The position numbers and the translations under genes were made by a program. Below, one piece after another: positions 1-64,000 of a DNA stretch of 64,000 nt. This DNA is from Macrostomum lignano. Taxonomy: Eukaryota. The stretch spans positions 183,683-247,682 of the forward strand of contig NIVC01001050.1 of the NCBI GenBank assembly GCA_002269645.1, given 5' to 3'. The notes under the pieces were generated by a model. That model ran no database searches, had not been told where the DNA came from, and was given only the letters and a program-made list of their open reading frames with translations. How positions within the stretch are numbered: position 1 is the first letter of the stretch; each line of letters starts with the position of its first letter.

Positions 1-2627
1 CCTGCAGGATCTGGTGTCGCAGACAGCTATTAAGCCCTACGTATTCACTGGAACAAACCTGCATACTTTGCTGGCTCACTCAGAGTCCGGAATTTACAAA
101 CAGGTGGCCGACAAGATGATCGAGCTTGGACCCTACGACGACTGCCCATCCAAGGTGAGTAAATTCGGTTTTGTCTTTGCCATGACCGCTGCTGGCGCCC
201 CCCCACTCCACGAATATGCATCAATCCACGAATACCATTAGGGGCGACGTTGTTATTGGCATATTCGTGGAGTGGGGGGGGCGCCAGCAGCGGTGATATA
301 CCGCGCCCCACAATGGCACGACCGAGATAGCACCCCTAAATCACATGCCCGAGATAGCAACCCTCAATCACATGATCGAGGTAGCACCCCTCAATTACGT
401 GCCCGAGATAGCATCCCTCAATGGCATGCCCGAGATAGCATGCCCGAGATAGCATGCCCGAGATAGCATGCCCGAGATAGCATGCCCGAGATAGCATGCC
501 CGAGATAGCATGCCCGAGATAGCATGCCCGAGATAGCATGCCCGAGATAGCATGCCCGAGATAGCATGCCCGAGATAGCATGCCCGAGATAGCATGCCCG
601 AGATAGCATGCCCGAGATAGCATGCCCGAGATAGCATGCCCGAGATAGCATGCCCGAGATAGCATGCCCGAGATAGCATGCCCGAGATAGCATGCCCGAG
701 ATAGCATGCCCGAGATAGCATGCCCGAGATAGCATGCCCGAGATAGCATGCCCGAGATAGCATGCCCGAGATAGCATGCCCGAGATAGCATGCCCGAGAT
801 AGCATGCCCGAGATAGCATGCCCGAGATAGCATGCCCGAGATAGCATGCCCGAGATAGCATGCCCGAGATAGCATGCCCGAGATAGCATGCCCGAGATAG
901 CATGCCCGAGATAGCATGCCCGAGATAGCATGCCCGAGATAGCATGCCCGAGATAGCATGCCCGAGATAGCATGCCCGAGATAGCATGCCCGAGATAGCA
1001 TGCCCGAGATAGCATGCCCGAGATAGCATGCCCGAGATAGCATGCCCGAGATAGCATGCCCGAGATAGCATGCCCGAGATAGCATGCCCGAGATAGCATG
1101 CCCGAGATAGCATGCCCGAGATAGCATGCCCGAGATAGCATGCCCGAGATAGCATGCCCGAGATAGCATGCCCGAGATAGCATGCCCGAGATAGCATGCC
1201 CGAGATAGCATGCCCGAGATAGCATGCCCGAGATAGCATGCCCGAGATAGCATGCCCGAGATAGCATGCCCGAGATAGCATGCCCGAGATAGCATGCCCG
1301 AGATAGCATGCCCGAGATAGCATGCCCGAGATAGCATGCCCGAGATAGCATGCCCGAGATAGCATGCCCGAGATAGCATGCCCGAGATAGCATGCCCGAG
1401 ATAGCATGCCCGAGATAGCATGCCCGAGATAGCATGCCCGAGATAGCATGCCCGAGATAGCATGCCCGAGATAGCATGCCCGAGATAGCATGCCCGAGAT
1501 AGCATGCCCGAGATAGCATGCCCGAGATAGCATGCCCGAGATAGCATGCCCGAGATAGCATGCCCGAGATAGCATGCCCGAGATAGCATGCCCGAGATAG
1601 CATGCCCGAGATAGCAGTCCTCAATGGCAAGCCAGAGATATTGCACCCTGCTATGACTTCGCCCTCGCCCCTCGCTGTCAACACTCCGCTGAACCCCAAA
1701 GATGATCCCTAATAAAAATCCTTGACGACTTGAAGTCTGATCCGCATGAATAACAATTCCGGGCCTTAACTCTTTCAGCCGGCACAACCCGACCAGGCCT
1801 GCATAGTTGACTACTCATACTTGCTGGCGATTGCTAGGAAAAATTGCTCCCAGTTCTACCTGGCCGATGAGCTATTCAACACGGCCACTTTGGCTTACAT
1901 GTTTCAGGAGGATGCCTACTTTGCCGATTTGTTTAATTTTCAGTAAGTTTCGCTTGGTTTAATTCAGTGATCACTTCAAATTGATAAATTCATTTCTAAG
2001 ATGAAGGTCTTAAGTTTAATATAACACTAAAATTGACTATTGTCTCAACTTCTGAACTTAATAATAGCAAATGAAGCAACTAGGTGTTTTATCAAAATTG
2101 CACCCACACTGGAGTTCCAGTCGAAGTTCAGCTGTTCCCATCTCTGTAGTGTATGTTTTCTGGACAGATTTGTGAATGCAACTCGAACAAAACACATTCT
2201 TGCTTCATTCGGAATTCGGAAGTCCAGAAGGTGAAATATTGGAAATTCTGTGCTAAAACAACTGATAAATTCCTAACTCGCTGATGAATTTGCAGTGAAC
2301 TTTGCACTATTTGCGAGTGCAACGTCCTTGCTTTACTTGCCTCTGTATTAAATATCACAATAGTAATTTGTTAATTCGTCAACGCACAGCATGCAGAAGC
2401 TGCATGAGAGCGGCCAGATACAGCGCTGGTTCGATAAGTACTGGTCCAGCGACAACACCTGCAGCGTTGGCGCATCAACCGAGGCGGCATCCATCAACCT
2501 GGAAGGCGCTGGCGGGTGCTTCATCACTAGCCTGATTTTGTACGTTGTGGGACTGCTAATCCTGCTGGTGGAACTGGCCTGGACTAAGCTAGCCAAGAGA
2601 CAGCCACTTGACTGTGTGATCTACTAA
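1..2627 (+). CDS. Ionotropic glutamate receptor-like paralog 1, 3' part (S2, M4, C-terminus); 5' end outside window
   Basis: Exons <1-154, 1779-1942 and 2390-2627 with GT-AG introns and consistent phases. Reads LQDLVSQTAIKPYVFTGTNLHTLL...CPSK|PAQPDQACIVDY...FNF|HMQKLHESGQIQRWFDKYW...LEGAGGCFITSLILYVVGLLILLVELAW...DCVIY*. Intron positions match the complete paralog at 4504-9490. Confidence 0.9.
185..294. repeat. Near-perfect inverted repeat (about 35-bp arms, 39-nt loop), MITE/foldback-like, intronic
   Basis: ACCGCTGCTGGCGCCCCCCCACTCCACGAATATGC (185-219) is the reverse complement of 259-294 apart from one extra G in the G-run. Confidence 0.85.
301..1640. repeat. 14-bp minisatellite (GCATGCCCGAGATA) x85 embedded in degenerate 27-bp units
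   Basis: Perfect 14-mer from 424 to 1613, flanked by degenerate 27-mers such as CACCCCTCAATGGCATGCCCGAGATAG. Lies in an intron of iGluR paralog 1. Confidence 0.97.
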
Positions 2628-4294
2628 TCAGATTGAAATCGATCCTATCGATTGGTTACAATTTTTTCACCGCGTTGTCTAAAGGCACCAGTAGTCATTA
2701 GAAGCACAACTAAATGCACCAAGATATCCTCACTAAGTACTTGCTGTTTTCCCTAATTCAAAGGCTGTAGGTGACAAAAATGCAAGAACGACGCTCGGAT
2801 TAAATATAATTCCAGCGATTTTAAAAGTCCAATCACCAAGGCAACACGAACAACAACAACAAAATTAAATAAGCAAAACTAGTGTCACAGGGCGCGCTTC
2901 TGGACTTGGTCGCCAACGCAGGCCCACCGAAGCCGGAGGGACCGCCGTCGGCCAGAAGGAAGTCGACAACAAAACCGTGCGCCTGTCCTCACCGATAAGG
3001 AGCCTGCCGAGTCAGCGCGACTCGAAGAACCTAACAATCAGTTCTTTAATTAATCGTGTGGATGCTAAAATCCATTTGACTGTTTAGGCCCTCTTGAAAG
3101 TATAAAATTCGGTAAATGACAGGAAAAACTGTGACTAGGAAATAGTTCTTGTTTTAATTAGTGTCGAAAATTATCTAAGGTCCTAGGTGTCAGATCCTGC
3201 TGTACTGAATAATTTCATCATTAATTTAAACAAGCACATCCACCTCTATAATTATTAAATATTTGCGAGCACGTAGTTGTAGTACAAAAAAATAATTATT
3301 ACAGCTGCTGCTGTCAACATTCTTTATGTTCTTTATTATTCAATTTCTGTTTCTGTTTTACTAATGACACATAAATGCGTTAGAAAAATGACTGCCTGTA
3401 GCATATTTTTAAAAGCAAACCTATAGCACCGTTCACAGAAAATATCGAGAAGAGAACACACTTGGCAAGAACTCGAAGACACTAATAAAAGAGTCAATAA
3501 AAGCGCTGGTTTTAGGGGACGATGTCGCCGAAGGCGTTTCTGCAAGGTGTCCAATCAGCACTCATTCTAATTTATTGGTATTATTTTATCCTTACCCAAT
3601 GAAACAAAAATGGATTGCCAAGATAGCAAGTCACACAGAAGTGTCCGAGTCAAATAAAAAACAAACAAAGTCCCAAAGTAAAAGTATCACGTTGAAATCC
3701 AGTCACAAGTTCGACTCTGAATCCTAGCTGTGAATAAGGTAAGTCAAGGTACAAAAATGTAAAAGAAATGAATTTATTGCCGTAATTTTGGGTACTCCCT
3801 ATTGCTCGACGAGCTTCTTAAAATTTGACGCTTCTCAATAAAATACCTATAAAGATAAAAGAGCTCTGAGAGTTAGTGATTTTTGTGGAAATCTTTTTCT
3901 AAGACATCATTAAAACAAAGCTGAAAGAACCAGATAATGATTGAATCACATATGACAAGCCCTTTGAAGACTTTGATTTACCAAACTTTAAAGCAACCAA
4001 TAGCTCTATCGCAAGACGGAAGCTGTATCCTTGAAAAAACGAGAATATGCTCCATTCAAACAAATATTGATCTTTAAAAAAGACGTAATGACATAGCAAA
4101 AGACAAAGGCAAAAAGCAAAACAGCCTATGTTAAACAACATACTGGGAAGCATTCCTAGAAATTGTTCTTAGAGCCTAAGTAGTACCATTGCAGTTATGA
4201 TTTCACCGATTCGACCGGAAAAACCATTTCCAAAGAGTAATTATTCATTGATTCACTGTCTTCCTTATTGAAATATATTTCAGCCACGCGTTTA

Positions 4295-4300
4295 TATAAA
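4295..4300 (+). promoter_or_regulatory. Possible TATA box for iGluR paralog 2
   Basis: TATAAA about 200 bp upstream of ATG 4504. TSS unknown and the region is AT-rich. Confidence 0.3.
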
Positions 4301-4503
4301 CCCTAACCAGGGTCCGCCATTGGCTGCAAAAAATCCTTTCTACAAGCGAAAAAGAGCAGATAAAATAATTGCTTTTTTCGACAGTAAAAACTATCAGAGC
4401 TTACACGCATTTAAATGACACAATGAAAAGTTAAAAGAGCGTAAAAAGACTTAAAATCACTAAAACAAGCTACAACCAGAAGAGCAATACGTCTGAAACA
4501 CTT

Positions 4504-7500
4504 ATGGCGGCCATCTTTTTTATGTGCATATATCTCCTACTAAGCTGCACATCCGGCCTGGACTTCAAGATAGGCGTGATCACGGAGGCCGGAAGCTTGA
4601 ACGGCTCGCTCATCGACATCGCCTTCGCCAGACGGGTCAACTACAACTGGAGAGTGCTGCAGGGCCACACACTCTCATATGTGCATGTCAATGTGAGCTC
4701 GTGCAGCTCACACCAGGCTGTCAGGACTGGTGAGTTGAAGCATTTGCTACGCGACTCAATCGCTGCTCTGCTCAACCTGCTCAATCAATGCACACAATTG
4801 AAGCATGAATTGCACGAATGCAAGTGTGAGTGCGAGCTGTGAAACTGTGCATGTGTCTGTGTGTCTCGCTCCGCAGTGTGCTCGGAAAGCGGCCTGTCAG
4901 GTCTGATTGGCGTCGGCAGCTGCTCTCTGCTGGATGAAGTGAGCTCACTGAGCAAGTCTCTGCAGCTGCCGCTGATCGCCCTGCCGACTGGACTGTGCGA
5001 CTCTGCTCGGCTGAGCAAAGGTAACTGAGATCGATTTCTGACATCTTGCCACCATTTCTATCTGTATTCGGTTTCGACATGAAATCACGCGGAATTGCAG
5101 ACATGACCATCGTGGGCAGCCACAGCTCAGACAACATCGTCGCTGCAGCCGCCACCGTCCTTACGTCAGATTCCATAGTTAGCAGTGTGGCAGTTTTCTT
5201 CGATAATCTGCAAAGTGAGTGCTGTGAATAAAGTAAAATCCTAGAGAGCTCCAATATTTTCAGTATATTTACGGATGTTTCTTCTATCAAAGTTCAAAAA
5301 GTCAGACATAACTAAAGTCTATACTTGATCACTGTAGGCACAACAGTGCTGCAGAGCCTGCAGTCCAGCCTCTCCTCTGCCGGTGTGAGCAGTCTCACAT
5401 TCCGAGTGGACGACACTGTCAACGCTTCTGTTACTCCTGACCTGGTGCACCACCTCAAGCGGCTGGTCAAGAAGAAAGTGTTCAAGCTGCTGCTGCTCGC
5501 CTCTCCTCGCAATGCTCTCAGTGTGCTCAGGCTCGCCAGGGAAGCTGCAGTGATGCAGCAGAACTACTTCTGGCTTGTGCTCGACACCGGACTGTCCAAG
5601 GCCGATGTGCTCAGCGTGACGCCGACGAACGCGAACGTCGCTCTGCTGAGAGGCAGCGTGTTCACCGAGTGCACAGCAGCAGTGATGGATGTGCTTCCTC
5701 AGTGCCAGACGGACTGGCTTCGGGTGAGCGTTTCATGTGTGCTGCTTGATGGCTGCAGGGATTCATCATGCAGCACCGCACGTGTGCAATGCATGCCTCT
5801 GTCGCACTCGATCTCGCACTCGATCGTCGCATTCGCATTCGACAGACTCTGGACGCTCGCTTCGTAGACGCCGTAGAAGCCATGGCCAAGGCGCTCAATG
5901 ACTCGCTGCTGGATCCGGGATTCTCTCCCGGCAACGCCTCGTGTGCGCCTCTGCGCCACTGGACATCGGGCTCGACTGTGCTCAACAGACTCATGAGTGT
6001 GAGTGAGCTCACTAGCTAGCTAGCATTGACAAGCATTATTAGTTTCAAGCTGGTCTCTCCCCAATCCCTACTCGATGTGCAGATCAGCGACTATGACACT
6101 CAGCGAGGCCTGATCTCGTTCAACAGCTTGACCAGACACTTCAGCTCGCAACGAGTCGAAGTGGTCGCGTCCTACAATGAGCTGTGGTCGTCTCCGGTCT
6201 CGATGCTGAGGTCGGCTCAGTTCGATGCATCGAGCGGAGCTCTGAGCAAGCAGTTTCGCTACAAGGGAGTCAGTTTGGCATTCCCCAACACCTTCATGGG
6301 GTTCAAGAATGCTACAATTGTTATTTGCACTCCTCAGGTAGCGTTGAACGAAGATATATAATGACTGGGTTGATAAAAAACAACAATTCTATAAATCATC
6401 AAACGTGTATAGTGAATTTTTATAACTTTTAGACTTCTCCAAAGACAGTCTTTATGGAGAAGTTTTTGAATAACACTGTTATTATATCAGGACTGACGCG
6501 AGACATTCTTGACATCTTGTCTTCAAGACTAGATTTTAAGTGAGTTTTCCACTGAACTTCAGAATTTAAATAATTATTTGTTCGATCAATTTTGATTGTT
6601 TTGTTTAAATGAAGGTTTATTACGAAAGACTCGGACGATGGAAATTGGGGCGCGCCGCAGGTGGGCTTGAGCTATTTTACTGGCTGTGTAGGAGAGCTTC
6701 AGAGAGGAGTGAGTTCGTTTCGCATTTGTGTTGTTTTGTGCTTGTGGAGAGCTTTGTGGAAACTTTGTGGTCAACAGTTATTATAAATGAAATATAATTG
6801 AATATTTGTTGAAACTTCAGATGGTTAACCTTTCTGCTGGACCATTTACAAAGACCGCCATCCGAGAGTCAGTGGTTGATTTTTCAACCCCTTTATTTCA
6901 AGAATCTAACGCCGTGCTGGTGGTAAAAGCGGAGCCTCTTTCAAAAGCGTGGAACATTTTCATGCCATTCAGCTGGGATGTCTGGCTGGCCCTGGTCGGC
7001 TTTCTCGCGGTCTGCTCCATGGCAATGTGGCTATTAGCTTATTTCTGTCCATTCTCTGCCTACAACTTGGGCATGCAGTATGCAGTTGCTGACGAGCTCT
7101 GGTTGCAAGAGTACATCTGGAGCGCCATTGGAAGCTTTCTACAGCAAGGTCAGGACTTCTACCCATTTGCAATGTCGCCAAGAACTGTTATGTCTTTCTG
7201 GTGGATGTTCACCGTGATCATCTATGGAGCATACACCGGTAGGTCTTTTAAAAAACTTCGGGCGTTTTTGGCGGTTTTGAGAATTATTTTGTTGATTCGA
7301 TCGGTTAAAATTCGGGATCCTATTCTTTCTAGAGTGATGAAAGCTGGGGCGGTATTGAATTTTTAAGGATCAATAGTCAAAAAGCGGTACAATAAATTTT
7401 CACAGGCGATCTAACTGCTCACCTTACGGTTACTGTCACTGACTATCCAATCAAGACACTGGCAGATCTAGCGTCACAGAGCCAGATAAAACCAGTAGTG

Positions 7501-9490
7501 AACGATGGAACCAATCTGTACACCCTGCTCACTGAGGCGCAGTCTGGTGTGTACACACAGATTGCGGACCAAATGCTCGTCATAGCATCCAACGCTAATT
7601 GTCCAAAGAAGGTCTGTTTCACAATATTCTAGATTAAATTTTTGTTTCTTTAATTTAACTTCACTTGAACAATCGGAAATATTTTTAGCCACCAGTAAAG
7701 AGCGAAGCTTGCATTGCTGACTACACAACTTTGCTAGCCGTTGCGACGAAAAACTGCAGCCAGTACTACTTAGCTAAAGAGTTATTTAACACGGCGACTG
7801 TGGCATTCATGTATCCGAAAGATGCCTACTATGCTGGCCTGTTTGATTTTCAGTAAGTTGTGTTGGCTACATGCTGACTTTAAGGCAGGTTGTCTCTTGC
7901 ATTACATAGGAAAAGAGATTATTTGAGTACAAATTAACACAGCAATGTAATGGGGGCCGATCAACAAACCAGTTGCCTATCTGACCCTCGCACACAATGT
8001 AACGATTGTGGTCATTATTGTACCCTTTTGACTTCCCCTGTCTATGGCCCAGACATGTATAGTGCGGATGCTGAGTATGAAATGCGATTGTTGCCGGAAT
8101 GCGCTTTGAAAGGGTTGTAGAGATAATCAATCGTCTATGGCAAATTTAGTTGCTCTCTAAATGAAAGGGTTGTAGAGATAATTAATCGTTTATGGCAAAT
8201 TTAAAGGACAGTGAAGACAGCTAGCCTGCTGCCATGAGTTAATTCTCAAGTTGATTTTGAGCTTGAATTAATTCTCCTATTCGGAGTGCAAATAGGAAAA
8301 CTAGCTATGATTCGCTACGCAAAAATTCCTGGCTCAATAAGTCTGGCTTCTCAGCCTGCCAACGACTCGGTAAAGATTCACTTGGAGACTTCATGAAGAA
8401 TCTGAGTGCGTGTCTGGCTCTGCAGCGGAAGTACACCAACCATTGTGTGCGAGTAACCACGGTGAGTAAAGATTGCATGGCCTACTCACTTCAGTAAAAC
8501 TGTAAGAATACTGTCTTACCCAACTGCTGAAACTTAGGTGAACTGTTTGGCCAAGGCCGGTTTCGATAATCAAGCGATTACACTAATGACGGGACACAAG
8601 AATTCGAGCTCAGTGGATGTATACAAGCGGCGAGACATGGACTGTGTGGCCCGAATGAGCGCTTGTCTGGCTGCCTATGGGTCCAAAGTCACCAAGATTG
8701 ACGACGATGCGGAATCCACCATCGAAAGTGTGACAACTGGGTCTGATAGAGGCGAGCTGATGAAAGCACCGAGGACGGCCAAGACCTGCCGAGAAGCCTC
8801 TGTGGTGGTCAGTTCCACAACTGCACATTCAACTTTTACGGAAAGTAAAACAATTGATTCGATCGGTTTGTTCTTAAGAACTTTTTGTGACTATGAAACA
8901 CTTTCGCCGTGTTGCTATTGTTGTTCCTTGTTTTGATAGCCAAATACATTCGTCTGAAATCCGGCAACAATCGAAAAAAGCCGACAAACAATTAAATTGT
9001 TACCGCAAGTATGAATGCCGGAAACCATAGACAAAAGGGAACAATGGTACTCAGCTTCGATTTGTGCCTGCGTTACGAATTTGTGTGGCTTCCGGTCCAC
9101 TACCACCTTGATTTTCGGCAGAGCCGAATGCCCCCCCCCCTGCAAATTAAGGCCAGTTCACACATTGGCACTTATAGCTCCACGGGTCAAATAGTGCTCA
9201 AATCAAAGTGGTGTTGGTTCAAGACTCATTTTAAAACGAACTATTCCAGCATGCAGAAACTGCACGAGGCGGGCGTGATGAGGCGTCTATTTAATATCTA
9301 CTGGTCCAGCGACCAGGACTGCGGCTCCAGCACATCCACAACGGATGCCGACAACATCGATATGGAAGGCATAGCGGGTTGCCTTGTTGTCACTGGGTGT
9401 CTGTACGCCATCGGGTTGCTAATTCTGGTGCTGGAATTGGCTTGGACTCGACTGTGCAACAGGAGACCGATGGACTGCGTACTGTACTAG
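4504..9490 (+). CDS. Ionotropic glutamate receptor-like paralog 2, complete (835 aa: signal peptide, ATD, S1, M1-M3, S2, M4)
   Basis: 12 exons: 4504-4729, 4877-5020, 5101-5214, 5338-5723, 5846-5998, 6083-6337, 6433-6539, 6615-6708, 6821-7238, 7406-7611, 7689-7852, 9250-9490. Total 2508 nt, all GT-AG and phase-consistent. Motifs: DGNWGA..FTGCVGELQRG, GPFTKTAIRESVVDFSTP, PFSWDVW, WSAIGSFLQQG, WWMFTVIIYGAYTGDLTAHLT. Confidence 0.93.
7921..9204 (+). mobile_element. Crypton-like (tyrosine recombinase) element remnant nested in the last intron of iGluR paralog 2
   Basis: Spliced frame 8296-8461 + 8538-8936 (76-nt GT-AG intron) reads ...QRLGKDSLGDFMKNLSACLALQRKYTNHCVRVTT|VNCLAKAGFDNQAITLMTGHKNSSSVDVYKR, matching the YR C-terminal HxxR...GH...Y pattern. 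Flanked by degenerate inverted repeats (exact 14-mer 8085-8098 vs 8960-8973). Outer boundaries approximate. Confidence 0.8.
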
Positions 9491-9665
9491 CCGATTCTGG
9501 TTCGGCTTGACTAGACTAAAAAAACTGATTTAAAAACAGTGTACCCCGACAGATTTTATGCCAGTAAAAAAAAATACGCTCTCGGCTACTGCAAAAGCAG
9601 ACTAATTGGCCTAATGGCACTTAAGCAGCAATCAAGAAGCAGCATTGCTGAAGAATTCATTTCTA

Positions 9666-10307
9666 GGCACTCATTTTAGCGCCACAGGCACTCATTTTAG
9701 CGCCACAGACACTCATTTTAGCACCACAGACACTCATTTTAGCACCTCAGGCACTCATTTTAGCACCTCAGGCACTCATTTTAGCGCCACAGTCACTCAT
9801 TTTGGCGCCACAGTCACTCATTTTGGCGCCACAGACACTCATTTTAGCACCTCAGGCACTCATTTTAGCGCCACAGGCACTCATTTTAGCGCCACAGACA
9901 CTCATTTTGGCGCCACAGTCACTCATTTTGGCGCCACAGACACTCATTTTAGCACCACAGACACTCATTTTAGCACCTCAGGCACTCATTTTAGCACCTC
10001 AGGCACTCATTTTAGCACCTCAGGCACTCATTTTAGCACCTCAGGCACTCATTTTAGCGCCACAGTCACTCATTTTGGCGCCACAGACACTCATTTTAGC
10101 ACCTCAGGCACTCATTTTAGCGCCATAGACACTCATTTTAGCGCCACAGACACTCATTTTAGCACCTCAGGCACTCATTTTAGCGCCATAGACACTCATT
10201 TTAGCGCCACAGGCACTCATTTTAGCGCCACAGGCACTCATTTTAGCGCCACAGGCACTCATTTTAACGCCACAGGCACTCATTTTAGCGCCACAGGCAC
10301 TTATTTT
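9666..10307. repeat. 21-bp minisatellite (GGCACTCATTTTAGCGCCACA), about 30 copies
   Basis: Direct inspection; variants GCCACA/ACCTCA and GGC/GAC/GTC. Confidence 0.95.
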
Positions 10308-11781
10308 GTTAATTATTAACAAGTTATTGATTACCGCAACGAGTCACAAGGTGGGGTTGGGGGGACAAAGCATTGAAATGTCCCCCATAGCTTTTACTGG
10401 GAGACATGTCCCCCCTGTCACTCCCTCCCCGGTGGCGACGCGCCTGGGAATGACGTTGGATGTGCTGAATGATCGAGCTTTGAAACTTTAGCGTAGGTTT
10501 TTCGTACTCACGATTTAAGACCTAATTTATAGCTTATAAAATTTATAAGATTGCATGCTACAGGTACATGCAGTTATCAGTATGTAGGAAATGCACGAGA
10601 CTGGCCTAATGTAGCAGTTTGTTAATGTATATTCGGCCAGCAATACGAATAATCGGTCTTGTGCAACTTCGCTGAGGCCATCCGATCAACTTAGAGGGCG
10701 TCGGTCGGTAGCGGTTCCGTCTACGTATTCTGCCTGTACGGTCAAGAGGCTGCTAAAGCCGTTGTTTGAGCTCTGCTGTACAAAGCTTGCAAGAATTAGC
10801 CGCTGAATTGTCGAATCTATTGCTCAAACTAACTTGACTCTTTCAACAGGGGTTGCCAGGTTGATCTAAATGAAAGTTTAACATCTGCACCGCACTAAAA
10901 TGCGTCTGTTTGAACAAAACAGTTTGTTTAAATAATTAGGTTATTTAGAAATATTTGAGTTTTAATAATTAACTTTGAGAGATAAAATAAATAGAACAGT
11001 TAACATTTTTGGTATATTCGATACTGCTCCAGCACCAGCACTACTTATCAGCGTAGTGAATTTTGCTCATTCTATTAAAAATATCATGTCTAACATTTAT
11101 ATTTACAGTTACCAATATGATTTAAAAATAATATTGCTGTGCATTCAATGGCAATTATGTACAGTAAGCAAATTAAGTTTTGCCTGCATGAATTAAAAAA
11201 GCGCAATTGCATATCTAGCTGGGACTTTATTCGTCGCGCACAAAGTAAAAAATGACTGGAAAAGAACAAAAAACTTACAATACTGATGCAAGAATGCAAC
11301 ATGCTATACAAAAAAGCGTAGAAGAGCACCAAAAAGGTTTAAAAAACAGCGTTTGTGATTTTTTGCAATTAGTAGTTGGTACATTGAAGTGTTGACTTAC
11401 ATAGCAAGTTCGACTGTTTTATGTACACAAACACTCGTATGTACATGACTTGGAGTTGGTTGGGCCAATCACAGCAGCTCTCAGTGACCTTGAGTACGGC
11501 TGGCAAACGCGCCCATACAGCCAATCAGAATTAGGGCAGTGAGCAGTCTGCGACCAACCCCGGTTGCTCGGGTGAACTCAGCTGCGTTGATGAAGTAGCT
11601 CTGCAATACATACAACGAGAGGTAGTGTGGTTGACTTGATTTAATTGTAGGTTACGTCAAGACAACTTTTCCATCTCAATACAGGCCCAGACACAAATTA
11701 TTTAATGCTGAAACCCTCACCTTATCGATCAAGACAACCCTACTTAATTCATCTGGACAAACCCACCCGATTGATCTAGAC

Positions 11782-12080
11782 CAGGGCTCGGCAAACTCCA
11801 GCCCGTGAGCCACATGAGGCCTGCGAAGCCTCTCTATCCGGCCCTCGGGTCCTTTGAAGCTTTACAAAAGCAATCCGGCCGGCTCGAGGCTTGTGTCTCT
11901 TCTCAGCTCTTTTCTGTCTTATCTCCTCTCTTATCTCTTCTCTCACTTCTCGTTCTCTATTCTCTTCTGTTCTCTTTACTCTCTTCTCTATTCCCTCTTC
12001 TCTGTCTCCCTCTTCTGGCCCGCAGTCATGCTCTGGATTTTCTATCTTGCCCTGGAGGTAAAAAATTATTCCGACCCCTG
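11782..12080 (+). mobile_element. hAT (Charlie-like) MITE, copy 1
   Basis: Starts CAGGGCTCGGCAAACT after an ATCTAGAC target and ends TTCCGACCCCTG. Shares GCCTCTCTATCCGGCCCTCGGGTCC and a CT-rich interior with copies 2 and 3. Right TSD not matched. Confidence 0.7.
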
Positions 12081-12655
12081 ATTTTGGCAAAACCACCGCT
12101 TTGATCCAAATAGCCCTAACCCATTGGTTTACATGTAGATACTCCAGTTGTATGGGAAACCCAATCCCACTGATCTAGACAACCCATCCTATATTGATCA
12201 AGACCACCAATTCATCAAGACGACCCTACTCGACCCTAACCCCAGCCTACAAGGCATTGTTATGAGTACAAAACTAAAGTATATTTTAAATCGTTCAACA
12301 AGCATAAGATTATAAGCCATCTCACCCAGCCTCGAACAATCACAATGGGAGCAATGTGGCAGCAGAGCAGTTCGGAGCAACAACCGACAATGAGCCCCAG
12401 AGCCATAGCATTGCACTGCAGCACCGCCTTGGCAGCCAGTTCAGAGCAGAGAATCAACAGAAACGCTACGCGACATCGGACTGACTCAAAGCCGGTCAGA
12501 TGATGGTTGAGACAGTGACGTAATTCGGCTTTACCTGATACTTGAGGCAGGCTCATCTGCGATAGTTCACGGGCGACAGTCGTGATGACTCTGGGAGGCT
12601 CAAATCCATTATACTAAAAATGGTCTGTCGGTATCTATCTAGGTCTAATACGTAA

Positions 12656-13085
12656 AGGGGTCGGCAAACTCGAGCCCGCGAGCCCCATGCGGCCGGCAAA
12701 GCCTCTCTATCCGGCCCTCGGGTCCTGTGCAATTTCACAATAGCAATCCGGTCCACTCAAAGTTTTTGTCTCTTCTCAGCTCTCTTCTCTATAATCTCCT
12801 TTCTCTTCGCTTTTCTCTCCTCTCCTATTCTTTTTATTCTCCTCTATTCTTATCTCCTTTATTCCCTCGCATCACCTTTCTCCTTTCTCTTTTCCCTTTA
12901 TTACCTCTCCTCCCTCCCTCCTCTGGACCGCAATCATGCGCTAGGTTATTTATCTGGCTTATTTATTTATCTATCTAGGTCTATCTTTATTTATCTATAT
13001 AAATATCTTGTCTATCTTGTCTATCTTGTCTATCTCTATTTATCTATCTCTTTATTTATCTAGGTAAAAATTTTGCCGGCCTCTG
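12656..13085 (+). mobile_element. hAT (Charlie-like) MITE, copy 2
   Basis: AAGGGGTCGGCAAACT...TTTTGCCGGCCTCTG with the same internal core as copies 1 and 3. No TSD seen. Confidence 0.65.
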
Positions 13086-13211
13086 CTATTCAAGTGCAAT
13101 TTCGTGCGTGTCCACATAGTATCCGTGTGCATGCTCAGGGGTCAGCAGAATGGACATGTACATGTATAACTGTTTGCCTCTTTGCTGGTTTGCGCAGTTG
13201 CAGCGCCATGT

Positions 13212-14612
13212 CTACAGTAGGGCCCGCTCGAGCCCTTCCCTGAACATCCAGCTCAGCCTCACCTCCCGAGCCCTCCTAGCGGCCGCGCCGCCAGCCCAGG
13301 TGGCGCCGAACTCGTCCGCAAATCTGGCCAGTTTCCGCGCCAACCATCGAGTCTTGTCAGCGGCAGTGAGACCGCTGCTGACTTCCGGCTGGGGGCACCT
13401 GAGGCATAGTTATAGTCATAGCTTTTACTTATAGCTAGTTTTAGTTATAGCCATATTGGCTTGGATTTGTTCGGTAAATTTTGTAATTAAACCTTTGCCT
13501 TGTCGCCCGGAACAAGTAAAAGTAGTCTTAGCATGCCCAAATCGAAAAAGAAATTTTAAATGGGGAATGTTGCTCTTGCCTTATATTTGGCTACAGTTCC
13601 GTATTTAACTTAGTAGTTCCACTGTTTACCTGTATCCGCTCTATAAGAAATTTAGATTGAGTGCCGGGGCCACAATAAATACTCAAATGTACATTGTTGA
13701 CGCTCACTTCAAGCCTAAAATACTCAGTTTTAAGTCTAGTCTGTCTTGATGCTAATTTTGAAGCCTAAACGCCCCTTTTTGTGGCTTAGAAGCAGAGAAG
13801 CTAATTTTAGCCGTGTGCTGCGTAGGTGAGGGGGCTTAAGAAGAAAATAGTCGTAAATTTGTAAATTCATATCTTTCACGACCTTACTGGCTTCAGTTTA
13901 TTCCATGGCTCTATAGGTCATGGGGCAGCTGCTAAGGCCATGGTTCAATTCAAAATCAAAGGAAAGCTGGTGAGACGCCAATTCCCAAAGGGGAGATGCC
14001 AAAATAGGCTGAAAAGGAAAGCTGATGACTTAGACAGGAAATCGTGACATCAGTGATAGCAAATGATATCTTTGTTTTACACAATCGACATCCAAGAAGC
14101 CAAAACAAATAGTTTTTTTAATTAATCGTTCATTGGGTGCCTCCCCAGAGGGGGGTTGTTATTGCTAGTCCACGTATACTAAAACAAAACTAAATTTTAG
14201 CTCACCAGCCATCCCAGTCACAGTTGGCTTGCCGCATCATAAACAACGCCCTCTCTCGCACATCAGCGTTCATACTACTCAGCCGCTGCAACAGCATCAG
14301 TCTTAGGCTAAGCTTAGCTATATCCGCGCTGCGTTTCTCAACAGATCGAACTTGACTGACAGTGCGAGACTGCGGCTGACTTGACGGTGTTCGCACGCGC
14401 AGCTGGGTCAGATTAAACGCCGAACTCCAAACCGACCCAGCAGTGCCGTCATTGTCATTGGTGACACTGGACATGCTGCTGTTATTCGCATAGGTGGTGC
14501 TGCGCAATCGACGACGCTTGAGTAGTAGGCTGCCTGACTGATTAGCAGGACTCGGCCTGTCTGGTGATACGCGAGCCTGAGTACTGTTGTTGTTTCCATT
14601 TGTTTCAGACAT
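13212..14612 (-). CDS. Two-exon 197-aa protein with BH3-like motif (candidate BH3-only protein)
   Basis: Exon 1 14612-14206 (ATG; ends TG|gtgag) and exon 2 13398-13212 (cctcag|G) splice in phase. Reads MSETNGNNN...CDWDGW|CPQPEVSSGLTAADKTRWLARKLARFADEFGATWAGGAAARRAREVRLSWMFREGLERALL*. TATATAAATA lies about 110 bp upstream. Gene model well supported; function inferred. Confidence 0.7.
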
Positions 14613-14720
14613 TGCTCCGGTTATGCCTGACTATTTATTGCAAGTCATGCGAGTTTAAAAGATTTCAAGTGTTTTGAAAGCACAGCTTCTCTAGCTCTCT
14701 GCCCTAGACTAGTTCGATCT

Positions 14721-14730
14721 TATTTATATA
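14721..14730 (-). promoter_or_regulatory. TATA-like box upstream of the BH3-motif gene
   Basis: Minus strand TATATAAATA about 110 bp before ATG 14612. Confidence 0.4.
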
Positions 14731-15337
14731 CGAGCGTATGTATGCACGTGCTTTGCTAGGAGGAGGGGTGGGCGCGGGGTTGAGACTTGACTGATGCTAT
14801 TTTTAGCACTCGAAAACCCTGAGACCTGAGATACGGGATAAGAGTGGGGGTATGATCTAAAAAAAGAACTAATGTGATCATTTGTTAATTTAGCTCTAGC
14901 CGGTTTATATGTGCACTCGCACTCGCTAGCTATGCCAGATAGATATGGTGAGCTGAATTGAAAATTATACTAGTGACGCGATGTTCTCTTATGAATGTCG
15001 TCAACAAAGCATGACACTAATGTTCCTAAATACATGTACGTTTCCACGACAGCAGCAGCAGTTCAGCGACTGTAAAGTAAGGCACTGCACCGAGGGTAAC
15101 AACCAACAGAAACAGCAATGCGAAAAACAAACAAACAGCAGCAGCAGTGTTGTCTCTCAGTCTGTAAAGAAGCCACTTAAACGGATCAATCAATTGGACA
15201 TCGCATTACTAATGCAAGTAATAACAAAACTAGTATATATGACAAAACAAAATAACAAAACTTTGTCATTATCATACAAAACTAGTATGACAATCGACAA
15301 AACTTAGTAATGACAAAACTACGAGTGTATAGAAGAA

Positions 15338-15527
<190 letters not shown>

Positions 15528-15988
15528 ATGAAAAATCCGCTCTGCATGTCACAACATGCCATGAGTTGGATTTCCCTATCTCTTTCCAGGCCCAATAGTC
15601 CTCTCAACACCCCTTTAGCCAGACTATTTTTCACCCGCAGACAAAAACAAAGAGTCGAAACAAACAGCTGCCGAGTCCAAGGCAATAAAAATGCGGACAG
15701 AAGACACGCCTGTACAGACAGAGGGTCCGTAATTTGTCTCGGGTGACAAATAGTGCAAACAGGACCCAGTTAAGCCAAGCCAAACCGATCTGCAGAACTT
15801 GTAAAGTCCGCTCTGCACTTAATTAGATCCGCTACTAAAATGTGGGTCTAGATAGGAAATTTGGAACAGCAAGGTAAACAAGCGATAGCAAAATTCAAAA
15901 TTTGTGAAAAAACCAAATCCACAATTTACTTAAATGACAATCTGGACCGAATTAATATCCTGGCCTTGTGTTATAAAGTTAAAATACA

Positions 15989-16066
15989 CTACGAAAATTA
16001 ACTTAATCTGAAAAGCTGACTTCTACGAAAATTAACTTAATCTGAAAAGCTGACTTCTACGAAAAT
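15989..16066. repeat. 34-bp tandem duplication (x2.3)
   Basis: CTACGAAAATTAACTTAATCTGAAAAGCTGACTT at 15989 and 16023, partial copy at 16057. Confidence 0.9.
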
Positions 16067-16695
16067 CTGTGTCTGTGTGTCTGTCTGTCTGTGTGTGTGT
16101 CTGTGTGTCTGTCTGTCTGTCTGTGTGTCTGTGTGTCTGTCTGTGTGTCTGTGTATCTGTGTCTGTCTGTATTAGTGTCTGTCTGTCTGTGTGTCTGTCT
16201 GTCTGTCTGTGTGTCTGTCTGTCCGTCTGTGTGTCTGTCTGTCCGTCTGTGTGTCTGTCTGTGTGTCTGTGTGTCTGTCTGTGTGTCTGTCTGTCTGTCT
16301 GTGTGTCTGTGTGTCTGTCTGTGTGTCTGTCTGTCCGTCTGTGTGTCTGTCTGTGTGTCTGTGTGTCTGTCTGTGTGTCTGTCTGTCTGTCTGTCTGTGT
16401 GTCTGTCTGTCTGTCTGTCTCTCTGTCTGTCTGTCTGTCTGTCAGTCTGTCTGTCTGTCTGTCTGTGTGTCTGTCTGTCTGTCTGTGTGTCTGTCTGTCC
16501 GTCTGTGTGTCTGTCTGTGTGTCTTTGTGTCTGTCTGTGTGTCTGTCTGTCCGTCTGTGTGTCTGTCTGTCCGTCTGTGTGTCTGTCTGTGTGTCTGTCT
16601 GTCCGTCTGTGTGTCTGTCTGTGTGTCTGTGTGTCTGTCTGTGTGTCTGTCTGTCCGTCTGTGTGTCTGTCTGTGTGTCTGTCTGTCTGTCTGTG

Positions 16696-16727
<32 letters not shown>

Positions 16728-16768
16728 AGTCTGTCTGTCTGTCTGTCTGTGTGTCTGTCTGTCTGTCT
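16067..16768. repeat. Compound (CTGT)n/(GT)n microsatellite
   Basis: Direct inspection. Confidence 0.97.
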
Positions 16769-17192
16769 ACTTGCCCGTAGTAGAAAAGCTTGTTAACTAG
16801 TAGAATCCAACTCGGTGAAAAAATTGTTCAATGTAATTCAAAATAGAATTCGCGGGTCACCCAGTGACTGGACAGTGTTACCACCGGAAGTGTCACTCCT
16901 CACTATAGTTGGCCACACCCAGAACGCCCAGTCTAGTCACGCAAAGGAGTCATTTTGAGAAATGTTATGATGTTACTATGCATTATTAAAATTTTTATAA
17001 GCTATTATTTTCATACCAATTAGGCTTGTAAAGAAAAAATTAATAAGCACATCTAGGCAACGGGCTTTGGCGTGTCGCATTTTTTTGTGATGAGCTAGCA
17101 GCTCAACGCTTAGTTGCTTGTTAAATTACGAATATACATATTATCGCTGTTTGCTTGCACTTACCTGGATCAGATTTCTTTGGCACTGGGCC

Positions 17193-17940
<748 letters not shown>

Positions 17941-18439
17941 GCTAAAACAAACATAAGTAAGCACGCAATCAAAGGGCGTGACCGCGAGGTCGAGCTTAGT
18001 GAGTAATACGCCGGTTTCAGTGTTAGTTTTCAATTCAGCACAGAATTTAATGAGAGGAAAGCTGCCCCAGCAAGTCCACTTTGGCGTGGCGAAGTCCGGC
18101 GGCTCAGGTTTCTAATTTCATGATATGTCTTGGAACGCTATGCATAGAATTGAGGCCTGGAGCATAGATATCCAGTTTTCGAAATTCTAGTATGTCTGCC
18201 TGAGGAGATGAGGAACTATCATTATTTTAAACTATTCAGTAGACTTGGTGGTCTGGAATCCGAAACGGAAATACTTTCGTTGAGCAACAAAATTGTTTGG
18301 AACTTCTCTGAAGCTTAGTCACATGTGCTGGCTGCCGCTGTTTTTAATACGCCACATATACTACTGCACCGCTATCTGCATGATACAACGGTTTGAATTA
18401 ATGAAGAGCAAAATAACACTGCGACCTTATGTTTACACC

Positions 18440-18838
18440 CAGATGCTGAGTGGCACTCCTCAGATGCTGAGTGACACTCCTCAGATGCTGAGTGGCCACT
18501 CCTCAGATGCTGAGTGACACTCCTCAGATGCTGAGTAGCACTCCTCAGATACTGAGTAGCACCCCTCAGATACGGAGTGACACTCCTCAGATACTGAGTA
18601 GCACTCCTCAGATACTGAGTGGCCACTCCTCAGATACTGAGTAGCACTCCTCAGATACTGAGTGGCCACTCCTCAGATACTGAGTAGCACTCCTCAGATA
18701 CTGAGTGGCCACTCCTCAGATACTGAGTAGCACTCCTCAGATACTGAGTGGCCACTCCTCAGATACTGAGTAGCACTCCTCAGATACTGAGTGGCCACTC
18801 CTCAGATACTGAGTAGCACTCCTCAGATACTGAGTGGC
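18440..18838. repeat. 21/22-bp minisatellite with internal palindrome (CACTCCTCAGATACTGAGTAG/TGGC)
   Basis: Each unit contains CTCAG-ATA-CTGAG; 21- and 22-nt units alternate in the 3' part. Confidence 0.95.
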
Positions 18839-19483
18839 ATTATTAAGCCGGTCATCATTGCCCAACTCTAACAATATTACTACCGTATATACATTGGCAA
18901 TTTTGAGCGCGCCATATTAATATTGCTAGCATCTAAACCTCGTTAAACGCCCACTACGCGCCTAGTGCCAATAACGATGCTAACTGATGCATTTCACGCT
19001 ACCTTACCCTAGCCTCCCATGCTTAAATCAATTGATATACATAGATGATTTTGACTCCTAGCATTGTCTCAGAAAAGTTTAAAAAATTCATAGGCAAAAT
19101 TTCTGCCCATGCCTGGCTAAAAGCCATCGGCTGTTGTTTGAACGACGTGGGTGGAACGGAGTTAGCTATAGACTTGATGGATGCTGAAATATTTTATGGG
19201 TAAATTTATTTCCTGAAATTTTCCTATAACCACTGGAGGTCTGCATTAGGTCTTAACAGTCGAGTTGCATGGGCAATTTATTTATCCAATTTACACGAAG
19301 GTAGCATGTGCTTTAGTCCGAGGGTGTCTTTTATAATTTTATCGACTGCAGGTGTTTTTGTCTGAGGAGTAACGACTTTCTACTTTTAGTTGACGGATAC
19401 TTAAAGTTTTTTTTCTCAGTTCGCTCATCAGCATCTGTTAAACTTCATAACGAATTTATCGCTAAGTAGGGCTTAACCGACGT

Positions 19484-19834
19484 TCACTGGAACGGGTCGA
19501 CGCACTCGCACAGAGTTTTGTTGGCGTAGACTGAGACAGATGCGACATCGTTCACGCCGATGGTTTGTCCGTAAACGCTCGACCAGATGTTGGCTTTAGG
19601 GCCGTCGCCGTCTGGTTGGCCAGGAGTCCAGATGTTCGTGTTGCAGGCCTCCCAGACCCAGATGGAGTCACCAATCCTGTAGCCGCCAATAAAGTAGGCG
19701 ATGTCGTGATTGAGATGAGTCTTGATCCAGTGAAAGTGGACGGTCTCGTTTAAATCGTTGGCGTCGGCAGCTTTCACGAGGCCCGGCTGCGAGTTGCACT
19801 TGGCCAGGCCGTCATTCCAGTCCGAGGAGTAGAG
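19484..19834 (-). CDS. C-type lectin domain exon (QPD, galactose-type motif), terminal exon
   Basis: LYSSDWNDGLAKC...YFIGGYRIGDSIWVW...WTPGQPDGDG...VNDV...LCEC: WIG-like, QPD and WND-like motifs plus terminal Cys. Acceptor CAG just above 19834; upstream exon not resolved. Confidence 0.8.
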   Translation of the reverse strand, partial: LYSSDWNDGLAKCNSQPGLVKAADANDLNETVHFHWIKTHLNHDIAYFIGGYRIGDSIWVWEACNTNIWTPGQPDGDGPKANIWSSVYGQTIGVNDVASVSVYANKTLCECVDPFQ

Positions 19835-20770
19835 CTGATGTGTTCCTTATTACCCGACTTCGGTAATCAAAGAACAATCACTTCTAGCTCAACAGCTAGG
19901 CAACCCAGTTAGTCAAACGAAAGTATTCAATTACCTTGACTTCTTATGAGATATCTCTCCTTCTTTGAGTCCTTCGTAGATCTCGTGTAGATCTCGATCT
20001 GTAGTTCAGGCCTGAATTCGACTCGACTTGTAGTACTGGTCCGAGTTTCTCTTTTCTTCTTTTGCCGGCCGGTATCTGTCGTTCGGACCAATAAGAAGCT
20101 TCCAAATTAACAATGGGTACCCTGCGCCAAACTGCGGTTTAATATAAGCCTACTCCTTCTAGCAGTGCCTCTATGCACTCTAGGTATAGCTCCGGAAACC
20201 ACTGATAGTCTTCTAAGATCTATCAGGGGCAGTCCTTCTGGAGACTGCAACCAGTAGAGTCTAAACAGACTCAGGAGTCTCAACAGACTCAAACTAAACT
20301 CCAACGAGACGTCTCAAAACACAGGCGCAAATGAGTAAGGCTTACCGCAAGAACTCGACGAGTCTTCTGTAGGAAGTCCTGTAGTGGCTTCCTCTTCGGA
20401 GCTCTTCTCCTTCTGGAGGAATTGTGGCTCCGGGTCCGTTCCGGACCACTTGTATTTATAGGCGTTCAGACCTCTCTCGAGGTCGTACATCACTGTCTTC
20501 GCAAATGTCAAAGGGTCACGATTCGGTGGCTGTCAAGCATGACAGGGTAGAAAGTTGCGCAACTAGTCTACTGTAAAAGCGCATGATTGGTTACCGTAGC
20601 TGGTAGACTTTGATTGGTTCATCCGGGTGCAACCCGAGTGCAAACCAAATGATGACTTGAAGGTGGGGTTTGAATTGACAGTTGTTGGTCGCACGTGATT
20701 GGGTGATTTCTAAAATTAGCATGCTCGAGATTTCTCTCTTTCTATTGGTTAATTCGAATATATGTATGGT

Positions 20771-21259
20771 TCAGCGCATATCCTTATACATGCTCCTCAA
20801 ATTACTACTATTTAAGTAGTACGTTAACAATTTTAAATAACTTTTCTGGGAGATATAATACTCTACAGAGCAGCTTGTAGACTGACGTGCCGTGCTTTTG
20901 TCCGTAGCTGCTGGGACACAACTGCCCGTCGGGCAAGCCATTGTATTTTTTACGTAGGCGCGCACGGTAGGGCAGGGCCCGATCGTGGTGGCGAAGTTGC
21001 TGCATCTGTCGAACAAGAACAGCTGGCAGAGTCTGCTTTCCGGCAGAAGCCTGAAGCCCTGGCAACGATCAAAAGCCGAGCAACGAAACGAGCATTCGCG
21101 TTCTCGACCAGGTTTAAGTTCCAGTTCGAGCAGGTGCTCCGGCTCCAGGCAGAGGCGAATGTCTCTCAGGGTGAACTTTGCCGCTTCGAAGCAACTCACC
21201 AGGTTTGTTGCTTTTAAAAGCAACAGTAGCAACAGTAGGGAGTAGTTGATCGGAGGCAT
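20771..21259 (-). CDS. Signal peptide + PAN/Apple-like domain; probably the 5' exon of the lectin gene
   Basis: MPPINYSLLLLLLLLKATNLVSC then ECSFRCSAFDRCQGFRLLPESRLCQLF (CxxxC...C-x-x-F...C-x-L pattern). Possible donor GTCAGT at 20886-20881. Link to the 19834 exon unproven. Confidence 0.65.
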   Translation of the reverse strand: MPPINYSLLLLLLLLKATNLVSCFEAAKFTLRDIRLCLEPEHLLELELKPGRERECSFRCSAFDRCQGFRLLPESRLCQLFLFDRCSNFATTIGPCPTVRAYVKNTMACPTGSCVPAATDKSTARQSTSCSVEYYISQKSYLKLLTYYLNSSNLRSMYKDMR

Positions 21260-21615
21260 GAGGCTAGGAGCATAGGACAGGACTGTATTGCGACTTGGAG
21301 AGCGCGGAAGCTGTGAAAATTTTGTCAGTATATTTATATCGATTTTTTGGATAGCCAACCGTCTCCAAGAGCAACACGTGCGTGGGCAGGCTAGATACAT
21401 GTAGGATTGGTCTGCTCATCCATCGGTATCCCTCGTTGCAAACCGCACATTAGCCAGCAACCTCCCCAGCCTTTCTTCTCAGTCAATGCTCTTCGATCTC
21501 TGCATGCTATTCTTGAGGGCGATAGTAATTTATTGGAATACAAAGAAGATTGGCCGATAAAAAATATCAATGAGTCAGTTGACTTACAGTCCCTGTAAAG
21601 TGACTCGATGTCAGA

Positions 21616-22065
21616 GACATCCGCTGACGGTTTTCGGCATATATCGACGCTGTTGGAAAACGGAGATTTTTACATTACACCGATTGTCATGCCGTAGTCA
21701 GAAATCAGAGGCAAGTTGGTTATGCTGAGATTCACGAGTTGTTATACCATCGAGCATCATATATATTTACATTGTAACACGCAAGTGGAGGGACAGGCAA
21801 CGTGTCGTGCTAAAACGAGATCTCATTCGTGTGCAACAATCTACAAGAGCTCACGCCGGGCACGCCCTTACACTATGAGTACAGTATTTGTACACTAAAC
21901 ATGTAGAGTTAGTCAACAGAAACGCATGGATCGTTAGCTCATCAAAAGTGACGCAACACAGCGGCGCCACACCGATGTTTAGCGGAAGCATTGGTGTAAT
22001 GTAAAAACACATTTGCCAGCAGCGTCCATCGACATCGGGACCGTCAGGCACGTCAGGCGGACGTC
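21616..22065. mobile_element. About 450-bp MITE/foldback element with long imperfect terminal inverted repeats
   Basis: Left GACATCCGCTGACGG...GACGCTGTTGG...TTTTTACATTACACCGAT matches the reverse complement of the right end (GACGTCCGCCTGACG...GACGCTGCTGG...TTTTTACATTACACCAAT). No clear TSD. Confidence 0.65.
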
Positions 22066-23027
22066 GGAATGTTGCACGGGAGTGAGTGAGTGGGTCGGTG
22101 AATGAGTCGATTGTATCTATTAATATCCATTGCTAAATTAGTCGATCATATTACTGGGCCAGAGTAAAGGAATGGATAAATAGTAGAAAAGCTTAATTTT
22201 TTCGCTTAAAACGTTTTCGCTGTATGTTTGACTAAATTAGACTTATTAAAAATAACTTTTGTTATCCTCAAATTGTTCTACTAACAAGTAGACACTGGAG
22301 CACATAAATAAATAGGAACTAAGCCATCTAACATTACTATATATAATAGCTTTGGCAAGAGTAAACCTGAAACTCAAATAGCTAATCAGTGCAGTAAACA
22401 GTGAGACAGTGCAGCTATGGAACGGTTCCACAAGTCGAGTGGACCATCCAGACAGAGTCCCTGCAGTTTACTGATGACACAAATGATGAATCAGCAGTTG
22501 CAAAGCTCAGTATAAGTACTGGCGTTTGGACACGGAGCTGGCTGGCTCAAAGCACTCACACCACTTGGCGTCTTCCACCCAGCGATTAATTAGTCTTTGC
22601 TCTCATCTCTGCCCCTTACATCTCTATCTATCTTCCCCACGCATGCGTAGAAGCGAGAGCAGCACGGGACAAATGTAAGCAAAACTGGCCGTGAAGCGGA
22701 GGATTTCCACCGGCAGAGTGAGGCGCATTAAATTATCCCTCCGCTTCCCTCTCTGTCGCCATCATGTCCCCCCTCCCCTGTCTCTTGCCTCTCCTACTCA
22801 AACGCCAAAAAATTCAGGGTCAAAGCCAATTGGTGTCGTCCACAGCTTTGCGTCTCTTCCCGGAGGACCGACTAAGGCCCGGCCACCCCAGCAGCTCCCG
22901 CGGTGGCACCCAATCAGAAGAGCGCGCTGGCAGGTTTTCTGGAGTGTCGTCAGTTCAGGACAAGTCCTGGCCTGTGACAGACGAGGAAGAAGCATTTTTA
23001 AAAATAGGATGCAGGCAATGAGCCGCT

Positions 23028-23231
23028 GTGCTGCCTTTTTGCCTATTTGTGTTCTTGTACGCTCCCGGAGACTGGAACAGGTGGTTGGCTAATCTGCTAA
23101 AGCCTCTAATTAAGCTGTTTTGTGTAACGAATCTCTGCAATGCAAGTTGTAACCTTGCTCTTTACACTTTCACACTTTGCCGTCCACAGTTGCCGATATT
23201 AGATCTACAACTTTCAACGCATTTTTGCTGA
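23028..23231 (+). pseudogene. Possible degenerate GPCR fragment (TM6-TM7-like)
   Basis: VLPFCLFVFLYAPG (TM6-like) and NLCNASCNLALY (peptide-receptor NSxxNxxxY-like). In-frame stop just upstream; no other TMs found. Confidence 0.25.
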
Positions 23232-23308
23232 GAACTTGTCCAAGAGCTGGTGAGGGGTGAGTCCGTCTGACTAACTTTACGCTTCTCATCTGAATACCTC
23301 CATATCTT

Positions 23309-23326
23309 TCTGTCTGTCTGTCTGTG

Positions 23327-23381
<55 letters not shown>

Positions 23382-23487
23382 GTGTCTGTCTGTCTGTCTG
23401 TGTGTCTGTCTGTCTGTCTGTCTGTGTGTCTGTCTGTGTGTCTGTCTGTCTGTCTGTCTGTGTGTCTGTCTGTCTGTCTGTCCGTCT
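23309..23487. repeat. (CTGT)n/(GT)n microsatellite
   Basis: Direct inspection. Confidence 0.95.
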
Positions 23488-25723
23488 CTCTGTGGTGTCA
23501 CTCTGTTTTTTTTTCTAGTGTGCTTCTTTCTTGTCATAGTTACATTCTTCCCGCCTTATTGCCTCCTGACTGTCTCTCACTCGTTACATCTCTCTACATT
23601 TGCTTTCTTCGTTTGTAACTCAGTCAGTTTGTTGCAAGTTTCCCCCAGAAGGTGTGGAGATGGATTCCTGGCCGAGTTCCGTAGTCATTTGCTTCGGCTT
23701 TCAAAGCTGTATGCTGCCACGAGGCCCAATTGAGTCTACAGAAGTTCCGACACGCAAAGCGCCGATCCAAAAGAGAAAAAAACTCTATAGCAAAAATTCA
23801 CTATCATCCGTCTCTTTGCCTGCGAATCTGTTGATAGAGCCTACGATTCTATGTCCAGATTCTAGGTTCGAAATCATTCGCTACATCATTCAATCCCTCT
23901 GTTTTCTTGTCAATTCCTGATGTCTTTCGGACAGATGTGCGTGGATAACGGATTGGGCATAAGCACGTCAACGCTGTAGTTTGGCATAGGGGTCGCCGAG
24001 CAGCTTCCCAGAGTTATCCCAAAATTTAGTGGAATTGTCATCGGCTTGCTTACAGAGGCATTCAACAGAAGCAGGTGAGCAGGAGGGCCCTGTATTGGGA
24101 CTAGGGGAGAGATATTTATTATTACCATCAGTTTATTGCGTTCCCCATATTTCCTCTCCCGTTTCATTTACCTCTAAGCTGATTTTGTTAAAAATAGGCT
24201 AAATCCTGGATGCCCGGTCGCTGTAGTCTCTGTTCCGTACAGTAAGTTGCTGCGTTTTTGTTTGTGTCTGCAAGGCCCTAAAAACCGAAACGGTTCGTTT
24301 TAAGTCAGGATACGACTAGCTTGAATGTTTGGAGTCGCCACTGGCTCTAACGCTCGCCTGTAATTGCCTCTGACACAGGCCGTGCTCTCTCCCTCGCCAA
24401 TCCATGCGTGTCGCCGCTGTCACTTGCCTAACAGACCCTGGCTAGGAGTGAGGCAAGAAATAACACTAGCAACCAAAATGGGCTCGCACCTCTCTGCTAA
24501 CCATGCGGAGCGATCAATACGCTGCGAATGGGTTCTCTAGCCCGCCCCCTTCTCGCCACTAGCTCCCCCTTATTAAAGACGTCCAGCAGCCCTCCCCTCC
24601 CCAAAAAAAGTTGCTGTAAGCTGTTTGCAACGAGATCTGGCTGATCTCAGCTGCCTAGCAGACCCCGATGATAGATAAGAGTACATTTCACCGCATCTCT
24701 GTATTGGACTTACCTCCCCCTGTAATTCCTTTCTAACGATTCCCGTTCCGCCTCTCCCTGCATCGGCTCTGAACAAGTCGTTTTTTTAATCCTCTGGAGG
24801 AAATGATGCTCAAAAAGGGGAAATTTCTGAGGACCAGTCCAATATCATTGCTCGATCTTTATGCTAGAAAGGCCGGGTCGAAGCTTCCTTTAGTGAAATT
24901 TGGTTTTAGCTCAAGCTAGCCTTAGGAACATGAACTTTCAATTTCACTGACTTATGAGATGCTATGGCATACATGAGCTTATATATCTGAAATTAAAAGG
25001 GCCAAACTAGCATGTCAGTAAATCTCAGGCTTATCGAAAAACTATGAGAACTAAAAATAATTCTGGCTGATTTTTATTCTGTTTATTGACTTGAAGAATT
25101 GACTTTTTATCGGCTTTGACCCCATCTACACTCATCTTGCACCGTCATGTCTGTTTAGCACGCTATTTACTGTTCCTGTATTCACAGCATATAACATGTC
25201 ACCAAGGCACAAAATTCAAGATGGAGCGATAAAATTTTATGGAACAAAGAGCAATGATGTCAAATGTCCAATCCGAACTTTTGAGCTGTTGCAGATTCTG
25301 GAGAATAGCAGTTTTTATGGTTGCAGGGTGGCTTGCTCTGAAAATCATGACCGACTTCCCCCCCCCCCCAAGCTGGTGTACCGACCTTAGGGCTGAAAAA
25401 AATCCACAGCGAACCAACCCGTATGGCCATCTGGCAGGGGCTTATTATTTTTCTCCTGTCGCGATATTAATTTCATCGATTTGTCCGATAGTGAGGAGAT
25501 CGAGGGGGACAGGATCGAGAGGACGTCAAGAAATAATGGAGCTCTGCGGAGACCAGAATGCACAGTTCAGCTCCGTATGCAGCCTGAGAGCTCACCGGCT
25601 TTTTCAGCTTGTTTTTTTTTCTCGACAACTTAGGGTGCATTGGTTCTCAAGAAAACTAGCGATTAATGAATCAGTCTGTCTGTCCGTGCTTGCTAGCACA
25701 CTAAAACAATATGCCCTAGTAGA

Positions 25724-26511
25724 GACAGTGTACCCATGTGGACACGGCATATCCTAGTGGACACAGTATACCCATGTGAACACAGTATACCCATGTGGAC
25801 ACAGAGTATCCTAGTGGACACAGCATATCCTAGTGGACACAGTATACCCATGTGAACACAGTATACCCATGTGGACACAGTGTATCCTAGTGGACATAGC
25901 ATATCCTAGTGGACACAGTATACCCATGTGAACACAGTATACCCATGTGGACACAGTGTATCCTAGTGGACATAGCATATCCTAGTGGACACAGTATACC
26001 CATGTGAACACAGTATACCCATGTGGACACAGTGTATCCTAGTGGACATAGCATATCCTAGTGGACACAGTATACCCATGTGAACACAGTATACCCATGT
26101 GGACACAGTGTATCCTAGTGGACATAGCATATCCTAGTGGACACAGCATATCCTAGTGGACACAGCATATCCTAGTGGACACAGCATATCCTAGTGGACA
26201 CAGCATATCCTAGTGGACACAGCATATCCTAGTGGACACAGCATATCCTAGTGGACACAGCATATCCTAGTGGACACAGCATATCCTAGTGGACACAGCA
26301 TATCCTAGTGGACACAGCATATCCTAGTGGACGCAGTATACCCATGTGGACACAGCATATCCTAGTGGACACAGCATATCCTAGTGGACACAGCATATCC
26401 TAGTGGACACAGCATATCCTAGTGGACGCAGTATACCCATGTGGACACAGTACACTTATGTGGACACAGTATACCAATGTAGACACAGTACATCCTAATG
26501 GACAAAGTATA
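25724..26511. repeat. 19-bp minisatellite with two monomer types and higher-order structure
   Basis: CACAGTATACCCATGTGGA and CACAGCATATCCTAGTGGA; 4-monomer blocks repeat in the 5' half, then a homogeneous run of the second type. Orphan units near 26893-26925. Confidence 0.95.
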
Positions 26512-29426
26512 TACTGATTAGAATTCAAAGCCATTCCCAGCTAAACCTGTCCACCGCTGGGATTTCCAGGCTCTCACAATGTCATCATTCGCGCTGTCGC
26601 CAAAAAGCGATCCGTTCCTGCCCGCTGCATCGTTACCTTCATCAGCCGTTGCGACCAGCGAGGCCAGTTCCTCAGCCTCCGCAGCCGCGACTCGCTCGGT
26701 CAGGCAAGCCGCCACTAATCCGGCTCTGTCGCACTGCTCGTGCACCACTGACTCAGCCTACTCAAGCTTGTACGGGCCCGGACAAGCAGCCATTGTGAGA
26801 CACTAGAAGCAACTTTTGGGTTCTATTGAAGCATTTTTGTTAAACTTACGAGTATGCGCCTACCTTGAAAATTATAATTTAACTTGTATTCCCTGGTGGA
26901 CACAGTACACCCTGGTGGACACAGTATCCCTCAGATCAGCTACTGGTCTATTCCATGTTATCAGTTGCAAAAGAGTTCTTAAAATGGTTGGTCTATTGGC
27001 TTGACCCGCCTTTTTCATGCTGTCTATAAAACCCCGGAGACTGGATCTGACTTTCTTATCTAAAGCACAGCTACTTTAGCCCTCGGCAGTTGCTCTGCAA
27101 AAGATTTACCTGCTCTTTTCACTTCGCTACACGAATGCTCGCGGACTAAGGCAGACGTGATAGCGAGATGGGCCGCCCTTCTGTTTCCCATCTCGCCATC
27201 TTTTCGCTAGCGGCTATTTGTCCGACCAAGCTCTTGCAAAACACAAATGCTCAACTGTAAATTCTTACCTTTCATCTTCTAGTTAGATTCGCATCAGGGT
27301 TGCATTTATCAAACCAAGCCATTGGGCAACAGGCTTTTCTGTTAGATTTTTTGTGCATTCTTCCCGGGCAACCACGCCAATTATAAAACTTACTGTGTGG
27401 CCTCAAACGCACCGGCTTTCGTCCACCTGTCCACCTGAACATTGCACAGCTTTAGCCACACAAATCAAGGTCAAATTCTGAATCCGTTTAGTAATTCTAC
27501 ATTGTTTAGTCTATTTAAGTGTGCCAAAGTCAGAGTCTCAGACCAGATAGAAGCTATAATAGTACTAAATTAGCACATCCGATCTAAATGCATGTGTGTA
27601 TTACCTGATCCCACTCCGGAGGTCATTTCGACTGTCTTACCATTCGAAGGTGAAGAGGAAAGAATAATTGATTTAATTTTTCGAGGTTTCTCACAAATCA
27701 ACTTGTAGAGAAGGCGCGCGCGAAAAAAAGCAGAGCCGTTGAAAGTCAATTTCTTGATTTTCTCTAGCTTGGCTTTCAACATCGATCTGAGTTCGCTTCT
27801 GAGCGATCGATGCAGCACAGATGCTGCCAGTCAGAGTGAAGTGCTTCGAACAATTCTAGCAGGCTGTACCAGTCTCACGACATGCTGAATGTGGATGGCA
27901 AACCTTTTCAGCAGAACGAGAATCGCTGTGAAATTCTGAGGCCCATATCCTTTACTTCTTTGTCTGCATTTGCGTCTGAGTTTTCTATTCTCCAATATAC
28001 GGAGACTACACGTATAGTTGGTTGTTCAGTCCATCGGGAAAATTGACCCAAATATGCCGATGACACTTCCCCACGAGTCTCAAGTCGCTCGCATGCTCTC
28101 GCACTCTCTCCGTCTCTACCTACCAGTACCAACTCTTCCCTATTTTAGTCTAAAGCTAGGGGAAAACTTATCGAGCCCTGCAGTGATGTCCCCTCGACTT
28201 CCTTCTTTCTCCACTAGAATATAGAAGTATTAGCTGCGGATGAGGCCCGCACGTACACTGCATACTCGTCAATTCGTATGCACCGTGAAGTCGCTGAGTG
28301 CAGGCGCTTTTTTCGACGGCAGATAACTGAAGATCTGAGCAGCCAGACGGGCACTCTCGCTCTCTCTTTCAAGACCTCTTGGCCTGCGTGAGTACTAGTT
28401 AGTGTGCAGTCTGAAAGGTTCCAGGCATTAGATGGCACTCCCTGAGTACACCCCCTTTTCATCACAACACCTTTATCTGGCGATATTAAATAACCCCAGG
28501 GGTTAAGCAGGCCTGAGCTGCATATTGCTGCTGCTCATTTCCTGCCTATCTACTGAGCTCCATTTTGTTTGCTGCTTGCCGAGCTATCAGAAATCAGATC
28601 AAGTTTCTTTGGCCTTCAAGCATAAAATTTCGTTCTCATTTTTAGAAATTCTCTAGAAAATTTTCTTTAAAATGCTCTAATGAAGAATTCGACTGGAGCA
28701 TCGACTAAAGATTTGAGCATAGGAAACTTTATGAAACTTATTGAGGCATTGATTTGATCTACTCGTAGACTCTATGTGAGCTCAGTGATTTGAAGCGAAA
28801 AAAATTCATTTATGCCATTTCCGCTCCGAACAGAGGACAAAGCCAACTTTGTCTTTCTAATCCATCGAATCCGACCGACATTTCTCCTAGATTAAAATGA
28901 TGTCGAAACGATGAACTGAAGCGAAATTGAAGCAATAGGGAGCATCGCTAAGTCAGAAATAATCTGTTTATTTATTTGACTTTAGTATATTTTCAGCCCT
29001 AACTGATTTCACCCTCTCCGATGAAGATGGCTCTAAGAAGATCTTGGAATTAAACCATCAGATAATCCCTTTAAAGTCTTAAAATACCCTTTCAACACTT
29101 TTGCAACCGTCTTGACGTCGCAGCTTGATTCTGTCTCAAATTTCATGCATTCACTAGCTCAGGTGGGGGTTCATGTCCTCCGCATGCATGTACACTGCCT
29201 GATGAACGGCGAAGTCAGGGCAGAGAGGGTGCAGCCCCCTTCGTGCTTACCCGTCATGCAAAAACTAACCAGCTAACTGAACCCTTGCCCTCGCCAGCAC
29301 CACCAGACAATCCAGCGGCGCAGGTCCATCCGATCAAACGCGGACCAAGCCAGCGCCGACCTGATGCTGCTGCCCCACTGTCGAACGACAAGTTCATTTC
29401 GTGGCGCCTACGATTTGTCGCCGGCC

Positions 29427-29642
29427 ATGTCGGAGACGCCTGAGCTTTCTGGTGCGGCTGTTGTTGCAAGTGCCACCACAGCCGCCTCCTGCACAGGTGC
29501 CACCTCCATGTGCTCGAACGCAAACGCTGACAAATCTTCGTCGAGTCGAACTAGCGAACTCGATGGTCGAATCGAGCAGCAACGTGAACAGCTGCTGATG
29601 GATAGCGACAACGAGAACGAAAATGAGGATGAGCACTTCAAT
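29427..29642 (+). CDS. Probable first coding exon of an unidentified gene
   Basis: GGCCATG context, 72 open codons (MSETPELSGAAVVASATT...DSDNENENEDEHFN), strong donor GTGAGT at phase 0. Downstream exon not identified. Confidence 0.4.
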
Positions 29643-31774
29643 GTGAGTTTGCGACTATGTCATCCTCTTAAAGCACATTTGTGTACTCGCATAGCAAAAC
29701 ACATTTCGGTCGATTTTCAACGATGCACCTGTTATGACGGGTGCACGTAGATGGAAATGTCTACGAGCGTATGAATTAATGTATCACACTTCAATAACCT
29801 ACACTGGTATGCCGGCTTCTTGTCAGCTTCAGTGGAGGCGGGCTAGTAAACGAGAAGCATTATTCTTTCCTCTCCTGTCCTCTCAAATACCAAATAATGA
29901 AAAAACTATTGGCACTTTAGATCCGGCAGGCACGGAGGAGTGCGCTCTCGATATTCTGACAAGAATTACACTATATCGTGTAGAGTCCAAGAAGCTTATC
30001 TTGAGTTGCACTTACATTGGTCCACTTGAGATAGCTTGCAGTGGCTCGTATTATCGCTGCGTTAGCTGCATAGGCGCTGTTTTGCAATCCAAGTGCTTTC
30101 TGTAATGCATGACAATTTCAGCCCCCCCCCCGTAATGGAGGAAAAGTTGGTGTAGCTTTTAACCCAGAAACAATCCAATGCGGGGCAGCCCTCACATTAC
30201 TGTACCTACCGCTTGAGCATTGGCTAGAGGCCTGCACAATAGGGTCATTAGATAGGAGTCCTGATCCAAACTCTTCAACTCACTGTAGATTTTATTCCCA
30301 AGAAGACAAAATAACCGAAACTGACTGAGTCAACGCTGACTTGGCCAGCCGAAATAAATACATTTAATTCGTTTTTTCAGCTAAGAGTGTAAACGTTTCT
30401 GCGGAGCCATTTGCATGTAAGCTAATAGGTAGAGTTTTGCCCACGTCTCGTCTCTGGTCCTTTGCCAAGTCTCTCGTTTTCTTCTTTTAGTTGAAATTCA
30501 AGATCCCAGTCGCAAGGGAGAAACCAGCTGCGCCAGATCAATGACTAGTGGGGCCAATTAAAATTGATTGATTTTTGCTGGCCCATAGAAAAAAACGACG
30601 GCATATCGTCGAGGGACGCTGAAGTTGTGAATCGTTTATTGTTTGCAGAGAGAAAGGGAGAGAGAGAGGAGGCAGGGAGCAAAGTGAAAAAGTAAGGGTG
30701 GAAGTTCTTAGAGGCTTTGTGTTTGGTGTCTGCTACCAACTATGGCGTCTCCTATTGAGCACCAACAGGGGGGCCGGGGTCATTTGTATTCCACAGCTGA
30801 AAGGGCGTTCAAACGTGTCGGATGGGAGGGGCGAGGGTACCCAGTGAGAGTCTGGGAGGAGGTTTGCAACCCAATTTTGGGAGGAGGAGCTGCTCCACCG
30901 CCTGACCCCTCAGGCTCCCTCCGCTCCGCCCGCTCGCCTCTCCCTCGCTTTGGTCAATCGCTCACATTTCTTATGCTAATTGGAAAGCAGTGCACGATCA
31001 CTTGCTTGGCCTAGGGACAGGAGGCTGAAGTGGGGTTGTTGCGAGGCTTCTGATCTCCGCAGCCGGCCAAACAGACACGCAGAAGGCCCTCAAGCTAGGG
31101 GACCGGTTTCGACCCCTCCCTACTTTCGGACGGTATCTTAGCATCTAGTGCCGCTCAGGATAGGGAGAGGGGGCAAAAGAATGGTATTGAGGCGTCTGAG
31201 ATGGAATGATGGCGACAGAGCGTCGGGCGTTGATTGAAACGACTGGGGGTGGGACGGGAGTCGAGTGGGATCGAGCTGGAAAGAGAGTGCAGCAAGTGGC
31301 CTCGCGCTCGGAGTCGAAATGCTGGGAACGAACGCCGGTCGAAGCACCAGCGTCAATTGGATTGCTTGCGCCTCTGGCCCCAAAGCAGCCCAATTAATTA
31401 AGGATCTCTCTATCTCTATACGCACTCGTGCGAGACTGCTTTGCTCCGTCTATAGCTCGAATCCATTTTCTATTTCTGCATTTCACTTTTCACTCGGCTG
31501 TATCGGCACGATTTGATCTCACGATGCGTTTTCCCTGACTTTTTGCAATGTTTAATTCGGACTCGAACGCGTTAATTAAATGTAGAGCTGCTCTTAACAG
31601 GAGGCTTACCTTACGGACTAACTTTCTATAGACTGCAATGAAGCAGTCCGAGATTCAAGCATTGCCAGCAGTGACATAAGCGCGCATACAAACTGATCGA
31701 AGGACATTGCCAAGGTTTAGTTTAGTTTAGGTAGTTAGGTACGCGCGGCTGGTATATGGTTATGCGACAGGTTG

Positions 31775-32084
31775 TTTTATTAGAGTCAGGGTGTGCACCC
31801 TTGCGTACGTTAGGCAACATTGTCACACAACTGGCGATAGACATTACTGTCCATTCCGCTGACCCCCGCACAGGCACACACTCAAGGAGGAGTGTACAGC
31901 GGCTCTAACCTTATTTATCGTTAAACACCATAGGCACCAGGAGTTGACCCTCAAGGACTTTAACTGCACGAGCAGACCCAAACCGAGATTTAAATTTAGC
32001 ACCAATTATAATGTGACCGCACTTGGAATCAAGCCTGGACCGCTGGAACATCAGAGCGCCGCGCTAGACGACTAGGCTACGGCC
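31775..32084 (-). mobile_element. tRNA-derived SINE-like element (second family)
   Basis: Minus strand head GGCCGTAGCCTAGTCGTCTAGCGC (A-box-like) ... GGCTTGATTCC (B-box-like). 3' extent approximate. Confidence 0.45.
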
Positions 32085-34372
32085 CCCCAAGTAGCCGGTT
32101 CAAAGAGAGCTTCTCGATTTTTCAACTCTTAACTGTTTGGTCCTGAATGTTTATAATTAATATTGCATAGATTTTAGAAAAAAATCCTTTGAACAAATCG
32201 TTTACCCCCAGCAAATGAAAATTTCCAACAGATCCATCGGAGTCGAGCAGACTTGACGCGCTTATCGAGCTCCTCATTTTGAGTTGCAACATCATTTTTG
32301 AAAAAAAAATAATGGGAGCATCTGGAAAATTTAAAAGCCCATTGTGTACAAAATCTCATTTTTTCAGCTGGAAATATCTAATGTCCATTGAACAGAGTGG
32401 AATCTAGCCGCTTTTATTTTGACTGGCAGGTCTTCCCCAAGGCTGATTTGCTGTGACAGTGGACCATTGAGTTTGAGCTTTCAGTTTGAATAATATCAAC
32501 CAGAGATGGGGAACGGTGGCTGCAGCCGAAATCTGTGCTCAGGGTATTGCAGGGATTTCACTCTTCAGATTGAAACTGCAGTGCATCGGCCTGCAGCGTC
32601 CTTGAACTGGAGCGGACACGTCCCCGGGGCCCCTGCTCATCTCTCAAATTTATGGTCTGATTAGCCCTTATCCGCGGCTCTAATCCGCACCTCCGTAGGT
32701 CGGTCGGCCCGTCAGAATTATCATCATCATTAGCCTGCTTTAGCTCTGTTGCAAGTCAGCATTTTCTACTAGTTTTAGCTAATCACGCCGTTCCGCTGTC
32801 TCACCTTCTCAATATTTCGCCCGCTGCATTTCGACCTCTTCAAGCCTGCGGCTTAAGGACTCTTCATTGGATAGACCGAATGCTTATATTTTGAGAACAA
32901 ATTTGCAACCGTTATTTACTCTCTTTTCATCGACCCCTATCGCAGGTGTTTGACAGTACAGAAAGGCTGTCAGCCACCAGTACCCTGTATTCAACAGTAC
33001 GTCGGGCCCGTATTTCTCGTGCTCAGGAGTTTTACTCCCAGGTAATATTAGATCGTATCTACCTATAATTATGCACGAGATACGCGTGTTGGACGCCGAT
33101 GCTCTTCAAAAGCTCAGCTGCACACTTTTTTAACTACGAAGTATTTTGCTTGCTAATCAGGCTAATTCTCACCGCCATAAAATAAAGCTAATGTTTACGT
33201 AATAATCCGGCTTGCGCAAAAATTTCCATAGCATTTTTACATCGGTTGTTCCATTTGGTGCCTCATTTCATGGCGGTTTGAATGAAACGTTATTTGTAAA
33301 ATTATCTGTATTTGAAGTTTTGCCTGCGTTGCATTGGCAAAACGCACTTACGGCTTCATTGGCACGTGCACACTGCAACAGTCTATCAGTATGTAGAACT
33401 AGCAATACTGTCCTCTATGCCAGGAAGTTCCTAGCACATCTATACACTCTGCTAACTGGAATGTGCTGCCATTTACTGACGTCAAATTGCACAACTTTTT
33501 ACACCAAGAAGAAAAGCACACTGCAACAATCAACTAAAGCATGTTCTGCCTGACGCAAGAGCGCAGTGTCAAAGCATGATTTGAGACCTGTTTGGTAGTT
33601 CCAATATGACTGCCATGTGCTTTACGCGAGTTTCTATTCTAGCTTGGCTCTTCTAGCTCATCAGGCGTCTCCCCGCTCACTCTCGCTTTGTAGGCACAGT
33701 AGAGACTTCTCAGCGACAGGCTACCATCATCTGGCTTCTCTTGTTGAGAAAGACCGATTCAATAGTCTGGTTAAATATTCATTGGCCCAGTCAGCAATGG
33801 CCCTGGCAGCTTTAAAATGCTTTCCCCTCCTTCCACAGCTTAAAGTGGAGGTAGGACATCGGCTCAACATCCCTGATGGGAGCCCACAGTCCCAACTCCC
33901 AAGTAGAAAAAATTTAGCAAAAATTAGTGGGGAAAAAGCAGCAAAGTTGTAGTGCAGCAAGTCAGTCAGCTTTTTCCTATGGGCATTCATTCATTCTACC
34001 TGACTGACAAACATTATCTTACGGACGAAAGAGTCCCAGTCTCAACTCCAGCCAGACCAAAATGGCTCAGCTGAAGTGCTCTGTCACAGTCAACCCAAGC
34101 TGTCATTCCATTTTCCATGTTTTCTTTGTCTTAACAGTTTTCTGTCTCTCTCACTTCTTCATTTGTTCTCGTTTATTCGCGACGTTTTTTCTACCTAACC
34201 TTGCCTCGAGTCTTCTTCATTTAGTCCATCTTCAAGAACCCTTTTCTATCCAAAGAGCTATTTGGCTACAGTGATCGTTTTCGGAAGAAACATTATGATT
34301 TTTTTAGATTTCAAAGCATTTTGAGGCAATGAAACTCGATCTTATGCAACAAATTTTATTATCAATTTTGAG

Positions 34373-36763
34373 ATGAACATCCGCCTTCTTCACCTGGGAA
34401 TTTCCCAGTCCCACAGCCGGGCCTGCGCACCGACCTTAGTGATCCAGAACCAGGCTAGAGGCTCGCCCTACGCATTCACCGACAAAGCTCGCTGCCGGTC
34501 CAGGCACCGCTGTCACTGCCACGGCAACAGTCTACAGCCGCTGCCGCTGCCCCCGCCGCCTCAAGAGACAGTCCAACCCGAGCCGATGTTTGAGCTAATG
34601 CAGCAGCAGCAGGGGGCGCCAGTCTTGCAGAATCACATTGACGAAGATGACGATAATTTTGGTGGCTGGCCGTTTCATCCGCAGATGAGGATGCACAGCC
34701 TTCAGCGCGAATACCGAGGGCAGAGTTTCCCACGCCGGTTGCCGCCGGGCCAGCAGTGCTGGGAATGGGAACCTATGAGCCAGGGACAAGCGAATCCCCT
34801 GACTGGTCTGGGAGCTTCAATGCCGAACGAACTAGCCGCGGCCACGGCTTCGACCATTAGACTGGAGAGACGACGTCAGGACGACGCATGCGTTCGACAA
34901 AATCGCCGACGGCGGCCGGAGAGAAGCAGCAACGGCACTGGCGGTCGTCGCAAAGGCTGTTGCTGTCCACTGCTATTGATGAGCCTCTGCCTCTGCGCCG
35001 TGTCCCTTGCCTTGCTGACCATTGGCGGAGTCTTTCTGGGACTTCACCTTCGCAGCCAAGCGCACTCTGCGTTCTTAGCCGCTGGGCCAACCGAATCTGA
35101 CGCAACGGCTACTCCAGCTCTCGTTGAAGCGGCAGGATCGTCTTCGCGGGTGCCACCAACAATGCCTGCGACAGCCGTTTCAACAACGGCGCCTTCGCCA
35201 ACGCTGGATCCAGTCGAAACGGAACTCTCAGAAATTCTACGTCAGTTGAATCGTCGGCTTATCGGACTAGTGAACAATCACACGCACCCATGCGAAGATT
35301 TCTACAGATACGCATGCGGACACTTTGATCGCTATGCAAGTGAGACGCTCCACTGGCCGATGGCACTGAGAAGCCGGCAGCAACAATACAATCGTCCCAC
35401 GAACATCATCGAGCTAACGTCAGCCTTGATAGCCCAGACTGTGCGTCGTCGATTAAACGGTGATTTTGACGGTCTAGGAGCCGTTCAAGCTGAACAGCTT
35501 CTGTCAACGGAGGGCCAACAACTGACTGGCGCATTTCGCCGCTGCCAAATTCGACTGGAGGTTGGCGTCGAGAACAGTGACGACCTGTGCGTCGCGTCGT
35601 TGCAAGTGGCCGCGCCAGAGTCGGTGAAGTCGTTGCTTCGGTATCGCAGTTTCAACGCCACTGGTGTTCATGCTGTCCTAGTGAAATTGTTCAACTCGTA
35701 AGTTTGGCTTGAGGAACGGGGCGCAGAATAGTACAAAGTACAATTTATAGGAGCTTAGAATAGTTCAAGGGCATAGCACAGATGTACGCATGTGCACATT
35801 CAGTCACATACGTAGATGAATTTGAATCCGAATGGAACAACGATGTCTTTCTATGAAAAAGGCTTCTTTTTAGTTCGCAATTTTTTCCAAGCTGACTGCA
35901 ATTACAAGCTGACTTTACAATTTCACTCACCAACCCTACGGCTTCACAGGGCACGCGACGAGCTGACGAGACGAGTGCAAGACGCGCAGAAAATCAGCCT
36001 TCACACGCGTCAGTCGATGGCTAACCGCCTTGACCGTATTCACCCCATGATTGACTCATCAGGCAATGCCGATCTGAGCGTGCTGCGACACGAATTTCAA
36101 AGCAGCAGGCATTTAAACAGGCGCCTAGAACAGCTGTACCTGCAGATGTCTGACCAAGCCGACAAGCCATGCCAGCCAGAGCCGTGCAAGGAACTCCGCG
36201 AGTCTTTCTCAGCCTGCGTTTGCCTCACGAACAGCAGCGACCTCTGGCTGCCGTTCAGTTCAATCAATCCACCGCTGTTTCACCTTGCCTACCCAGAGGA
36301 GCTGATGTACTCCTACTTGGGCGCCTCCGTAGCGGAAGTTCTGTACTGGAGCATCTCCCCGAAGCACCGTAAGGACTTATTTTCGTCAGCAAGTGAGCAC
36401 CTGCTCACAAAGTCATTCGAGTGCTTTGCAAAACAGCTGCCTGGTGACAAGCCAAACACGAAACTAATTGAAACGCTCGTTGCTAAGCACGTGTCACTGT
36501 CCGTGTCTCTGGTACTATTCCGACGAAGTCTTGGAGTCGACAGTTTTTTAAGTGGCGGTCCCGAGGTTGACAAACGACTGCGTCTGTTCTTCCTGAACTG
36601 GGCCCAGACGCAGTGCTCGACTGACGCAAGTCAATCAGCGGACAGCCGTCTGCTGCTCAACGCGGCGCTCCAGCGCCAGACGGAATTTGCCAGGGTGTTC
36701 CAGTGTCCGCAAGGCTCCAGGCATCACTGGACGGCAGCTCCGGTGCCGTGCCACTATCCCTAG
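34373..36763 (+). CDS. M13 (neprilysin/ECE-like) homologue, type II membrane, catalytically inactive and shortened (about 712 aa)
   Basis: Exons 34373-35697 and 35950-36763 (TC|gtaagt...cacag|G). TM segment LLLMSLCLCAVSLALLTIGGVFLGL, hallmark PCEDFYRYACG, C-terminal LFFLNWAQTQC...EFARVFQCPQGS. HExxH position reads AEVLY. True start uncertain. Confidence 0.85.
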
Positions 36764-39659
36764 CCTTTTTAACCTCTGGATTTGTTTGGAATTTATATTT
36801 TTCACAAGCTGAAGAAATCGAGGCCCTTTAGTCTTGAAAACTTTCCTCTCCGTGCCCAGTAATAACGACCGTATCTTTTGTAAGATTTGTTCTTTTTCTC
36901 ATATACCATCTAGTCCGATTGCAAATGCAGTATGAATGCGTTTGTACCGTAACAAAAATGGGTTATTGCGCTTCCTGGTAGGTCACCCGATTTCCACTCG
37001 CACAATAATAATTTATGCATGCGCTCATCCAGCTCTAACATTGACGGACATTCAGTTACGCATCGCAAAGTCATCATTCATCAGAGTGTGTCAACTTTTT
37101 ATCGTTATATATTTTGTGAAATAAATTCGGCCTCGAAAACATTTGGGAGTCCGAAAATTCAATTTTCTCGCAGAACTGAACTTTTGCGATCTTCACGATC
37201 ATTAAGATCATTTAAGCCTATCTATCCCTTTAGGCTGAAAATGCAGTTTTTTGGCGTTAACTGACAAAGTGGTTAAAAGTGGTTAAAATTCTATTGTGGT
37301 GCCATTAGCCGAAACCTGTTATTACCCATCGACAACAATGGGCCATTTCTAGCATTTACCGCAATTTTCACTTTGGGCCGAATTGTCATTCACTCATAAA
37401 TCACTCAAATATTTTCAAGCAAAAATTCTAAAGGTGTGCCTTTCAAACACTTTTTGGCAATAAGCTGAATGTTTTAACAAAGAGCTTTAACACGTTTTTG
37501 AAAGTGGCGGCTACTGCAGCTAATGCAAGGTGTGACGCAAAGCAACTGCCGACATGGCTTCTAAAATTCTTCGATTTCAGAAAGATATTGTATAGAATAT
37601 ACCAAATGACATTTTCTGGTAAAATTCCAATGATAAAATGCCGCTTTTAATCCTGAAACAGTAGCATATGTACTTTAAATGTAAGGGGTTGCTAGTCAAT
37701 TTGGCAAGCGAATTCGCTGTAGGTTAAGCTGAGTTAACTGAGGTTAGCACGCAAGTTAAGAGGCTTTGCATCACCCTTTTTTAGATTAGGTTTGGTTTGG
37801 ATTAGGATTAGAGTAAGGGTTAGGGTAAGGTTTAGTCAATTGTTATAGAACCCCTGGTTTGCTCAATGACCAATGATTCAGTTGATTTTGTTATTTGAAG
37901 CAGCCATCAGCAGCCCTTAGACATGCAGAGAGGTAGACAATACAATCGCCATAGCAAGCGGTTACCCTTAAAGCTTAAGACCCCACCAGCTTGCACAGTC
38001 GGCATAATTGATTCACTACTGTTTGTTGTTAGTCAAGCATCCTTAACGAATGATCACACGCAACGACGCTGCAGTGTTAAGAGAATACAGAGACGAAGCT
38101 AGGTAGTAGGTAAGTGATGATGAGAAACAGGCAGCTCACAAATGAGTGCTGTGCTCAGCAATCATCATTAATGAGTTGAGCGTTGTGTTTTAAGAATGGC
38201 TGTTCTCGGCCAGACGTGCCAACCCAGCCGGTCAGGGGACGGTTTTTAGCACACTTGAGTGACGGGAATCAGAATGCATACAAAGTGCATGGGGAACTAA
38301 CTGTACACAGTATACGGCTTGTCGGGTGCTAACGTTTAGATTGTAGTAAAGAATTTACATGTAAATATTGTTGCAAGCCAAGCACAAATTGAATCAGCAG
38401 CCGCACCAGTTTCACCGTTCGATCCGAAGTCCAAGTCAGAAGTAGGTCTTAGTTGCACCATAAATGAACAGATGGTCGGATGTGAATGGAAAATGAACTG
38501 ATGAAATTATGATGGATGGCTTGATTGTCACAGGGAGATAGTCTATGGGCCAAAGCCCTTCCATAGCAGGGATGGTTGGCTGAGAATGTCTTGAGTGTAT
38601 CGTTCTTCCACTCCGGATTAAGTCAACTGCTCCCAAGCTCAAACTGACTGCAAAAAGCTATAGTCACTGTTAATAAGCCGTGCATTGCTAATGCAGAACC
38701 TCCAATTCTCCTTGAGAAGACAGAATTAAGTTGGAGGCCAAACACAAGGTAAGAGAGTTAGAAAAGAATAAAATCCATTAGTTAGTGCCAATTGAAGTTT
38801 CTGGCTGAGAGCGAAAGTCAGAAAAAGACAGAAGTGGACAAGGCCGTCTAAATTGGTTCGCCTGAAATCCCGGGCAGACAAGCCAACTCTGCAAACAGAA
38901 AAGATATTGTTGAAGGCCGGGAGAACAAGGAAGAAAGACACTTAAAAAATTCAGTTACTTCTTGGGACCATTTAATGGTTAATGTTTTGAACCCAAACTA
39001 CTAAAAGCTTCTAGTAAAAGCACTATGCTTACTACTTATTTTACTGTAGTAGTGTAAAGAGTTTTTGTGTGTAGTATGGCGACTATATTTAGCAATATTC
39101 TACACACTATTGATAGATAGTAGTGCAATATATAAAGATCTGTAAATATATAATGGGATCAAATAGAAATTCGGATTTGTTGAAAAATAAAAGTTAGAGC
39201 GGTAGAAAGGTATATCGATATTAGGCAGAAAAATTAAAAATACGCCTTCACATAACTTAAATTTTGATAATCACTTCAAGTTCAGGAGATGTCAGTTTTA
39301 TTGTGTTAATTTTAGGCATTTGACAGCTGAAGTAGAAGACGCCACACTCGCAACTCGTGCATAGTAAAATCCCATTGACTGATCGATGAATGACTGACAC
39401 TAGCCAAAAGCGTTAATTGGGTTTTATCATAGACAAGCTGGGTAGCAGGATATACTGTGCTATCTGTAGTATATTTTGCGATCCTTTTTGCTAAAAAAAA
39501 CTACGCATTTTGCTGATACGTTTTTCAGCAAAAATCGGTCTCTAGTGAACTTTGCACAATTTTTTAGTGTCTTCTGATTCAACTGGCCAATGAATTTATA
39601 CGTTTGACGGTTGCTGATTTTAATGTTAGTTAAAAATAGTTTGTAGAACTCATAACAGC

Positions 39660-42600
39660 TCAACGACGCCTCCTGCATTCGGACCTCTCCGACTCGGTGC
39701 AGTATCGCATTGCAAGGGGCTTGTCGTGCCAGTTACAGTTGAACTCCGGTACCGGCTTCCTGCTTCCCCTGCGGCCGCGCATGCAAATCACGATCCGTCT
39801 GGCTATGTAGTCTGAGCACTTGCACTGAATAGGGTGTGGTTAGGGCGTCTTGGTTAGAATTTCTGTAATAAATAAAACTGATGCGATTTCCTGCTACTAG
39901 TAATACTCTTGTACTATTCTCCATCATGTATTCTCCTCACTTTTGTACTATTCTCCATCATGTATTCTCCTCACTCTTGTACTATTCTCCATCATGTATT
40001 CTCCTCACTCTTGTACTATTCTCCATCATGTATTCTTCTCACTCTTGTACTATTCTCCATCATGTATTCTCCTCACTCTTGTACTATTCTCAATCATGTA
40101 TTCTCCTCACTCTTGTACTATTCTCCATCATGTATTCTCCTCACTCTTGTACTATTCTCCATCATGTATTCTTCTCACTCTTGTACTATTCTCCATCATG
40201 TATTCTCCTCACTCTTGTACTATTCTCAATCATGTATTCTCCTCACTCTTGTACTATTCTCCATCATGTATTCTCCTCACTCTTGTACTATTCTCCATCA
40301 TGTATTCTTCTCACTATTGTACTATTCTCCATCATGTATTCTCCTCACTCTTGTACTATTCTCAATCATGTATTCTCCTCACTCTTGTACTATTCTCCAT
40401 CATGTATTCTCCTCACTCTTGTACTATTCTCAATCATGTATTCTCCTCACTCTTGTACTATTCTCCATCATGTATTCTCCTCACTCTTGTACTATTCTCC
40501 ATCATGTATTCTCCTCACTCTTGTACTATTCTCCATCATGTATTCTCCTCACTCTTGTACTATTCTCCATCATGTATTCTCCTCACTCTTGTACTATTCT
40601 CAATCATGTATTCTCCTCACTTTTGTACTATTCTCAATCATGTATTCTTCTCACTCTTGTACTATTCTCCATAATGTATTCTTCCCACTCTTGTACTATT
40701 CTCAATCATGTATTCTTCTCACTCTTGTACTATTCTCCATAATGTATTCTTCTCACTCTTGTACTATTCTCCATCATGTATTCTTCTCACTCTTGTACTA
40801 TTCTCAATCATGTATTCTCCACACTCTTGTACTATTCTCGGTTCTGTACACCCCTCGCTCTTGTACTCGCAATATCCTCAATCTAGTACAACCCTCTCAG
40901 GACACGGTAACAAATCTCAATGATCTCACCTTGAAGTTTTTCTCGGCAGCCCAGCGAGCGCAGTATCTGTTGGCCACGGGTCTGGCAGCTTTGACGCACA
41001 TTGAGTCGTGCATGATCAAGTAAACACCGTTTGGTACTCGAGTGGCGCAGACCACCTCCCGATTTTGGTACTGGGGGCTGTCCACGCTGCACAATGTCCA
41101 ATTGCCAACTACCCACTCGCTTGGCTGAGAGCAGACAGCGTCGAATTCACAGGGGGCGGCGGTGTACAATCGAGTACTTTTTTCGTAGATTGTTTGGCAC
41201 AACGATAAGCTGACCGACCGGTTGCGAGTGTCCTGGCAGGTCAATCGCGGCACGTCGAACGCTAGTTTGCGCTCATGAAGACAGCGACACTGTGCAGTAG
41301 GATCATGTAAATTTTATTAATGGATTCGGCGGTCTAAAACTATTCATACCCCATGGAATTCAATTGATTTCGGTTGGCACACAAAAAGCATTCTTTGATG
41401 CCACTGAGTTAGCAATTAAGGCTGAAGAGGAAGATAAGGTTCACTTTTCACAAGACACCTACCTACCGACAAATCATTTCAAAAGCAACGGATTAATGAC
41501 TCCTAATCCGAGAAGGTACTTACCCCGGTCAGTCCACCTCGAAGCAGCCTCAGCTGACTGCAGGGCGGGCCGCAGCCCAACAAGGTCCTCTGCGCTGGCG
41601 GGCCGCCCTTGCGGCGCGTGCACTCCTCTTCGGGGACTTTGAAAACGCCGACTAGAGTTCTGATTGAGAAGGAATAAAAGTCGGTAATCAGTGTTAGTTA
41701 TAGTCGTAGCGAGGCACAATAGCTCCTGTGTACGCAGCCAGATCAAGCATTCAACTTACTTTGAAACCGCATCAGCTGTTAAATTGATTGGCAGTCTGTG
41801 GACGCAGTCGTGACTGACGTATCGATAGCTGCGAGTCCCGCATCCGAAGCACTGTGAATTGCAGGGTGCGATAAGTTAAACCTGCTATAGTAACAAAGTC
41901 TAGTTCGATAGGCCGGGCTGTAGCCTAGGGAGGGGTTGTAGCCTAGGGAGGGGTTTTAGCCTAGGGAGGGGTTGTAGCCTAGGGAGGGGTTTTAGCCTAG
42001 GGAGGGGTTGTAGCCTAGGGAGGGGTTGTAGCCTAGGGAGGGGTTTTAGCCTAGGGAGGGGTTGTAGCCTAGGGAGGGGTTGTAGCCTAGGGAGGGGTTG
42101 TAGCCTAGGGAGGGGTTGTAGCCTAGGGAGGGGTTGTAGCCTAGGGAGGGGTTGTAGCCTAGGGAGGGGTTGTAGCCTAGGGAGGGGTTGTAGCCTAGGG
42201 AGGGGTTGTAGCCTAGGGAGGGGTTGTAGCCTAGGGAGGGGTTGTAGCCTAGGGAGGGGTTGTAGCCTAGGGAGGGGTTGTAGCCTAGGGAGGGGTTGTA
42301 GCCTAGGGAGGGGTTGTAGCCTAGGGAGGGGTTGTAGCCTAGGGAGGGGTTGTAGCCAAGGGAGGGGTTGTATCCTAGGGTGGGGTTTTAGCCTAGCGGT
42401 TAGAGCGTCGGACTCACGACTTGAAGGTCGGGGGCTCGATTCCCGATCCCACTGAAACAATCTGTGTCCTTAAAGAAGACACTTAATTCTGCATCGCTTC
42501 AGTTCACCCAGCTGTAAAATGGATGCCTGGATTAGCTGGGGTAAACGGGGATGGGAGTGGCGACCCCCCAGTCCTTTCACTGAACAGCCGTACGCAGCTT

Positions 42601-44254
42601 TCAGATGCGCCGCGCAATAGCTGAGGCTGAGCTGTCGATTGCACATCTGGCCCCATTGGGGCAGGTGTAATCAATTATATTATTATTATTATTCGATAGG
42701 CGCTTGTACTTACAGGTCCGAATGATCCTGGAGTCCAATCGAATTTCGAATCCTTTGTCGAGGGAAGCTATAATTTAAAAAATTCGATGAGCTGGTTTTA
42801 TGACATCATATAAAATCGATACGATCGAGATTAATTTAACTGCGCTTCTGTCAAGTTTCAATTGATTTAGTCAAGCATAGATACTAAATATACCAGATGG
42901 TTCACTCAGCACTATCTTAAAGTGTCATTTTTACTTGTTGCTCTCATTGCAATGACATAAGAGTATATTTGCCCTATTTTTTGTTTAGAGATTAATTTTT
43001 GGAGAAAAGGATGACTAGCTGCTCGTGTCACACGCAAGCAACTTTGCCGCTTTCAAGGTAGTAGAGCTAGTCGAATAAATACATATTGCTTTTTCCTCTC
43101 ATACTACTGGAACAGAGAGTAGTTTTGAAGAATATGGTTGAGTGAACCATCCAATTTAGTTACTACAACTTTCTTTGTACTTATCACTTAGTGATTTAGT
43201 AACTGCGGGAAACTAGCTCGTACAAGGGCTTTTGGCCCTAGACAGCTAAATGAGTGGGGAATATGATATGTATCCCCCGTTCGTTGTCTATGGTTGTTGT
43301 CTCGAATTTAGCAGCCCGCGGGGCAGCGGGAAATAAATGATTTATTCACCTAGGGAAATAAATGAAAACATGCGTCACATAGACACTCGCCCGGGGCAAA
43401 AGGGGGATACATGCCGATTTATTAATGACTTAGTCCACGAAAAGCATTGCTTTGATAGGTTTGTACCACAGACACAAACTCACTGGCTACAAGTTTAAAC
43501 CAGAGAATATCCAGTATACATAGAATACCAATAGAAGGGTCTAAAGTGAAGCTGATTTTCGTTCCTTCCAGGACTCTATACTCTTTGGCCATAGACATTT
43601 CGAGTTTAATGAAAGCATGGTGAAAAACTGTGCATGATAGCTTAAACTGCTAAAACTCAATGTCTATGGCCAAAAAGTTCATTTACCAAGTATTTAAATC
43701 AAGTATAAAGTATGTATACTCGATATTCTCTGGTTAAAAACTATCAATTATTTTCAAAGACTAAGTTATGAATGGATCGGATTTTTGTAGTTTCCTGTCT
43801 CTAGCATCGAGTAGTCCTTGTTGAATATTCAGATTTTCAACAAGCGTAACTTGAGTAAAAAACTGGACTCGTATATGTGTGGAGATGCACTATATATTTA
43901 AAAAGATATTACTGGAAATTTTATTCGAAGATACATTTTCTGTTTCTCCACAGGTTTTGAAAAGATTTGCTCTTTGAATGAAGTTTCGCTATCAAGAGAC
44001 ATACACTCACCGAGAATTCCACTCCTTTGGAATTCTTTTTCTCAACCTCTGCCCAGTTGTATTCGAATGTGTTGATCGATTTCACCGCTTCGCTGGTGGT
44101 CGCGTCGCAATGCGCTGGTGCGATGCTTAGCTGCAGGATGACACAACATGACACGCTTTTTACAGTAGCATCGTCGATTAAGTTCACAAAGTATTGAACT
44201 TACCAAGATCGTCAGAATGCTGACAAGCAGCAGTCGAGAAATGATTGGCAGCAT
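39660..44254 (-). CDS. Secreted 307-aa protein made of four divergent ADAMTS-type thrombospondin type-1 repeats
   Basis: Six exons: 44254-44204, 44130-44011, 41851-41760, 41659-41524, 41289-40930, 39824-39660, all GT-AG and phase-consistent. Signal MLPIISRLLLVSILTILLSIAPAHC; best repeat WVVGNWTLCS...QNREVVC...DSMC...RPVANRYC. Confidence 0.85.
39899..40840. repeat. 34-bp minisatellite (CTCTTGTACTATTCTCCATCATGTATTCTCCTCA), about 27 copies
   Basis: Direct inspection; fills the last intron of the TSP1 gene. Confidence 0.96.
41920..42395. repeat. 18-bp minisatellite (TAGCCTAGGGAGGGGTTG), about 25 copies, fused to a SINE head
   Basis: Array grades into TAGCCTAGCGG, the A-box region of the adjacent SINE. 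Confidence 0.95.
42382..42693 (+). mobile_element. tRNA-derived SINE with CORE-like domain and (ATT)n tail, copy 1
   Basis: TAGCCTAGCGGTTAGAGCG...GGCTCGATTCC head, then GTGTCCTTAAAGAAGACACTTAA...CACCCAGCTGTAAAATGG, then an ATT-repeat tail. Second copy at 51340-51607. Confidence 0.8.
43580..43678. repeat. About 100-bp hairpin/MITE-like inverted repeat (intronic)
   Basis: ACTCTTTGGCCATAGACATTTCGAGTTT versus AAACTCAATGTCTATGGCCAAAAAGT (reverse complementary). Confidence 0.75.
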
Positions 44255-45055
44255 TGAATATCTAAACTGAGAGGTTTGCATCTGACGTTTGGACGCTAAA
44301 AATTGCACCCCGAAACTCCGGCTTTGGCAAGGCAGCCACGTTTCAGTCTCGCTTTTGAAGCCCGTCAGTAAGGCCTTGTACTATTATATAATGCCGAAGA
44401 AGGGTAAGGCAGACGGAAAATGGAAAACTATTGATGAGATTTGGTTGGCTGGTAGCTAGTAAGCTGTCCGACCCACTGGATTTCGGATAAACAAAGCCCA
44501 ATGGAAATTGTAGAACAAGCAACGCAGGATCGGAAGATTAGGCTGAAGAGTGAAGGACAGAGATGAAAGGCTCATTCTAGAACTAGAAAATTCCGAGGTC
44601 AAATCTGCTTTTATCATCAATTAGACCTGGGACCTACGTGAGCCAGATATGCGCTGGCCGGGTACCGGTTTAAGGACCATCTGCCGCTGCCTATCAACAG
44701 GCCGGAATACCAATAGTCCAAGATTTGTACATAGCCGAACTGCTTCTTCAGACTGCTAAAAATCTACGTGTTTACATTACTTCTTACTAAAAGTAGAAGC
44801 CAATAGACGTTTAGGACTTTTTTCTTGCATTGGCTTATCATAACGTTCGTTTAGTTTTTGTTGTCTGTGGCATGGGTTTTCACAGTTTTTCCACATAAAT
44901 TCTGAATAATAGATTTATTTTTTCAGGACACAGCTGTGGATATAATCACTGATTGTTATAAGGAAGTGGCCAGCTGAGCAACATGCTTAAAAAAACCTGT
45001 ATTTAACGAAAAACATTTTTGTCGTCGAATTTTCGTTGTTAAACGCCCCGACGAC

Positions 45056-46447
45056 ATGGCTGAGCAGATATTGAAGGATCCTGATCATCGAGAAGTGTGC
45101 AGCCTGACGCAAAGTGCAAGATTCGGCAACAATGATGAGCTGGGTGTGTGCGCTAGAGCGGAAGCCATGAGCAATGAGCAGGTCGAGAGCGTGACTTTCG
45201 AGAGCAACAATGAAGGCGTGCGCACGGAGGAGGTCGACAAACTTGGCGAAGTTCTGATCAGAGACGCGGCTCATTCTAACAACAATATCGTGAGCGATGC
45301 ATCAGATTATGCTGCTGACGAGGAAGAACCATTTTCTCCTAACAATAGTGACAAAACAACAGAAAATGATGACGATCAGTTTAGTTTGGACAACAATGGT
45401 GCTGTGAGGATGCATTTTAACACTGACGACGCTAAAACTGGCACTGAGCAGGGTCCTGAAGAACTGGAGGAAGAAACCGAGAATGCAGATGAGGGAACAG
45501 ATTATGAAGAGAACGAAACAGATTATGAAGAGGAAGAAACAGAAGATGAAGAGGAAGAAACAGAGAATGAAGAGGATGGGACGGAGAATGAAGAGGATGG
45601 AACAGAATACGACGAAGAAAGGACAGATTACGAGGATGGAACGGAGAATGAAGAAGAAGTTACGGAAATTGAGGATCCTGATGGCCCAGAAAACGGAGAT
45701 TATGACACAGAAAATGAAAGCTTTGTAACTGACAATGATGATGAAATAGCGGACGAAAAAGATAGCGGCGAGGAAAACGTAGCAGACAATGAAGAAGCAG
45801 AGGTGGACGAAAAAGAAGCAGAGATAGATAATGAAGAAGCAGAGATAGATAATGAAGAAGCAGAGGTGGATAATGAAGAAGCAGAGGTGGATAATGAAGA
45901 AGCAGCGGTGGATAATGAAGAAGCAGAGGTGGGTAATGGAGAAGCAGAGATAGATAATGAAGAAGCAGAGGTGGATAATGAAGAAGCAGAGGTGGGTAAT
46001 GGAGAAGCAGAGATAGATAATGAAGAAGCAGAGGTGGATAATGAAGAAGCAGAGATAGATAATGAAGAAGCAGAGGTGGATAATGAAGAAGCAGCGGTGG
46101 ATAATGAAGAAGCAGAGGTGGATAATGAAGAAGCAGAGGTGGATAATGAAGAAGCAGAGATAGATAATGAAGAAGCAGAGGTGGATAATGAAGAAGTGCC
46201 ATCAAACAAGCTACACAGGCAGGAAAGCTTGGGTGTAAAACAGTTGAAATCAAGGCTGCAAGCTATGCCGACAAGCTGCAAAGCTGTGGCTGGCAGGAAA
46301 GTGAAGGACAGAATCTCTCTCGAGTTAAGCCAGTTGCTGTCGAACGTGCTGCTAAAAATGGTGGCCCGATTGATAGCGAAGACGCAGAAGAAAACGGCTG
46401 CAAACATTGTGAAGATGGCTCTGATGCAGGCGTTAAACGAGCTTTAA
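45056..46447 (+). CDS. Highly acidic low-complexity protein (463 aa) with about 20 DNEEAE[VI] heptads and a basic helical C-terminus; function unknown
   Basis: Single ATG-started ORF with unique, coding-like sequence before and after the 21-bp repeat (about 45788-46195). Confidence 0.7.
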   Translation: MAEQILKDPDHREVCSLTQSARFGNNDELGVCARAEAMSNEQVESVTFESNNEGVRTEEVDKLGEVLIRDAAHSNNNIVSDASDYAADEEEPFSPNNSDKTTENDDDQFSLDNNGAVRMHFNTDDAKTGTEQGPEELEEETENADEGTDYEENETDYEEEETEDEEEETENEEDGTENEEDGTEYDEERTDYEDGTENEEEVTEIEDPDGPENGDYDTENESFVTDNDDEIADEKDSGEENVADNEEAEVDEKEAEIDNEEAEIDNEEAEVDNEEAEVDNEEAAVDNEEAEVGNGEAEIDNEEAEVDNEEAEVGNGEAEIDNEEAEVDNEEAEIDNEEAEVDNEEAAVDNEEAEVDNEEAEVDNEEAEIDNEEAEVDNEEVPSNKLHRQESLGVKQLKSRLQAMPTSCKAVAGRKVKDRISLELSQLLSNVLLKMVARLIAKTQKKTAANIVKMALMQALNEL

Positions 46448-46865
46448 ATTCTACTGGGACTAAGTGTTCGGCTTGCTGATAAACTGAAACTGGACTGTGT
46501 ATTTCTTTTCTATCAGTTTAAATATAATTTTTGCGTCTTTGAAACTGCTTTATCAAAAATCGGTCTATTTTTTGTTTGAACTTTCATTTTTGAACAATAT
46601 TTGCAGTCGTGGTCCTGCGGTTTAGGCTACTGGTTTCTCTGGTTATTATTCTTAGTGGATTCTAATAGTTTAGTTGGTAGGTTGCTGCCACCAGGTTTCC
46701 TGATACTCCCTAATCCTAATATTTAGTGATTAACTAGCAATCTTCGCCCCCCGTTGGGGGACATCTGTATAGAATCTCTGCTCTCTACAAGTAACAAAAA
46801 GACAGCCAAATAAAGCCTTCACAAAGACAACAGACAAACTGCTCAAATAAAGTGTAATGCAAAAA

Positions 46866-46990
46866 GAAATCATCCCAAGACAGCAAGCATCCCCCAGATA
46901 GCAAGCATCCCCCAAATAGCAAGCATCCCCCAGATAGCAAGCATCCCCCAGATAGCAAGCATCCCCAAATAGTAAGCATCCACCAGACAA
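46866..46990. repeat. 18-bp minisatellite (AGCAAGCATCCCCCAGAT), about 6 copies
   Basis: Direct inspection; shares the AGATAGCA/GCATnCCC core with the 14-mer at 424-1613. Confidence 0.85.
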
Positions 46991-47081
46991 TAAGTAGCTA
47001 GTGCCACAATTTCCTTAGCTCTATAGTGGCTCCTTTAAAATTGGCATGACGCTTACTTTTACGTTTGAAATTGTGTATCTT

Positions 47082-48725
47082 TTATGTTTGACATGGTGGC
47101 TCTTTTATGTTTGACATGGTGGCTCTTTTATGTTTGACATAGTGGCTCTTTAGTGTTTGACATGATGGCTCTTTAATGTTCGAAATGGTGGCTCTTTTAT
47201 GTTTGACATGGTGGCTCTTTTAGGTTTGACATGGTAGCTCTTAAATGTTTGACATGGTAGCTCTTAAATGTTTGACATGGTGGCTCTTTATTGTTTGACA
47301 CGGCGGCTCTCTAATGTTTGACAAAGTGGCTATTTAATGTTCGAAATGGTGGCTCTTTAAAGTTTGACATAAAGTCACATATATGTTTGAGATGGTGGCT
47401 CTTAAATGTTTGACATGGTGGCTCTTAAATGTTTGACATGGTGGCTCTTTTATGTTCGCCATGGTGGCTCTTTAATATTCTACATGGTGGCTCTTTTATG
47501 TTCGACATGGTGGCTTTTTAATGTTTGACATGGTGGCTCTTTTATGTTTGACATGGTGGCTCTTTACTGTTTGAAATGGTGGCTCTTTAATGTTCTACAT
47601 GGTAACTCTTTTATGTTTAATACGGTGGCTTTTTAATGTCTGACATGGTGGCTCTTTTATGTTTGACATGGTGGCTCTTTAATGTTCTTCATGGTGGCTC
47701 TTTAATATTCTACATGGTGGCTCTTTTATGTTCGACATGGTGGCTTTTTAATGTTTGACATGGTGGCTCTTTTATGTTTGACATGGTGGCTCTTTACTGT
47801 TTGAAATGGTGGCTCTTTAATGTTCTACATGGTAACTCTTTTATGTTTGATACGGTGGCTTTTTAATGTCTGACATGGTGGCTCTTTTATGTTTGACATG
47901 GTGGCTCTTTAATGTTCTTCATGGTGGCTCTTTAATATTCTACATGGTGGCTCTTTTATGTTCGACATGGTGGCTGTTTTTTGTTCTACATGGTAACTCT
48001 TTTATGTATGATACGGTGGCTTTTTAATGTCTGACATGGTGGCTCTTTTATGTTTGACATGGTGGCTCTTAAATGTTTGACATGGTGGCTCTTAAATGTT
48101 AGACGTGGTGGCTTGTTTAGGTTTGACACGGTGGCTCTTTAATGTTCGACAAAGTGGCTATTTGATGTTTGATATGGTGACTCCTAAATGTTTTACATGG
48201 TGGCTCTTCTATGTTTGACATGGTGGCTCTTTATTGTTTGACATGGTGGCTCTTTAATGTTTAACCTGGTGGCTCTTTTATGTTTGACACGGCGGCTCTC
48301 TAATGTTTGACAAAGTGGCTATTTAATGTTCGAAATGGTGGCTCTTTAAAGTTTGACATAAAGTCACATATATGTTTGACATGGTGGCTCTTAAATGTTT
48401 GACATGGTGGCTCTTAAATGTTTGACATGGTGGCTCTTAAATGTTAGACGTGGTGGCTTGTTTAGGTTTGACATGGTGGCTCTTTAATGTTTGACATAAT
48501 GGCTCTTAAATGTTTGACATGGTGGCTCTTAAATGTTAGACGTGGTGGCTTGTTTAGGTTTGACATAGTGGCTCTTCTATGTTTGAAATGGTGGCTTTTT
48601 AATCGTTGACATGGAGTCACGTATATGTTTGACATAGTGCTTATTTTATGTTTGACATGGTAACTCTTTTATATTCGAAATGTTGGCTCTTTAATGTTCG
48701 ACATGGTGGCTCTTCTATGTTTGAC
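47082..48725. repeat. Degenerate 23-bp minisatellite (TTTGACATGGTGGCTCTTTTATG), about 70 copies
   Basis: Direct inspection; internal block duplications visible (e.g. 47461-47700 vs 47701-47940). Confidence 0.95.
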
Positions 48726-48787
48726 ATTGCGCTTCTATTATGTTTAGCTGTTTTGTTGTGTTTTTAAGGTGTTTTGATAAAAAATCT

Positions 48788-48855
48788 TTTTGCACTACTA
48801 AGATTCGAACCCAGGTCGCTACATTAGCATTCCAGTCTGTTCGCATCTTGGCTAT
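48788..48855 (-). mobile_element. Degenerate tRNA-like/SINE head
   Basis: Minus strand TAGCCAAGATGCG...GGGTTCGAATC (A- and B-box-like); no convincing cloverleaf. Confidence 0.3.
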
Positions 48856-50033
48856 CTCTTTTCAATTGGAGAACGTGAATTGTGGCCCTTATAATTTAAT
48901 TCTTACAGCAAGTCAATTGAAGTAAAAAGTAATGACATAATCAATTTCTCAGTCAGCCAGTATCAGTCTCAATTTAAGTTAGCAATATTGGTTACGCAAT
49001 TTAAATCAAGTCGTGTGTGCATTTCTTCGGCACTGTTTTCAACTTGTTGTGATGCAATCTTTATCACAATCGGAATTCAGCCAGTCAGTTTTTTCTCTAG
49101 CATTCTTACAATGCATTTCAGGTCGAAACAGCTGCTTGACCTTTGCAAAAAAGCATGTTTTTCGAATATTTAATCCCTTTAACATTGAGCAATTTCTTAG
49201 CCAAGATGCATGTACCGTCCCAGGAAAATTTCTGATCGAATGGTGCAAGTTTGAAGAAAATCGGTTGAGCCAATTTTTCTGAAATCTATCGCATACCCAC
49301 ATACCCACATACAGACAACTCATTTTTAGTATATAGGAAGAAGACAGGAAACCAATATAAATCTTAGTTTTCAAGCAAAATGTTCAACTATAGATAAGAT
49401 TGTTAACATACAAAATGTTGTTTTACATTAAATTCCTAGCTGTTTTCCCTAGAATGTGCTTGGGCAAGACTCCCGTGTTTTAGAAGCAAGACTCATCTAG
49501 AGCAATATTAATTCCTATGCCAAACAAAGTCCCTTTATTTCCATTACGTTTAATTCCCTTTTTGTTGACATTTTCTAAGTCGAAAGATTGCAACGAAGGA
49601 TGCTTCTCCAAAGAGCCCAACCGCTCTTTATTAATAATAAAAACCCTAACTTAATCTAATTACCGATATTTCCGCTACTGAAAACTACTGTTAGTAGAGT
49701 AAAAGCAAATATGATTCCGCTCCTAAATTACGCCCTACAACATTATTCAATGATTTAAAATTTTGACGTAGCATTAAATTTTCACAAAGAATGTGGATCA
49801 AGTTAAACTGTACAAAGTCGGTGCAGGAGGTGCTGCTGCTGGCGCTGCGGGCTTCGATCGGCATCGACGAGCTTTCACTCAAGAAAAGGTGAATTAATCT
49901 TGCATTTCTAAGAAAAACATTATGATAGTGAGGTATTTTTTTAAATCATACGCTCGTACATACGCTAGCTACACGAAACTTAGTTGAAATCGAATTTGCA
50001 ATGAATTAGTTAGTAGTAAAGTATCCGTTAAGC

Positions 50034-50308
50034 CAGGGGTCGCCAAACTCCGGCCCGCAAAGCCTCTCTATCCGGCCCTCGGGTCCTTCGAAACTTCACA
50101 ATACCAATCCGGCCCGCTTAAGGTTTTGTCTTCTCATCTGCTCCCCTCTCCTCTCTCTCCTATTTGATCTCTCCTCCCTCTCGTCTCCTCTCTTCTCCTT
50201 TCTCCTATTTCTCTTCTCTATTCCCTATCCTCTCTCCACTCCCCTTCTAGTCATGCTCTAGGTTCTCTAGGCTCTAGGCCCTTGAGATAAAAAGTTTGCT
50301 GACCTCTG
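50034..50308 (+). mobile_element. hAT (Charlie-like) MITE, copy 3, complete with TIRs and 8-bp TSD
   Basis: TIRs CAGGGGTCGCCAAACT and AGTTTGCTGACCTCTG (13/16 match); perfect TSD CGTTAAGC at 50026-50033 and 50309-50316. Confidence 0.92.
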
Positions 50309-50964
50309 CGTTAAGCGCTATATTTGTTTAGCTATACGAAGTGCCCTAGAGCCTCATCATTTCGCACAAGAGTTAAGCTTGTAATGTTTACCTGGCTCCT
50401 GATGTAGGCTTTAAAATAGGCTCCCTACATCAAGACAAAAATGAAGACTTAAATGTTCGTCATTTCTTCATATCCGCTACTTTCCAATCGCGTCGCAAAC
50501 GATCAAATGGAGATGCCCGTGCCGACTTCAGAAGTTGAGCTTCCTGTGTGCAAGCCTTGTAAGTTTTTCGTGGCTACTCAAGTAGAACTAAAATGAGCAC
50601 GTTTTAAGGCTCAACTCGAGTAAGCTTCCTGTTCGTGCTCGAGTCACAATTTGTAATGTTTTGGTATCCAGTTAAGTCTATACTGGCTTAGGTTCAATGT
50701 TTGATTTAAAAGTTTTCCAACAGCTGCTTTAGGGGTGATTGAGAACTATCTATCAAAATCTATAGTTATGACAGCAGCGGGGAGAGAGATAAACACTGTT
50801 CGATTGGTAACCAAGCCAATTTCATACTTGCTAGGTTCCAGTTCTAAAAAGCCAGGGAATGAACCATATGGGAAGCCTACGCTGGGATTCTAATAAGAAA
50901 AGGCATGCATTCAGGCTCACTCGAAAAAAGGTGTGTTACCCGTTGAGCTGTTTAGGGCGTTGTC

Positions 50965-52290
50965 ATGAGCGTTCAAGCTGTCGTAATCGGAGCCAACGGC
51001 TTCCTGGGTCGACGTCTCGTCGAAACGCTTCGTAGACGCAGAAACTTGCGCGTGTCGGCCAACGAGAAACTTCCTGTGTCGAGCATCGTGCTGTTCGACG
51101 TTGCCGACTCGTCCGATGCCTTCATGCGACGTCAGTGCGACGAGGACAGTCGCTGCTGCTTGGTGCTCGGCAGTCTCACAAAAGCTGAAGACACTGCCGA
51201 GGCTTTGAGGCCACGCGCGACCGACTGCCGAACTGTGGTCAGCTTTCACCTGGCCGCCATGCTTAGCGGACAGGCTGAAGCTAATTTCGACGGCGGAATG
51301 CAGGTGGGCTCAATAGTTTATCGACGTTGCGTCGTACTACATAATAATGATAGTAATACTTATTGCGCGGCGCATCTGAAGGCTGCGTACGGCTGTTCAG
51401 TCGAAAGACTGGGGATGGGAACGTCGTCACACTCAATTTCGTTAAGCTAAAGCCGCCAACTATTTTACAGCTGGGTGAACTGAAGCAATGCAGAGTTAAG
51501 TGTCTTGCTTAAGGACACAAATTGTTTCGAGTTGGTCGAGAATCGAACCCCCGACCTTTCAGTCGTGAGTCCGACGCTCTTCGAGGTTACCGCTTACTGA
51601 GCCACCATTCCATAAATAGAGCGCGCTTCATGACAATTTGCCACCCATAGAGCAACGTTCAATCAGCTAAATCCAGATTCAATAACAAAGAAATCCTGAA
51701 CTTTTTATCCAGGTAAATCTGTTCGGCGCAATCACTGTGATTGAGCAGGTTCGCGCTCTCGGTGTCAAGCTCGGCCGGCCTCAAATCTACGTGTACGTCA
51801 GCACCGACTACGTCGCCTGTTTCAACGACACCAACAGACAAGTGCCAATCAACGAGGAGGCCTTCCGACTGTCCCCGACGTCCTACGGGGTGCACAAGGC
51901 GTGCGTCGAGCTGCTGGTATGCGACTACAGCCGGCACGGCTTCATCGACGGTCGAGTAGCTCGAATCTCGGCCGTGATTGGCCGGCCGGGTTTCAGCAAC
52001 AGCGTCTCCTCGTCCTACAGCATGATCTTCACGCAGACTCTGCTTGGCCGGGATTACACTGTCTACCCGGACATGGACTATCCGTACCCCTGCTCCTGCA
52101 TTGATAACAACTGCCGATGTCTGATTAAACTGGCTGGCAAAGTGACTGCCGAGCAGCTGGGGCACAATCGGGTTGTACAACTGCCTGCCAGGTCTTTTTC
52201 CTTGTTTTCAATTTGTTTGTGTCTTAGCGTCTCTGTCTGTTGGGAGTAATGTGTCTGACTCCCACGCAAAAGTCCACGTCATCGTTTCTT

Positions 52291-52345
<55 letters not shown>

Positions 52346-52645
52346 GTCTGTCTGTCTGTCTCTCTGTTTGTCTGTCTGTCCCTGACTCTACGAAGTCTTC
52401 ACGCTATTCCTTACAGGTCTCTGACTCTGCGCCAGATCTGGGCGGCAACGCAACGAGTCGCAGCCGAATTGGACATCAAGCTGGGCGCCATCACCCAGTC
52501 CAGTCTGGCCGAGTCGCCTTTCAGCTTCAAGTCGATGAACGTTGTGCCGGCTGTCGATCACTCCAGGGCGGTTAGCCTTGGCTTGCCTGACAATGTCGAT
52601 GTGGAATTAATCATCAAGGAATATGTGCGCCGCTTTGTAGCTTAG
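50965..52645 (+). CDS. NAD-dependent epimerase/dehydrogenase (extended SDR), similar to bacterial D-erythronate dehydrogenase DenD; 348 aa
   Basis: Exons 50965-51303, 51713-52191 and 52417-52645, phase-consistent. GANGFLG (GxxGxxG), [19 protein letters not shown]|[28 protein letters not shown] (YxxxK), RPG..N, D..RA..LG near the C-terminus. Confidence 0.88.
51340..51607 (-). mobile_element. tRNA-derived CORE-like SINE, copy 2, in intron 1 of the SDR gene
   Basis: Reverse complement matches 42382-42693 (GAGCGTCGGACTCACGAC, GTGTCCTTAAGCAAGACACTTAA, CTGAACAGCCGTACGCAGC). Confidence 0.8.
52289..52380. repeat. (CTGT)n microsatellite in intron 2 of the SDR gene
   Basis: Direct inspection. Confidence 0.93.
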
Positions 52646-52664
52646 GTGTACGGAGCGAACCTCA

Positions 52665-53079
<415 letters not shown>

Positions 53080-53692
53080 AATATCTATAAAGGATGGTAT
53101 TAAAAAACTTGGGGAGTCAGTTTATTACTTTCATGCCCCAAAAATTGCTGGTTTGCAAAGTTTATTGTGATCACACATCGCAAAGATATTTTTAAACTAC
53201 AGAAGTTGATTTACCAAATAAAAACTTTTAGTGAGACGAAGTGAGTTTACACAATGACAAACTAATATAAGATTTTTGTACTTGTAAAAAATCTTGCTCA
53301 GAATGAGACTAGAGATGAGGATGAGATCTAGAGGTGAGGTCAAGGATGTTGTTAGATTGTAGAATCTAAAAGTTTACATAGTGTGGCTTAGGGTTATTTA
53401 AATGTCGATATTAAAATTACGAAGCATATAAATGTGGTAAAATTGCATTCCTAATTTTCACTGTTGCGCTGAGGTCTGATATTCAATGTTCCTGACAAAT
53501 ATAAAAAGTTTTTAATAGAACATAACAGTGTTCTTTAAAACTTTGCAAAAGAGGATAGAGAGTTAAAATATTAACATGCAGATTTATTTTTCGGTAGCAT
53601 CTTTCATGCTTCACTTATATTCTGTTATAGTATGATCGGCGGATCATTGCGCCTTAAATTGCATCAGAATATCACCGATAAATCAATCAGAT

Positions 53693-55062
53693 CATCATCC
53701 AGTCAGTCAAATCATCACTCAGTCAGTCAAATTATCACTCAGCTAGTTAAATCATCACTCAGTCAGTGAAATCATCACTCAGTCAGTCAAATCATCACTC
53801 AGTCAGTGAAATCATCACTCAGTTAGTCAAATCATCGCTCCGACAGTCAAACCATCACTCCGACAGTCAAATCATCACGTAGACAGTCAAATCATCACTC
53901 AGTCAGTCAAATCATCACTCAGTCAGTCAAATCATCACTCAGACAGTCAAACCATCACTCCGACAGTCAAATCATCACTCCGACAGTCAAATCATCACGT
54001 AGACAGTCAAATCATCACTCAATCAAATCATCACTCCGACAGTCAAATCATTTACTCCGTCAAATCATCACACAGACAGTCAAATCATCACGCAGACAGT
54101 CAAATCATCACTCAGTCAGTCAAATCATCACTCAGACAGTCAAACCATCACTCCGACAGTCAAATCATCACTCCGACAGTCAAATCATTTACTCCGTCAA
54201 ATCATCACACAGACAGTCAAATCATCACGCAGACAGTCAAATCATCACTCAGTCAGTCAAATCATCACTCAGTCAGTCAAATCATCACTCAGACAGTCAA
54301 ATCATCAGTCAAAATAATCACTCAGTCAAATCATCAAGTAGACAGTTAAATCATCACTCAATCAAATCATCACTCCGACAGTCAAATCATTACTCCGTCA
54401 AATCATCACACAGACAGTCAAATCATCACGCAGACAGTCAAATCACCACGCAGACAGTCAAATCATCACTCAGTCAGTCAAATCATCACTCAGACAGTCA
54501 AACCATCACTCCGACAGTCAAATCATCACTCCGACAGTCAAATCATCACTCAATCAAATCATCACTCCGACAGTCAAATCATCACTCAATCAAATCATCA
54601 CTCCGACAGTCAAATCATTTACTCCGTCAAATCATCACGCAGACAGTCAAATCATCACGCAGACAGTCAAATCATCACGCAGACAGTCAAATCATCACGC
54701 AGACAGTCAAATCATCACGCAGACAGTCAAATCATCACGCAGACAGTCAAATCATCACGCAGACAGTCAAATCATCACGCAGACAGTCAAATCATCACGC
54801 AGACAGTCAAATCATCACGCAGACAGTCAAATCATCACGCAGACAGTCAAATCATCACGCAGACAGTCAAATCATCACGCAGACAGTCAAATCATCACGC
54901 AGACAGTTAAATCATCACTCAGTCAAATCATCGCGCAGACAGTTAATCATCCTTGTGAAATCATCACTCAGAGAGTCAAATTATCACTCAGTAAAATCGT
55001 CACTCAGTAGAATCATCACTCAGCTAGTCAAATCATCACTCAGTCAGTCAAATCAACACTCA
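53693..55062. repeat. 20-bp minisatellite (CAGTCAAATCATCACGCAGA and variants)
   Basis: Degenerate flanks with a homogeneous core at about 54630-54905. Confidence 0.95.
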
Positions 55063-55170
55063 GCCAATCTGAATCAATAAAGGCAAAGCTCATAAACTTG
55101 TCAATCAGACAAAATCTGTCTATATTTGACTTGTCAGCCATTAAAAGTCCTTGAACTCGGGACCAGGTGG

Positions 55171-58100
55171 TCAGTTGCTCCTGACGAGGTTCACATAGGC
55201 CCGTCTGCTAAGTTTATAGCGCACGGTCAGCTGGCACACGTAGGGCGCCGCCCAGTCGGCTCGACGACCCGGTCGCTGCTTTAGTCGACTTCGTCTTCGA
55301 AGTCGTTGACGACGACGACGACGACGACGACTTTGACGACGACCGGCACGACTTTTATTTTTCGGCTTCGACTGGCTCAGGCGGCATCGGCGACTTTTCA
55401 GCCAGCGATTGCGGTGGACGAAAGCGCAATCGGCACGTCGACGAGGGTGTCCGCGGGCCCAGCGGAGGCCGCCAGCCAGAGCTGAGGCAACGTCCTCGCC
55501 GCTCGGCTGGCGCCAGCGGCCGTCTTTGCCGCGGTAGAGACCTTAATGATGGTGGGGTGTGGGTTCAAGCATGTGGGTTCTAGCGAGTGGGTTCTAGCGA
55601 GTGGGTTCTAGCGAGTGGGTTCTAGCGAGTGGGTTCTAGCGAGTGGGTTCTAGCGAGTGGGTTCTAGAGAGTGGCTTCTATCGTGTGGGTTCTAGAGAGT
55701 GGGTTCTATCGTGTGGGTTCTAGAGAGTGGGTTCTATCGTGTGGGTTCTAGAGAGTGGGTTCTATCGTGTGGGTTCTAGAGAGTGGGTTCTATCGTGTGG
55801 GTTCTAGATAGTGGGTTCTTTCGTGTGGGTTCTAGAGAGTGGGTTCTAGCGTGTGGGAGTTCTAGCGAGTGGGTTCTAGCAAGTGGGTTCTAGCGAGTGG
55901 GTTCTAGCGAGTGGGTTCTAGCGAGTGGGTTCTAGCGAGTGGGTTCTAGAGAGTGGGTTCTATCGTGTGGGTTCTAGAGAGTGGCTTCTATCGTGTGGGT
56001 TCTAGAGAGTGGGTTCTATCGTGTGGGTTCTAGAGAGTGGGTTCTATCGTGTGGGTTCTAGAGAGTGGGTTCTATCGTGTGGGTTCTAGATAGTGGGTTC
56101 TTTCGTGTGGGTTCTAGAGAGTGGGTTCTAGCGTGTGGGAGTTCTAGCGAGTGGGTTCTAGCGAGTGGGTTCTAGCGAGTGGGTTCTAGCGAGTGGGTTC
56201 TAGCGTGTGGGAGTTCTAGCGAGTGGGTTCTAGCGAGTGGGTTCTAGCGTGCGGGAGTTCTAGCGAGTGGGTTCTAGCATGTGGATTCTAGCGTGTGGGT
56301 TCTTGCGTGTGGGTTCTTGTGTGTGGGTTCTTGCGTGTGGGAATTCTAGCGTGTGGGTTCTAGCGAGTGGGTTCTAGCGAGTGGGTTCTAGCGAGTGGGT
56401 TCTAGCGAGTGGGTTCTAGCGAGTGGGTTCTAGCGTGTGGGAGTTCTAGCGAGTGGGTTCTAGCATGTGGATTCTAGCGTGTGGGAATTCTAGCGTGTGG
56501 GTTCTAGCGTGTGGGTTCTAGCAAGTCACCCATTAAAGAATAGCGAGAAATTCTTGCAAAGCGACACCAATCCAGCGCTCACCAATCCAATAGCGCTTTC
56601 TGGTACGCAGATTCTTGCGAATCCAGCGCGCATCAGCTGCGCTGCCCAGCTCCAAGAGGCGGGCTCCGTACTTGGCGCACTCGGCGGTCGCTGCAGTGTA
56701 GTTGAGCCGCGCCTTGAACAGGCGAACGCAGGAGAGGCCTGACTTGGCTGTCCAGCCTTCGGGATTCAGATGGAGGTGATTCTGGAGTGCTAGTTGCACC
56801 CCTGGTGCTGGCGCCCCTGGTGCTGGCGCCCCTGGTGCTGGCGCCCCTGGTGCTGGCGCCCCTGGTGCTGGCGCCCCTGGTGCTGGCGCCCCTGGTGCTG
56901 GCGCCCCTGGTGCTGGCGCCCCTAATGCTGGCGCCCCTGGTGCTGGCGCCCCTGGTGCTGGCGCCCCTGGTGCTGGCGCCCCTGGTGCTGGCGCCCCTGG
57001 TGCTGGCGCCCCTGGTGCTGGCGCCCCTGGTGCTGGCGCCCCTAATGCTGGCGCCCCTGGTGCTAAAACCTCTGGTGCTGGCGCCCCTGGTGCTAAAGCC
57101 CCTTGGTGCTAAAGCCCCTGGTGCTAATGGCGCTCCATCTCAACCCAAATGGCGCCCCTCTAAACCCAAATGGCGCCCCATCTCAACCCAAATGGCGCCC
57201 CCTCTCAACCCAAATGGGGCCCCTCTCAACCCAAATGGGGCCCTCTCAACCCAAATGGGGCCCTCTCAACCCAAATGGCGCCCCTACTCAATCGAAATGG
57301 CGCCCTTCAAGGACGCGACCGTCCCTGCTACGCGTAAAAGCTACCCTAAACCATAAATAACCGATATGAACCCACAAAAAAAATTTCAAATATATTTTCA
57401 GAGAACCGCAGCCCTACCCGTGGGGCAGTTGATCATCGTCTTGTCCCCTGCGGCAGGAGTTTGAGATTGCCTATCAGTAGCGGAACCGAAGCCGCGGTGA
57501 GGCTGGCGTTGAGACTGGACCACGCTAGCCAGAGTGACCCAGCGGCCGCCGTTGCAGATGTAGCGAACTCCGTCTCCGTTCGAACGCTGCTCGCCGCTCA
57601 GGTAAATTGTGCAGCGTGGGAACTGAAATCGTGGAATTGGCAGCAATAATTTCTGCTTTTATGATCGTCTTTGCAGTTTAAGCTTATGTAGCCTGTGCTC
57701 CGGCCACTAATTGCTGCTTTAAAACAGAGAATAAAATAGCCAATAAATTGTTTTTTTATGTCGTAACGCAAACCAGAGCAAGAGCTTTAAAAACTTTTCA
57801 GTGTCGATGAAGTGAAATTCGAACGCTTCGGGGGTACTTTTGTGCTGCTAAGTACTCTGAAGCTGTACGTATAGAGATCATTCAGTTTGAGCAGCCCTTC
57901 CCTCCCTGCCATTCAGTTTGAGCACCGCTACCCTCCGTGTCCTTCAGTTTGAGCACCGCTACCCTCCGTGTCCTTCAGTTTGAGCACTGCTACCCTCCCT
58001 GTCCTTCAGTTTGAGCACTGCTACCCTACCTGTCCTTCAGTTTGAGCACTGCTACGCTACCTGTCCTTCAGTTTGAGCACTGCTACCCTCCCTGTCCTTC

Positions 58101-61100
58101 AGTTTGAGCACTGCTACCCTCCCTGTCCTTCAGTTTGAGCACTGCTACCCTACCTGTAATTCAGTTTGAGCACCGCTACCCTACCTGTAATTCAATTTGA
58201 GCACCGCTACCCTACCTGTAATTCAATTTGAGCACCGCTACCCTACCTGTAATTCAGTTTGAGCACCGCTACCCTCCCTGTAATTCAGTTTGAGCACCGC
58301 TACCCTACCTGTAATTCAATTTGAGCACCGCTACCCTCCCTGTCCTTCAATTTGAGCACCGCTACCCTACCTGTAATTCAATTTGAGCACCGCTACCCTA
58401 CCTGTAATTCAATTTGAGCACCGCTACCCTCCCTGTAATTCAGTTTGAGCACTGCTACCCTCCCTGTAATTCAGTTTGAGCACCGCTACCCTACCTGTAA
58501 TTCAGTTTGAGCACCGCTACCCTACCTGTAATTCAATTTGAGCACCGCTACCCTACCTGTCCTTCAGTTTGAGCACTGCTACCCTACCTGTCCTTCAGTT
58601 TGAGCACCGCTACCCTACCTGTCCTTCAGTTTGAGCACCGCTACCCTCCCTGTAATTCAGTTTGAGCACCGCTACCCTCCCTGTAATTCAATTTGAGCAC
58701 CGCTACCCTCCCTGTAATTCAGTTTGAGCACCGCTACCCTCCCTGTAATTCAGTTTGAGCACCGCTACCCTACCTGTAATTCAATTTGAGCACCGCTACC
58801 CTCCCTGTCCTTCAATTTGAGCACCGCTACCCTACCTGTAATTCAGTTTGAGCACCGCTACCCTCCCTGTCCTTCAATTTGAGCACCGCTACCCTACCTG
58901 TAATTCAGTTTGAGCACCGCTACCCTCCCTGTAATTCAGTTTGAGCACCGCTACCCTCCCTGTAATTCAGTTTGAGCACCGCTACCCTCCCTGTCCTTCA
59001 GTTTGAGCACCGCTACCCTACCTGTAATTCAGTTTGAGCACTGCTACCCTCCCTGTCCTTCAATTTGAGCACCGCTACCCTACCTGTAATTCAGTTTGAG
59101 CACCGCTACCCTACCTGTAATTCAATTTGAGCACCGCTACCCTCCCTGTCCTTCAATTTGAGCACCGCTACCCTACCTGTAATTCAGTTTGAGCACTGCT
59201 ACCCTCCCTGTAATTCAGTTTGAGCACTGCTACCCTACCTGTAATTCAGTTTGAGCACCGCTACCCTCCCTGTAATTCAGTTTGAGCACTGCTACCCTAC
59301 CTGTAATTCAGTTTGAGCACCGCTACCCTCCCTGTAATTCAATTTGAGCACCGCTACCCTCCCTGTCCTTCAATTTGAGCACCGCTACCCTCCCTGCCCT
59401 TCAGTTTGAGCACCGCTACCCTCCCTGTAATTCAGTTTGAGCACTGCTACCCTACCTGTAATTCAGTTTGAGCACTGCTACCCTCCCTGTAATTCAGTTT
59501 GAGCACTGCTACCCTCCCTGTAATTCAATTTGAGCACCGCTACCCTCCCTGTCCTTCAATTTGAGCACCGCTACCCTACCTGCCCTTCAGTTTGAGCACC
59601 GCTACCCTCCCTGTAATTCAGTTTGAGCACTGCTACCCTCCCTGTAATTCAGTTTGAGCACTGCTACCCTACCTGTAATTCAGTTTGAGCACCGCTACCC
59701 TACCTGTAATTCAATTTGAGCACCGCTACCCTCCCTGTCCTTCAATTTGAGCACCGCTACCCTCCCTGTCCTTCAATTTGAGCACCGCTACCCTACCTGT
59801 AATTCAGTTTGAGCACTGCTACCCTCCCTGTAATTCAGTTTGAGCACCGCTACCCTACCTGTAATTCAATTTGAGCACCGCTACCCTCCGTGTCCTTCAG
59901 TTTGAGCACCGCTACCCTCCGTGTCATTCAGTTTGAGCACTGCTACCCTCCCTGTCCTTCAGTTTGAGCACTGCTACCCTACCTGTCCTTCAGTTTGAGC
60001 ACTGCTACGCTACCTGTCCTTCAGTTTGAGCACTGCTACCCTCCCTGTCCTTCAGTTTGAGCACTGCTACCCTCCCTGTCCTTCAGTTTGAGCACTGCTA
60101 CCCTACCTGTAATTCAGTTTGAGCACCGCTACCCTACCTGTAATTCAATTTGAGCACCGCTACCCTACCTGTAATTCAATTTGAGCACCGCTACCCTACC
60201 TGTAATTCAGTTTGAGCACCGCTACCCTCCCTGTAATTCAGTTTGAGCACCGCTACCCTACCTGTAATTCAATTTGAGCACCGCTACCCTCCCTGTCCTT
60301 CAATTTGAGCACCGCTACCCTACCTGTAATTCAATTTGAGCACCGCTACCCTACCTGTAATTCAATTTGAGCACCGCTACCCTCCCTGTAATTCAGTTTG
60401 AGCACTGCTACCCTCCCTGTAATTCAGTTTGAGCACCGCTACCCTACCTGTAATTCAGTTTGAGCACCGCTACCCTACCTGTAATTCAATTTGAGCACCG
60501 CTACCCTACCTGTCCTTCAGTTTGAGCACTGCTACCCTACCTGTCCTTCAGTTTGAGCACCGCTACCCTACCTGTCCTTCAGTTTGAGCACCGCTACCCT
60601 CCCTGTAATTCAGTTTGAGCACCGCTACCCTCCCTGTAATTCAATTTGAGCACCGCTACCCTCCCTGTAATTCAGTTTGAGCACCGCTACCCTCCCTGTA
60701 ATTCAATTTGAGCACCGCTACCCTCCCTGTAATTCAATTTGAGCACCGCTACCCTCCCTGTCCTTCAATTTGAGCACCGCTACCCTACCTGTAATTCAGT
60801 TTGAGCACCGCTACCCTCCCTGTCCTTCAATTTGAGCACCGCTACCCTACCTGTAATTCAGTTTGAGCACCGCTACCCTCCCTGTAATTCAGTTTGAGCA
60901 CCGCTACCCTCCCTGTAATTCAGTTTGAGCACCGCTACCCTCCCTGTCCTTCAGTTTGAGCACCGCTACCCTCCCTGTAATTCAGTTTGAGCACTGCTAC
61001 CCTCCCTGTCCTTCAATTTGAGCACCGCTACCCTACCTGTAATTCAGTTTGAGCACCGCTACCCTACCTGTAATTCAATTTGAGCACCGCTACCCTCCCT

Positions 61101-63823
61101 GTCCTTCAATTTGAGCACCGCTACCCTACCTGTAAATCAGTTTGAGCACTGCTACCCTCCCTGTAATTCAGTTTGAGCACTGCTACCCTACCTGTAATTC
61201 AGTTTGAGCACCGCTACCCTCCCTGTAATTCAGTTTGAGCACTGCTACCCTACCTGTAATTCAGTTTGAGCACCGCTACCCTACCTGTAATTCAATTTGA
61301 GCACCGCTACCCTCCCTGTCCTTCAATTTGAGCACCGCTACCCTACCTGCCCTTCAGTTTGAGCACCGCTACCCTCCCTGTAATTCAGTTTGAGCACTGC
61401 TACCCTCCCTGTAATTCAGTTTGAGCACTGCTACCCTCCCTGTAATTCAGTTTGAGCACTGCTACCCTCCCTGTAATTCAATTTGAGCACCGCTACCCTA
61501 CCTGCCCTTCAGTTTGAGCACCGCTACCCTCCCTGTAATTCAGTTTGAGCACTGCTACCCTCCCTGTAATTCAGTTTGAGCACTGCTACCCTACCTGTAA
61601 TTCAGTTTGAGCACCGCTACCCTACCTGTAATTCAATTTGAGCACCGCTACCCTCCCTGTCCTTCAATTTGAGCACCGCTACCCTACCTGCCCTTCAGTT
61701 TGAGCACCGCTACCCTCCCTGTAATTCAGTTTGAGCACTGCTACCCTCCCTGTAATTCAGTTTGAGCACTGCTACCCTCCCTGTAATTCAGTTTGAGCAC
61801 CGCTACCCTACCTGTAATTCAATTTGAGCACCGCTACCCTCCCTGTAATTCAGTTTGAGCACTGCTACCCTACCTGTAATTCAGTTTGAGCACCGCTACC
61901 CTACCTGTAATTCAATTTGAGCACCGCTACCCTCCCTGTCCTTCAATTTGAGCACCGCTACCCTCCCTGTCCTTCAATTTGAGCACCGCTACCCTACCTG
62001 CCCTTCAGTTTGAGCACCGCTACCCTCCCTGTAATTCAGTTTGAGCACCGCTACCCTCCCTGTAATTCAGTTTGAGCACTGCTACCCTCCCTGTAATTCA
62101 ATTTGAGCACCGCTACCCTACCTGCCCTTCAGTTTGAGCACCGCTACCCTCCCTGTAATTCAGTTTGAGCACTGCTACCCTCCCTGTAATTCAGTTTGAG
62201 CACTGCTACCCTACCTGTAATTCAGTTTGAGCACCGCTACCCTACCTGTAATTCAATTTGAGCACCGCTACCCTCCCTGTCCTTCAATTTGAGCACCGCT
62301 ACCCTACCTGCCCTTCAGTTTGAGCACCGCTACCCTCCCTGTAATTCAGTTTGAGCACTGCTACCCTCCCTGTAATTCAGTTTGAGCACTGCTACCCTCC
62401 CTGTAATTCAGTTTGAGCACCGCTACCCTACCTGTAATTCAATTTGAGCACCGCTACCCTCCCTGTCCTTCAATTTGAGCACCGCTACCCTACCTGCCCT
62501 TCAGTTTGAGCACCGCTACCCTCCCTGTCCTTCAATTTGAGCACCGCTACCCTACCTGTAATTCAGTTTGAGCACTGCTACCCTCCCTGTAATTCAGTTT
62601 GAGCACCGCTACCCTACCTGTAATTCAATTTGAGCACCGCTACCCTCCCTGTCCTTCAATTTGAGCACCGCTACCCTACCTGCCCTTCAGTTTGAGCACC
62701 GCTACCCTCCCTGTAATTCAGTTTGAGCACCGCTACCCTCCCTGTAATTCAGTTTGAGCACTGCTACCCTCCCTGTAATTCAGTTTGAGCACCGCTACCC
62801 TCCCTGTAATTCAATTTGAGCACTGCTACCCTACCTGTCCTTCAGTTTGAGCATCGCTACCCTACCTGTAATTCAGTTTGAGCAGCCCTTCCCTACCTGT
62901 CCTTCAGTTTGAGCACCGCTACCCTCCCTGTAATTCAGTTTGAGCACTGCTACCCTACCTGTAATTCAGTTTGAGCACTGCTACCCTACCTGTAATTCAG
63001 TTTGAGCACTGCTACCCTACCTGTCCTTCATTTTGAGCACCGCTACCCTACCTGTCCTTCAGTTTGAGCACCGCTACCCTACCTGTAATTCAGTTTGAGC
63101 ACTGCTACCCTACCTGTCCTTCAGTTTGGGCATCGCTACCCTACCTGTAATTCAGTTTGAGCACTGCTACCCTACCTGTCCTTCAGTTTGAGCACTGCTA
63201 CCCTACCTGTAATTCAGTTTGAGCACTGCTACCCTACCTGTCCTTCAGTTTGGGCATCGCTACCCTCCCTGTAATTCAGTTTGAGCACCGCTACCCTCCC
63301 TGTAATTCAGTTTGAGCACTGCTACCCTCCCTGTAATTCAATTTGAGCACCGCTACCCTACCTGTCCTTCAGTTTAAGCACTGCTACCCTCCATGTCCTT
63401 CAATTTGAGCACCGCTACCCTCCCTTCTCTATGACCAACATCCTTCCTAGCTCGTAGCTAACATTTTTTTCAGAAAAGCAATAAAAATCAACGGCACAAG
63501 CACTAACTCACCCCGTCCTTGTTAGCATGCTGCATCTCCTCTCTCTGCAGCTTCCTCAATGCCTCACTAGACGGGACGTGAATGGCGACCTTTTCCTCGT
63601 ATGGCTTGTTGTAATATTTTTCGTTGTGTGAGTATTTTTGTCGATTTTTGTCAGCATTATCGAATTGTTTTTTGTTATTCTTATTGTCATTGTCACTAGA
63701 TTTATCGTTGAACTTTGACTTCTGAACACTGCTAACTGCAGGCTTGTTCAAGTTCAAACCGTTTCGTCCTTGATTTGGATCTTTTTGTCCTTGGTTGGGA
63801 TCCGATGGAGCTTGATCGCTGAA
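55171..63823 (-). CDS. C-type lectin-like domain protein with Arg-rich insertion; 5'-partial
   Basis: Exons 63823-63512, 57622-57418, 56756-56583 and 55541-55171, all phase-consistent. Splicing rebuilds NCPT|GWTAKSGLSCVRLF...ECAKYGARLLEL...RYWI|GLYRGKDGRW...DCAFV...WLKSRRC...PYVCQ. Confidence 0.87.
55573..56522. repeat. 14-bp minisatellite (GTGGGTTCTAGCGA) with 28-bp dimer variants, intronic
   Basis: Direct inspection. Confidence 0.95.
56798..57305. repeat. 15-bp (CCCTGGTGCTGGCGC) array followed by 21-bp (GGCGCCCCTCTCAACCCAAAT) array, intronic
   Basis: Direct inspection; both units share GGCGCCCC. Confidence 0.93.
57884..63421. repeat. 31-bp minisatellite (AGTTTGAGCACCGCTACCCTCCCTGTAATTC), about 179 copies, intronic
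   Basis: Direct inspection; four polymorphic positions and a 1953-bp higher-order duplication. Confidence 0.98.
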
Positions 63824-64000
63824 CTGAAATGTGTGTGTGCGTTAACAGAAAGTCTAATTCAAGCGTCAAAGTCTACCGACATCCCACCGCACAAAAGGGA
63901 CGTAAATTCTTAACATCAAAATCTTTATCGTTCTCAGAAAACAGTTTAACAATCACAGCTCTGCACATTGACCTGTGTTGGGGTTGTAGGTGCAACTGGT

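What the first reader, a model, noticed from the sequence alone, without database searches (positions are those of the whole stretch)
13212..14612. Candidate BH3-only pro-apoptotic protein revealed only by splicing
Exon 2 has no ORF-track entry, but in-phase splicing yields WLARKLARFADEFG (13346-13305). This fits the BH3 pattern of hydrophobic h1-h4, invariant Leu and small-Asp (compare BIM IAQELRRIGDEF, PUMA IGAQLRRMADDL). The rest is disordered and Ser/Asn-rich with a basic KRRRLR patch and a basic amphipathic tail, the usual BH3-only layout. Such proteins are nearly invisible to homology search and few are described in lophotrochozoans. Short motifs can arise by chance, so function is inferred.
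Basis: partly seen in the sequence, partly recalled or inferred. Interest (0 to 1): 0.75.

Follow-up and report, generated by a model that had tools for sequence, protein, structure and literature searches.

The report
Divergent flatworm Bcl-2 family gene
The BH3 cell-death motif and the splice that reveals it are real, but the gene (in the flatworm Macrostomum lignano) runs on through two more exons, and the whole protein looks like a very divergent full-length Bcl-2 family member that standard domain searches miss, not a BH3-only protein.

Summary
The window is Macrostomum lignano DNA. The motif matches the full 13-residue BH3 consensus: one hit in six frames against 0.03 expected. The gene does not stop at 13212. 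The window encodes, at 100% identity, the transcript-derived model PAA72952.1 (297 aa, "hypothetical protein"). That model leaves exon 2 at a GTGAG donor (13263|13262) and adds exons 12556-12326 and 11600-11481.

These exons encode two hydrophobic helices that begin RCRVAFLL, then IVRGW|SYFI with an intron directly after the TGG codon, then a basic-flanked C-terminal anchor. That intron position is the hallmark "BH2-splitting intron" of Bcl-2 homologous genes. The BH3 Leu to BH2 Trp distance is 100 residues, against 96-102 in six human members. hhalign places R210 on the NWGR Arg and W258 on the GGW Trp (P=0.015; P=0.0028 against BAX/BAK/BOK; 1/250 shuffles).

Pfam, PDB and a 1.8-billion-protein HMMER scan find nothing, and AlphaFold confidence is too low to test the fold.

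Best reading (about 0.6): a divergent multi-motif, tail-anchored Bcl-2 homolog, leaning effector-like. The 197-aa BH3-only form survives only as an intron-2 read-through isoform, which is annotated at one paralog.

The parts
14721..14730 (-). TATA-like box TATATAAATA, 109-118 nt upstream of the start codon. It is a possible core promoter and was not tested.
   Evidence: Read directly from the sequence.
14206..14612 (-). Coding exon 1 (residues 1-135 plus 2 nt of W136). It encodes the Ser/Asn-rich disordered N-terminus (1-84), which contains KRRRLRS, followed by predicted helices 85-128 (candidate alpha-1).
   Evidence: 100% tblastn match to PAA72952.1. Donor is TG|gtgagc. Composition; predicted helices.
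13399..14205 (-). Intron 1 (807 nt, GT..AG, phase 2).
   Evidence: The same junction is used in all annotated paralog models.
13263..13398 (-). Coding exon 2 (residues 136-181). It carries the BH3 motif.
13305..13343 (-). BH3 motif LARKLARFADEFG (L155-G167): h1 L155, h2 L159, h3 F162, small A163, D164, E165, h4 F166.
   Evidence: Translation. One regex match in six frames against 0.03 expected. Aligned in register with the BAX BH3 (D164 to D68) in the extended hhalign alignment.
12557..13262 (-). Intron 2 (706 nt, GAG|gtgagg...cgcag|ATG, phase 0).
13212..13262 (-). Start of intron 2.
   Evidence: The same tail is present in the annotated model PAA69557.1 at a paralogous locus. It is 100% identical in the three genomic copies, but so is most of the surrounding DNA.
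12326..12556 (-). Coding exon 3 (residues 182-258). It covers candidate alpha-4, the two most hydrophobic helices (209-229 and 229-255, candidate alpha-5/alpha-6 hairpin), and ends ...IVRGW.
   Evidence: hhalign places 209-263 on BAX 108-163.
12437..12478 (-). BH1-like segment RCRVAFLLILCSEL (R208-L221). R210 aligns with the Arg of NWGR, 46 residues after the BH3 Asp.
12326..12346 (-). BH2-like segment IVIVRGW (I252-W258). The exon ends exactly after the TGG codon of W258.
   Evidence: W258 aligns with W158 of the BAX GGW.
11601..12325 (-). Intron 3 (725 nt, TGG|gtgaga...tgcag|AGC, phase 0). [quoted passage not shown]
   Evidence: Literature: PMC7527217 (discussion) and PMC8998228 (section 2.2), read.
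11481..11600 (-). Coding exon 4 (residues 259-297 plus the TGA stop): SYFINAAEF... and the C-terminal anchor.
11499..11546 (-). Predicted tail-anchor helix LLTALILIGCMGAFAS (277-292), flanked by RR (275-276) and R293.
   Evidence: It aligns with BAX alpha-9 in the extended hhalign alignment.
11226..11231 (-). AATAAA, about 250 nt after the stop codon. It is a candidate poly(A) signal.

Best explanation
Window positions 14612-11481 (minus strand) hold a four-exon Macrostomum lignano gene: BOX15_Mlig001000g1, product PAA72952.1, 297 aa, annotated only as 'hypothetical protein'. I read it as a highly divergent multi-motif Bcl-2 family protein.

Proposed layout:
- a disordered Ser/Asn-rich N-terminal extension (1-84);
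- alpha-1 (about 85-128);
- a loop;
- a hydrophobic alpha-5/alpha-6 hairpin that opens with a degenerate BH1 (VRCR in place of NWGR);
- a degenerate BH2 (RGW in place of GGW), split by the family's hallmark intron;
- a short basic-flanked tail anchor.

Inferred mechanism:
- The protein sits tail-anchored in the mitochondrial outer membrane or the ER.
- It takes part in the BH3-into-groove interactions that decide outer-membrane permeabilisation and cytochrome c release. Published reviews say this route operates in flatworms.

Whether it kills or protects is not settled. I lean towards effector-like (BAX/BAK/BOK-type), in which case the BH3 in alpha-2 would be exposed on activation and would drive oligomerisation.

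Shown here: the exon structure, the motifs, their spacing and the intron position. Inferred: the fold, the localisation and the activity.
For: 1. Gene structure. tblastn of PAA72952.1 maps to the window at 100% identity in four blocks. All three introns are GTGAG...CAG. M. lignano gene models derive from a genome-guided RNA-seq assembly (PMC5730564), so the junctions have transcript support.

2. The BH3 consensus is matched at every position. The window has one hit against 0.03 expected.

3. Profile comparison.
- hhalign of the protein against seven human family members gives its top local hit at 209-263 against BAX 108-163. The seventh, BAK, is 100% identical to P0008.
- That hit puts R210 on the NWGR Arg and W258 on the GGW Trp, with P=0.015.
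- Shuffled sequences reach this score 1/100 (global shuffle) and 2/100 (block shuffle).
- Against BAX+BAK+BOK alone, P=0.0028 in the same register, and 1/250 shuffles of each type reach the score.
- With greedy extension the alignment is collinear over the whole fold, with the BH3 in register (L159 to L63, D164 to D68) and the tail on alpha-9.

4. Intron 3 lies directly after the TGG of W258, in phase 0. [quoted passage not shown] By my own estimate, one of three introns landing on one given codon boundary among about 890 positions has a chance of about 0.003.

5. The Pfam Bcl-2 domain runs from the BH3 Leu to the BH2 Trp and spans 96-102 residues in the six human proteins. Here L159 to W258 is 100 residues.

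6. The two most hydrophobic 19-residue windows fall at the proposed alpha-5/alpha-6 positions. The C-terminus is a 16-residue hydrophobic stretch flanked by Arg.

7. Helices in the single-sequence AlphaFold model (148-181, 190-198, 207-228, 231-256, 258-269, 275-296) map onto BAX alpha-2/3, 4, 5, 6/7, 8 and 9 under the hhalign alignment. The BAX helix limits are from my memory.

8. Lean towards effector-like. The pro-apoptotic profile scores better than the pro-survival one (P 0.0028 against 0.13). Four coding exons match Bak-type genes, whereas pro-survival genes typically have two (PMC8998228). The h3 residue is bulky (Phe).
Against: - No sequence-level family assignment was obtained. Pfam gives no PF00452 hit even at E<=10. 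phmmer against PDB chains finds no Bcl-2 protein.
- A full HMMER scan of 1.84 billion representatives finds only M. lignano itself, plus two spurious repetitive bacterial proteins.
- hhalign against a vertebrate-BAK-only profile gives probability 0.8% and a different register. hhalign's own 'probability' for the best comparison is only 3-11%.
- BH1 keeps only the Arg, and BH2 keeps only G-W.
- Both AlphaFold runs have mean pLDDT of 43-44, so the fold is untested.
- Foldseek finds nothing at E<1. Bcl-xL chains make up 3/23 and 13/24 of the weak hits at E 3-10, but they are copies of one protein and count as one weak hit.
- I tried several profiles, so the best P-value carries a multiple-testing discount.
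- No orthologue from another species was available. The three genomic copies are 97-99% identical in exons and introns alike, so conservation says nothing yet.
- The alpha-5/alpha-6-like segments could equally be membrane-spanning helices.
Confidence: 0.6

Rival explanations
1. Intron 2 is sometimes retained, giving a 197-aa soluble protein: the disordered N-terminus, alpha-1 and the BH3, then VRLSWMFREGLERALL and a stop. It lacks BH1, BH2 and the anchor. It would act as a BH3-only-type killer or sensitiser by inserting its BH3 into the groove of pro-survival Bcl-2 proteins. This can coexist with the main explanation.
For: A 198-aa model with exactly this structure is annotated at a paralogous locus (PAA69557.1, BOX15_Mlig008885g1). 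M. lignano models come from assembled transcripts, and names are shared at 95% identity or more (PMC5730564). The separate name therefore suggests that a distinct read-through transcript was assembled. The BH3 match is complete. From my own knowledge, multi-motif genes in mammals produce BH3-only-like short isoforms (Mcl-1S, Bcl-xS, N-Bak).
Against: The donor that is read through, GAG|gtgagg, is as strong as the gene's other two donors. The locus with the short model has intact exons 3 and 4 downstream. Three of the four full-length models in the cluster, including the one identical to this window, are spliced; a fifth entry (P0005, 288 aa) lacks the first residues but is spliced the same way. 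An assembled retained-intron transcript may simply be unprocessed pre-mRNA. The 16-residue tail shows no constraint beyond that of the neighbouring intron, because the copies are too young.
Confidence: 0.15
2. The 297-aa protein carries a working BH3 but does not have the Bcl-2 fold. It would be a membrane-anchored BH3-bearing protein of the BIK/HRK/BNIP3 type, and the resemblances to BH1 and BH2 would be fortuitous.
For: The BH3 motif and the C-terminal anchor are the two clearest features. The family domain is not detected by Pfam, PDB search or Foldseek.
Against: About 110 mostly hydrophobic, helical residues lie between the BH3 and the anchor, with the spacing of a Bcl-2 core. The hhalign register and the intron after the Trp codon agree independently.
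Confidence: 0.12
3. This is a lineage-restricted membrane protein with no role in cell death. The BH3-like string would be a chance match to a degenerate short motif, and segments 209-229, 229-255 and 277-292 would be three transmembrane helices.
For: BH3 patterns are known to have little predictive value and to give many false positives (PMC9171138). By my own estimate the expected frequency is about 7e-7 per residue, which would still give chance hits across a whole proteome. No homologue exists outside M. lignano. Three hydrophobic segments are present. Exon 3 is unusually Cys-rich (8 of 77 residues), which is not a Bcl-2 family trait.
Against: This reading needs three coincidences together: the motif, the hhalign register at P of about 0.003-0.015, and the intron exactly after the aligned Trp codon. 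The hydrophobic segments contain E220, K224 and E243, and the last one is only 16 residues long.
Confidence: 0.15

Closest known systems
BAX / BAK / BOK (multi-motif pro-apoptotic effectors, Pfam PF00452)
   Same: The order is BH3, BH1, BH2, then a C-terminal anchor. The BH3-Leu to BH2-Trp distance is 100 residues (96-102 in human members). An intron lies directly after the BH2 Trp codon (PMC7527217). The gene has several coding exons, like Bak-type genes (PMC8998228). This is the best profile match, at P=0.0028. The BH3 is complete, with bulky h1-h4 residues.
   Different: NWGR is reduced to VRCR and GGW to RGW. Pfam does not detect the domain. The protein has an extra N-terminal extension of about 85 disordered residues. 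The core helices are rich in Cys. No activity data exist.
MCL-1
   Same: A long, low-complexity regulatory N-terminus precedes the Bcl-2 core and tail anchor.
   Different: The pro-survival profile aligns worse (P=0.13). MCL-1-type genes are reported only from molluscs and their close relatives among lophotrochozoans (PMC11463336). No PEST or BH4 signature was tested.
Flatworm Bcl-2 repertoire (schistosome and planarian Bak-like, Bcl-2-like and BH3-only proteins)
   Same: Same phylum. These animals are reported to use Bak/Bcl-2-controlled cytochrome c release, and schistosomes are reported to have BH3-only proteins (PMC8998228; PMC11463336).
   Different: Those proteins were found by BLAST or domain searches. 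This one is invisible to such searches and has no detectable relative outside M. lignano. I could not obtain their sequences for comparison; the Lee et al. 2011 paper is not held.
BIM / PUMA and other BH3-only proteins
   Same: The BH3 string resembles the canonical h1-h4 / small-Asp pattern, and the N-terminus is disordered.
   Different: The main product has about 130 further residues after the BH3, with core-like helices, BH1/BH2-like motifs and the family intron. Only the intron-2 read-through form would be BH3-only.
BH3-only-like short isoforms of multi-motif genes (Mcl-1S, Bcl-xS, N-Bak; from my own knowledge, not checked here)
   Same: A truncated product that keeps the BH3 and loses BH1 and BH2 would arise from the same gene through alternative processing.
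   Different: Here the route would be intron retention, and the only evidence is one annotated model at a paralog.

Membership tests
Bcl-2 homologous (multi-motif) proteins, Pfam PF00452 | Match to the Pfam Bcl-2 domain at the gathering score | tested here: not met
   No PF00452 hit even at E<=10, for the 297-aa protein, for its C-terminal 148 residues, or for the paralogs. The six human controls score 94-116 bits.
Bcl-2 homologous (multi-motif) proteins, Pfam PF00452 | BH3 motif (h1-small-x-x-Leu-x-x-h3-small-Asp-acidic-h4) in helix alpha-2 | tested here: met
   L155 A R K L159 A R F162 A163 D164 E165 F166 G167. One hit in the window against 0.03 expected. Aligned in register with the BAX BH3.
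Bcl-2 homologous (multi-motif) proteins, Pfam PF00452 | BH1 (NWGR followed by the hydrophobic helix alpha-5), about 44 residues after the BH3 Asp | tested here: inconclusive
   The sequence reads V-R-C-R210-VAFLLILCSEL. Only the Arg and the hydrophobic helix are kept. hhalign puts R210 on the NWGR Arg. D164 to R210 is 46 residues.
Bcl-2 homologous (multi-motif) proteins, Pfam PF00452 | BH2 (W...GGW) | tested here: inconclusive
   The sequence reads IVIVRGW258|SYFI. G-W is kept and aligned to the GGW of BAX. The upstream Trp is absent.
Bcl-2 homologous (multi-motif) proteins, Pfam PF00452 | BH2-splitting intron directly after the TGG codon of the BH2 Trp | tested here: met
   Exon 3 ends GGC TGG|gtgaga in phase 0, and exon 4 carries the anchor. 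The feature is described in PMC7527217 and PMC8998228.
Bcl-2 homologous (multi-motif) proteins, Pfam PF00452 | Domain length from the BH3 Leu to the BH2 Trp of about 100 residues | tested here: met
   L159 to W258 is 100 residues. The six human proteins span 96-102.
Bcl-2 homologous (multi-motif) proteins, Pfam PF00452 | C-terminal hydrophobic tail anchor | tested here: met
   RR-LLTALILIGCMGAFAS-R at residues 275-293, four residues from the C-terminus. Membrane insertion itself was not tested.
Bcl-2 homologous (multi-motif) proteins, Pfam PF00452 | Statistically supported profile similarity to family members | tested here: inconclusive
   hhalign gives P=0.015 (seven members) and P=0.0028 (BAX/BAK/BOK). 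Shuffles reach the score 1-2/100 and 1/250. hhalign's own probability is only 3-11%, and a BAK-only profile fails.
Bcl-2 homologous (multi-motif) proteins, Pfam PF00452 | Bcl-2 fold (helical bundle around a central hydrophobic hairpin, with a BH3-binding groove) | tested here: inconclusive
   AlphaFold without homologues gives pLDDT 43-44 and an all-helical model. Foldseek has no hit below E=1; the weak hits are enriched in Bcl-xL.
Bcl-2 homologous (multi-motif) proteins, Pfam PF00452 | Regulates mitochondrial outer-membrane permeabilisation, or binds BH3 ligands | not testable with these tools
   Needs binding, localisation and cell-death assays.
BH3-only proteins | BH3 is the only BH motif; no Bcl-2 core | tested here: not met
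   The model identical to this window continues through exons 3 and 4, with BH1/BH2-like motifs, the family intron and an anchor.
BH3-only proteins | A product that lacks the core exists (the short isoform) | tested here: inconclusive
   A 198-aa read-through model is annotated at one paralog, where exons 3 and 4 are intact downstream. No read-level RNA data could be examined.
BH3-only proteins | Intrinsically disordered outside the BH3 | tested here: inconclusive
   Residues 1-84 are low-complexity. Residues 85-128 are predicted helical in a low-confidence model.
BH3-only proteins | Binds pro-survival grooves, and kills in a manner that depends on the conserved Leu and Asp | not testable with these tools
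   Needs peptide binding and mutant assays.

The most novel reading that the evidence does not exclude
M. lignano carries a hidden, lineage-specific branch of the Bcl-2 family that has diverged beyond the reach of BLAST and Pfam. The gene would make two products by regulated retention of intron 2: a tail-anchored multi-motif protein and a soluble 197-aa BH3-only-type killer. If so, the 'very limited' flatworm Bcl-2 network inferred from homology surveys is an undercount. It would also mean that BH3-only activity can arise as a splice form of a multi-motif gene outside vertebrates.
Probability: 0.12. Interest if true: 0.6.

Novelty: new member of a known kind. Interest (0 to 1): 0.42.

Why it matters
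Surveys of cell-death genes in lophotrochozoans rely on BLAST and domain searches. They conclude that flatworms keep only a Bak and a few Bcl-2-like genes (PMC11463336). A Bcl-2 homolog recognisable only by motif order, spacing and a conserved intron would show that such surveys miss fast-evolving members. Gene structure could then be used to find them.

M. lignano has RNAi, transgenesis, irradiation assays and a stem-cell system, so the candidate can be tested directly. It also corrects a tempting mistake: a good BH3 string found in a partial gene model would have been filed as a rare invertebrate BH3-only protein.

Tried and rejected
- Pfam on the 197-aa form, the 297-aa form, the C-terminal 148 residues and the paralogs gave nothing relevant. 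The best hit was DUF2568 at E of about 0.2-2.
- phmmer against PDB chains gave only noise, such as betaine-homocysteine methyltransferase at E=0.3.
- The word-indexed search of 5.8 billion proteins and the full HMMER scan of 1.84 billion representatives returned only M. lignano copies. The two other hits, P0006 and P0007, are long repetitive bacterial proteins whose many weak stretches add up. I rejected them as spurious.
- AlphaFold on the full protein and on residues 94-274 had too little confidence to use. Foldseek on both models gave no significant hit.
- hhalign against 18 vertebrate BAK sequences gave probability 0.8%. Its alternative register put FADEFGATWAGG on the BAK BH1 and HHLTGF on the BAK HGLTGF. 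I rejected it because the segment after it (GGAAARRAREMS) is not a hydrophobic alpha-5, and the seven-member profile does not reproduce it.
- Selection analysis on the three genomic copies was uninformative. Exons and introns are both 97-99% identical.
- The sigma-70 promoter and terminator scan is irrelevant for an animal gene.
- Literature: no paper mentions Mlig001000 or Mlig008885. Lee et al. 2011 is not held. The supplements of PMC11463336, PMC8998228 and PMC5730564 hold no usable sequences or gene tables.
- The UniRef name 'DUF4476 domain-containing protein' for one copy could not be reproduced.
Full report
**What is there.** The only relatives of the spliced protein in 5.8 billion sequences are Macrostomum lignano proteins, so the window is genomic DNA of this free-living flatworm. 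On the minus strand an ATG at 14612, preceded by an in-frame TAG, opens a 407-nt exon that ends TGGCTG|gtgagc. The acceptor cctcag|G lies at 13398, and joining in phase 2 gives ...DWDGWCPQPEVSSGLTAADKTRWLARKLARFADEFG.... The same junction appears in every annotated copy of the gene.

**Is the motif more than chance?** L155-A-R-K-L159-A-R-F162-A163-D164-E165-F166-G167 fills every position of the 13-residue BH3 consensus (four hydrophobic positions, the invariant Leu, small-Asp-acidic). A regular expression for that consensus hits once in all six frames of the 64-kb window, at this site. Composition-preserving shuffles give 0.03 hits per window. Across a whole proteome such a pattern would still produce chance hits. 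The literature warns that BH3 patterns alone have little predictive value (PMC9171138). The motif is therefore a good lead and not proof.

The cluster of annotated M. lignano proteins contains 297-299-aa forms and one 198-aa form.
- PAA72952.1 (BOX15_Mlig001000g1, 297 aa, 'hypothetical protein') maps to the window at 100% identity in four blocks: 14612-14206, 13398-13263, 12556-12326 and 11600-11481 including the stop. The introns are 807, 706 and 725 nt, and all are GTGAG...CAG.
- M. lignano gene models derive from a genome-guided RNA-seq assembly, and names are shared by transcripts that are at least 95% identical (PMC5730564). The four-exon structure therefore has transcript support.
- The 198-aa model (PAA69557.1, Mlig008885g1) is a separate read-through transcript at a paralogous locus. 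Exons 3 and 4 are intact downstream of it.

**What the extra exons encode.**
- Exon 3 (residues 182-258) is 60% hydrophobic. It holds the two most hydrophobic 19-residue windows of the protein, at 209-229 and 229-255.
- Exon 3 begins its hydrophobic part with V-R-C-R210-VAFLLILCSEL and ends IVIVRGW258.
- Exon 4 begins SYFINAAEF and ends RR-LLTALILIGCMGAFAS-RTQGH.
- The order BH3, Arg-led hydrophobic helix, G-W, then a basic-flanked C-terminal hydrophobic tail is the layout of a multi-motif Bcl-2 family protein.

**Tests of that idea: negative or uninformative.**
- Pfam gives no Bcl-2 domain hit even at E<=10, whereas six human family members score 94-116 bits.
- phmmer against all PDB chains finds no family member.
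- A full HMMER scan of 1.84 billion representatives finds only M. lignano, plus two spurious repetitive bacterial proteins.
- With no homologues to build an alignment, AlphaFold gives an all-helical model with pLDDT 43-44 for both the full protein and residues 94-274.
- Foldseek finds nothing below E=1. Bcl-xL chains account for 3 of 23 and 13 of 24 of the weak hits at E 3-10. They are redundant copies of one protein, so this amounts to one weak hint.
- hhalign against a vertebrate-BAK-only profile fails, with probability 0.8% and a different register.

**Tests of that idea: positive.**
1. hhalign against a profile of seven human members gives its top hit at 209-263 against BAX 108-163, with P=0.015. 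BAK is identical to P0008. The hit puts R210 on the Arg of NWGR and W258 on the Trp of GGW. Shuffled sequences reach this score in 1/100 (global) and 2/100 (block-wise) trials.
2. Against BAX+BAK+BOK alone the same register gives P=0.0028, and 1/250 shuffles of each type reach it. Against the four pro-survival members P=0.13.
3. With greedy extension the alignment is collinear over the whole fold. The BH3 is in register (L159 to BAX L63, D164 to D68) and the tail falls on alpha-9.
4. Intron 3 lies directly after the TGG codon of W258, in phase 0. [quoted passage not shown] The protein aligner does not use intron positions, so this evidence is independent. My estimate of the chance that one of three introns falls on one given boundary is about 0.003.
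5. The Pfam domain runs from the BH3 Leu to the BH2 Trp and spans 96-102 residues in the six human proteins. Here the distance is 100 residues.
6. The helices in the low-confidence model fall where BAX helices 2/3, 4, 5, 6/7, 8 and 9 fall under the alignment (BAX helix limits are from my memory).

**Weighing.** Each positive result is weak alone. They are largely independent of one another and all point to the same register. I trust the reading less because I tried several profiles, because BH1 and BH2 are each reduced to one or two residues, and because no confident structure or orthologue is available. I put the multi-motif Bcl-2 homolog reading at about 0.6.

**How it would work (inferred).**
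- The protein would be tail-anchored in the mitochondrial outer membrane or ER. A globular helical bundle would carry the BH3 on alpha-2, and an N-terminal regulatory extension of about 85 disordered residues would precede it. That extension contains KRRRLRS and two further RxRxx[ST] strings.
- Flatworms are reported to use Bak/Bcl-2-controlled cytochrome c release (PMC8998228; PMC11463336).
- The direction of action is open. I lean slightly towards effector-like for three reasons: the profile score is better against BAX/BAK/BOK, the gene has four coding exons like Bak-type genes rather than the two typical of pro-survival genes (PMC8998228), and h3 is a bulky Phe.

**Rivals.**
It is compatible with the main reading. 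It is supported only by one annotated model at a paralog, and it may be unprocessed pre-mRNA (0.15).
- (b) A BH3-bearing tail-anchored protein without the Bcl-2 fold, of the BIK/HRK/BNIP3 type (0.12).
- (c) A lineage-restricted, possibly three-pass membrane protein with a chance motif. Exon 3 is oddly Cys-rich, at 8 of 77 residues (0.15).

**Conservation.** The three genomic copies (the window, L001 and L002) are 97-99% identical in exons and in introns. This fits the duplicated DV1 genome described in PMC5730564 and is too recent to show selection. Indels in exons are in frame and all copies keep open reading frames.

**Novelty and verdict.** The gene is annotated, but only as 'hypothetical protein'. 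No paper mentions it. Homology-based surveys of lophotrochozoan apoptosis genes would not have found it (PMC11463336). I class it as a probable new and very divergent member of a known kind, not a new kind. The interpretation 'BH3-only' is not supported for the main product.

Noticed in passing
window 11200-15000; loci L001 and L002 (NIVC01001312.1, NIVC01001862.1): The gene exists in at least three genomic copies that are 97-99% identical across exons, introns and flanks. Large indels occur only in intron 2 and the 3' flank. This fits the duplicated genome of the M. lignano DV1 line.
   Followed up: partly
window 12326-12556 (-), residues 182-258: Exon 3 is unusually Cys-rich (8 of 77 residues). 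Two CC pairs (GCCSELLCCH) lie inside the hydrophobic helices. This is not typical of Bcl-2 family cores. The pairs could be acylation or redox sites, or a sign that these are membrane helices.
   Followed up: no
window 14612-14206 (-), residues 33-38 and 72-77; residues 178-183 span the exon 2/3 junction: Three RxRxx[ST] strings (RRRLRS, RVRTPS, RAREMS) match the basophilic-kinase consensus that regulates some mammalian BH3 proteins.
   Followed up: no
protein P0005 (UniRef A0A1I8J172): One copy of the protein is named 'DUF4476 domain-containing protein' by its source. The current Pfam scan gives no DUF4476 hit for it, even at E<=10.
   Followed up: yes
window 5325-9490 (+): These are exons of an ionotropic glutamate-receptor-like gene. 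ORF 6806-7366 matches Pfam Lig_chan at E=1e-14.
   Followed up: partly
window 34373-36763 (+): Two long ORFs (442 and 315 aa) look like a neprilysin-type M13 peptidase gene. The second scores 23.9 bits against Peptidase_M13, just under the 24.5 cut-off. The first has a Pro/Gln-rich N-terminus and no Pfam hit.
   Followed up: partly
window 50965-52249 (+): These are exons of an NAD-dependent epimerase/dehydratase-like gene. Hits to Epimerase and NAD_binding_4 are at threshold, with E=3e-4.
   Followed up: partly
window 45056-46447 (+): A 463-aa ORF has a long acidic repeat (NEEAEVD/NEEAEID units) and no Pfam match. The opposite strand carries repeat-derived ORFs.
   Followed up: no
window 336-1787, 9645-10319, 16069-18006, 23326-23733, 39881-41023, 41900-42460, 52607-53170, 56787-57356: Many tandem and microsatellite arrays generate long spurious ORFs in several frames, such as SIYLSIYL..., CLSVCLSV..., GTHFSAT... 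and PLPRLQ... . They account for most of the long ORFs in the window.
   Followed up: no
window 58001-64000: GC skew is strongly negative (-0.32 to -0.40) over the last 6 kb. This is much stronger than anywhere else in the window.
   Followed up: no
proteins P0006, P0007: Two long repetitive bacterial surface-type proteins scored E=1e-26 and E=2e-14 against the query. The scores arise from 11-12 weak stretches adding up. This shows that multi-stretch scores on repeats can mimic homology.
   Followed up: yes
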